Part shown: positions 1-64,000 of the stretch, piece after piece | Layout: every line of letters begins with the position of its first letter | Position numbering within the stretch: position 1 is the stretch's first letter | Assembly: GCA_964057225.1 (NCBI GenBank) | Contig: OZ059896.1 | Location: 19,034,001-19,098,000, forward strand | DNA length: 64,000 bases | Origin: Auanema rhodensis | Lineage: Eukaryota; Animalia; Nematoda | Direction: 5' to 3' | Notes under the pieces: generated by a model | Databases searched by the model: none | The model's input: only the letters and a program-made list of their open reading frames with translations | What the model was told of the DNA's origin: nothing | Made by a program: the position numbers and the translations under genes

Positions 1-425
1 CTCTACGTCTGCCAACGTTTCCTTTTTCCTATATTATTGACAGATTACTGAATTTAAACTCCTATATCAATCTTAAATTACCTTCTAAATCTTTTGAAAT
101 TAAATTAAAAATTATCTTAATTAAGATTTATTTTGAAATTCTTTCTACAAATCTTAATAAACTTTATAAAATTGAACTTAATATACGAGATGAGACATTT
201 TTGTTTACTTTAAGCTTACTCACATTCAAATAGTTGGCCCACGCGTACCAGCTGTTCGGCATGTGTAGTCAATAACAGCTGTTAAAATTCAAAAGTTTTC
301 AAACAGGCTTAAGGCACCATCTGTGATTCCTTATTTGTCTCTAAGCTGACATTAGTGATTATAATATTCAAATATCACGACAGACGGTCAATGGTTGTTT
401 ACCATAAGCGCTAACATCTGGTGTC

Positions 426-908
426 GTGACACATGGCTGGAGGCGGAGCTTGAAGCTTCAACGATCCTCCTTCATCAGACGCCATTGTCACAAACGTTTT
501 TACTGGAATCTAGTTGCTTCCAGTACGCGCTCTTATATTCATCTAACTGTATTCACCAGCCACCATGTCGGACTCGGACATCAGCGAGGACAACAAAGAT
601 TAGGAACAAGGATCACCAGAGCCATACCTTTTGTATGTCACACAACAACAAAGAAGAATGAACAACGGTACAATACACGAATTAGAACACAAAATAAAGA
701 AATTCAGGTTAATGACTTAGTTATGATAAAAGTGAATTCTACACGAAACAAACTAACACCTTCATTCGAAGGGCCTTATTTAGTTACAGCAGTTCAAAGA
801 TCTTTCGTCGTGGTTTAAACAGATAGAGGAAAAAGCAGAAGAGTACACAAGGACTTCGTCAAACCTTACCAACGGACAACATCTATTCCGGTTATCACAA
901 TTTCTTGA
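426..908 (+). pseudogene. Ty3/Gypsy pol (integrase) remnant: C-terminal GPY/F domain with a premature stop, possible Zn-finger fragments
   Basis: Translates RYNTRIRTQNKEIQVNDLVMIKVNSTRNKLTPSFEGPYLVTAVQRSFVVV*TDRGKSRRVHKDFVKPY..., the typical 'D.V......KL.P.(F/W).GPY.V ... VH....K.Y' pattern. In-frame TAA at 816-818; the frame closes at TGA 906-908. The 5' boundary is approximate. Confidence 0.85.
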
Positions 909-1497
909 AGGTAGTTTTTTTTAACAAAATCAAATTGTTGAAATTTTTCTTATTTTATTTTGTGCCATTTCTAATTGTAACACTTCTTTGTTGTTGATTG
1001 ATTTTCTCTGAGAAGTCTGCTATTGTTTTACAAAAGTTTGTTTTATTACTCCAACTCTCATTGAGTAGATTTTTTTCAACATTCTCTTGTGAATCATGCT
1101 ATTTTTTATGCTTAATCATTACTTGTATTCACCTTATGGACATTAGTCATACGGGTTAAACGAGTTTTCATTTTTTTTGTACAAAACGAGCTCGACCTAT
1201 TCTCAGGGTAACACCGTACCTGTACAACTCAAGAAAATGAACGACTATATCACAGTCGAATGGTTTAGAAGCAAAGCTCTCGTTTGCAAGCATTTCACTA
1301 CTCAAGTGAATGAAATAGAATCTACTCGATACTACATTTCGAATTCAACAAACTTGAAGAGACAATAGCTAAACTTTCAAATCGTATTGTATACATTTTT
1401 TTTTATCCACTACACCATGATTTTTTTTTCCAACATCCAACTATCTTAAAAAGTGAATTAATTTATTTTGTTTTTGAACGAGGACGTTCAACTTTTT

Positions 1498-1509
1498 AAG
1501 GTGGGGGGA
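1498..1509 (+). promoter_or_regulatory. Polypurine tract (copy 1)
   Basis: AAGGTGGGGGGA directly before the 3' LTR, preceded by a T-run. Confidence 0.9.
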
Positions 1510-1892
1510 TGTCACATCTGCAAGCACATGGTAAACATGTGCGCGCTATTCAAATAGCGGGAGCCTGAACAAGCCCCGCCCACAACATGGGGCACACATG
1601 GCACTCTTGCTTCTGGCCTAACCCAGATAGGTTGTCTTATAGCCATGTGAGTCTCATCTCTATATCATCTATATATATATACTCTATTTAATACTTTATT
1701 AGATCTCTTTATATTCTTTCTTAATGTAATTCTTATATTGTATTTTCTTGTTATCTGATAATGAATCTTTTTCTCTTTAAGTATTTGTCTTAATAAGGAA
1801 ATCGGGGCGTTCGGGTCTGCCTACCTAAGGAACAAGGTAGAAGTACATATATCTTCCGACCATGAAAAGACGGGAAGAAACAATATGTAACG
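1510..1892 (+). repeat. 3' LTR of copy 1 (383 bp)
   Basis: TGTCACA...TGTAACG, preceded by the PPT and followed by GCAC. Confidence 0.95.
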
Positions 1893-2598
1893 GCACTATA
1901 CTACATTGAGAAACGCTTAATACAAAAATTAGTTATGATCGTTTGAAAAATGATGCATTAGTGTATGTTGAGTTTCCATGTACACTCAACATTGCTTCCA
2001 AAAACATTTTGACAAAAATTTTTTCGAAAATTTTCAGAATAATTTAGCGAAAAGTAGATGTTTTCAGATTCCTTTTTTCAAGGCAAAGACGATGGACAAT
2101 GTTATTCAACGAAAAAATTAATTCTTCAGGGTGAAAATCGATGATATAAGTGTGAACTTATATCAGTTGATATCTCGGTGCATTTTTAAGCTAGCGCAAA
2201 TCTGATAACACAGATCGATGCAGCTTAAAAATCCGCATCGAATGCACTATACTACATTGAGAAACGCTTAATACAAAAATTAGTTATGATCGTTTGAAAA
2301 ATGATGCATTAGTGTATGTTGAGTTTCCATGTACACTCAACATTGCTTCCAAAAACATTTTGACAAAAATTTTTTCGAAAATTTTCAGAATAATTTAGCA
2401 AAAAGTAGATGTTTTCAGATTCCTTTTTTCAAGGCAAAGACGATGGACAATGATATTCAACGAAAAAATTAATTCTTCAGGGTGAAAATCGAGGATATAA
2501 GTGTGAACTTATATCAGTTGATATCTCGGTGCATTTTTAAGCTAGCGCAAATCAGATAACACAGATCGATGCAGCTTAAAAATCCGCATCGAATGCAC
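1893..2598. repeat. Two 351-bp satellite monomers (+4-bp TSD) between copies 1 and 2
   Basis: 706 bp = 2 x 351 + 4; same monomer as the main array. Confidence 0.98.
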
Positions 2599-2981
2599 TG
2601 TCACATCTGCAAGCACATGGTAAACATGTGCGCGCTATTCAAATAGCGGGAGCCTGAACAAGCCCCGCCCACAACATGGGGCACACATGGCACTCTTGCT
2701 TCTGGCCTAACCCAGATAGGTTGTCTTATAGCCATGTGAGTCTCATCTCTATATCATCTATATATATATACTCTATTTAATACTTTATTAGATCTCTTTA
2801 TATTCTTTCTTAATGTAATTCTTATATTGTATTTTCTTGTTATCTGATAATGAATCTTTTTCTCTTTAAGTATTTGTCTTAATAAGGAAATCGGGGCGTT
2901 CGGGTCTGCCTACCTAAGGAACAAGGTAGAAGTACATATATCTTCCGACCATGAAAAGACGGGAAGAAACAATATGTAACG
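2599..2981 (+). repeat. 5' LTR of copy 2 (383 bp)
   Basis: Preceded by GCAC and followed by the PBS TGGAGGTTCCACC. Confidence 0.95.
2759..2770 (+). promoter_or_regulatory. (TA)n run in the LTR, candidate TATA region (present in all seven LTRs)
   Basis: TATATATATATA lies about 160 bp into the LTR, at the boundary between the GC-richer motif-dense part and the T-rich part. A promoter role is inferred only from position. Confidence 0.35.
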
Positions 2982-2994
2982 TGGAGGTTCCACC
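2982..2994 (+). promoter_or_regulatory. Primer-binding site complementary to the tRNA-Gln 3' end (copy 2)
   Basis: TGGAGGTTCCACC directly after the 5' LTR is the reverse complement of ...GGUGGAACCU-CCA, the 3' end of eukaryotic cytosolic tRNA-Gln as I recall it. Confidence 0.88.
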
Positions 2995-3865
2995 TTGCTT
3001 ACTTTACTGTTAATTTATTGACATCAAGTTTACGAGACTCTTGGACTTAATTACCCAACAGTGAGGAGTAACCGAGCCGTGCACCATGATTTCCCCAAAA
3101 ATTATTTTGGCTACCACTTCTCCTCCGCTCAACAAAAACTGGGAGGTGTCTGAGACGTTTGGGGAAACTATCAGACAATAGTTTTGACGAGCGTTACCTT
3201 TTTGTTATGCACGCGCGTGCTATTTTGATTCATTACTTTATGATGTGAATGTCCAGTGTGGCAACAGAGCTCACTTTTTAGCTGAGTTGTTTGGAAGCTG
3301 GAGGCTGTTGGGATAATTTTATTTACGATTTTTGATTTTGATTCACATCCAAGGGTTCATCAGGGTTCTACTCCTGTTAACTCTTTTCTTATTAGTTCAG
3401 AGATAATAAGAATATTTAAATTCCTACCCACCCAAGTCCACTCTACGTCTGCCAACGTTTCCTTTTTCCTATATTATTGACAGATTACTGAATTTAAACT
3501 CCTATATCAATCTTAAATTACCTTCTAAATCTTTTGAAATTAAATTAAAAATTATCTTAATTAAGATTTATTTTGAAATTCTTTCTACAAATCTTAATAA
3601 ACTTTATAAAATTGAACTTAATATACGAGATGAGACATTTTTGTTTACTTTAAGCTTACTCACATTCAAATAGTTGGCCCACGCGTACCAGCTGTTCGGC
3701 ATGTGTAGTCAATAACAGCTGTTAAAATTCAAAAGTTTTCAAACAGGCTTAAGGCACCATCTGTGATTCCTTATTTGTCTCTAAGCTGACATTAGTGATT
3801 ATAATATTCAAATATCACGACAGACGGTCAATGGTTGTTTACCATAAGCGCTAACATCTGGTGTC

Positions 3866-4348
3866 GTGACACATGGCTGGAGGCGGAGCTTGAAGCTTCA
3901 ACGATCCTCCTTCATCAGACGCCATTGTCACAAACGTTTTTACTGGAATCTAGTTGCTTCCAGTACGCGCTCTTATATTCATCTAACTGTATTCACCAGC
4001 CACCATGTCGGACTCGGACATCAGCGAGGACAACAAAGATTAGGAACAAGGATCACCAGAGCCATACCTTTTGTATGTCACACAACAACAAAGAAGAATG
4101 AACAACGGTACAATACACGAATTAGAACACAAAATAAAGAAATTCAGGTTAATGACTTAGTTATGATAAAAGTGAATTCTACACGAAACAAACTAACACC
4201 TTCATTCGAAGGGCCTTATTTAGTTACAGCAGTTCAAAGATCTTTCGTCGTGGTTTAAACAGATAGAGGAAAAAGCAGAAGAGTACACAAGGACTTCGTC
4301 AAACCTTACCAACGGACAACATCTATTCCGGTTATCACAATTTCTTGA
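3866..4348 (+). pseudogene. Integrase remnant (copy 2)
   Basis: Same sequence as 426-908, with the same premature stop. Confidence 0.85.
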
Positions 4349-4938
4349 AGGTAGTTTTTTTTAACAAAATCAAATTGTTGAAATTTTTCTTATTTTATTT
4401 TGTGCCATTTCTAATTGTAACACTTCTTTGTTGTTGATTGATTTTCTCTGAGAAGTCTGCTATTGTTTTACAAAAGTTTGTTTTATTACTCCAACTCTCA
4501 TTGAGTAGATTTTTTTCAACATTCTCTTGTGAATCATGCTATTTTTTATGCTTAATCATTACTTGTATTCACCTTATGGACATTAGTCATACGGGTTAAA
4601 CGAGTTTTCATTTTTTTTGTACAAAACGAGCTCGACCTATTCTCAGGGTAACACCGTACCTGTACAACTCAAGAAAATGAACGACTATATCACAGTCGAA
4701 TGGTTTAGAAGCAAAGCTCTCGTTTGCAAGCATTTCACTACTCAAGTGAATGAAATAGAATCTACTCGATACTACATTTCGAATTCAACAAACTTGAAGA
4801 GACAATAGCTAAACTTTCAAATCGTATTGTATACATTTTTTTTTTATCCACTACACCATGATTTTTTTTTCCAACATCCAACTATCTTAAAAAGTGAATT
4901 AATTTATTTTGTTTTTGAACGAGGACGTTCAACTTTTT

Positions 4939-4950
4939 AAGGTGGGGGGA
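4939..4950 (+). promoter_or_regulatory. Polypurine tract (copy 2)
   Basis: AAGGTGGGGGGA before the 3' LTR. Confidence 0.9.
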
Positions 4951-5333
4951 TGTCACATCTGCAAGCACATGGTAAACATGTGCGCGCTATTCAAATAGCG
5001 GGAGCCTGAACAAGCCCCGCCCACAACATGGGGCACACATGGCACTCTTGCTTCTGGCCTAACCCAGATAGGTTGTCTTATAGCCATGTGAGTCTCATCT
5101 CTATATCATCTATATATATATACTCTATTTAATACTTTATTAGATCTCTTTATATTCTTTCTTAATGTAATTCTTATATTGTATTTTCTTGTTATCTGAT
5201 AATGAATCTTTTTCTCTTTAAGTATTTGTCTTAATAAGGAAATCGGGGCGTTCGGGTCTGCCTACCTAAGGAACAAGGTAGAAGTACATATATCTTCCGA
5301 CCATGAAAAGACGGGAAGAAACAATATGTAACG
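4951..5333 (+). repeat. 3' LTR of copy 2
   Basis: Direct repeat of 2599-2981, preceded by the PPT. Confidence 0.95.
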
Positions 5334-6039
5334 GCACTATACTACATTGAGAAACGCTTAATACAAAAATTAGTTATGATCGTTTGAAAAATGATGCATT
5401 AGTGTATGTTGAGTTTCCATGTACACTCAACATTGCTTCCAAAAACATTTTGACAAAAATTTTTTCGAAAATTTTCAGAATAATTTAGCGAAAAGTAGAT
5501 GTTTTCAGATTCCTTTTTTCAAGGCAAAGACGATGGACAATGTTATTCAACGAAAAAATTAATTCTTCAGGGTGAAAATCGATGATATAAGTGTGAACTT
5601 ATATCAGTTGATATCTCGGTGCATTTTTAAGCTAGCGCAAATCTGATAACACAGATCGATGCAGCTTAAAAATCCGCATCGAATGCACTATACTACATTG
5701 AGAAACGCTTAATACAAAAATTAGTTATGATCGTTTGAAAAATGATGCATTAGTGTATGTTGAGTTTCCATGTACACTCAACATTGCTTCCAAAAACATT
5801 TTGACAAAAATTTTTTCGAAAATTTTCAGAATAATTTAGCAAAAAGTAGATGTTTTCAGATTCCTTTTTTCAAGGCAAAGACGATGGACAATGATATTCA
5901 ACGAAAAAATTAATTCTTCAGGGTGAAAATCGAGGATATAAGTGTGAACTTATATCAGTTGATATCTCGGTGCATTTTTAAGCTAGCGCAAATCAGATAA
6001 CACAGATCGATGCAGCTTAAAAATCCGCATCGAATGCAC
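5334..6039. repeat. Two 351-bp satellite monomers (+4-bp TSD) between copies 2 and 3
   Basis: 706 bp; by eye identical to 1893-2598. Confidence 0.98.
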
Positions 6040-6422
6040 TGTCACATCTGCAAGCACATGGTAAACATGTGCGCGCTATTCAAATAGCGGGAGCCTGAAC
6101 AAGCCCCGCCCACAACATGGGGCACACATGGCACTCTTGCTTCTGGCCTAACCCAGATAGGTTGTCTTATAGCCATGTGAGTCTCATCTCTATATCATCT
6201 ATATATATATACTCTATTTAATACTTTATTAGATCTCTTTATATTCTTTCTTAATGTAATTCTTATATTGTATTTTCTTGTTATCTGATAATGAATCTTT
6301 TTCTCTTTAAGTATTTGTCTTAATAAGGAAATCGGGGCGTTCGGGTCTGCCTACCTAAGGAACAAGGTAGAAGTACATATATCTTCCGACCATGAAAAGA
6401 CGGGAAGAAACAATATGTAACG
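6040..6422 (+). repeat. 5' LTR of copy 3
   Basis: Same 383-bp sequence, followed by the PBS. Confidence 0.95.
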
Positions 6423-6435
6423 TGGAGGTTCCACC
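6423..6435 (+). promoter_or_regulatory. Primer-binding site, tRNA-Gln (copy 3)
   Basis: TGGAGGTTCCACC after the 5' LTR. Confidence 0.88.
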
Positions 6436-7306
6436 TTGCTTACTTTACTGTTAATTTATTGACATCAAGTTTACGAGACTCTTGGACTTAATTACCCAAC
6501 AGTGAGGAGTAACCGAGCCGTGCACCATGATTTCCCCAAAAATTATTTTGGCTACCACTTCTCCTCCGCTCAACAAAAACTGGGAGGTGTCTGAGACGTT
6601 TGGGGAAACTATCAGACAATAGTTTTGACGAGCGTTACCTTTTTGTTATGCACGCGCGTGCTATTTTGATTCATTACTTTATGATGTGAATGTCCAGTGT
6701 GGCAACAGAGCTCACTTTTTAGCTGAGTTGTTTGGAAGCTGGAGGCTGTTGGGATAATTTTATTTACGATTTTTGATTTTGATTCACATCCAAGGGTTCA
6801 TCAGGGTTCTACTCCTGTTAACTCTTTTCTTATTAGTTCAGAGATAATAAGAATATTTAAATTCCTACCCACCCAAGTCCACTCTACGTCTGCCAACGTT
6901 TCCTTTTTCCTATATTATTGACAGATTACTGAATTTAAACTCCTATATCAATCTTAAATTACCTTCTAAATCTTTTGAAATTAAATTAAAAATTATCTTA
7001 ATTAAGATTTATTTTGAAATTCTTTCTACAAATCTTAATAAACTTTATAAAATTGAACTTAATATACGAGATGAGACATTTTTGTTTACTTTAAGCTTAC
7101 TCACATTCAAATAGTTGGCCCACGCGTACCAGCTGTTCGGCATGTGTAGTCAATAACAGCTGTTAAAATTCAAAAGTTTTCAAACAGGCTTAAGGCACCA
7201 TCTGTGATTCCTTATTTGTCTCTAAGCTGACATTAGTGATTATAATATTCAAATATCACGACAGACGGTCAATGGTTGTTTACCATAAGCGCTAACATCT
7301 GGTGTC

Positions 7307-7789
7307 GTGACACATGGCTGGAGGCGGAGCTTGAAGCTTCAACGATCCTCCTTCATCAGACGCCATTGTCACAAACGTTTTTACTGGAATCTAGTTGCTT
7401 CCAGTACGCGCTCTTATATTCATCTAACTGTATTCACCAGCCACCATGTCGGACTCGGACATCAGCGAGGACAACAAAGATTAGGAACAAGGATCACCAG
7501 AGCCATACCTTTTGTATGTCACACAACAACAAAGAAGAATGAACAACGGTACAATACACGAATTAGAACACAAAATAAAGAAATTCAGGTTAATGACTTA
7601 GTTATGATAAAAGTGAATTCTACACGAAACAAACTAACACCTTCATTCGAAGGGCCTTATTTAGTTACAGCAGTTCAAAGATCTTTCGTCGTGGTTTAAA
7701 CAGATAGAGGAAAAAGCAGAAGAGTACACAAGGACTTCGTCAAACCTTACCAACGGACAACATCTATTCCGGTTATCACAATTTCTTGA
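7307..7789 (+). pseudogene. Integrase remnant (copy 3)
   Basis: Same sequence as 426-908. Confidence 0.85.
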
Positions 7790-8379
7790 AGGTAGTTTTT
7801 TTTAACAAAATCAAATTGTTGAAATTTTTCTTATTTTATTTTGTGCCATTTCTAATTGTAACACTTCTTTGTTGTTGATTGATTTTCTCTGAGAAGTCTG
7901 CTATTGTTTTACAAAAGTTTGTTTTATTACTCCAACTCTCATTGAGTAGATTTTTTTCAACATTCTCTTGTGAATCATGCTATTTTTTATGCTTAATCAT
8001 TACTTGTATTCACCTTATGGACATTAGTCATACGGGTTAAACGAGTTTTCATTTTTTTTGTACAAAACGAGCTCGACCTATTCTCAGGGTAACACCGTAC
8101 CTGTACAACTCAAGAAAATGAACGACTATATCACAGTCGAATGGTTTAGAAGCAAAGCTCTCGTTTGCAAGCATTTCACTACTCAAGTGAATGAAATAGA
8201 ATCTACTCGATACTACATTTCGAATTCAACAAACTTGAAGAGACAATAGCTAAACTTTCAAATCGTATTGTATACATTTTTTTTTTATCCACTACACCAT
8301 GATTTTTTTTTCCAACATCCAACTATCTTAAAAAGTGAATTAATTTATTTTGTTTTTGAACGAGGACGTTCAACTTTTT

Positions 8380-8391
8380 AAGGTGGGGGGA
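8380..8391 (+). promoter_or_regulatory. Polypurine tract (copy 3)
   Basis: AAGGTGGGGGGA before the 3' LTR. Confidence 0.9.
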
Positions 8392-8774
8392 TGTCACATC
8401 TGCAAGCACATGGTAAACATGTGCGCGCTATTCAAATAGCGGGAGCCTGAACAAGCCCCGCCCACAACATGGGGCACACATGGCACTCTTGCTTCTGGCC
8501 TAACCCAGATAGGTTGTCTTATAGCCATGTGAGTCTCATCTCTATATCATCTATATATATATACTCTATTTAATACTTTATTAGATCTCTTTATATTCTT
8601 TCTTAATGTAATTCTTATATTGTATTTTCTTGTTATCTGATAATGAATCTTTTTCTCTTTAAGTATTTGTCTTAATAAGGAAATCGGGGCGTTCGGGTCT
8701 GCCTACCTAAGGAACAAGGTAGAAGTACATATATCTTCCGACCATGAAAAGACGGGAAGAAACAATATGTAACG
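8392..8774 (+). repeat. 3' LTR of copy 3
   Basis: Same 383-bp sequence, preceded by the PPT. Confidence 0.95.
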
Positions 8775-10182
8775 GCACTATACTACATTGAGAAACGCTT
8801 AATACAAAAATTAGTTATGATCGTTTGAAAAATGATGCATTAGTGTATGTTGAGTTTCCATATACACTCAACATTGCTTCCAAAAACATTTTGACAAAAA
8901 TTTTTTCGAAAATTTTCAGAATAATTTAGCGAAAAGTAGATGTTTTCAGATTCCTTTTTTCAAGGCAAAGACGATGGACAATGTTATTCAACGAAAAAAT
9001 TAATTCTTCAGGGTGAAAATCGATGATATAAGTGTGAACTTATATCAGTTGATATCTCGGTGCATTTTTAAGCTAGCGCAAATCTGATAACACAGATCGA
9101 TGCAGCTTAAAAATCCGCATCGAATGCACTATACTACATTGAGAAACGCTTAATACAAAAATTAGTTATGATCGTTTGAAAAATGATGCATTAGTGTATG
9201 TTGAGTTTCCATGTACACTCAACATTGCTTCCAAAAACATTTTGACAAAAATTTTTTCGAAAATTTTCAGAATAATTTAGCAAAAAGTAGATGTTTTCAG
9301 ATTCCTTTTTTCAAGGCAAAGACGATGGACAATGTTATTCAACGAAAAAATTAATTCTTCAGGGTGAAAATCGAGGATATAAGTGTGAACTTATATCAGT
9401 TGATATCTCGGTGCATTTTTAAGCTAGCGCAAATCTGATAACACAGATCGATGCAGCTTAAAAATCCGCATCGAATGCACTATACTACATTGAGAAACGC
9501 TTAATACAAAAATTAGTTATGATCGTTTGAAAAATGATGCATTAGTGTATGTTGAGTTTCCATGTACACTCAACATTGCTTCCAAAAACATTTTGACAAA
9601 AATTTTTTCGAAAAGTTTCAAGATAATTTAGCGAAAAGTAGATGTTTTTAGATTCCTTTTTTCAAGGCAAAGACGATGGACAATGATATTCAACGAAAAA
9701 ATTAATTCTTCAGGGTGAAAATCGAGGATATAAGTGTGAACTTATATCAGTTGATATCTCGGTGCATTTTTAAGCTAGCGCAAATCTGATAACACAGATC
9801 GATGCAGCTTAAAAATCCGCATCGAATGCACTATACTACATTGAGAAACGCTTAATACAAAAATTAGTTATGATCGTTTGAAAAATGATGCATTAGTGTA
9901 TGTTGAGTTTCCATGTACACTCAACATTGCTTCCAAAAACATTTTGACAAAAATTTTTTCGAAAAGTTTCAAGATAATTTAGCGAAAAGTAGATGTTTTT
10001 AGATTCCTTTTTTCAAGGCAAAGACGATGGACAATGATATTCAACGAAAAAATTAATTCTTCAGGGTGAAAATCGAGGATATAAGTGTGAACTTATATCA
10101 GTTGATATCTCGGTGCATTTTTAAGCTAGCGCAAATCAGATAACACAGATCGATGCAGCTTAAAAATCCGCATCGAATGCAC
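8775..10182. repeat. Four 351-bp satellite monomers (+4-bp TSD) between copies 3 and 4
   Basis: 1408 bp = 4 x 351 + 4. Confidence 0.98.
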
Positions 10183-10565
10183 TGTCACATCTGCAAGCAC
10201 ATGGTAAACATGTGCGCGCTATTCAAATAGCGGGAGCCTGAACAAGCCCCGCCCACAACATGGGGCACACATGGCACTCTTGCTTCTGGCCTAACCCAGA
10301 TAGGTTGTCTTATAGCCATGTGAGTCTCATCTCTATATCATCTATATATATATACTCTATTTAATACTTTATTAAATCTCTTTATATTCTTTCTTAATGT
10401 AATTCTTATATTGTATTTTCTTGTTATCTGATAATGAATCTTTTTCTCTTTAAGTATTTGTCTTAATAAGGAAATCGGGGCGTTCGGGTCTGCCTACCTA
10501 AGGAACAAGGTAGAAGTACATATATCTTCCGACCATGAAAAGACGGGAAGAAACAATATGTAACG
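10183..10565 (+). repeat. 5' LTR of copy 4
   Basis: Same 383-bp sequence with G>A at 10375, followed by the PBS. Confidence 0.95.
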
Positions 10566-10578
10566 TGGAGGTTCCACC
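10566..10578 (+). promoter_or_regulatory. Primer-binding site, tRNA-Gln (copy 4)
   Basis: TGGAGGTTCCACC after the 5' LTR. Confidence 0.88.
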
Positions 10579-11449
10579 TTGCTTACTTTACTGTTAATTT
10601 ATTGACATCAAGTTTACGAGACTCTTGGACTTAATTACCCAACAGTGAGGAGTAACCGAGCCGTGCACCATGATTTCCCCAAAAATTATTTTGGCTACCA
10701 CTTCTCCTCCGCTCAACAAAAACTGGGAGGTGTCTGAGACGTTTGGGGAAACTATCAGACAATAGTTTTGACGAGCGTTACCTTTTTGTTATGCACGCGC
10801 GTGCTATTTTGATTCATTACTTTATGATGTGAATGTCCAGTGTGGCAACAGAGCTCACTTTTTAGCTGAGTTGTTTGGAAGCTGGAGGCTGTTGGGATAA
10901 TTTTATTTACGATTTTTGATTTTGATTCACATCCAAGGGTTCATCAGGGTTCTACTCCTGTTAACTCTTTTCTTATTAGTTCAGAGATAATAAGAATATT
11001 TAAATTCCTACCCACCCAAGTCCACTCTACGTCTGCCAACGTTTCCTTTTTCCTATATTATTGACAGATTACTGAATTTAAACTCCTATATCAATCTTAA
11101 ATTACCTTCTAAATCTTTTGAAATTAAATTAAAAATTATCTTAATTAAGATTTATTTTGAAATTCTTTCTACAAATCTTAATAAACTTTATAAAATTGAA
11201 CTTAATATACGAGATGAGACATTTTTGTTTACTTTAAGCTTACTCACATTCAAATAGTTGGCCCACGCGTACCAGCTGTTCGGCATGTGTAGTCAATAAC
11301 AGCTGTTAAAATTCAAAAGTTTTCAAACAGGCTTAAGGCACCATCTGTGATTCCTTATTTGTCTCTAAGCTGACATTAGTGATTATAATATTCAAATATC
11401 ACGACAGACGGTCAATGGTTGTTTACCATAAGCGCTAACATCTGGTGTC

Positions 11450-11932
11450 GTGACACATGGCTGGAGGCGGAGCTTGAAGCTTCAACGATCCTCCTTCATC
11501 AGACGCCATTGTCACAAACGTTTTTACTGGAATCTAGTTGCTTCCAGTACGCGCTCTTATATTCATCTAACTGTATTCACCAGCCACCATGTCGGACTCG
11601 GACATCAGCGAGGACAACAAAGATTAGGAACAAGGATCACCAGAGCCATACCTTTTGTATGTCACACAACAACAAAGAAGAATGAACAACGGTACAATAC
11701 ACGAATTAGAACACAAAATAAAGAAATTCAGGTTAATGACTTAGTTATGATAAAAGTGAATTCTACACGAAACAAACTAACACCTTCATTCGAAGGGCCT
11801 TATTTAGTTACAGCAGTTCAAAGATCTTTCGTCGTGGTTTAAACAGATAGAGGAAAAAGCAGAAGAGTACACAAGGACTTCGTCAAACCTTACCAACGGA
11901 CAACATCTATTCCGGTTATCACAATTTCTTGA
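11450..11932 (+). pseudogene. Integrase remnant (copy 4)
   Basis: Same sequence as 426-908. Confidence 0.85.
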
Positions 11933-12522
11933 AGGTAGTTTTTTTTAACAAAATCAAATTGTTGAAATTTTTCTTATTTTATTTTGTGCCATTTCTAATT
12001 GTAACACTTCTTTGTTGTTGATTGATTTTCTCTGAGAAGTCTGCTATTGTTTTACAAAAGTTTGTTTTATTACTCCAACTCTCATTGAGTAGATTTTTTT
12101 CAACATTCTCTTGTGAATCATGCTATTTTTTATGCTTAATCATTACTTGTATTCACCTTATGGACATTAGTCATACGGGTTAAACGAGTTTTCATTTTTT
12201 TTGTACAAAACGAGCTCGACCTATTCTCAGGGTAACACCGTACCTGTACAACTCAAGAAAATGAACGACTATATCACAGTCGAATGGTTTAGAAGCAAAG
12301 CTCTCGTTTGCAAGCATTTCACTACTCAAGTGAATGAAATAGAATCTACTCGATACTACATTTCGAATTCAACAAACTTGAAGAGACAATAGCTAAACTT
12401 TCAAATCGTATTGTATACATTTTTTTTTTATCCACTACACCATGATTTTTTTTTCCAACATCCAACTATCTTAAAAAGTGAATTAATTTATTTTGTTTTT
12501 GAACGAGGACGTTCAACTTTTT

Positions 12523-12534
12523 AAGGTGGGGGGA
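12523..12534 (+). promoter_or_regulatory. Polypurine tract (copy 4)
   Basis: AAGGTGGGGGGA before the 3' LTR. Confidence 0.9.
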
Positions 12535-12917
12535 TGTCACATCTGCAAGCACATGGTAAACATGTGCGCGCTATTCAAATAGCGGGAGCCTGAACAAGCC
12601 CCGCCCACAACATGGGGCACACATGGCACTCTTGCTTCTGGCCTAACCCAGATAGGTTGTCTTATAGCCATGTGAGTCTCATCTCTATATCATCTATATA
12701 TATATACTCTATTTAATACTTTATTAGATCTCTTTATATTCTTTCTTAATGTAATTCTTATATTGTATTTTCTTGTTATCTGATCATGAATCTTTTTCTC
12801 TTTAAGTATTTGTCTTAATAAGGAAATCGGGGCGTTCGGGTCTGCCTACCTAAGGAACAAGGTAGAAGTACATATATCTTCCGACCATGAAAAGACGGGA
12901 AGAAACAATATGTAACG
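12535..12917 (+). repeat. 3' LTR of copy 4
   Basis: Same 383-bp sequence with A>C at 12785; abuts the long satellite array. Confidence 0.95.
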
Positions 12918-15900
12918 GCACTATACTACATTGAGAAACGCTTAATACAAAAATTAGTTATGATCGTTTGAAAAATGATGCATTAGTGTATGTTGAGTTT
13001 CCATATACACTCAACATTGCTTCCAAAAACATTTTGACAAAAATTTTTTCGAAAATTTTCAGAATAATTTAGCGAAAAGTAGATGTTTTCAGATTCCTTT
13101 TTTCAAGGCAAAGACGATGGACAATGTTATTCAACGAAAAAATTAATTCTTCAGGGTGAAAATCGATGATATAAGTGTGAACTTATATCAGTTGATATCT
13201 CGGTGCATTTTTAAGCTAGCGCAAATCTGATAACACAGATCGATGCAGCTTAAAAATCCGCATCGAATGCACTATACTACATTGAGAAACGCTTAATACA
13301 AAAATTAGTTATGATCGTTTGAAAAATGATGCATTAGTGTATGTTGAGTTTCCATGTACACTCAACATTGCTTCCAAAAACATTTTGACAAAAATTTTTT
13401 CGAAAATTTTCAGAATAATTTAGCAAAAAGTAGATGTTTTCAGATTCCTTTTTTCAAGGCAAAGACGATGGACAATGTTATTCAACGAAAAAATTAATTC
13501 TTCAGGGTGAAAATCGAGGATATAAGTGTGAACTTATATCAGTTGATATCTCGGTGCATTTTTAAGCTAGCGCAAATCTGATAACACAGATCGATGCAGC
13601 TTAAAAATCCGCATCGAATGCACTATACTACATTGAGAAACGCTTAATCCAAAAATTAGTTATGATCGTTTGAAAAATGATGCATTAGTGTATGTTGAGT
13701 TTCCATGTACACTCAACATTGCTTCCAAAAACATTTTGACAAAAATTTTTTCGAAAAATTTCAAAATAATTTAGCAAAAAGTAGATGTTTTCAGATTCCT
13801 TTTTTCAAGGCAAAGACGATGGACAATGTTATTCAACGAAAAAATTAATTCTTCAGGGTGAAAATCGAGGATATGAGTGTGAACTTATATCAGTTGATAT
13901 CTCGGTGCATTTTTAAGCTAGCGCAAATCTGATAACACAGATCGACGCAGCTTAAAAATCCGCATCGAATGCACTATACTACATTGAGAAACGCTTAATA
14001 CAAAAATTAGTTATGATCGTTTGAAAAATGATGCATTAGTGTATGTTGAGTTTCCATGTACACTCAACATTGCTTCCAAAAACATTTTGACAAAAATTTT
14101 TTCGAAAATTTTCAGAATAATTTAGCAAAAAGTAGATGTTTTCAGATTCCTTTTTTCAAGGCAAAGACGATGGACAATGTTATTCAACGAAAAAATTAAT
14201 TCTTCAGGGTGAAAATCGAGGATATAAGTGTGAACTTATATCAGTTGATATCTCGGTGCATTTTTAAGCTAGCGCAAATCTGATAACACAGATCGATGCA
14301 GCTTAAAAATCCGCATCGAATGCACTATACTACATTGAGAAACGCTTAATCCAAAAATTAGTTATGATCGTTTGAAAAATGATGCATTAGTGTATGTTGA
14401 GTTTCCATGTACACTCAACATTGCTTCCAAAAACATTTTGACAAAAATTTTTTCGAAAAATTTCAAAATAATTTAGCAAAAAGTAGATGTTTTCAGATTC
14501 CTTTTTTCAAGGCAAAGACGATGGACAATGTTATTCAACGAAAAAATTAATTCTTCAGGGTGAAAATCGAGGATATGAGTGTGAACTTATATCAGTTGAT
14601 ATCTCGGTGCATTTTTAAGCTAGCGCAAATCTGATAACACAGATCGACGCAGCTTAAAAATCCGCATCGAATGCACTATACTACATTGAGAAACGCTTAA
14701 TACGAAAATTAGTTATGATCGTTTGAAAAATGATGCATTAGTGTATGTTGAGTTTCCATGTACACTCAACATTGCTTCCAAAAACATTTTGACAAAAATT
14801 TTTTCGAAAAGTTTCAAGATAATTTAGCGAAGAGTAGATGTTTTTAGATTCCTTTTTTCAAGGCAAAGACGATGGACAATGATATTCAACGAAAAAATTA
14901 ATTCTTCAGGGTGAAAATCGAGGATATAAGTGTGAACTTATATCAGTTGATATCTCGGTGCATTTTTAAGCTAGCGCAAATCTGATAACACAGATCGATG
15001 CAGCTTAAAAATCCGCATCGAATGCACTATACTACATTGAGAAACGCTTAATACAAAAATTAGTTATGATCGTTTGAAAAATGATGCATTAGTGTATGTT
15101 GAGTTTCCATGTACACTCAACATTGCTTCCAAAAACATTTTGACAAAAATTTTTTCGAAAAATTTCAAAATAATTTAGCAAAAAGTAGATGTTTTCAGAT
15201 TCCTTTTTTCAAGGCAAAGACGATGGACAATGATATTCAACGAAAAAATTAATTCTTCAGGGTGAAAATCGAGGATATAAGTGTGAACTTATATCAGTTG
15301 ATATCTCGGTGCATTTTTAAGCTAGCGCAAATCTGATAACACAGATCGATGCAGCTTAAAAATCCGCATCGAATGCACTATACTACATTAAGAAACGCTT
15401 AATACAAAAATTAGTTATGATCGTTTGAAAAATGATGCATTAGTGTATGTTGAGTTTCCATGTACACTCAACATTGCTTCCAAAAACATTTTGACAAAAA
15501 TTTTTTCGAAAAATTTCAAAATAATTTAGCAAAAAGTAGATGTTTTCAGATTCCTTTTTTCAAGGCAAAGACGATGGACAATGTTATTCAACGAAAAAAT
15601 TAATTCTTCAGGGTGAAAATCGAGGATATGAGTGTGAACTTATATCAGTTGATATCTCGGTGCATTTTTAAGCTAGCGCAAATCTGATAACACAGATCGA
15701 CGCAGCTTAAAAATCCGCATCGAATGCACTATACTACATTGAGAAACGCTTAATACGAAAATTAGTTATGATCGTTTGAAAAATGATGCATTAGTGTATG
15801 TTGAGTTTCCATGTACACTCAACATTGCTTCCAAAAACATTTTGACAAAAATTTTTTCGAAAAGTTTCAAGATAATTTAGCGAAAAGTAGATGTTTTTAG

Positions 15901-18900
15901 ATTCCTTTTTTCAAGGCAAAGACGATGGACAATGATATTCAACGAAAAAATTAATTCTTCAGGGTGAAAATCGAGGATATAAGTGTGAACTTATATCAGT
16001 TGATATCTCGGTGCATTTTTAAGCTAGCGCAAATCTGATAACACAGATCGATGCAGCTTAAAAATCCGCATCGAATGCACTATACTACATTGAGAAACGC
16101 TTAATACAAAAATTAGTTATGATCGTTTGAAAAATGATGCATTAGTGTATGTTGAATTTCCATGTACACTCAACATTGCTTCCAAAAACATTTTGACAAA
16201 AATTTTTTCGAAAAATTTCAAAATAATTTAGCAAAAAGTAGATGTTTTCAGATTCCTTTTTTCAAGGCAAAGACGATGGACAATGATATTCAACGAAAAA
16301 ATTAATTCTTCAGGGTGAAAATCGAGGATATAAGTGTGAACTTATATCAGTTGATATCTCGGTGCATTTTTAAGCTAGCGCAAATCTGATAACACAGATC
16401 GATGCAGCTTAAAAATCCGCATCGAATGCACTATACTACATTGAGAAACGCTTAATACAAAAATTAGTTATGATCGTTTGAAAAATGATGCATTAGTGTA
16501 TGTTGAGTTTCCATGTACACTCAACATTGCTTCCAAAAACATTTTGACAAAAATTTTTTCGAAAAATTTCAAAATAATTTAGCAAAAAGTAGATGTTTTC
16601 AGATTCCTTTTTTCAAGGCAAAGACGATGGACAATGTTATTCAACGAAAAAATTAATTCTTCAGGGTGAAAATCGAGGATATGAGTGTGAACTTATATCA
16701 GTTGATATCTCGGTGCATTTTTAAGCTAGCGCAAATCTGATAACACAGATCGACGCAGCTTAAAAATCCGCATCGAATGCACTATACTACATTGAGAAAC
16801 GCTTAATACAAAAATTAGTTATGATCGTTTGAAAAATGATGCATTAGTGTATGTTGAGTTTCCATGTACACTCAACATTGCTTCCAAAAACATTTTGACA
16901 AAAATTTTTTCGAAAAATTTCAAAATAATTTAGCAAAAAGTAGATGTTTTCAGATTCCTTTTTTCAAGGCAAAGACGATGGACAATGTTATTCAACGAAA
17001 AAATTAATTCTTCAGGGTGAAAATCGAGGATATGAGTGTGAACTTATATCAGTTGATATCTCGGTGCATTTTTAAGCTAGCGCAAATCTGATAACACAGA
17101 TCGACGCAGCTTAAAAATCCGCATCGAATGCACTATACTACATTGAGAAACGCTTAATACAAAAATTAGTTATGATCGTTTGAAAAATGATGCATTAGTG
17201 TATGTTGAGTTTCCATGTACACTCAACATTGCTTCCAAAAACATTTCGACAAAAATTTTTTCGAAAAATTTCAAGATAATTTAGCAAAAAGTAGATGTTT
17301 TTAGATTCCTTTTTTCAAGGCAAAGACGATGGACAATGTTATTCAACAAAAAAATTAATTCTTCAGGGTGAAAATCGAGGATATAAGTGTGAACTTATAT
17401 CAGTTGATATCTCGGTGCATTTTTAAGCTAGCGCAAATCTGATAACACAGATCGACGCAGCTTAAAAATCCGCATCGAATGCACTATACTACATTGAGAA
17501 ACGCTTAATACAAAAATTAGTTATGATCGTTTGAAAAATGATGCATTAGTGTATGTTGAGTTTCCATGTACACTCAACATTGCTTCCAAAAACATTTTGA
17601 CAAAAATTTTTTCGAAAAATTTCAAGATAATTTAGCAAAAAGTAGATGTTTTTAGATTCCTTTTTTCAAGGCAAAGACGATGGACAATGTTATTCAACGA
17701 AAAAATTAATTCTTCAGGGTGAAAATCGAGGATATAAGTGTGAACTTATATCAGTTGATATCTCGGTGCATTTTTAAGCTAGCGCAAATCTGATAACACA
17801 GATCGACGCAGCTTAAAAATCCGCATCGAATGCACTATACTACACTGAGAAACGCTTAATACAAAAATTAGTTATGATCGTTTGAAAAATGATGCATTAG
17901 TGTATGTTGAGTTTCCATGTACACTCAACATTGCTTCCAAAAACATTTTGACAAAAATTTTTTCGAAAAATTTCAAAATAATTTAGCAAAAAGTAGATGT
18001 TTTCAGATTCCTTTTTTCAAGGCAAAGACGATGGACAATGTTATTCAACGAAACAATTAATTCTTCAGGGTGAAAATCGAGGATATGAGTGTGAACTTAT
18101 ATCAGTTGATATCTCGGTGCATTTTTAAGCTAGCGCAAATCTGATAACACAGATCGACGCAGCTTAAAATTCCGCATCGAATGCACTATACTACATTGAG
18201 AAACGCTTAATACAAAAATTAGTTATGATCGTTTGAAAAATGATGCATTAGTGTATGTTGAATTTCCATGTACACTCAACATTGCTTCCAAAAACATTTT
18301 GACAAAAATTTTTTCGAAAAATTTCAAAATAATTTAGCAAAAAGTAGATGTTTTCAGATTCCTTTTTTCAAGGCAAAGACGATGGACAATGTTATTCAAC
18401 GAAAAAATTAATTCTTCAGGGTGAAAATCGAGGATATAAGTGTGAACTTATATCAGTTGATATCTCGGTGCATTTTTAAGCTAGCGCAAATCTGATAACA
18501 CAGATCGACGCAGCTTAAAAATCCGCATCGAATGCACTATACTACATTGAGAAACGCTTAATACAAAAATTAGTTATGATTGTTTGAAAAATGATGCATT
18601 AGTGTATGTTGAGTTTCCATGTACACTCAACATTGCTTCCAAAAACATTTTGACAAAAATTTTTTCGAAAAATTTCAAAATAATTTAGCAAAAAGTAGAT
18701 GTTTTTAGATTCCTTTTTTCAAGGCAAAGACGATGGACAATGTTATTCAACGAAAAAATTAATTCTTCAGGGTGAAAATCGAGGATATAAGTGTGAACTT
18801 ATATCAGTTGATATCTCGGTGCATTTTTAAGCTAGCGCAAATCTGATAACACAGATCGACGCAGCTTAAAAATCCGCATCGAATGCACTATACTACATTG

Positions 18901-21900
18901 AGAAACGCTTAATACAAAAATTAGTTATGATCGTTTGAAAAATGATGCGTTAGTGTATGTTGAGTTTCCATGTACACTCAACATTGCTTCCAAAAACATT
19001 TTGACAAAAATTTTTTCGAAAAATTTCAAAATAATTTAGCAAAAAGTAGATGTTTTCAGATTCCTTTTTTCAAGGCAAAGACGATGGACAATGTTATTCA
19101 ACGAAACAATTAATTCTTCAGGGTGAAAATCGAGGATATGAGTGTGAACTTATATCAGTTGATATCTCGGTGCATTTTTAAGCTAGCGCAAATCTGATAA
19201 CACAGATCGACGCAGCTTAAAATTCCGCATCGAATGCACTATACTACATTGAGAAACGCTTAATACAAAAATTAGTTATGATCGTTTGAAAAATGATGCA
19301 TTAGTGTATGTTGAGTTTCCATGTACACTCAACATTGCTTCCAAAAACATTTTGACAAAAATTTTTTCGAAAAATTTCAAAATAATTTAGCAAAAAGTAG
19401 ATGTTTTTAGATTCCTTTTTTCAAGGCAAAGACGATGGACAATGTTATTCAACGAAAAAATTAATTCTTCAGGGTGAAAATCGAGGATATAAGTGTGAAC
19501 TTATATCAGTTGATATCTCGGTGCATTTTTAAGCTAGCGCAAATCTGATAACACAGATCGACGCAGCTTAAAAATCCGCATCGAATGCACTATACTACAT
19601 TGAGAAACGCTTAATACAAAAATTAGTTATGATTGTTTGAAAAATGATGCATTAGTGTATGTTGAGTTTCCATGTACACTCAACATTGCTTCCAAAAACA
19701 TTTTGACAAAAATTTTTTCGAAAAATTTCAAAATAATTTAGCAAAAAGTAGATGTTTTTAGATTCCTTTTTTCAAGGCAAAGACGATGGACAATGTTATT
19801 CAACGAAAAAATTAATTCTTCAGGGTGAAAATCGAGGATATAAGTGTGAACTTATATCAGTTGATATCTCGGTGCATTTTTAAGCTAGCGCAAATCTGAT
19901 AACACAGATCGACGCAGCTTAAAAATCCGCATCGAATGCACTATACTACATTGAGAAACGCTTAATACAAAAATTAGTTATGATCGTTTGAAAAATGATG
20001 CGTTAGTGTATGTTGAGTTTCCATGTACACTCAACATTGCTTCCAAAAACATTTTGACAAAAATTTTTTCGAAAAATTTCAAAATAATTTAGCAAAAAGT
20101 AGATGTTTTTAGATTCCTTTTTTCAAGGCAAAGACGATGGACAATGTTATTCAACGAAAAAATTAATTCTTCAGGGTGAAAATCGAGGATATAAGTGTGA
20201 ACTTATATCAGTTGATATCTCGGTGCATTTTTAAGCTAGCGCAAATCTGATAACACAGATCGACGCAGCTTAAAAATCCGCATCGAATGCACTATACTAC
20301 ATTGAGAAACGCTTAATACAAAAATTAGTTATGATCGTTTGAAAAATGATGCATTAGTGTATGTTGAGTTTCCATGTACACTCAACATTGCTTCCAAAAA
20401 CATTTCGACAAAAATTTTTTCGAAAAATTTCAAGATAATTTAGCAAAAAGTAGATGTTTTTAGATTCCTTTTTTCAAGGCAAAGACGATGGACAATGTTA
20501 TTCAACAAAAAAATTAATTCTTCAGGGTGAAAATCGAGGATATAAGTGTGAACTTATATCAGTTGATATCTCGGTGCATTATTAAGCTAGCGCAAATCTG
20601 ATAACACAGATCGACGCAGCTTAAAAATCCGCATCGAATGCACTATACTACATTGAGAAACGCTTAATACAAAAATTAGTTATGATCGTTTGAAAAATGA
20701 TGCATTAGTGTATGTTGAGTTTCCATGTACACTCAACATTGCTTCCAAAAACATTTCGACAAAAATTTTTTCGAAAAATTTCAAGATAATTTAGCAAAAA
20801 GTAGATGTTTTTAGATTTCTTTTTTCAAGGCAAAGACGATGGACAATGTTATTCAACAAAAAAATTAATTCTTCAGGGTGAAAATCGAGGATATAAGTGT
20901 GAACTTATATCAGTTGATATCTCGGTGCATTTTTAAGCTAGCGCAAATCTGATAACACAGATCGACGCAGCTTAAAAATCCGCATCGAATGCACTATACT
21001 ACATTGAGAAACGCTTAATACAAAAATTAGTTATGATCGTTTGAAAAATGATGCATTAGTGTATGTTGAGTTTCCATGTACACTCAACATTGCTTCCAAA
21101 AACATTTCGACAAAAATTTTTTCGAAAAATTTCAAGATAATTTAGCAAAAAGTAGATGTTTTTAGATTCCTTTTTTCAAGGCAAAGACGATGGACAATGT
21201 TATTCAACAAAAAAATTGATTCTTCAGGGTGAAAATCGAGGATATAAGTGTGAACTTATATCAGTTGATATCTCGGTGCATTTTTAAGCTAGCGCAAATC
21301 TGATAACACAGATCGACGCAGCTTAAAAATCCGCATCGAATGCACTATACTACATTGAGAAACGCTTAATACAAAAATTAGTTATGATCGTTTGAAAAAT
21401 GATGCATTAGTGTATGTTGAGTTTCCATGTACACTCAACATTGCTTCCAAAAACATTTCGACAAAAATTTTTTCGAAAAATTTCAAGATAATTTAGCAAA
21501 AAGTAGATGTTTTTAGATTCCTTTTTTCAAGGCAAAGACGATGGACAATGTTATTCAACGAAAAAATTAATTCTTCAGGGTGAAAATCGAGGATATAAGT
21601 GTGAACTTATATCAGTTGATATCTCGGTGCATTTTTAAGCTAGCGCAAATCTGATAACACAGATCGACGCAGCTTAAAAATCCGCATCGAATGCACTATA
21701 CTACATTGAGAAACGCTTAATACAAAAATTAGTTATGATCGTTTGAAAAATGATGCATTAGTGTATGTTGAGTTTCCATGTACACTCAACATTGCTTCCA
21801 AAAACATTTCGACAAAAATTTTTTCGAAAAATTTCAAGATAATTTAGCAAAAAGTAGATGTTTTTAGATTCCTTTTTTCAAGGCAAAGACGATGGACAAT

Positions 21901-24900
21901 GTTATTCAACAAAAAAATTAATTCTTCAGGGTGAAAATCGAGGATATAAGTGTGAACTTATATCAGTTGATATCTCGGTGCATTTTTAAGCTAGCGCAAA
22001 TCTGATAACACAGATCGACGCAGCTTAAAAATCCGCATCGAATGCACTATACTACATTGAGAAACGCTTAATACAAAAATTAGTTATGATCGTTTGAAAA
22101 ATGATGCATTAGTGTATGTTGAGTTTCCATGTACACTCAACATTGCTTCCAAAAACATTTCGACAAAAATTTTTTCGAAAAATTTCAAGATAATTTAGCA
22201 AAAAGTAGATGTTTTTAGATTTCTTTTTTCAAGGCAAAGACGATGGACAATGTTATTCAACAAAAAAATTAATTCTTCAGGGTGAAAATCGAGGATATAA
22301 GTGTGAACTTATATCAGTTGATATCTCGGTGCATTTTTAAGCTAGCGCAAATCTGATAACACAGATCGACGCAGCTTAAAAATCCGCATCGAATGCACTA
22401 TACTACATTGAGAAACGCTTAATACAAAAATTAGTTATGATCGTTTGAAAAATGATGCATTAGTGTATGTTGAGTTTCCATGTACACTCAACATTGCTTC
22501 CAAAAACATTTCGACAAAAATTTTTTCGAAAAATTTCAAGATAATTTAGCAAAAAGTAGATGTTTTTAGATTCCTTTTTTCAAGGCAAAGACGATGGACA
22601 ATGTTATTCAACAAAAAAATTGATTCTTCAGGGTGAAAATCGAGGATATAAGTGTGAACTTATATCAGTTGATATCTCGGTGCATTTTTAAGCTAGCGCA
22701 AATCTGATAACACAGATCGACGCAGCTTAAAAATCCGCATCGAATGCACTATACTACATTGAGAAACGCTTAATACAAAAATTAGTTATGATCGTTTGAA
22801 AAATGATGCATTAGTGTATGTTGAGTTTCCATGTACACTCAACATTGCTTCCAAAAACATTTCGACAAAAATTTTTTCGAAAAATTTCAAGATAATTTAG
22901 CAAAAAGTAGATGTTTTTAGATTCCTTTTTTCAAGGCAAAGACGATGGACAATGTTATTCAACAAAAAAATTAATTCTTCAGGGTGAAAATCGAGGATAT
23001 AAGTGTGAACTTATATCAGTTGATATCTCGGTGCATTTTTAAGCTAGCGCAAATCTGATAACACAGATCGACGCAGCTTAAAAATCCGCATCGAATGCAC
23101 TATACTACATTGAGAAACGCTTAATACAAAAATTAGTTATGATCGTTTGAAAAATGATGCATTAGTGTATGTTGAGTTTCCATGTACACTCAACATTGCT
23201 TCCAAAAACATTTTGACAAAAATTTTTTCGAAAAATTTCAAAATAATTTAGCAAAAAGTAGATGTTTTTAGATTCATTTTTTCAAGGCAAAGACGATGGA
23301 CAATGTTATTCAACAAAAAAATTAGTTCTTCAGGGTGAAAATCGAGTATATAAGTGTGAACTTATATCAGTTGATATCTCGGTGCATTTTTAAGCTAGCG
23401 CAAATCTCATAACACAGATCGACGCAGCTTAAAAATCCGCATCGAATGCACTATACTACATTGAGAAACGCTTAATACAAAAATTAGTTATGATCGTTTG
23501 AAAAATGATGCATTAGTGTATGTTGAGTTTCCATGTACACTCAACATTGCTTCCAAAAACATTTCGACAAAAATTTTTTCGAAAAATTTCAAGATAATTT
23601 AGCAAAAAGTAGATGTTTTTAGATTCCTTTTTTCAAGGCAAAGACGATGGACAATGTTATTCAACAAAAAAATTAATTCTTCAGGGTGAAAATCGAGGAT
23701 ATAAGTGTGAACTTATATCAGTTGATATCTCGGTGCATTTTTAAGCTAGCGCAAATCTGATAACACAGATCGACGCAGCTTAAAAATCCGCATCGAATGC
23801 ACTATACTACATTGAGAAACGCTTAATACAAAAATTAGTTATGATTGTTTGAAAAATGATGCATTAGTGTATGTTGAGTTTCCATGTACACTCAACATTG
23901 CTTCCAAAAACATTTTGACAAAAATTTTTTCGAAAAATTTCAAAATAATTTAGCAAAAAGTAGATGTTTTTAGATTCCTTTTTTCAAGGCAAAGACGATG
24001 GACAATGTTATTCAACGAAAAAATTAATTCTTCAGGGTGAAAATCGAGGATATAAGTGTGAACTTATATCAGTTGATATCTCGGTGCATTTTTAAGCTAG
24101 CGCAAATCTGATAACACAGATCGACGCAGCTTAAAAATCCGCATCGAATGCACTATACTACATTGAGAAACGCTTAATACAAAAATTAGTTATGATCGTT
24201 TGAAAAATGATGCATTAGTGTATGTTGAGTTTCCATGTACACTCAACATTGCTTCCAAAAACATTTTGACAAAAATTTTTTCGAAAAATTTCAAAATAAT
24301 TTAGCAAAAAGTAGATGTTTTTAGATTCCTTTTTTCAAGGCAAAGACGATGGACAATGTTATTCAACGAAAAAATTAATTCTTCAGGGTGAAAATCGAGG
24401 ATATAAGTGTGAACTTATATCAGTTGATATCTCGGTGCATTTTTAAGCTAGCGCAAATCTGATAACACAGATCGACGCAGCTTAAAAATCCGCATCGAAT
24501 GCACTATACTACATTGAGAAACGCTTAATACAAAAATTAGTTATGATCGTTTGAAAAATGATGCATTAGTGTATGTTGAGTTTCCATGTACACTCAACAT
24601 TGCTTCCAAAAACATTTCGACAAAAATTTTTTCGAAAAATTTCAAGATAATTTAGCAAAAAGTAGATGTTTTTAGATTCCTTTTTTCAAGGCAAAGACGA
24701 TGGACAATGTTATTCAACAAAAAAATTAATTCTTCAGGGTGAAAATCGAGGATATAAGTGTGAACTTATATCAGTTGATATCTCGGTGCATTTTTAAGCT
24801 AGCGCAAATCTGATAACACAGATCGACGCAGCTTAAAAATCCGCATCGAATGCACTATACTACATTGAGAAACGCTTAATACAAAAATTAGTTATGATCG

Positions 24901-27900
24901 TTTGAAAAATGATGCATTAGTGTATGTTGAGTTTCCATGTACACTCAACATTGCTTCCAAAAACATTTCGACAAAAATTTTTTCGAAAAATTTCAAGATA
25001 ATTTAGCAAAAAGTAGATGTTTTTAGATTTCTTTTTTCAAGGCAAAGACGATGGACAATGTTATTCAACAAAAAAATTAATTCTTCAGGGTGAAAATCGA
25101 GGATATAAGTGTGAACTTATATCAGTTGATATCTCGGTGCATTTTTAAGCTAGCGCAAATCTGATAACACAGATCGACGCAGCTTAAAAATCCGCATCGA
25201 ATGCACTATACTACATTGAGAAACGCTTAATACAAAAATTAGTTATGATCGTTTGAAAAATGATGCATTAGTGTATGTTGAGTTTCCATGTACACTCAAC
25301 ATTGCTTCCAAAAACATTTCGACAAAAATTTTTTCGAAAAATTTCAAGATAATTTAGCAAAAAGTAGATGTTTTTAGATTCCTTTTTTCAAGGCAAAGAC
25401 GATGGACAATGTTATTCAACAAAAAAATTAATTCTTCAGGGTGAAAATCGAGGATATAAGTGTGAACTTATATCAGTTGATATCTCGGTGCATTTTTAAG
25501 CTAGCGCAAATCTGATAACACAGATCGACGCAGCTTAAAAATCCGCATCGAATGCACTATACTACATTGAGAAACGCTTAATACAAAAATTAGTTATGAT
25601 CGTTTGAAAAATGATGCATTAGTGTATGTTGAGTTTCCATGTACACTCAACATTGCTTCCAAAAACATTTTGACAAAAATTTTTTCGAAAAATTTCAAAA
25701 TAATTTAGCAAAAAGTAGATGTTTTTAGATTCATTTTTTCAAGGCAAAGACGATGGACAATGTTATTCAACAAAAAAATTAGTTCTTCAGGGTGAAAATC
25801 GAGTATATAAGTGTGAACTTATATCAGTTGATATCTCGGTGCATTTTTAAGCTAGCGCAAATCTCATAACACAGATCGACGCAGCTTAAAAATCCGCATC
25901 GAATGCACTATACTACATTGAGAAACGCTTAATACAAAAATTAGTTATGATCGTTTGAAAAATGATGCATTAGTGTATGTTGAGTTTCCATGTACACTCA
26001 ACATTGCTTCCAAAAACATTTCGACAAAAATTTTTTCGAAAAATTTCAAGATAATTTAGCAAAAAGTAGATGTTTTTAGATTCCTTTTTTCAAGGCAAAG
26101 ACGATGGACAATGTTATTCAACAAAAAAATTAATTCTTCAGGGTGAAAATCGAGGATATAAGTGTGAACTTATATCAGTTGATATCTCGGTGCATTTTTA
26201 AGCTAGCGCAAATCTGATAACACAGATCGACGCAGCTTAAAAATCCGCATCGAATGCACTATACTACATTGAGAAACGCTTAATACAAAAATTAGTTATG
26301 ATCGTTTGAAAAATGATGCATTAGTGTATGTTGAGTTTCCATGTACACTCAACATTGCTTCCAAAAACATTTCGACAAAAATTTTTTCGAAAAATTTCAA
26401 GATAATTTAGCAAAAAGTAGATGTTTTTAGATTCCTTTTTTCAAGGCAAAGACGATGGACAATGTTATTCAACAAAAAAATTAATTCTTCAGGGTGAAAA
26501 TCGAGGATATAAGTGTGAACTTATATCAGTTGATATCTCGGTGCATTTTTAAGCTAGCGCAAATCTGATAACACAGATCGACGCAGCTTAAAAATCCGCA
26601 TCGAATGCACTATACTACATTGAGAAACGCTTAATACAAAAATTAGTTATGATCGTTTGAAAAATGATGCATTAGTGTATGTTGAGTTTCCATGTACACT
26701 CAACATTGCTTCCAAAAACATTTTGACAAAAATTTTTTCGAAAATTTTCAGAATAATTTAGCAAAAAGTAGATGTTTTCAGATTCCTTTTTTCAAGGCAA
26801 AGACGATGGACAATGTTATTCAACGAAAAAATTAATTCTTCAGGGTGAAAATCGAGGATATAAGTGTGAACTTATATCAGTTGATATCTCGGTGCATTTT
26901 TAAGCTAGCGCAAATCTCATAACACAGATCGACGCAGCTTAAAAATCCGCATCGAATGCACTATACTACATTGAGAAACGCTTAATACAAAAATTAGTTA
27001 TGATCGTTTGAAAAATGATGCATTAGTGTATGTTGAGTTTCCATGTACACTCAACATTGCTTCCAAAAACATTTTGACAAAAATTTTTTCGAAAATTTTC
27101 AGAATAATTTAGCAAAAAGTAGATGTTTTCAGATTCCTTTTTTCAAGGCAAAGACGATGGACAATGTTATTCAACGAAAAAATTAATTCTTCAGGGTGAA
27201 AATCGAGGATATAAGTGTGAACTTATATCAGTTGATATCTCGGTGCATTTTTAAGCTAGCGCAAATCTGATAACACAGATCGACGCAGTTTAAAAATCCG
27301 CATCGAATGCACTATACTACATTGAGAAACGCTTAATACAAGAATTAGTTATGATCGTTTGAAAAATGATGCATTAGTGTATGTTGAGTTTCCATGTACA
27401 CTCAACATTGCTTCCAAAAACATTTTGACAAAAATTTTTTCGAAAAATTTCAAAATAATTTAGCAAAAAGTAGATGTTTTTAGATTCCTTTTTTCAAGGC
27501 AAAGACGATGGACAATGTTATTCAACAAAAAAATTAATTCTTCAGGGTGAAAATCGAGGATATAAGTGTGAACTTATATCAGTTGATATCTCGGTGCATT
27601 TTTAAGCTAGCGCAAATCTGATAACACAGATCGACGCAGCTTAAAAATCCGCATCGAATGCACTATACTACATTGAAAAACGCTTAATACAAAAATTAGT
27701 TATGATCGTTTGAAAAATGATGCATTAGTGTATGTTGAGTTTCCATGTACACTCAACATTGCTTCCAAAAACATTTCGACAAAAATTTTTTCGAAAAATT
27801 TCAAGATAATTTAGCAAAAAGTAGATGTTTTTAGATTCCTTTTTTCAAGGCAAAGACGATGGACAATGTTATTCAACAAAAAAATTAATTCTTCAGGGTG

Positions 27901-30467
27901 AAAATCGAGGATATAAGTGTGAACTTATATCAGTTGATATCTCGGTGCATTTTTAAGCTAGCGCAAATCTGATAACACAGATGGACGCAGCTTAAAAATC
28001 CGCATCGAATGCACTATACTACATTGAGAAACGCTTAATACAAAAATTAGTTATGATCGTTTGAAAAATGATGCATTAGTGTATGTTGAGTTTCCATGTA
28101 CACTCAACATTGCTTCCAAAAACATTTTGACAAAAATTTTTTCGAAAAATTTCAAAATAATTTAGCAAAAAGTAGATGTTTTTAGATTCCTTTTTTCAAG
28201 GCAAAGACGATGGACAATGTTATTCAACAAAAAAATTAGTTCTTCAGGGTGAAAATCGAGTATATAAGTGTGAACTTATATCAGTTGATATCTCGGTGCA
28301 TTTTTAAGCTAGCGCAAATCTCATAACACAGATCGACGCAGCTTAAAAATCCGCATCGAATGCACTATACTACATTGAGAAACGCTTAATACAAAAATTA
28401 GTTATGATCGTTTGAAAAATGATGCATTAGTGTATGTTGAGTTTCCATGTACACTCAACATTGCTTCCAAAAACATTTTGACAAAAATTTTTTCGAAAAT
28501 TTTCAGAATAATTTAGCAAAAAGTAGATGTTTTCAGATTCCTTTTTTCAAGGCAAAGACGATGGACAATGTTATTCAACGAAAAAATTAATTCTTCAGGG
28601 TGAAAATCGAGGATATAAGTGTGAACTTATATCAGTTGATATCTCGGTGCATTTTTAAGCTAGCGCAAATCTCATAACACAGATCGACGCAGCTTAAAAA
28701 TCCGCATCGAATGCACTACACTACATTGAGAAACGCTTAATACAAAAATTAGTTATGATCGTTTGAAAAATGATGCATTAGTGTATGTTGAGTTTCCATG
28801 TACACTCAACATTGCTTCCAAAAACATTTTGACAAAAATTTTTTCGAAAATTTTCAGAATAATTTAGCAAAAAGTAGATGTTTTCAGATTCCTTTTTTCA
28901 AGGCAAAGACGATGGACAATGTTATTCAACGAAAAAATTAATTCTTCAGGGTGAAAATCGAGGATATAAGTGTGAACTTATATCAGTTGATATCTCGGTG
29001 CATTTTTAAGCTAGCGCAAATCTGATAACACAGATCGACGCAGCTTAAAAATCCGCATCGAATGCACTATACTACATTGAGAAACGCTTAATACAAAAAT
29101 TAGTTATGATCGTTTGAAAAATGATGCATTAGTGTATGTTGAGTTTCCATGTACACTCAACATTGCTTCCAAAAACATTTTGACAAAAATTTTTTCGAAA
29201 AATTTCAAAATAATTTAGCAAAAAGTAGATGTTTTTAGATTCCTTTTTTCAAGGCAAAGACGATGAACAATGTTATTCAACGAAAAAATTAATTCTTCAG
29301 GGTGAAAATCGAGGATATAAGTGTGAACTTATATCAGTTGATATATCGGTGCATTTTTAAGCTAGCGCAAATCTCATAACACAGATCGACGCAGCTTAAA
29401 AATCCGCATCGAATGCACTATACTACATTGAGAAACGCTTAATACAAAAATTAGTTATGATCGTTTGAAAAATGATGCATTAGTGTATGTTGAGTTTCCA
29501 TGTACACTCAACATTGCTTCCAAAAACATTTCGACAAAAATTTTTTCGAAAAATTTCAAGATAATTTAGCAAAAAGTAGATGTTTTTAGATTCCTTTTTT
29601 CAAGGCAAAGACGATGGACAATGTTATTCAACAAAAAAATTAATTCTTCAGGGTGAAAATCGAGGATATAAGTGTGAACTTATATCAGTTGATATCTCGG
29701 TGCATTTTCAAGCTAGCGCAAATCTGATAACACAGATCGACGCAGCTTAAAAATCCGCATCGAATGCACTATATTACATTGAGAAACGCTTAATACAAAA
29801 ATTAGTTATGATCGTTTGAAAAATGATGCATTAGTGTATGTTGAGTTTCCATGTACACTCAACATTGCTTCCAAAAACATTTTGACAAAAATTTTTTCGA
29901 AAAATTTCAAAATAATTTTGCAAAAAGTAGATGTTTTTAGATTCCTTTTTTCAAGGCAAAGACGATGGACAATGTTATTCAACAAAAAAATTAGTTCTTC
30001 AGGGTGAAAATCGAGTATATAAGTGTGAACTTATATCAGTTGATATCTCGGTGCATTTTTAAGCTAGCGCAAATCTCATAACACAGATCGACGCAGCTTA
30101 AAAATCCGCATCGAATGCACTATACTACATTGAGAAACGCTTAATACAAAAATTAGTTATGATCGTTTGAAAAATGATGCATTAGTGTATGTTGAGTTTC
30201 CATGTACACTCAACATTGCTTCCAAAAACATTTTGACAAAAATTTTTTCGAAAAATTTCAAAATAATTTAGCAAAAAGTAGATGTTTTTAGATTCCTTTT
30301 TTCAAGGCAAAGACGATGGACAATGTTATTCAACGAAAAAATTAATTCTTCAGGGTGAAAATCGAGGATATAAGTGTGAACTTATATCAGTTGATATCTC
30401 GGTGCATTTTTAAGCTAGCGCAAATCTGATAACACAGATCGACGCAGCTTAAAAATCCGCATCGAAT

Positions 30468-33400
30468 GCACTATACTACATTGAGAAACGCTTAATACAA
30501 AAATTAGTTATGATTGTTTGAAAAATGATGCATTAGTGTATGTTGAGTTTCCATGTACACTCAACATTGCTTCCAAAAACATTTTGACAAAAATTTTTTC
30601 GAAAAATTTCAAAATAATTTAGCAAAAAGTAGATGTTTTTAGATTCCTTTTTTCAAGGCAAAGACGATGGACAATGTTATTCAACAAAAAAATTAGTTCT
30701 TCAGGGTGAAAATCGAGTATATAAGTGTGAACTTATATCAGTTGATATCTCGGTGCATTTTTAAGCTAGCGCAAATCTCATAACACAGATCGACGCAGCT
30801 TAAAAATCCGCATCGAATGCACTATACTACATTGAGAAACGCTTAATACAAAAATTAGATATGATCGTTTGAAAAATGATGCATTAGTGTATGTTGAGTT
30901 TCCATGTACACTCAACATTGCTTCCAAAAACATTTTGACAAAAATTTTTTCGAAAAATTTCAAAATAATTTTGCAAAAAGTAGATGTTTTTAGATTCCTT
31001 TTTTCAAGGCAAAGACGATGGACAATGTTATTCAACAAAAAAATTAGTTCTTCAGGGTGAAAATCGAGTATATAAGTGTGAACTTATATCAGTTGATATC
31101 TCGGTGCATTTTTAAGCTAGCGCAAATCTCATAACACAGATCGACGCAGCTTAAAAATCCGCATCGAATGCACTATACTACATTGAGAAACGCTTAATAC
31201 AAAAATTAGTTATGATCGTTTGAAAAATGATGCATTAGTGTATGTTGAGTTTCCATGTACACTCAACATTGCTTCCAAAAACATTTTGACAAAAATTTTT
31301 TCGAAAAATTTCAAAATAATTTAGCAAAAAGTAGATGTTTTTAGATTCCTTTTTTCAAGGCAAAGACGATGGACAATGTTATTCAACGAAAAAATTAATT
31401 CTTCAGGGTGAAAATCGAGGATATAAGTGTGAACTTATATCAGTTGATATCTCGGTGCATTTTTAAGCTAGCGCAAATCTGATAACACAGATCGACGCAG
31501 CTTAAAAATCCGCATCGAATGCACTATACTACATTGAGAAACGCTTAATACAAAAATTAGTTATGATTGTTTGAAAAATGATGCATTAGTGTATGTTGAG
31601 TTTCCATGTACACTCAACATTGCTTCCAAAAACATTTTGACAAAAATTTTTTCGAAAAATTTCAAAATAATTTAGCAAAAAGTAGATGTTTTTAGATTCC
31701 TTTTTTCAAGGCAAAGACGATGGACAATGTTATTCAACAAAAAAATTAGTTCTTCAGGGTGAAAATCGAGTATATAAGTGTGAACTTATATCAGTTGATA
31801 TCTCGGTGCATTTTTAAGCTAGCGCAAATCTCATAACACAGATCGACGCAGCTTAAAAATCCGCATCGAATGCACTATACTACATTGAGAAACGCTTAAT
31901 ACAAAAATTAGTTATGATCGTTTGAAAAATGATGCATTAGTGTATGTTGAGTTTCCATGTACACTCAACATTGCTTCCAAAAACATTTTGACAAAAATTT
32001 TTTCGAAAAATTTCAAAATAATTTAGCAAAATGTAGATGTTTTTAGATTCCTTTTTTCAAGGCAAAGACGATGGACAATGTTATTCAACAAAAAAATTAG
32101 TTCTTCAGGGTGAAAATCGAGTATATAAGTGTGAACTTATATCAGTTGATATCTCGGTGCATTTTTAAGCTAGCGCAAATCTCATAACACAGATCGACGC
32201 AGCTTAAAAATCCGCATCGAATGCACTATACTACATTGAGAAACGCTTAATACAAAAATTAGTTATGATTGTTTGAAAAATGATGCATTAGTGTATGTTG
32301 AGTTTCCATGTACACTCAACATTGCTTCCAAAAACATTTTGACAAAAATTTTTTCGAAAAATTTCAAAATAATTTAGCAAAATGTAGATGTTTTTAGATT
32401 CCTTTTTTCAAGGCAAAGACGATGGACAATGTTATTCAACGAAAAAATTAATTCTTCAGGGTGAAAATCGAGGATATAAGTGTGAACTTATATCAGTTGA
32501 TATCTCGGTGCATTTTTAAGCTAGCGCAAATCTGATAACACAGATCGACGCAGTTTAAAAATCCGCATCGAATGCACTATACTACATTGAGAAACGCTTA
32601 ATACAAGAATTAGTTATGATCGTTTGAAAAATGATGCATTAGTGTATGTTGAGTTTCCATGTACACTCAACATTGCTTCCAAAAACATTTTGACAAAAAT
32701 TTTTTCGAAAAATTTCAAAATAATTTAGCAAAAAGTAGATGTTTTTAGATTCCTTTTTTCAAGGCAAAGACGATGGACAATGTTATTCAACGAAAAAATT
32801 AATTCTTTAGGGTGAAAATCGAGGATATAAGTGTGAACTTATATCAGTTGATATCTCGGTGCATTTTTAAGCTAGCGCAAATCTGATAACACAGATCGAC
32901 GCAGCTTAAAAATCCGCATCGAATGCACTATACTACATTGAGAAACGCTTAATACAAAAATTAGTTATGATTGTTTGAAAAATGATGCATTAGTGTATGT
33001 TGAGTTTCCATGTACACTCAACATTGCTTCCAAAAACATTTTGACAAAAATTTTTTCGAAAAATTTCAAAATAATTTAGCAAAAAGTAGATGTTTTTAGA
33101 TTCCTTTTTTCAAGGCAAAGACGATGGACAATGTTATTCAACAAAAAAATTAGTTCTTCAGGGTGAAAATCGAGTATATAAGTGTGAACTTATATCAGTT
33201 GATATCTCGGTGCATTTTTAAGCTAGCGCAAATCTCATAACACAGATCGACGCAGCTTAAAAATCCGCATCGAATGCACTATACTACATTGAGAAACGCT
33301 TAATACAAAAATTAGATATGATCGTTTGAAAAATGATGCATTAGTGTATGTTGAGTTTCCATGTACACTCAACATTGCTTCCAAAAACATTTTGACAAAA

Positions 33401-34679
33401 ATTTTTTCGAAAAATTTCAAAATAATTTTGCAAAAAGTAGATGTTTTTAGATTCCTTTTTTCAAGGCAAAGACGATGGACAATGTTATTCAACAAAAAAA
33501 TTAGTTCTTCAGGGTGAAAATCGAGTATATAAGTGTGAACTTATATCAGTTGATATCTCGGTGCATTTTTAAGCTAGCGCAAATCTCATAACACAGATCG
33601 ACGCAGCTTAAAAATCCGCATCGAATGCACTATACTACATTGAGAAACGCTTAATACAAAAATTAGTTATGATCGTTTGAAAAATGATGCATTAGTGTAT
33701 GTTGAGTTTCCATGTACACTCAACATTGCTTCCAAAAACATTTTGACAAAAATTTTTTCGAAAAATTTCAAAATAATTTAGCAAAAAGTAGATGTTTTTA
33801 GATTCCTTTTTTCAAGGCAAAGACGATGGACAATGTTATTCAACGAAAAAATTAATTCTTCAGGGTGAAAATCGAGGATATAAGTGTGAACTTATATCAG
33901 TTGATATCTCGGTGCATTTTTAAGCTAGCGCAAATCTGATAACACAGATCGACGCAGCTTAAAAATCCGCATCGAATGCACTATACTACATTGAGAAACG
34001 CCTAATACAAAAATTAGTTATGATTGTTTGAAAAATGATGCATTAGTGTATGTTGAGTTTCCATGTACACTCAACATTGCTTCCAAAAACATTTTGACAA
34101 AAATTTTTTCGAAAAATTTCAAAATAATTTAGCAAAAAGTAGATGTTTTTAGATTCCTTTTTTCAAGGCAAAGACGATGGACAATGTTATTCAACAAAAA
34201 AATTAGTTCTTCAGGGTGAAAATCGAGTATATAAGTGTGAACTTATATCAGTTGATATCTCGGTGCATTTTTAAGCTAGCGCAAATCTCATAACACAGAT
34301 CGACGCAGCTTAAAAATCCGCATCGAATGCACTATACTACATTGAGAAACGCTTAATACAAAAATTAGTTATGATCGTTTGAAAAATGATGCATTAGTGT
34401 ATGTTGAGTTTCCATGTACACTCAACATTGCTTCCAAAAACATTTTGACAAAAATTTTTTCGAAAAATTTCAAAATAATTTAGCAAAATGTAGATGTTTT
34501 TAGATTCCTTTTTTCAAGGCAAAGACGATGGACAATGTTATTCAACAAAAAAATTAGTTCTTCAGGGTGAAAATCGAGTATATAAGTGTGAACTTATATC
34601 AGTTGATATCTCGGTGCATTTTTAAGCTAGCGCAAATCTCATAACACAGATCGACGCAGCTTAAAAATCCGCATCGAAT
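30468..34679. repeat. Duplicated monomer block with a 7-monomer (2457-bp) offset
   Basis: ATTAGATATG with ATTTTGCAA recurs 2457 bp apart (ORFs at 30869 and 33326). The five monomers at 30468-32222 match 32925-34679. Confidence 0.85.
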
Positions 34680-36434
34680 GCACTATACTACATTGAGAAA
34701 CGCTTAATACAAAAATTAGTTATGATTGTTTGAAAAATGATGCATTAGTGTATGTTGAGTTTCCATGTACACTCAACATTGCTTCCAAAAACATTTTGAC
34801 AAAAATTTTTTCGAAAAATTTCAAAATAATTTAGCAAAAAGTAGATGTTTTTAGATTCCTTTTTTCAAGGCAAAGACGATGGACAATGTTATTCAACGAA
34901 AAAATTAATTCTTTAGGGTGAAAATCGAGGATATAAGTGTGAACTTATATCAGTTGATATCTCGGTGCATTTTTAAGCTAGCGCAAATCTGATAACACAG
35001 ATCGACGCAGCTTAAAAATCCGCATCGAATGCACTATACTACATTGAGAAACGCTTAATACAAGAATTAGTTATGATCGTTTGAAAAATGATGCATTAGT
35101 GTATGTTGAGTTTCCATGTACACTCAACATTGCTTCCAAAAACATTTTGACAAAAATTTTTTCGAAAAATTTCAAAATAATTTAGCAAAATGTAGATGTT
35201 TTTAGATTCCTTTTTTCAAGGCAAAGACGATGGACAATGTTATTCAACAAAAAAATTAGTTCTTCAGGGTGAAAATCGAGTATATAAGTGTGAACTTATA
35301 TCAGTTGATATCTCGGTGCATTTTTAAGCTAGCGCAAATCTCATAACACAGATCGACGCAGCTTAAAAATCCGCATCGAATGCACTATACTACATTGAGA
35401 AACGCTTAATACAAAAATTAGTTATGATTGTTTGAAAAATGATGCATTAGTGTATGTTGAGTTTCCATGTACACTCAACATTGCTTCCAAAAACATTTTG
35501 ACAAAAATTTTTTCGAAAAATTTCAAAATAATTTAGCAAAATGTAGATGTTTTTAGATTCCTTTTTTCAAGGCAAAGACGATGGACAATGTTATTCAACG
35601 AAAAAATTAATTCTTCAGGGTGAAAATCGAGGATATAAGTGTGAACTTATATCAGTTGATATCTCGGTGCATTTTTAAGCTAGCGCAAATCTGATAACAC
35701 AGATCGACGCAGTTTAAAAATCCGCATCGAATGCACTATACTACATTGAGAAACGCTTAATACAAGAATTAGTTATGATCGTTTGAAAAATGATGCATTA
35801 GTGTATGTTGAGTTTCCATGTACACTCAACATTGCTTCCAAAAACATTTTGACAAAAATTTTTTCGAAAAATTTCAAAATAATTTAGCAAAAAGTAGATG
35901 TTTTTAGATTCCTTTTTTCAAGGCAAAGACGATGGACAATGTTATTCAACGAAAAAATTAATTCTTTAGGGTGAAAATCGAGGATATAAGTGTGAACTTA
36001 TATCAGTTGATATCTCGGTGCATTTTTAAGCTAGCGCAAATCTGATAACACAGATCGACGCAGCTTAAAAATCCGCATCGAATGCACTATACTACATTGA
36101 GAAACGCTTAATACAAAAATTAGTTATGATCGTTTGAAAAATGATGCATTAGTGTATGTTGAGTTTCCATGTACACTCAACATTGCTTCCAAAAACATTT
36201 TGACAAAAATTTTTTCGAAAAATTTCAAAATAATTTAGCAAAAAGTAGATGTTTTTAGATTCCTTTTTTCAAGGCAAAGACGATGGACAATGTTATTCAA
36301 CGAAAAAATTAATTCTTTAGGGTGAAAATCGAGGATATAAGTGTGAACTTATATCAGTTGATATCTCGGTGCATTTTTAAGCTAGCGCAAATCTGATAAC
36401 ACAGATCGACGCAGCTTAAAAATCCGCATCGAAT

Positions 36435-39242
36435 GCACTATACTACATTGAGAAACGCTTAATACAAAAATTAGTTATGATCGTTTGAAAAATGATGCAT
36501 TAGTGTATGTTGAGTTTCCATGTACACTCAACATTGCTTCCAAAAACATTTTGACAAAAATTTTTTCGAAAAATTTCAAAATAATTTAGCAAAAAGTAGA
36601 TGTTTTTAGATTCCTTTTTTCAAGGCAAAGACGATGGACAATGTTATTCAACAAAAAAATTAGTTCTTCAGGGTGAAAATCGAGTATATAAGTGTGAACT
36701 TATATCAGTTGATATCTCGGTGCATTTTTAAGCTAGCGCAAATCTCATAACACAGATCGACGCAGCTTAAAAATCCGCATCGAATGCACTATACTACATT
36801 GAGAAACGCTTAATACAAAAATTAGTTATGATCGTTTGAAAAATGATGCATTAGTGTATGTTGAGTTTCCATGTACACTCAACATTGCTTCCAAAAACAT
36901 TTTGACAAAAATTTTTTCGAAAAATTTCAAAATAATTTAGCAAAAAGTAGATGTTTTTAGATTCCTTTTTTCAAGGCAAAGACGATGGACAATGTTATTC
37001 AACGAAAAAATTAATTCTTCAGGGTGAAAATAGAGGATATAAGTGTGAACTTATATCAGTTGATATCTCGGTGCATTTTTAAGCTAGCGCAAATCTGATA
37101 ACACAGATCGACGCAGCTTAAAAATCCGCATCGAATGCACTATACTACATTGAGAAACGCTTAATTCAAAAATTAGTTATGATTGTTTGAAAAATGATGC
37201 ATTAGTGTATGTTGAGTTTCCATGTACACTCAACATTGCTTCCAAAAACATTTTGACAAAAATTTTTTCGAAAAATTTCAAAATAATTTAGCAAAAAGTA
37301 GATGTTTTTAGATTCCTTTTTTCAAGGCAAAGACGATGGACAATGTTATTCAACAAAAAAATTAGTTCTTCAGGGTGAAAATCGAGTATATAAGTGTGAA
37401 CTTATATCAGTTGATATCTCGGTGCATTTTTAAGCTAGCGCAAATCTCATAACACAGATCGACGCAGCTTAAAAATCCGCATCGAATGCACTATACTACA
37501 TTGAGAAACGCTTAATACAAAAATTAGTTATGATCGTTTGAAAAATGATGCATTAGTGTATGTTGAGTTTCCATGTACACTCAACATTGCTTCCAAAAAC
37601 ATTTTGACAAAAATTTTTTCGAAAAATTTCAAAATAATTTAGCAAAATGTAGATGTTTTTAGATTCCTTTTTTCAAGGCAAAGACGATGGACAATGTTAT
37701 TCAACAAAAAAATTAGTTCTTCAGGGTGAAAATCGAGTATATAAGTGTGAACTTATATCAGTTGATATCTCGGTGCATTTTTAAGCTAGCGCAAATCTCA
37801 TAACACAGATCGACGCAGCTTAAAAATCCGCATCGAATGCACTATACTACATTGAGAAACGCTTAATACAAAAATTAGTTATGATCGTTTGAAAAATGAT
37901 GCATTAGTGTATGTTGAGTTTCCATGTACACTCAACATTGCTTCCAAAAACATTTTGACAAAAATTTTTTCGAAAAATTTCAAAATAATTTAGCAAAAAG
38001 TAGATGTTTTTAGATTCCTTTTTTCAAGGCAAAGACGATGGACAATGTTATTCAACAAAAAAATTAGTTCTTCAGGGTGAAAATCGAGTATATAAGTGTG
38101 AACTTATATCAGTTGATATCTCGGTGCATTTTTAAGCTAGCGCAAATCTCATAACACAGATCGACGCAGCTTAAAAATCCGCATCGAATGCACTATACTA
38201 CATTGAGAAACGCTTAATACAAAAATTAGTTATGATCGTTTGAAAAATGATGCATTAGTGTATGTTGAGTTTCCATGTACACTCAACATTGCTTCCAAAA
38301 ACATTTTGACAAAAATTTTTTCGAAAAATTTCAAAATAATTTAGCAAAAAGTAGATGTTTTTAGATTCCTTTTTTCAAGGCAAAGACGATGGACAATGTT
38401 ATTCAACGAAAAAATTAATTCTTCAGGGTGAAAATAGAGGATATAAGTGTGAACTTATATCAGTTGATATCTCGGTGCATTTTTAAGCTAGCGCAAATCT
38501 GATAACACAGATCGACGCAGCTTAAAAATCCGCATCGAATGCACTATACTACATTGAGAAACGCTTAATTCAAAAATTAGTTATGATTGTTTGAAAAATG
38601 ATGCATTAGTGTATGTTGAGTTTCCATGTACACTCAACATTGCTTCCAAAAACATTTTGACAAAAATTTTTTCGAAAAATTTCAAAATAATTTAGCAAAA
38701 AGTAGATGTTTTTAGATTCCTTTTTTCAAGGCAAAGACGATGGACAATGTTATTCAACAAAAAAATTAGTTCTTCAGGGTGAAAATCGAGTATATAAGTG
38801 TGAACTTATATCAGTTGATATCTCGGTGCATTTTTAAGCTAGCGCAAATCTCATAACACAGATCGACGCAGCTTAAAAATCCGCATCGAATGCACTATAC
38901 TACATTGAGAAACGCTTAATACAAAAATTAGTTATGATCGTTTGAAAAATGATGCATTAGTGTATGTTGAGTTTCCATGTACACTCAACATTGCTTCCAA
39001 AAACATTTTGACAAAAATTTTTTCGAAAAATTTCAAAATAATTTAGCAAAATGTAGATGTTTTTAGATTCCTTTTTTCAAGGCAAAGACGATGGACAATG
39101 TTATTCAACAAAAAAATTAGTTCTTCAGGGTGAAAATCGAGTATATAAGTGTGAACTTATATCAGTTGATATCTCGGTGCATTTTTAAGCTAGCGCAAAT
39201 CTCATAACACAGATCGACGCAGCTTAAAAATCCGCATCGAAT
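36435..39242. repeat. Tandem duplication of a 4-monomer block (2 x 1404 bp)
   Basis: Rare variants AAATAGAGG, TTAATTCAAA and AAAATGTAG recur exactly 1404 bp apart. Confidence 0.9.
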
Positions 39243-42200
39243 GCACTATACTACATTGAGAAACGCTTAATACAAAAATTAGTTATGATCGTTTGAAAAA
39301 TGATGCATTAGTGTATGTTGAGTTTCCATGTACACTCAACATTGCTTCCAAAAACATTTTGACAAAAATTTTTTCGAAAAATTTCAAAATAATTTAGCAA
39401 AAAGTAGATGTTTTTAGATTCCTTTTTTCAAGGCAAAGACGATGGACAATGTTATTCAACGAAAAAATTAATTCTTTAGGGTGAAAATCGAGGATATAAG
39501 TGTGAACTTATATCAGTTGATATCTCGGTGCATTTTTAAGCTAGCGCAAATCTGATAACACAGATCGACGCAGCTTAAAAATCCGCATTGAATGCACTAT
39601 ACTACATTGAGAAACGCTTAATACAAAAATTAGTTATGATCGTTTGAAAAATGATGCATTAGTGTATGTTGAGTTTCCATGTACACTCAACATTGCTTCC
39701 AAAAACATTTTGACAAAAATTTTTTCGAAAAATTTCAAAATAATTTAGCAAAAAGTAGATGTTTTTAGATTCCTTTTTTCAAGGCAAAGACGATGGACAA
39801 TGTTATTCAACAAAAAAATTAGTTCTTCAGGGTGAAAATCGAGTATATAAGTGTGAACTTATATCAGTTGATATCTCGGTGCATTTTTAAGCTAGCGCAA
39901 ATCTCATAACACAGATCGACGCAGCTTAAAAATCCGCATCGAATGCACTATACTACATTGAGAAACGCTTAATACAAAAATTAGTTATGATCGTTTGAAA
40001 AATGATGCATTAGTGTATGTTGAGTTTCCATGTACACTCAACATTGCTTCCAAAAACATTTTGACAAAAATTTTTTCGAAAAATTTCAAAATAATTTAGC
40101 AAAAAGTAGATGTTTTTAGATTCCTTTTTTCAAGGCAAAGACGATGGACAATGTTATTCAACGAAAAAATTAATTCTTTAGGGTGAAAATCGAGGATATA
40201 AGTGTGAACTTATATCAGTTGATATCTCGGTGCATTTTTAAGCTAGCGCAAATCTCATAACACAGATCGACGCAGCTTAAAAATCCGCATCGAATGCACT
40301 ATACTACATTGAGAAACGCTTAATACAAAAATTAGTTATGATCGTTTGAAAAATGATGCATTAGTGTATGTTGAGTTTCCATGTACACTCAACATTGCTT
40401 CCAAAAACATTTTGACAAAAATTTTTTCGAAAAATTTCAAAATAATTTAGCAAAAAATAGATGTTTTTAGATTCCTTTTTTCAAGGCAAAGACGATGGAC
40501 AATGTTATTCAACGAAAAAATTAATTCTTCAGGGTGAAAATCGAGGATATAAGTGTGAACTTATATCAGTTGATATCTCGGTGCATTTTTAAGCTAGCGC
40601 AAATCTGATAACACAGATCGACGCAGCTTAAAAATCCGCATCGAATGCACTATATTACATTGAGAAACGCTTAATACAAAAATTAGTTATGATCGTTTGA
40701 AAAATGATGCATTAGTGTATGTTGAGTTTCCATGTACACTCAACATTGCTTCCAAAAACATTTTGACAAAAATTTTTTCGAAAAATTTCAAAATAATTTA
40801 GCAAAAAGTAGATGTTTTTAGATTCCTTTTTTCAAGGCAAAGACGATGGACAATGTTATTCAACGAAAAAATTAATTCTTTAGGGTGAAAATCGAGGATA
40901 TAAGTGTGAACTTATATCAGTTGATATCTCGGTGCATTTTTAAGCTAGCGCAAATCTCATAACACAGATCGACGCAGCTTAAAAATCCGCATCGAATGCA
41001 CTATACTACATTGAGAAACGCTTAATACAAAAATTAGTTATGATCGTTTGAAAAATGATGCATTAGTGTATGTTGAGTTTCCATGTACACTCAACATTGC
41101 TTCCAAAAACATTTTGACAAATTTTTTTCGAAAAATTTCAAAATAATTTAGCAAAAAGTAGATGTTTTTAGATTCCTTTTTTCAAGGCAAAGACGATGGA
41201 CAATGTTATTCAACGAAAAAAATAATTCTTTAAGGTGAAAATCGAGGATATAAGTGTGAACTTATATCAGTTGATATCTCGGTGCATTTTTAAGCTAGCG
41301 CAAATCTGATAACACAGATCGACGCAGCTTAAAAATCCGCATCGAATGCACTATATTACATTGAGAAACGCTTAATACAAGAATTAGTTATGATCGTTTG
41401 AAAAATGATGCATTAGTGTATGTTGAGTTTCCATGTACACTCAACATTGCTTCCAAAAACATTTTGACAAAAATTTTTTCGAAAAATTTCAAAATAATTT
41501 AGCAAAAAGTAGATGTTTTTAGATTCCTTTTTTCAAGGCAAAGACGATGGACAATGTTATTCAACAAAAAAATTAGTTCTTCAGGGTGAAAATCGAGTAT
41601 ATAAGTGTGAACTTATATCAGTTGATATATCGGTGCATTTTTAAGCTAGCGCAAATCTCATAACACAGATCGACGCAGCTTAAAAATCCGCATCGAATGC
41701 ACTATACTACATTGAGAAACGCTTAATACAAAAATTAGTTATGATCGTTTGAAAAATGATGCATTAGTGTATGTTGAGTTTCCATGTACACTCAACATTG
41801 CTTCCAAAAACATTTTGACAAAAATTTTTTCGAAAAATTTCAAAATAATTTAGCAAAAAGTAGATGTTTTTAGATTCCTTTTTCAAGGCAAAGACGATGG
41901 ACAATGTTATTCAACGAAAAAATTAATTCTTCAGGGTGAAAATCGAGGATATAAGTGTGAACTTATATCAGTTGATATCTCGGTGCATTTTTAAGCTAGC
42001 GCAAATCTGATAACACAGATCGACGCAGCTTAAAAATCCGCATCGAATGCACTATACTACATTGAGAAACGCTTAATACAAAAATTAGTTATGATCGTTT
42101 GAAAAATGATGCATTAGTGTATGTTGAGTTTCCATGTACACTCAACATTGCTTCCAAAAACATTTTGACAAAAATTTTTTCGAAAAATTTCAAAATAATT

Positions 42201-43452
42201 TAGCAAAAAGTAGATGTTTTTAGATTCCTTTTTTCAAGGCAAAGACGATGGACAATGTTATTCAACAAAAAAATTAGTTCTTCAGGGTGAAAATCGAGTA
42301 TATAAGTGTGAACTTATATCAGTTGATATCTCGGTGCATTTTTAAGCTAGCGCAAATCTCATAACACAGATCGACGCAGCTTAAAAATCCGCATCGAATG
42401 CACTATACTACATTGAGAAACGCTTAATACAAAAATTAGTTATGATCGTTTGAAAAATGATGCATTAGTGTATGTTGAGTTTCCATGTACACTCAACATT
42501 GCTTCCAAAAACATTTTGACAAAAATTTTTTCGAAAAATTTCAAAATAATTTAGCAAAATGTAGATGTTTTTAGATTCCTTTTTTCAAGGCAAAGACGAT
42601 GGACAATGTTATTCAACGAAAAAATTAATTCTTCAGGGTGAAAATCGAGGATATAAGTGTGAACTTATATCAGTTGATATCTCGGTGCATTTTTAAGCTA
42701 GCGCAAATCTGATAACACAGATCGACGCAGTTTAAAAATCCGCATCGAATGCACTATACTACATTGAGAAACGCTTAATACAAGAATTAGTTATGATCGT
42801 TTGAAAAATGATGCATTAGTGTATGTTGAGTTTCCATGTACACTCAACATTGCTTCCAAAAACATTTTGACAAAAATTTTTTCGAAAAATTTCAAAATAA
42901 TTTAGCAAAAAGTAGATGTTTTTAGATTCCTTTTTTCAAGGCAAAGACGATGGACAATGTTATTCAACGAAAAAATTAATTCTTTAGGGTGAAAATCGAG
43001 GATATAAGTGTGAACTTATATCAGTTGATATCTCGGTGCATTTTTAAGCTAGCGCAAATCTGATAACACAGATCGACGCAGCTTAAAAATCCGCATCGAA
43101 TGCACTATACTACATTGAGAAACGCTTAATACAAAAATTAGTTATGATCGTTTGAAAAATGATGCATTAGTGTATGTTGAGTTTCCATGTACACTCAACA
43201 TTGCTTCCAAAAACATTTTGACAAAAATTTTTTCGAAAAATTTCAAAATAATTTAGCAAAAAGTAGATGTTTTTAGATTCCTTTTTTCAAGGCAAAGACG
43301 ATGGACAATGTTATTCAACGAAAAAATTAATTCTTTAGGGTGAAAATCGAGGATATAAGTGTGAACTTATATCAGTTGATATCTCGGTGCATTTTTAAGC
43401 TAGCGCAAATCTGATAACACAGATCGACGCAGCTTAAAAATCCGCATCGAAT

Positions 43453-46400
43453 GCACTATACTACATTGAGAAACGCTTAATACAAAAATTAGTTATGATC
43501 GTTTGAAAAATGATGCATTAGTGTATGTTGAGTTTCCATGTACACTCAACATTGCTTCCAAAAACATTTCGACAAAAATTTTTTCGAAAAATTTCAAGAT
43601 AATTTAGCAAAAAGTAGATGTTTTTAGATTCCTTTTTTCAAGGCAAAGACGATGGACAATGTTATTCAACAAAAAAATTAATTCTTCAGGGTGAAAATCG
43701 AGGATATAAGTGTGAACTTATATCAGTTGATATCTCGGTGCATTTTTAAGCTAGCGCAAATCTGATAACACAGATCGACGCAGCTTAAAAATCCGCATCG
43801 AATGCACTATACTACATTGAGAAACGCTTAATACAAAAATTAGTTATGATCGTTTGAAAAATGATGCATTAGTGTATGTTGAGTTTCCATGTACACTCAA
43901 CATTGCTTCCAAAAACATTTTGACAAAAATTTTTTCGAAAAATTTCAAAATAATTTAGCAAAAAGTAGATGTTTTTAGATTCCTTTTTTCAAGGCAAAGA
44001 CGATGGACAATGTTATTCAACGAAAAAATTAATTCTTCAGGGTGAAAATCGAGGATATAAGTGTGAACTTATATCAGTTGATATATCGGTGCATTTTTAA
44101 GCTAGCGCAAATCTCATAACACAGATCGACGCAGCTTAAAAATCCGCATCGAATGCACTATACTACATTGAGAAACGCTTAATACAAAAATTAGTTATGA
44201 TCGTTTGAAAAATGATGCATTAGTGTATGTTGAGTTTCCATGTACACTCAACATTGCTTCCAAAAACATTTCGACAAAAATTTTTTCGAAAAATTTCAAG
44301 ATAATTTAGCAAAAAGTAGATGTTTTTAGATTCCTTTTTTCAAGGCAAAGACGATGGACAATGTTATTCAACAAAAAAATTAATTCTTCAGGGTGAAAAT
44401 CGAGGATATAAGTGTGAACTTATATCAGTTGATATCTCGGTGCATTTTTAAGCTAGCGCAAATCTGATAACACAGATCGACGCAGCTTAAAAATCCGCAT
44501 CGAATGCACTATACTACATTGAGAAACGCTTAATACAAAAATTAGTTATGATCGTTTGAAAAATGATGCATTAGTGTATGTTGAGTTTCCATGTACACTC
44601 AACATTGCTTCCAAAAACATTTTGACAAAAATTTTTTCGAAAAATTTCAAAATAATTTAGCAAAAAGTAGATGTTTTTAGATTCCTTTTTTCAAGGCAAA
44701 GACGATGGACAATGTTATTCAACGAAAAAAATAATTCTTTAGGGTGAAAATCGAGGATATAAGTGTGAACTTATATCAGTTGATATCTCGGTGCATTTTT
44801 AAGCTAGCGCAAATCTGATAACACAGATCGACGCAGTTTAAAAATCCGCATCGAATGCACTATACTACATTGAGAAACGCTTAATACAAGAATTAGTTAT
44901 GATCGTTTGAAAAATGATGCATTAGTGTATGTTGAGTTTCCATGTACACTCAACATTGCTTCCAAAAACATTTTGACAAAAATTTTTTCGAAAAATTTCA
45001 AAATAATTTAGCGAAAAGTAGATGTTTTTAGATTCCTTTTTTCAAGGCAAAGACGATGGACAATGTTATTCAACGAAAAAAATAATTCTTTAGGGTGAAA
45101 ATCGAGGATATAAGTGTGAACTTATATCAGTTGATATCTCGGTGCATTTTTAAGCTAGCGCAAATCTGATAACACAGATCGACGCAGCTTAAAAATCCGC
45201 ATCGAATGCACTATACTACATTGAGAAACGCTTAATACAAAAATTAGTTATGATCGTTTGAAAAATGATGCATTAGTGTATGTTGAGTTTCCATGTACAC
45301 TCAACATTGCTTCCAAAAACATTTTGACAAAAATTTTTTCGAAAAATTTCAAAATAATTTAGCAAAAAGTAGATGTTTTTAGATTCCTTTTCTCAAGGCA
45401 AAGACGATGGACAATGTTATTCAACGAAAAAAATAATTCTTTAGGGTGAAAATCGAGGATATAAGTGTGAACTTATATCAGTTGATATCTCGGTGCATTT
45501 TTAAGCTAGCGCAAATCTGATAACACAGATCGACGCAGCTTAAAAATCCGCATCGAATGCACTATACTACATTGAGAAACGCTTAATACAAAAATTAGTT
45601 ATGATCGTTTGAAAAATGATGCATTAGTGTATGTTGAGTTTCCATGTACACTCAACATTGCTTCCAAAAACATTTCGACAAAAATTTTTTCGAAAAATTT
45701 CAAGATAATTTAGCAAAAAGTAGATGTTTTTAGATTCCTTTTTTCAAGGCAAAGACGATGGACAATGTTATTCAACAAAAAAATTAATTCTTCAGGGTGA
45801 AAATCGAGGATATAAGTGTGAACTTATATCAGTTGATATCTCGGTGCATTTTTAAGCTAGCGCAAATCTGATAACACAGATCGACGCAGCTTAAAAATCC
45901 GCATCGAATGCACTATACTACATTGAGAAACGCTTAATACAAAAATTAGTTATGATCGTTTGAAAAATGATGCATTAGTGTATGTTGAGTTTCCATGTAC
46001 ACTCAACATTGCTTCCAAAAACATTTTGACAAAAATTTTTTCGAAAAATTTCAAAATAATTTAGCAAAAAGTAGATGTTTTTAGATTCCTTTTTTCAAGG
46101 CAAAGACGATGGACAATGTTATTCAACGAAAAAATTAATTCTTCAGGGTGAAAATCGAGGATATAAGTGTGAACTTATATCAGTTGATATATCGGTGCAT
46201 TTTTAAGCTAGCGCAAATCTCATAACACAGATCGACGCAGCTTAAAAATCCGCATCGAATGCACTATACTACATTGAGAAACGCTTAATACAAAAATTAG
46301 TTATGATCGTTTGAAAAATGATGCATTAGTGTATGTTGAGTTTCCATGTACACTCAACATTGCTTCCAAAAACATTTCGACAAAAATTTTTTCGAAAAAT

Positions 46401-47664
46401 TTCAAGATAATTTAGCAAAAAGTAGATGTTTTTAGATTCCTTTTTTCAAGGCAAAGACGATGGACAATGTTATTCAACAAAAAAATTAATTCTTCAGGGT
46501 GAAAATCGAGGATATAAGTGTGAACTTATATCAGTTGATATCTCGGTGCATTTTTAAGCTAGCGCAAATCTGATAACACAGATCGACGCAGCTTAAAAAT
46601 CCGCATCGAATGCACTATACTACATTGAGAAACGCTTAATACAAAAATTAGTTATGATCGTTTGAAAAATGATGCATTAGTGTATGTTGAGTTTCCATGT
46701 ACACTCAACATTGCTTCCAAAAACATTTTGACAAAAATTTTTTCGAAAAATTTCAAAATAATTTAGCAAAAAGTAGATGTTTTTAGATTCCTTTTTTCAA
46801 GGCAAAGACGATGGACAATGTTATTCAACGAAAAAAATAATTCTTTAGGGTGAAAATCGAGGATATAAGTGTGAACTTATATCAGTTGATATCTCGGTGC
46901 ATTTTTAAGCTAGCGCAAATCTGATAACACAGATCGACGCAGTTTAAAAATCCGCATCGAATGCACTATACTACATTGAGAAACGCTTAATACAAGAATT
47001 AGTTATGATCGTTTGAAAAATGATGCATTAGTGTATGTTGAGTTTCCATGTACACTCAACATTGCTTCCAAAAACATTTTGACAAAAATTTTTTCGAAAA
47101 ATTTCAAAATAATTTAGCGAAAAGTAGATGTTTTTAGATTCCTTTTTTCAAGGCAAAGACGATGGACAATGTTATTCAACGAAAAAAATAATTCTTTAGG
47201 GTGAAAATCGAGGATATAAGTGTGAACTTATATCAGTTGATATCTCGGTGCATTTTTAAGCTAGCGCAAATCTGATAACACAGATCGACGCAGCTTAAAA
47301 ATCCGCATCGAATGCACTATACTACATTGAGAAACGCTTAATACAAAAATTAGTTATGATCGTTTGAAAAATGATGCATTAGTGTATGTTGAGTTTCCAT
47401 GTACACTCAACATTGCTTCCAAAAACATTTTGACAAAAATTTTTTCGAAAAATTTCAAAATAATTTAGCGAAAAGTAGATGTTTTTAGATTCCTTTTTTC
47501 AAGGCAAAGACGATGGACAATGTTATTCAACGAAAAAAATAATTCTTTAGGGTGAAAATCGAGGATATAAGTGTGAACTTATATCAGTTGATATCTCGGT
47601 GCATTTTTAAGCTAGCGCAAATCTGATAACACAGATCGACGCAGCTTAAAAATCCGCATCGAAT
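43453..47664. repeat. Tandem duplication of a 6-monomer block (2 x 2106 bp)
   Basis: The ordered variant pattern of monomers at 43453-45207 repeats at 45559-47313; the sixth monomers differ at about 2 sites. Confidence 0.85.
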
Positions 47665-50600
47665 GCACTATACTACATTGAGAAACGCTTAATACAAAAA
47701 TTAGTTATGATCGTTTGAAAAATGATGCATTAGTGTATGTTGAGTTTCCATGTACACTCAACATTGCTTCCAAAAACATTTTGACAAAAATTTTTTCGAA
47801 AAATTTCGAAATAATTTAGCGAAAAGTAGATGTTTTTAGATTCCTTTTTTCAAGGCAAAGACGATGGACAATGTTATTCAACGAAAAAAATAATTCTTTA
47901 GGGTGAAAATCGAGGATATAAGTGTGAACTTATATCAGTTGATATCTCGGTGCATTTTTAAGCTAGCGCAAATCTGATAACACAGATCGACGCAGCTTAA
48001 AAATCCGCATCGAATGCACTATACTACATTGAGAAACGCTTAATACAAAAATTAGTTATGATCGTTTGAAAAATGATGCATTAGTGTATGTTGAGTTTCC
48101 ATGTACACTCAACATTGCTTCCAAAAACATTTTGACAAAAATTTTTTCGAAAAATTTCAAAATAATTTAGCGAAAAGTAGATGTTTTTAGATTCCTTTTT
48201 TCAAGGCAAAGACGATGGACAATGTTATTCAACGAAAAAAATAATTCTTTAGGGTGAAAATCGAGGATATAAGTGTGAACTTATATCAGTTGATATCTCG
48301 GTGCATTTTTAAGCTAGCGCAAATCTGATAACACAGATCGACGCAGCTTAAAAATCCGCATCGAATGCACTATACTACATTGAGAAACGCTTAATACAAA
48401 AATTAGTTATGATCGTTTGAAAAATGATGCATTAGTGTATGTTGAGTTTCCATGTACACTCAACATTGCTTCCAAAAACATTTTGACAAAAATTTTTTCG
48501 AAAAATTTCAAAATAATTTAGCAAAAAGTAGATGTTTTTAGATTCCTTTTTTCAAGGCAAAGACGATGGACAATGTTATTCAACGAAAAAAATAATTCTT
48601 TAGGGTGAAAATCGAGGATATAAGTGTGAACTTATATCAGTTGATATCTCGGTGCATTTTTAAGCTAGCGCAAATCTGATAACACAGATCGACGCAGCTT
48701 AAAAATCCGCATCGAATGCACTATACTACATTGAGAAACGCTTAATACAAAAATTAGTTATGATCGTTTGAAAAATGATGCATTAGTGTATGTTGAGTTT
48801 CCATGTACACTCAACATTGCTTCCAAAAACATTTTGACAAAAATTTTTTCGAAAAATTTCAAAATAATTTAGCAAAAAGTAGATGTTTTTAGATTCCTTT
48901 TTTCAAGGCAAAGACGATGGACAATGTTATTCAACGAAAAAAATAATTCTTTAGGGTGAAAATCGAGGATATAAGTGTGAACTTATATCAGTTGATATCT
49001 CGGTGCATTTTTAAGCTAGCGCAAATCTGATAACACAGATCGACGCAGCTTAAAAATCCGCATCGAATGCACTATACTACATTGAGAAACGCTTAATACA
49101 AAAATTAGTTATGATCGTTTGAAAAATGATGCATTAGTGTATGTTGAGTTTCCATGTACACTCAACATTGCTTCCAAAAACATTTTGACAAAAATTTTTT
49201 CGAAAAATTTCAAAATAATTTAGCAAAAAGTAGATGTTTTTAGATTCCTTTTTTCAAGGCAAAGACGATGGACAATGTTATTCAACGAAAAAAATAATTC
49301 TTTAGGGTGAAAATCGAGGATATAAGTGTGAACTTATATCAGTTGATATCTCGGTGCATTTTTAAGCTAGCGCAAATCTGATAACACAGATCGACGCAGT
49401 TTAAAAATCCGCATCGAATGCACTATACTACATTGAGAAACGCTTAATACAAGAATTAGTTATGATCGTTTGAAAAATGATGCATTAGTGTATGTTGAGT
49501 TTCCATGTACACTCAACATTGCTTCCAAAAACATTTCGACAAAAATTTTTTCGAAAAATTTCAAGATAATTTAGCAAAAAGTAGATGTTTTTAGATTCCT
49601 TTTTTCAAGGCAAAGACGATGGACAATGTTATTCAACAAAAAAATTAATTCTTCAGGGTGAAAATCGAGGATATAAGTGTGAACTTATATCAGTTGATAT
49701 CTCGGTGCATTTTTAAGCTAGCGCAAATCTGATAACACAGATCGACGCAGCTTAAAAATCCGCATCGAATGCACTATACTACATTGAGAAACGCTTAATA
49801 CAAAAATTAGTTATGATCGTTTGAAAAATGATGCATTAGTGTATGTTGAGTTTCCATGTACACTCAACATTGCTTCCAAAAACATTTTGACAAAAATTTT
49901 TTCGAAAAATTTCAAGATAATTTAGCAAAAAGTAGATGTTTTTAGATTCCTTTTTTCAAGGCAAAGACGATGGACAATGTTATTCAACAAAAAAATTAGT
50001 TCTTCAGGGTGAAAATCGAGTATATAAGTGTGAACTTATATCAGTTGATATCTCGGTGCATTTTTAAGCTAGCGCAAATCTCATAACACAGATCGACGCA
50101 GCTTAAAAATCCGCATCGAAAGCACTATACTACATTGAGAAACGCTTAATACAAAAATTAGTTATGATCGTTTGAAAAATGATGCATTAGTGTATGTTGA
50201 GTTTCCATGTACACTCAACATTGCTTCCAAAAACATTTTGACAAAAATTTTTTCGAAAAATTTCAAAATAATTTAGCAAAAAGTAGATGTTTTTAGATTC
50301 CTTTTTTCAAGGCAAAGACGATGGACAATGTTATTCAACGAAAAAATTAATTCTTCAGGGTGAAAATCGAGGATATATGTGTGAACTTATATCAGTTGAT
50401 ATCTCGGTGCATTTTTAAGCTAGCGCAAATCTGATAACACAGATCGACGCAGCTTAAAAATCCGCATCGAATGCACTATACTACATTGAGAAACGCTTAA
50501 TACAAAAATTAGTTATGATCGTTTGAAAAATGATGCATTAGTGTATGTTGAGTTTCCATGTACACTCAACGTTGCTTCCAAAAACATTTCGACAAAAATT

Positions 50601-53600
50601 TTTTCGAAAAATTTCAAAATAATTTAGCAAAAAGTAGATGTTTTTAGATTCCTTTTTTCAAGGCAAAGACGATGGACAATGTTATTCAACAAAAAAATTA
50701 ATTCTTCAGGGTGAAAATCGAGGATATAAGTGTGAACTTATATCAGTTGATATCTCGGTGCATTTTTAAGCTAGCGCAAATCTCATAACACAGATCGACG
50801 CAGCTTAAAAATCCGCATCGAAAGCACTATACTACATTGAGAAACGCTTAATACAAAAATTAGTTATGATCGTTTGAAAAATGATGCATTAGTGTATGTT
50901 GAGTTTCCATGTACACTCAACATTGCTTCCAAAAACATTTTGACAAAAATTTTTTCGAAAAATTTCAAAATAATTTAGCAAAAAGTAGATGTTTTTAGAT
51001 TCCTTTTTTCAAGGCAAAGACGATGGACAATGTTATTCAACGAAAAAATTAATTCTTCAGGGTGAAAATCGAGGATATATGTGTGAACTTATATCAGTTG
51101 ATATCTCGGTGCATTTTTAAGCTAGCGCAAATCTGATAACACAGATCGACGCAGCTTAAAAATCCGCATCGAATGCACTATACTACATTGAGAAACGCTT
51201 AATACAAAAATTAGTTATGATCGTTTGAAAAATGATGCATTAGTGTATGTTGAGTTTCCATGTACACTCAACATTGCTTCCAAAAACATTTCGACAAAAA
51301 TTTTTTCGAAAAATTTCAAGATAATTTAGCAAAAAGTAGATGTTTTTAGATTCCTTTTTTCAAGGCAAAGACGATGGACAATGTTATTCAACAAAAAAAT
51401 TAATTCTTCAGGGTGAAAATCGAGGATATAAGTGTGAACTTATATCAGTTGATATCTCGGTGCATTTTTAAGCTAGCGCAAATCTGATAACACAGATCGA
51501 CGCAGCTTAAAAATCCGCATCGAATGCACTATACTACATTGAGAAACGCTTAATACAAAAATTAGTTATGATCGTTTGAAAAATGATGCATTAGTGTATG
51601 TTGAGTTTCCATGTACACTCAACATTGCTTCCAAAAACATTTTGACAAAAATTTTTTCGAAAAATTTCAAGATAATTTAGCAAAAAGTAGATGTTTTTAG
51701 ATTCCTTTTTTTCAAGGCAAAGACGATGGACAATGTTATTCAACGAAAAAATTAATTCTTCAGGGTGAAAATCGAGGATATAAGTGTGAACTTATATCAG
51801 TTGATATCTCGGTGCATTTTTAAGCTAGCGCAAATCTGATAACACAGATCGACGCAGCTTAAAAATCCGCATCGAATGCACTATACTACATTGAGAAACG
51901 CTTAATACAAAAATTAGTTATGATCGTTTGAAAAATGATGCATTAGTGTATGTTGAGTTTCCATGTACACTCAACATTGCTTCCAAAAACATTTCGACAA
52001 AAATTTTTTCGAAAAATTTCAAGATAATTTAGCAAAAAGTAGATGTTTTTAGATTCCTTTTTTCAAGGCAAAGACGATGGACAATGTTATTCAACAAAAA
52101 AATTAATTCTTCAGGGTATAAATCGAGGATATAAGTGTGAACTTATATCAGTTGATATCTCGGTGCATTTTTAAGCTAGCGCAAATCTGATAACACAGAT
52201 CGACGCAGCTTAAAAATCCGCATCGAATGCACTATACTACATTGAGAAACGCTTAATACAAAAATTAGTTATGATCGTTTGAAAAATGATGCATTAGTGT
52301 ATGTTGAGTTTCCATGTACACTCAACATTGCTTCCAAAAACATTTCGACAAAAATTTTTTCGAAAAATTTCAAGATAATTTAGCAAAAAGTAGATGTTTT
52401 TAGATTCCTTTTTTCAAGGCAAAGACGATGGACAATGTTATTCAACAAAAAAATTAATTCTTCAGGGTGAAAATCGAGGATATAAGTGTGAACTTATATC
52501 AGTTGATATCTCGGTGCATTTTTAAGCTAGCGCAAATCTGATAACACAGATCGACGCAGCTTAAAAATCCGCATCGAATGCACTATACTACATTGAGAAA
52601 CGCTTAATACAAAAATTAGTTATGATCGTTTGAAAAATGATGCATTAGTGTATGTTGAGTTTCCATGTACACTCAACATTGCTTCCAAAAACATTTTGAC
52701 AAAAATTTTTTCGAAAAATTTCAAAATAATTTAGCAAAAAGTAGATGTTTTTAGATTCCTTTTTTCAAGGCAAAGACGATGGACAATGTTATTCAACAAA
52801 AAAATTAGTTCTTCAGGGTGAAAATCGAGTATATAAGTGTGAACTTATATCAGTTGATATCTCGGTGCATTTTTAAGCTAGCGCAAATCTCATAACACAG
52901 ATCGACGCAGCTTAAAAATCCGCATCGAATGCACTATACTACATTGAGAAACGCTTAATACAAAAATTAGTTATGATCGTTTGAAAAATGATGCATTAGT
53001 GTATGTTGAGTTTCCATGTACACTCAACATTGCTTCCAAAAACATTTTGACAAAAATTTTTTCGAAAAATTTCAAAATAATTTAGCAAAAAGTAGATGTT
53101 TTTAGATTCCTTTTTTCAAGGCAAAGACGATGGACAATGTTATTCAACAAAAAAATTAATTCTTCAGGGTGAAAATCGAGGATATAAGTGTGAACTTATA
53201 TCAGTTGATATCTCGGTGCATTTTTAAGCTAGCGCAAATCTGATAACACAGATCGACGCAGCTTAAAAATCCGCATCGAATGCACTATACTACATTGAGA
53301 AACGCTTAATACAAAAATTAGTTATGATCGTTTGAAAAATGATGCATTAGTGTATGTTGAGTTTCCATGTACACTCAACATTGCTTCCAAAAACATTTTG
53401 ACAAAAATTTTTTCGAAAAATTTCAAAATAATTTAGCAAAAAGTAGATGTTTTTAGATTCCTTCTTTCAAGGCAAAGACGATGGACAATGTTATTCAACG
53501 AAAAAATTAATTCTTCAGGGTGAAAATCGAGGATATAAGTGTGAACTTATATCAGTTGATATCTCGGTGCATTTTTAAGCTAGCGCAAATCTGATAACAC

Positions 53601-56600
53601 AGATCGACGCAGCTTAAAAATCCGCATCGAATGCACTATACTACATTGAGAAACGCTTAATACAAAAATTAGTTATGATCGTTTGAAAAATGATGCATTA
53701 GTGTATGTTGAGTTTCCATGTACACTCAACGTTGCTTCCAAAAACATTTTGACAAAAATTTTTTCGAAAAATTTCAAAATAATTTAGCAAAAAGTAGATG
53801 TTTTCAGATTCCTTTTTTCAAGGCAAAGACGATGGACAATGTTATTCAACGAAAAAATTAATTCTTCAGGGTGAAAATCGAGGATATGAGTGTGAACTTA
53901 TATCAGTTGATATCTCGGTGCATTTTTAAGCTAGCGCAAATCTGATAACACAGATCGACGCAGCTCAAAAATCCGCATCGAATGCACTATACTACATTGA
54001 GAAACGCTTAATACAAAAATTAGTTATGATCGTTTGAAAAATGATGCATTAGTGTATGTTGAGTTTCCATGTACACTCAATGTTGCTTCCAAAAACATTT
54101 CGACAAAAATTTTTTCGAAAAATTTCAAGATAATTTAGCAAAAAGTAGATGTTTTTAGATTCCTTTTTTCAAGGCAAAGACGATGGACAATGTTATTCAA
54201 CAAAAAAATTAATTCTTCAGGGTGAAAATCGAGGATATAAGTGTGAACTTATATCAGTTGATATCTCGGTGCATTTTTAAGCTAGCGCAAATCTGATAAC
54301 ACAGATCGACGCAGCTTAAAAATCCGCATCGAATGCACTATACTACATTGAGAAACGCTTAATACAAAAATTAGTTATGATCGTTTGAAAAATGATGCAT
54401 TAGTGTATGTTGAGTTTCCATGTACACTCAACATTGCTTCCAAAAACATTTTGACAAAAATTTTTTCGAAAATTTTCAAAATAATTTAGCAAAAAGTAGA
54501 TGTTTTTAGATTCCTTTTTTCAAGGCAAAGACGATGGACAATGTTATTCAACGAAAAAATTAATTCTTCAGGGTGAAAATCGAGGATATAAGTGTGAACT
54601 TATATCAGTTGATATCTCGGTGCATTTTTAAGCTAGCGCAAATCTGATAACACAGATCGACGCAGCTTAAAAATCCGCATCGAATGCACTATACTACATT
54701 GAGAAACGCTTAATACAAAAATTAGTTATGATCGTTTGAAAAATGATGCATTAGTGTATGTTGAGTTTCCATGTACACTCAACGTTGCTTCCAAAAACAT
54801 TTCGACAAAAATTTTTTCGAAAAATTTCAAGATAATTTAGCAAAAAGTAGATGTTTTTAGATTCCTTTTTTCAAGGCAAAGACGATGGACAATGTTATTC
54901 AACAAAAAAATTAATTCTTCAGGGTGAAAATCGAGGATATAAGTGTGAACTTATATCAGTTGATATCTCGGTGCATTTTTAAGCTAGCGCAAATCTGATA
55001 ACACAGATCGACGCAGCTTAAAAATCCGCATCGAATGCACTATACTACATTGAGAAACGCTTAATACAAAAATTAGTTATGATCGTTTGAAAAATGATGC
55101 ATTAGTGTATGTTGAGTTTCCATGTACACTCAACATTGCTTCCAAAAACATTTTGACAAAAATTTTTTCGAAAAATTTCAAAATAATTTAGCAAAAAGTA
55201 GATGTTTTTAGATTCCTTTTTTCAAGGCAAAGACGATGGACAATGTTATTCAACGAAAAAATTAATTCTTCAGGGTGAAAATCGAGGATATAAGTGTGAA
55301 CTTATATCAGTTGATATCTCGGTGCATTTTTAAGCTAGCGCAAATCTGATAACACAGATCGACGCAGCTTAAAAATCCGCATCGAATGCACTATACTACA
55401 TTGAGAAACGCTTAATACAAAAATTAGTTATGATCGTTTGAAAAATGATGCATTAGTGTATGTTGAGTTTCCATGTACACTCAACATTGCTTCCAAAAAC
55501 ATTTCGACAAAAATTTTTTCGAAAAATTTCAAGATAATTTAGCAAAAAGTAGATGTTTTTAGATTCCTTTTTTCAAGGCAAAGACGATGGACAATGTTAT
55601 TCAACAAAAAAATTAATTCTTCAGGGTGAAAATCGAGGATATAAGTGTGAACTTATATCAGTTGATATCTCGGTGCATTTTTAAGCTAGCGCAAATCTGA
55701 TAACACAGATCGACGCAGCTTAAAAATCCGCATCGAATGCACTATACTACATTGAGAAACGCTTAATACAAAAATTAGTTATGATCGTTTGAAAAATGAT
55801 GCATTAGTGTATGTTGAGTTTCCATGTACACTCAACATTGCTTCCAAAAACATTTTGACAAAAATTTTTTCGAAAAATTTCAAAATAATTTAGCAAAAAG
55901 TAGATGTTTTTAGATTCCTTTTTTCAAGGCAAAGACGATGGACAATGTTATTCAACAAAAAAATTAGTTCTTCAGGGTGAAAATCGAGTATATAAGTGTG
56001 AACTTATATCAGTTGATATCTCGGTGCATTTTTAAGCTAGCGCAAATCTCATAACACAGATCGACGCAGCTTAAAAATCCGCATCGAATGCACTATACTA
56101 CATTGAGAAACGCTTAATACAAAAATTAGTTATGATCGTTTGAAAAATGATGCATTAGTGTATGTTGAGTTTCCATGTACACTCAACATTGCTTCCAAAA
56201 ACATTTTGACAAAAATTTTTTCGAAAAATTTCAAAATAATTTAGCAAAAAGTAGATGTTTTTAGATTTCTTTTTTCAAGGCAAAGACGATGGACAATGTT
56301 ATTCAACGAAAAAATTAATTCTTCAGGGTGAAAATCGAGGATATAAGTGTGAACTTATATCAGTTGATATCTCGGTGCATTTTTAAGCTAGCGCAAATCT
56401 GATAACACAGATCGACGCAGCTTAAAAATCCGCATCGAATGCACTATACTACATTGAGAAACGCTTAATACAAAAATTAGTTATGATCGTTTGAAAAATG
56501 ATGCATTAGTGTATGTTGAGTTTCCATGTACACTCAACATTGCTTCCAAAAACATTTCGACAAAAATTTTTTCGAAAAATTTCAAGATAATTTAGCAAAA

Positions 56601-59600
56601 AGTAGATGTTTTTAGATTCCTTTTTTCAAGGCAAAGACGATGGACAATGTTATTCAACAAAAAAATTAGTTCTTCAGGGTGAAAATCGAGTATATAAGTG
56701 TGAACTTATATCAGTTGATATCTCGGTGCATTTTTAAGCTAGCGCAAATCTCATAACACAGATCGACGCAGCTTAAAAATCCGCATCGAATGCACTATAC
56801 TACATTGAGAAACGCTTAATACAAAAATTAGTTATGATCGTTTGAAAAATGATGCATTAGTGTATGTTGAGTTTCCATGTACACTCAACATTGCTTCCAA
56901 AAACATTTTGACAAAAATTTTTTCGAAAAATTTCAAAATAATTTAGCAAAAAGTAGATGTTTTTAGATTTCTTTTTTTAAGGCAAAGACGATGGACAATG
57001 TTATTCAACGAAAAAATTAATTCTTCAGGGTGAAAATCGAGGATATAAGTGTGAACTTATATCAGTTGATATCTCGGTGCATTTTTAAGCTAGCGCAAAT
57101 CTGATAACACAGATCGACGCAGCTTAAAAATCCGCATCGAATGCACTATACTACTTTGAGAAACGCTTAATACAAAAATTAGTTATGATCGTTTGAAAAA
57201 TGATGCATTAGTGTATGTTGAGTTTCCATGTACACTCAACATTGCTTCCAAAAACATTTCGACAAAAATTTTTTCGAAAAATTTCAAGATAATTTAGCAA
57301 AAAGTAGATGTTTTTAGATTCCTTTTTTCAAGGCAAAGACGATGGACAATGTTATTCAACAAAAAAATTAATTCTTCAGGGTGAAAATCGAGGATATAAG
57401 TGTGAACTTATATCAGTTGATATCTCGGTGCATTTTTAAGCTAGCGCAAATCTGATAACACAGATCGACGCAGCTTAAAAATCCGCATCGAATGCACTAT
57501 ACTACATTGAGAAACGCTTAATACAAAAATTAGTTATGATCGTTTGAAAAATGATGCATTAGTGTATGTTGAGTTTCCATGTACACTCAACATTGCTTCC
57601 AAAAACATTTTGACAAAAATTTTTTCGAAAAATTTCAAAATAATTTAGCAAAAAGTAGATGTTTTTAGATTCCTTTTTTCAAGGCAAAGACGATGGACAA
57701 TGTTATTCAACAAAAAAATTAGTTCTTCAGGGTGAAAATCGAGTATATAAGTGTGAACTTATATCAGTTGATATCTCGGTGCATTTTTAAGCTAGCGCAA
57801 ATCTCATAACACAGATCGACGCAGCTTAAAAATCCGCATCGAATGCACTATACTACATTGAGAAACGCTTAATACAAAAATTAGTTATGATCGTTTGAAA
57901 AATGATGCATTAGTGTATGTTGAGTTTCCATGTACACTCAACATTGCTTCCAAAAACATTTTGACAAAAATTTTTTCGAAAAATTTCAAAATAATTTAGC
58001 AAAAAGTAGATGTTTTTAGATTTCTTTTTTCAAGGCAAAGACGATGGACAATGTTATTCAACGAAAAAATTAATTCTTCAGGGTGAAAATCGAGGATATA
58101 AGTGTGAACTTATATCAGTTGATATCTCGGTGCATTTTTAAGCTAGCGCAAATCTGATAACACAGATCGACGCAGCTTAAAAATCCGCATCGAATGCACT
58201 ATACTACATTGAGAAACGCTTAATACAAAAATTAGTTATGATCGTTTGAAAAATGATGCATTAGTGTATGTTGAGTTTCCATGTACACTCAACATTGCTT
58301 CCAAAAACATTTTGACAAAAATTTTTTCGAAAAATTTCAAAATAATTTAGCAAAAAGTAGATGTTTTTAGATTCCTTTTTTCAAGGCAAAGACGATGGAC
58401 AATGTTATTCAACAAAAAAATTAGTTCTTCAGGGTGAAAATCGAGGATATAAGTGTGAACTTATATCAGTTGATATCTCGGTGCATTTTTAAGCTAGCGC
58501 AAATCTGATAACACAGATCGACGCAGCTTAAAAATCCGCATCGAATGCACTATACTACATTGAGAAACGCTTAATACAAAAATTAGTTATGATCGTTTGA
58601 AAAATGATGCATTAGTGTATGTTGAGTTTCCATGTACACTCAACATTGCTTCCAAAAACATTTTGACAAAAATTTTTTCGAAAAATTTCAAAATAATTTA
58701 GCAAAAAGTAGATGTTTTTAGATTCCTTTTTTCAAGGCAAAGACGATGGACAATGTTATTCAACAAAAAAATTAGTTCTTCAGGGTGAAAATCGAGTATA
58801 TAAGTGTGAACTTATATCAGTTGATATCTCGGTGCATTTTTAAGCTAGCGCAAATCTCATAACACAGATCGACGCAGCTTAAAAATCCGCATCGAATGCA
58901 CTATACTACATTGAGAAACGCTTAATACAAAAATTAGTTATGATCGTTTGAAAAATGATGCATTAGTGTATGTTGAGTTTCCATGTACACTCAACATTGC
59001 TTCCAAAAACATTTTGACAAAAATTTTTTCGAAAAATTTCAAAATAATTTAGCAAAAAGTAGATGTTTTTAGATTTCTTTTTTCAAGGCAAAGACGATGG
59101 ACAATGTTATTCAACGAAAAAATTAATTCTTCAGGGTGAAAATCGAGGATATAAGTGTGAACTTATATCAGTTGATATCTCGGTGCATTTTTAAGCTAGC
59201 GCAAATCTGATAACACAGATCGACGCAGCTTAAAAATCCGCATCGAATGCACTATACTACATTGAGAAACGCTTAATACAAAAATTAGTTATGATCGTTT
59301 GAAAAATGATGCATTAGTGTATGTTGAGTTTCCATGTACACTCAACATTGCTTCCAAAAACATTTTGACAAAAATTTTTTCGAAAAATTTCAAAATAATT
59401 TAGCAAAAAGTAGATGTTTTTAGATTCCTTTTTTCAAGGCAAAGACGATGGACAATGTTATTCAACAAAAAAATTAGTTCTTCAGGGTGAAAATCGAGTA
59501 TATAAGTGTGAACTTATATCAGTTGATATCTCGGTGCATTTTTAAGCTAGCGCAAATCTCATAACACAGATCGACGCAGCTTAAAATTCCGCATCGAATG

Positions 59601-62600
59601 CACTATACTACATTGAGAAACGCTTAATACAAAAATTAGTTATGATCGTTTGAAAAATGATGCATTAGTGTATGTTGAGTTTCCGTGTACACTCAACATT
59701 GCTTCCAAAAACATTTTGACAAAAATTTTTTCGAAAAATTTCAAAATAATTCAGCAAAAAGTAAATGTTTTTAGATTCCTTTTTTCAAGGCAAAGACGAT
59801 GGACAATGTTATTCAACGAAAAAATTAATTCTTCAGGGTGAAAATCGAGGATATAAGTGTGAACTTATATCAGTTGATATATCGGTGCATTTTTAAGCTA
59901 GCGCAAATCTGATAACACAGATCGACGCAGCTTAAAAATCCGCATCGAATGCACTATACTACATTGAGAAACGCTTAATACAAAAATTAGTTATGATCGT
60001 TTGAAAAATGATGCATTAGTGTATGTTGAGTTTCCATGTACACTCAACATTGCTTCCAAAAACATTTTGACAAAAATTTTTTCGAAAAATTTCAAAATAA
60101 TTTAGCAAAAAGTAGATGTTTTTAGATTCCTTTTTTCAAGGCAAAGACGATGGACAATGTTATTCAACGAAAAAATTAATTCTTCAGGGTGAAAATCGAG
60201 GATATAAGTGTGAACATATATCAGTTGATATCTCGGTGCATTTTTAAGCTAGCGCAAATCTGATAACACAGATCGACGCAGCTTAAAAATCCGCATCGAA
60301 TGCACTATACTACATTGAGAAACGCTCAATACAAAAATTAGTTATGATCGTTTGAAAAATGATGCATTAGTGTATGTTGAGTTTCCGTGTACACTCAACA
60401 TTGCTTCCAAAAACATTTTGACAAAAATTTTTTCGAAAAATTTCAAAATAATTTAGCAAAAAGTAGATGTTTTTAGATTCCTTTTTTCAAGGCAAAGACG
60501 ATGGACAATGTTATTCAACGAAAAAATTAATTCTTCAGGGTGAAAATCGAGGATATAAGTGTGAACTTATATCAGTTGATATATCGGTGCATTTTTAAGA
60601 TAGCGCAAATCTGATAACACAGATCGACGCAGCTTAAAAATCCGCATCGAATGCACTATACTACATTGAGAAACGCTTAATACAAAAATTAGTTATGATC
60701 GTTTGAAAAATGATGCATTAGTGTATGTTGAGTTTCCATGTACACTCAACATTGCTTCCAAAAACATTTTGACAAAAATTTTTTCGAAAAATTTCAAAAT
60801 AATTTAGCAAAAAGTAGATGTTTTTAGATTCCTTCTTTCAAGGCAAAGACGATGGACAATGTTATTCAACGAAAAAATTAATTCTTCAGGGTGAAAATCG
60901 AGGATATAAGTGTGAACTTATATCAGTTGATATATCGGTGCATTTTTAAGCTAGCGCAAATCTGATAACACAGATCGACGCAGCTTAAAAATCCGCTTCG
61001 AATGCACTATACTACAGTGAGAAACGCTTAATACAAAAATTAGTTATGATCGTTTGAAAAATGATGCATTAGTGTATGTTGAGTTTCCATGTACACTCAA
61101 CATTGCTTCCAAAAACATTTTGACAAAAATTTTTTCGAAAAATTTCAAAATAATTTAGCAAAAAGTAGATGTTTTTAGATTCCTTTTTTCAAGGCAAAGA
61201 CGATGGACATTGTTATTCAACGAAAAAATTAATTCTTCAGGGTGAAAATCGAGGATATAAGTGTGAACTTATATCAGTTGATATCTCGGTGCATTTTTAA
61301 GCTAGCGCAAATCTCATAACACAGATCGACGCAGCTTAAAAATCCGCATCGAATGCACTATACTACATTGAGAAACGCTTAATACAAAAATTAGTTATGA
61401 TCGTTTGAAAAATGATGCATTAGTGTATGTTGAGTTTCCATGTACACTCAACATTGCTTCCAAAAACATTTTGACAAAAATTTTTTCGAAAAATTTCAAA
61501 ATAATTTAGCAAAAAGTAGATGTTTTTAAAGACGATGGACAATGTTATTCAACGAAAAAATTAATTCTTCAGGGTGAAAATCGAGGATATAAGTGTGAAC
61601 TTATATCAGTTGATATATCGGTGCATTTTTAAGCTAGCGCAAATCTGATAACACAGATCGACGCAGCTTAAAAATCCGCATCGAATGCACTATACTACAT
61701 TGAGAAACGCTCAATACAAAAATTAGTTATGATCGTTTGAAAAATGATGCATTAGTGTATGTTGAGTTTCCATGTACACTCAACATTGCTTCCAAAAACA
61801 TTTTGACAAAAATTTTTTCGAAAAATTTCAAAATAATTTAGCAAAAAGTAGATGTTTTTAGATTCCTTTTTTCAAGGCAAAGACGATGGACATTGTTATT
61901 CAACGAAAAAATTAATTCTTCAGGGTGAAAATCGAGGATATAAGTGTGAACTTATATCAGTTGATATATCGGTGCATTTTTAAGCTAGCGCAAATCTGAT
62001 AACACAGATCGACGCAGCTTAAAAATCCGCATCGAATGCACTATACTACATTGAGAAACGCTTAATACAAAAATTAGTTATGATCGTTTGAAAAATGATG
62101 CATTAGTGTATGTTGAGTTTCCGTGTACACTCAACATTGCTTCCAAAAACATTTTGACAAAAATTTTTTCGAAAAATTTCAAAATAATTTAGCAAAAAGT
62201 AGATGTTTTTAGATTCCTTTTTTCAAGGCAAAGACGATGGACAATGTTATTCAACGAAAAAATTAATTCTTCAGGGTGAAAATCGAGGATATAAGTGTGA
62301 ACTTATATCAGTTGATATATCGGTGCATTTTTAAGCTAGCGCAAATCTGATAACACAGATCGACGCAGCTTAAAAATCCGCATCGAATGCACTATACTAC
62401 ATTGAGAAACGCTTAATACAAAAATTAGTTATGATCGTTTGAAAAATGATGCATTAGTGTATGTTGAGTTTCCATGTACACTCAACATTGCTTCCAAAAA
62501 CATTTTGACAAAAATTTTTTCGAAAAATTTCAAAATAATTTAGCAAAAAGTAGATGTTTTTAGATTCCTTTTTTCAAGGCAAAGACGATGGACAATGTTA

Positions 62601-64000
62601 TTCAACGAAAAAATTAATTCTTCAGGGTGAAAATCGAGGATATAAGTGTGAACTTATATCAGTTGATATCTCGGTGCATTTTTAAGCTAGCGCAAATCTG
62701 ATAACACAGATCGACGCAGCTTAAAAATCCGCATCGAATGCACTATACTACATTGAGAAACGCTTAATACAAAAATTAGTTATGATCGTTTGAAAAATGA
62801 TGCATTAGTGTATGTTGAGTTTCCATGTACACTCAACATTGCTTCCAAAAACATTTTGACAAAAATTTTTTCGAAAAATTTCAAAATAATTTAGCAAAAA
62901 GTAGATGTTTTTAGATTCCTTTTTTCAAGGCAAAGACGATGGACATTGTTATTCAACGAAAAAATTAATTCTTCAGGGTGAAAATCGAGGATATAAGTGT
63001 GAACTTATATCAGTTGATATCTCGGTGCATTTTTAAGCTAGCGCAAATCTCATAACACAGATCGACGCAGCTTAAAAATCCGCATCGAATGCACTATACT
63101 ACATTGAGAAACGCTTAATACAAAAATTAGTTATGATCGTTTGAAAAATGATGCATTAGTGTATGTTGAGTTTCCATGTACACTCAACATTGCTTCCAAA
63201 AACATTTTGACAAAAATTTTTTCGAAAAATTTCAAAATAATTTAGCAAAAAGTAGATGTTTTTAGATTCCTTTTTTCAAGGCAAAGACGATGGACAATGT
63301 TATTCAACGAAAAAATTAATTCTTCAGGGTGAAAATCGAGGATATAAGTGTGAACTTATATCAGTTGATATCTCGGTGCATTTTTAAGCTAGCGCAAATC
63401 TGATAACACAGATCGACGCAGCTTAAAAATCCGCATCGAATGCACTATACTACATTGAGAAACGCTTAATACAAAAATTAGTTATGATCGTTTGAAAAAT
63501 GATGCATTAGTGTATGTTGAGTTTCCATGTACACTCAACATTGCTTCCAAAAACATTTTGACAAAAATTTTTTCGAAAAATTTCAAAATAATTTAGCAAA
63601 AAGTAGATGTTTTTAGATTCCTTTTTTCAAGGCAAAGACGATGGACATTGTTATTCAACGAAAAAATTAATTCTTCAGGGTGAAAATCGAGGATATAAGT
63701 GTGAACTTATATCAGTTGATATCTCGGTGCATTTTTAAGCTAGCGCAAATCTCATAACACAGATCGACGCAGCTTAAAAATCCGCATCGAATGCACTATA
63801 CTACATTGAGAAACGCTTAATACAAAAATTAGTTATGATCGTTTGAAAAATGATGCATTAGTGTATGTTGAGTTTCCATGTACACTCAACATTGCTTCCA
63901 AAAACATTTTGACAAAAATTTTTTCGAAAAATTTCAAAATAATTTAGCAAAAAGTAGATGTTTTTAGATTCCTTCTTTCAAGGCAAAGACGATGGACAAT

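What the first reader, a model, noticed from the sequence alone, without database searches (positions are those of the whole stretch)
1..12917. A defective LTR element has become the repeat unit of a composite retroelement-satellite macrosatellite
Seen: four copies of a 2.7-kb element in the same orientation, at the same nucleotide of the 351-bp monomer (GAAT-GCAC^TATAC), separated by whole numbers of monomers (2, 2, 4). Every copy keeps two complete LTRs and the TSD on both sides. This differs from ordinary tandem LTR arrays, which share an LTR between neighbours. Inference: the element is being amplified passively by satellite turnover (unequal exchange or break-induced replication), so an element with no coding capacity gains copies without transposing. 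The array probably continues left of the window. This is the best candidate for an undescribed system here: a new kb-scale higher-order repeat forming within a satellite array.
Basis: partly seen in the sequence, partly recalled or inferred. Interest (0 to 1): 0.8.

Follow-up and report, generated by a model that had tools for sequence, protein, structure and literature searches.

The report
Jumping gene copied along with satellite
One insertion of a gutted retrovirus-like jumping gene into a repetitive DNA array of the nematode Auanema rhodense was copied to four by the array's own recombination; this is real but is a known kind of event.

Summary
Four copies of a 2735-bp, coding-dead LTR element lie in one orientation. 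All sit at the same nucleotide of a 351-bp satellite, each with two 383-bp LTRs and the same 4-bp target duplication (GCAC). They are 2, 2 and 4 monomers apart.

The passive-amplification reading is supported. Both junction 30-mers occur exactly four times in the 181-Mb genome, all in this cluster, although the target sequence occurs at least 81,893 times. All four right flanks carry one rare monomer haplotype. The monomer between copies 1/2 and 2/3 is a recombinant of the monomer right of the element and the one left of it, with the crossover at monomer positions 173-210.

Three parts of the reading fail:
- The array does not continue left: there are four copies only, with two unit lengths.
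- The element family also transposes. At least 13 further short copies have their own target duplications in other satellites, next to about 10.1-kb relatives.
- The phenomenon is already described (ATHILA in Arabidopsis CEN180, TE/satellite units in Drosophila).

The same family shows at least two further co-duplications in other satellites of this genome. Other readers of this scan noted similar composites on other DNA of it. The genome is the Auanema rhodense germline assembly, and the satellite probably lies in soma-eliminated DNA. Reads were not available, so an assembly artefact is not excluded.

The parts
1..1892 (+). E1, first element copy (its first 842 bp lie left of the window; full span C4:19033159-19035892); 3' LTR at 1510-1892
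   Evidence: identical to E2/E3 except for 1 bp in a T run; the 5' junction was found at C4:19033145
1893..2598 (+). Spacer 1: monomer A (1893-2243), recombinant monomer B' (2244-2594) and the GCAC target-duplication copy (2595-2598)
2417..2452 (+). Crossover interval inside B'. Left of it B' carries the B0 markers (139T, 145G, 173C); right of it the C' markers (210A, 311A). The same interval recurs at 5858-5893.
   Evidence: the exact B' haplotype occurs only at 2244 and 5685 among 403 monomers
2599..5333 (+). E2, complete 2735-bp non-autonomous LTR element
2599..2981 (+). 5' LTR of E2 (383 bp; begins TGTCAC, ends GTAACG), followed by the primer-binding-like sequence TGGAGGTTCCACC from 2982
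   Evidence: all seven LTRs in the window differ at no more than 1 position
4005..4061 (+). Remnant of the gag start (19 codons, with an in-frame stop at codon 13), ending at the internal deletion breakpoint
   Evidence: homology to the long copies' gag ORF stops at internal position 1080
4088..4340 (+). Remnant of the 3' end of pol (integrase C-terminal SH3-like piece at 4130-4258); 4062-4087 is 26 nt of filler not found in the long copies
   Evidence: SH3_Tf2-1, E 0.014, below the Pfam cut-off; 98% identical to a stretch of the long copies that ends about 620 bp before their 3' LTR
4939..4950 (+). Polypurine tract AAGGTGGGGGGA directly before the 3' LTR (4951-5333)
5334..6039 (+). Spacer 2: A + B' + GCAC, identical to spacer 1
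6040..8774 (+). E3, identical to E2
8775..10182 (+). Spacer 3: monomers A* (A plus 88A), B0, C, C' and GCAC
10183..12917 (+). E4, with two private substitutions (position 193 of the 5' LTR, position 251 of the 3' LTR)
12918..64000 (+). Uninterrupted 351-bp satellite, beginning A*, B0, M3. The array runs from 78.4 kb left of the window to at least 20 kb past its right end.

Best explanation
A non-autonomous deletion derivative of a young LTR retrotransposon family of about 10.1 kb integrated once into a 351-bp satellite array of Auanema rhodense. It landed between a C'-type and an A-type monomer and made the 4-bp duplication GCAC. Out-of-register homologous recombination between satellite monomers on either side of the element then duplicated the element together with its flanking monomers. 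Unequal sister-chromatid or homologue exchange is the most likely form. At least three events are needed. One event in a 4-monomer register gave the 4143-bp unit E-A*-B0-C-C'. One exchange between monomer B0 (right of the element) and monomer C' (left of it) gave the 3441-bp unit E-A-B', where B' is the recombinant junction. One further exchange in that register added another copy. The element is a passenger and nothing it encodes is involved. Shown: the single origin, the recombinant junction, and that the family has no site preference. Inferred: the order of events and the exact recombination pathway.
For: (1) Each 30-nt junction (satellite/5' LTR and 3' LTR/satellite) occurs exactly 4 times in the 180.9-Mb genome, all in this cluster. 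A 31-mer spanning the target occurs at least 81,893 times. (2) All four right-flank monomers carry haplotype A (139T, 145G, 157G, 173C, 250T, 327T), found in only 5 of the other 399 monomers. All left-flank monomers carry 311A, found in 7 of 403. (3) B' at 2244 and 5685 has the B0 markers up to position 173 and the C' markers from position 210, as expected for a B0 x C' exchange, and is found nowhere else in 164 kb. (4) The copies differ by at most 2 substitutions, but are only 97-98% identical to the nearest copies elsewhere. (5) Other copies of the family have unrelated target duplications (caag, agcg, atct, gaag, gaat, cttg, ggat, caaa, gatt) in satellites of 404, 265, 259, 667, 377 and 247 bp. 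A long copy sits in the same 351-bp satellite at phase 174 in the opposite orientation. (6) The element-free parts of this array show local duplications of 2-7 monomers, so the process is active here. (7) The same family shows the same pattern elsewhere: C5, same duplication caag, gap 2024 = 5x404+4; C6, same duplication cacc, gap 3979 = 15x265+4.
Against: No reads were available, so the copy number rests on the assembly alone. U1 and U2 differ only by one homopolymer base and could in principle be one unit. The simple three-step history needs extra small changes: 88A is present in A* of units 3 and 4 but absent in units 1 and 2, and 32G is present in the two monomers left of E1 but absent in C and C' of spacer 3. 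Gene conversion or a more complex order of events is therefore also involved. Unequal crossover, gene-conversion copy-paste, break-induced replication and rolling-circle amplification of an excised circle all predict the same B' junction and cannot be told apart here.
Confidence: 0.85

Rival explanations
1. Assembly artefact: hifiasm over-expanded one or two real element-plus-monomer units into four within a near-identical repeat.
For: U1 and U2 (3440 and 3441 bp) differ only by 1 bp in a T run. The published assembly has only about 29x HiFi depth in the repeat blocks.
Against: Three of the four units can be told apart: E4 has 2 substitutions, A differs from A*, and B' differs from B0-C-C'. 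The whole cluster is 13.8 kb, within reach of single HiFi reads. The authors report that most reads map uniquely in the repeat blocks because of small-scale variation. At most the U1/U2 count is at risk.
Confidence: 0.07
2. Four independent integrations by an element that targets this exact nucleotide of the monomer.
For: The phase and orientation are identical in all four copies.
Against: There are at least 81,893 copies of the target but only these four adjacent junctions. The family's other target duplications share no consensus and lie in many different satellites. A relative sits in the same satellite at another phase and orientation (L023). The flanks share rare haplotypes and a recombinant monomer. 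The elements are nearly identical to each other but 2-3% different from all other copies.
Confidence: 0.01
3. The passenger principle is the same but the pathway is replicative. Either recombination between B0 and C' excised a circle (element + A + B') that was amplified by rolling-circle replication and reintegrated by homology, or break-induced replication or template switching re-copied the segment.
For: The B' junction is equally what a B0 x C' circle junction would look like. U1 and U2 are essentially identical, as expected from a single burst. Rolling-circle and eccDNA routes have been proposed for Drosophila satellite/TE units.
Against: Two different registers (4143 and 3441 bp) require separate events whatever the pathway. 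There are only two or three copies in the 3441-bp register. Local 2-7-monomer duplications scattered through the array fit ordinary unequal exchange.
Confidence: 0.12

Closest known systems
Post-integration duplication of ATHILA LTR retrotransposons inside Arabidopsis CEN180 satellite arrays (Naish et al. 2021, bioRxiv 10.1101/2021.05.30.446350; read)
   Same: An LTR element (or solo LTR) lying in a satellite array is copied after integration, on the same chromosome. The authors attribute this to the process that makes satellite higher-order repeats, or to gene conversion.
   Different: There the copies lie 8.9-538 kb apart and the elements are about 11-kb ATHILA in a centromere. Here the copies are directly tandem (3.4-4.1 kb apart) and the element is a 2.7-kb coding-dead derivative. 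The host is a holocentric-lineage nematode, the array is probably germline-restricted DNA, and the recombinant junction monomer is resolved to a 36-bp interval.
TE/satellite composite units in Drosophila melanogaster complex satellites (Khost et al. 2017, PMC5411766; read)
   Same: The 260-bp satellite is interrupted by identical Copia elements. A Rsp-Doc5-ProtoP unit is inserted at the same site in two places and is read as duplication of the whole unit rather than independent insertion.
   Different: Those copies are inverted or dispersed over about 100 kb, no integer-monomer tandem ladder is described, and the host and elements differ.
TE-derived tandem arrays formed by double insertion or LTR-LTR exchange and then expanded by unequal exchange (McGurk and Barbash 2018, PMC5932611; read)
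   Same: A tandem of TEs, once formed, expands by unequal exchange, and target duplications inside the junction reveal its origin.
   Different: In those models the tandem arises from two insertions or from LTR-LTR recombination (shared LTR). Here a single insertion is multiplied because the surrounding satellite supplies the homology, each copy keeps both LTRs, and whole monomers separate the copies.
Non-autonomous LTR deletion derivatives (LARD/TRIM-type parasites of autonomous LTR elements)
   Same: The element has LTRs, a primer-binding-like site, a polypurine tract and a 1.08-kb leader that are 98-99% identical to those of about 10.1-kb relatives. It has no intact ORF, and many dispersed copies have their own target duplications.
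   Different: It is a recent simple deletion (gag codon 19 joined to the end of pol through 26 nt of filler), not an old independent lineage.

Membership tests
LTR retrotransposon (structural definition) | Two direct long terminal repeats flanked by a short target-site duplication | tested here: met
   383-bp LTRs with 0-1 differences; GCAC on both sides of every copy
LTR retrotransposon (structural definition) | Primer-binding site beginning TGG right after the 5' LTR, and a polypurine tract right before the 3' LTR | tested here: inconclusive
   TGGAGGTTCCACC follows the 5' LTR and AAGGTGGGGGGA precedes the 3' LTR; no match to a host tRNA was tested
LTR retrotransposon (structural definition) | Canonical TG...CA LTR termini | tested here: not met
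   The LTR begins TGTCAC but ends GTAACG in all 13 full short copies examined
Ty3/gypsy (Metaviridae) lineage | pol with protease-RT-RNase H-integrase order, and gag of the Ty3 capsid type | tested here: inconclusive
   In the long copies gag hits Retrotrans_gag (E 3e-4) and Ty3_capsid (E 5e-3). The integrase remnant hits SH3_Tf2-1 (E 0.014). All are below the Pfam cut-offs.
Non-autonomous deletion derivative mobilised in trans | No intact coding capacity, cis signals shared with longer relatives, and dispersed copies with independent target duplications | tested here: met
   The longest ORF is 130 aa and spans only remnants. LTR and leader are 98-99% identical to about 10.1-kb copies. At least 9 distinct target duplications were found.
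Post-integration co-duplication of a TE with its host satellite | Copies share target duplication, phase, orientation and flanking monomer haplotypes, are spaced by whole monomers, and have a recombinant junction monomer | tested here: met
Macrosatellite / established higher-order repeat | Many tandem units of one regular kb-scale period | tested here: not met
   There are only four units, with periods 3440, 3441 and 4143 bp. Plain satellite lies on both sides, and there is no other copy of the junctions in the genome.
Tandem LTR array with shared LTRs (LTR-internal-LTR-internal-LTR) | Neighbouring elements share one LTR | tested here: not met
   Every copy has both LTRs, and 2 or 4 satellite monomers lie between copies
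Site-specific retrotransposon | Independent insertions at the same target sequence | tested here: not met

The most novel reading that the evidence does not exclude
In the soma-eliminated satellite blocks of Auanema rhodense, insertions cost the body nothing. This non-autonomous LTR family may therefore spread routinely by two routes at once: retrotransposition in trans, and hitch-hiking on satellite recombination. Three or more independent co-duplications were seen for this one family. Such TE-satellite composites might then be the seeds of new long-period, chromosome-specific tandem repeat families in this genome.
Probability: 0.15. Interest if true: 0.55.

Novelty: new member of a known kind. 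Interest (0 to 1): 0.3.

Why it matters
This is a clean, nucleotide-resolved example of how satellite turnover multiplies an embedded transposon. The exchange point is pinned to 36 bp of one monomer, and two different registers are visible in one 14-kb cluster.

It adds a nematode case, probably in germline-restricted DNA, to a process so far documented mainly in plant and fly centromeric or pericentromeric arrays. It also shows that recombination is active in these arrays.

It does not reveal a new mechanism or a new class of element.

Tried and rejected
- Leftward continuation of the array: rejected. 80 kb was fetched and only the rest of E1 was found.
- Site-specific targeting: rejected by the junction and target counts and by the family's other insertion sites.
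- Regular higher-order repeat in the 351-bp array: none found. Mean differences are flat across lags 1-20, with only scattered local 2-7-monomer duplications.
- Rfam scan of 1-14000: no match.
- Classification of the long relatives: gag only weakly recognised by Pfam. The roughly 600-aa region that follows gag in the same open frame has no Pfam, PDB-sequence or ESM-Atlas match.
- The large protein searches were not used, because the claim does not depend on them.
- Inverted repeats around the insertion site were looked at, but a single insertion cannot say anything about site choice.
Full report
**What is there**

Tandem Repeats Finder shows a 351-bp satellite (98-99% matches) filling 12918-64000. 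It also fills three short stretches at 1893-2599, 5334-6040 and 8775-10183. Between these stretches lie four copies of one element.

Exact string searches place the LTR starts at 1510, 2599, 4951, 6040, 8392, 10183 and 12535, and the LTR ends at 1892, 2981, 5333, 6422, 8774, 10565 and 12917. E2 (2599-5333), E3 (6040-8774) and E4 (10183-12917) are each 2735 bp with 383-bp LTRs. E1 is cut by the window edge.

Every 5' junction is ...GAATGCAC|TGTCAC. Every 3' junction is ...GTAACG|GCACTATAC. The uninterrupted monomer reads GAATGCACTATAC, so each copy is flanked by the 4-bp duplication GCAC.

The gaps are 706, 706 and 1408 bp, that is 2, 2 and 4 monomers plus the 4-bp duplicate. E2 and E3 are identical. 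E4 has two private substitutions, one per LTR. E1 differs by one base in a T run.

**The element**

After the 5' LTR comes TGGAGGTTCCACC, which looks like a primer-binding site. Before the 3' LTR comes AAGGTGGGGGGA, a polypurine tract. The internal 1969 bp holds no real gene, and the longest ORF is 130 aa. It consists of:
- a 1.08-kb leader;
- the first 19 codons of gag, with a stop at codon 13;
- 26 nt of filler;
- the last ~250 bp of pol, a weak integrase SH3-like match;
- about 600 bp of 3' untranslated sequence.

Longer relatives share the LTR and leader at 98-99% identity and continue into an open gag frame. Their LTR pairs are about 9.75 kb apart, giving elements of about 10.1 kb. At least 14 such pairs are in the listed part, and 38 hits to their gag-distal region are 96-100% identical to the query (34 of them at least 99%). 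The LTR 5' 30-mer occurs 146 times in the genome.

The 2.7-kb form is thus a young internal-deletion derivative. It is itself dispersed: 12 further full short copies (2685-2733 bp), plus a 2.56-kb variant, lie on contigs C1, C4, C5, C6 and C7. Ten of the 12 have matching 4-bp target duplications, in nine different sequences, since L002 and L004 share caag.

Membership in Ty3/gypsy is only suggested. All Pfam hits are below their cut-offs, and the pol of the long copies could not be fetched.

**Extent**

I fetched 80 kb upstream and 20 kb downstream. Upstream there are only the missing 842 bp of E1 and then 77.5 kb of the same satellite. Downstream the satellite continues. There are four copies, not more.

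Each junction 30-mer occurs exactly four times in the whole 180.9-Mb assembly, all in this cluster.

**One insertion or four?**

A 31-mer covering the target occurs at least 81,893 times in the genome with at most one mismatch. That corresponds to about 28.7 Mb of this satellite. The junction nevertheless exists only here.

The family's other insertions have unrelated target sequences in satellites of 404, 265, 259, 667, 377 and 247 bp. One long copy (L023, contig C3) sits in the same 351-bp satellite at monomer phase 174 in the opposite orientation. Site targeting is therefore excluded.

**The recombination footprint**

I cut 164 kb of the array into monomers in the phase of the insertion and scored variants against the majority base. 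The order is:

... Cg C'g | E1 | A B' | E2 | A B' | E3 | A* B0 C C' | E4 | A* B0 M3 ...

The haplotypes are:

| Monomer | Variants against the majority base | Frequency in 403 monomers |
|---|---|---|
| A | 139T, 145G, 157G, 173C, 250T, 327T | 9, four of them the right flanks of the elements |
| A* | A plus 88A | only the two monomers right of E3 and E4 |
| C' | 139G, 146G, 157G, 210A, 311A, 327T | 311A is in 7, four of them the left flanks |
| B0 | 139T, 145G, 173C, 327T | left markers (139T, 145G, 173C) in 66 |
| B' | 139T, 145G, 173C, then 210A, 311A, 327T | only at 2244 and 5685 |

B' is B0 to the left and C' to the right. This is exactly the product of an out-of-register exchange between the B0 two monomers right of an element and the C' immediately left of an element. 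The crossover lies between monomer positions 173 and 210, at window 2417-2452 and 5858-5893.

The 4143-bp unit (E3 to E4) needs a separate event in a 4-monomer register. The B0-C adjacency also occurs natively to the left of the cluster, so an exchange between two identical B0 monomers would leave no mark. A third event doubled the 3441-bp unit.

E4's private substitutions and the identity of E1-E3 fit this order of events. The distribution of 88A and 32G needs one or two extra small changes, by conversion or mutation, so the history is not fully resolved.

Element-free parts of the array contain local exact duplications of 2, 3, 4 and 7 monomers. The same process therefore acts without any element.

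**Recurrence in this genome**

The same family shows the same pattern elsewhere:
- On C5, L002 and L004 have the same duplication (caag), flanks 99.7-100% identical, and a gap of 2024 = 5x404+4.
- On C6, L027 and L028 have the same duplication (cacc) and a gap of 3979 = 15x265+4.
- On C7, L020 and L021 have identical flanks 8.7 kb apart.

Other readers of this scan noted comparable composites on other DNA of this genome. I did not test those notes.

**Organism and context**

A note from another agent suggested Auanema rhodense. I tested this in two ways. The published AT-1 FISH probe of A. rhodense (bioRxiv 10.64898/2026.08.27.747507) matches this assembly 138,553 times with a 176-bp period starting at a contig end. 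The published assembly span of 180.9 Mb equals that of this genome.

[quoted passage not shown] Two families, AT-1 and AT-2, make up the terminal blocks of all autosomes.

The 351-bp repeat is about 16% of the genome and lies toward both ends of contig C1. The window is at 19.03 of 23.58 Mb on C4. It is therefore probably AT-2 and probably soma-eliminated. This is inference, not shown.

**Artefact?**

The assembly is hifiasm on HiFi reads of an inbred line, with about 29x depth in the repeat blocks. Three of the four units are distinguishable, and the 13.8-kb cluster is within single-read reach. Only the U1/U2 count rests on one homopolymer base. I could not see reads, so I leave 7% for an artefact.

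**Comparison with what is known**

- Naish et al. [quoted passage not shown]
- Khost et al. 2017 report a 260-bp satellite interrupted by identical Copia elements, and a Rsp-Doc5-ProtoP unit duplicated as a whole.
- McGurk and Barbash 2018 treat the expansion of TE tandems by unequal exchange.

The present case is a tidy new instance in a nematode, with the junction resolved. It is not a new kind of system, and with four units of two lengths it is not yet a macrosatellite.

**Handling**

Copies were only compared and described.

Noticed in passing
L048:238-3312 (G000 C7:11177222-11180296): In the ~10.1-kb relatives an uninterrupted frame of at least 1025 aa runs from gag (~420 aa) into ~600 aa with a signal-peptide-like hydrophobic stretch and a Cys-rich region. 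This part has no Pfam, PDB-sequence or ESM-Atlas match. No protease or RT signal appears where one would expect it after gag.
   Followed up: partly
L010, L026, L007 (G000 C6:14.676-14.692 Mb): L010 and L026 have the same pair of mismatched flanks (ggtg / ctac), and L007 lies nearby in the opposite orientation with a target 7 bp away. This looks like inversion or exchange between inverted copies inside a 265-bp satellite, followed by duplication.
   Followed up: partly
G000 C5:9536059-9547783 (L005, L006): Three same-orientation copies lie in a 404-bp satellite. L005 and L006 share the identical 5' junction, but L006 has a different 3' flank and the gap (1970 bp) is 54 bp short of 5 monomers + 4. 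This suggests co-duplication followed by a small deletion.
   Followed up: partly
window 2975-2981 and all LTR ends: The LTR ends in ...GTAACG rather than the canonical ...CA in all 13 full short copies examined, while it starts with the canonical TG.
   Followed up: no
window 4062-4087: 26 nt at the internal deletion junction are absent from the long copies (their homology resumes at 4088). This is filler sequence of unknown origin, shared by the dispersed 2.73-kb copies.
   Followed up: no
window 36435 and 62389; also 16.6, 6.8 and 56.6 kb left of the window: Exact local duplications of 2, 3, 4 and 7 monomers are scattered in an array that otherwise has no regular higher-order period. 213 distinct sequences were found among 403 monomers, with a mean pairwise difference of about 2%.
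   Followed up: yes
whole genome G000: The 351-bp repeat has at least 81,893 copies (~28.7 Mb, ~16% of the assembly) in both orientations and toward both ends of contig C1. The published AT-1 probe marks a 176-bp repeat with 138,553 hits. The 351-bp family is probably the published AT-2.
   Followed up: partly
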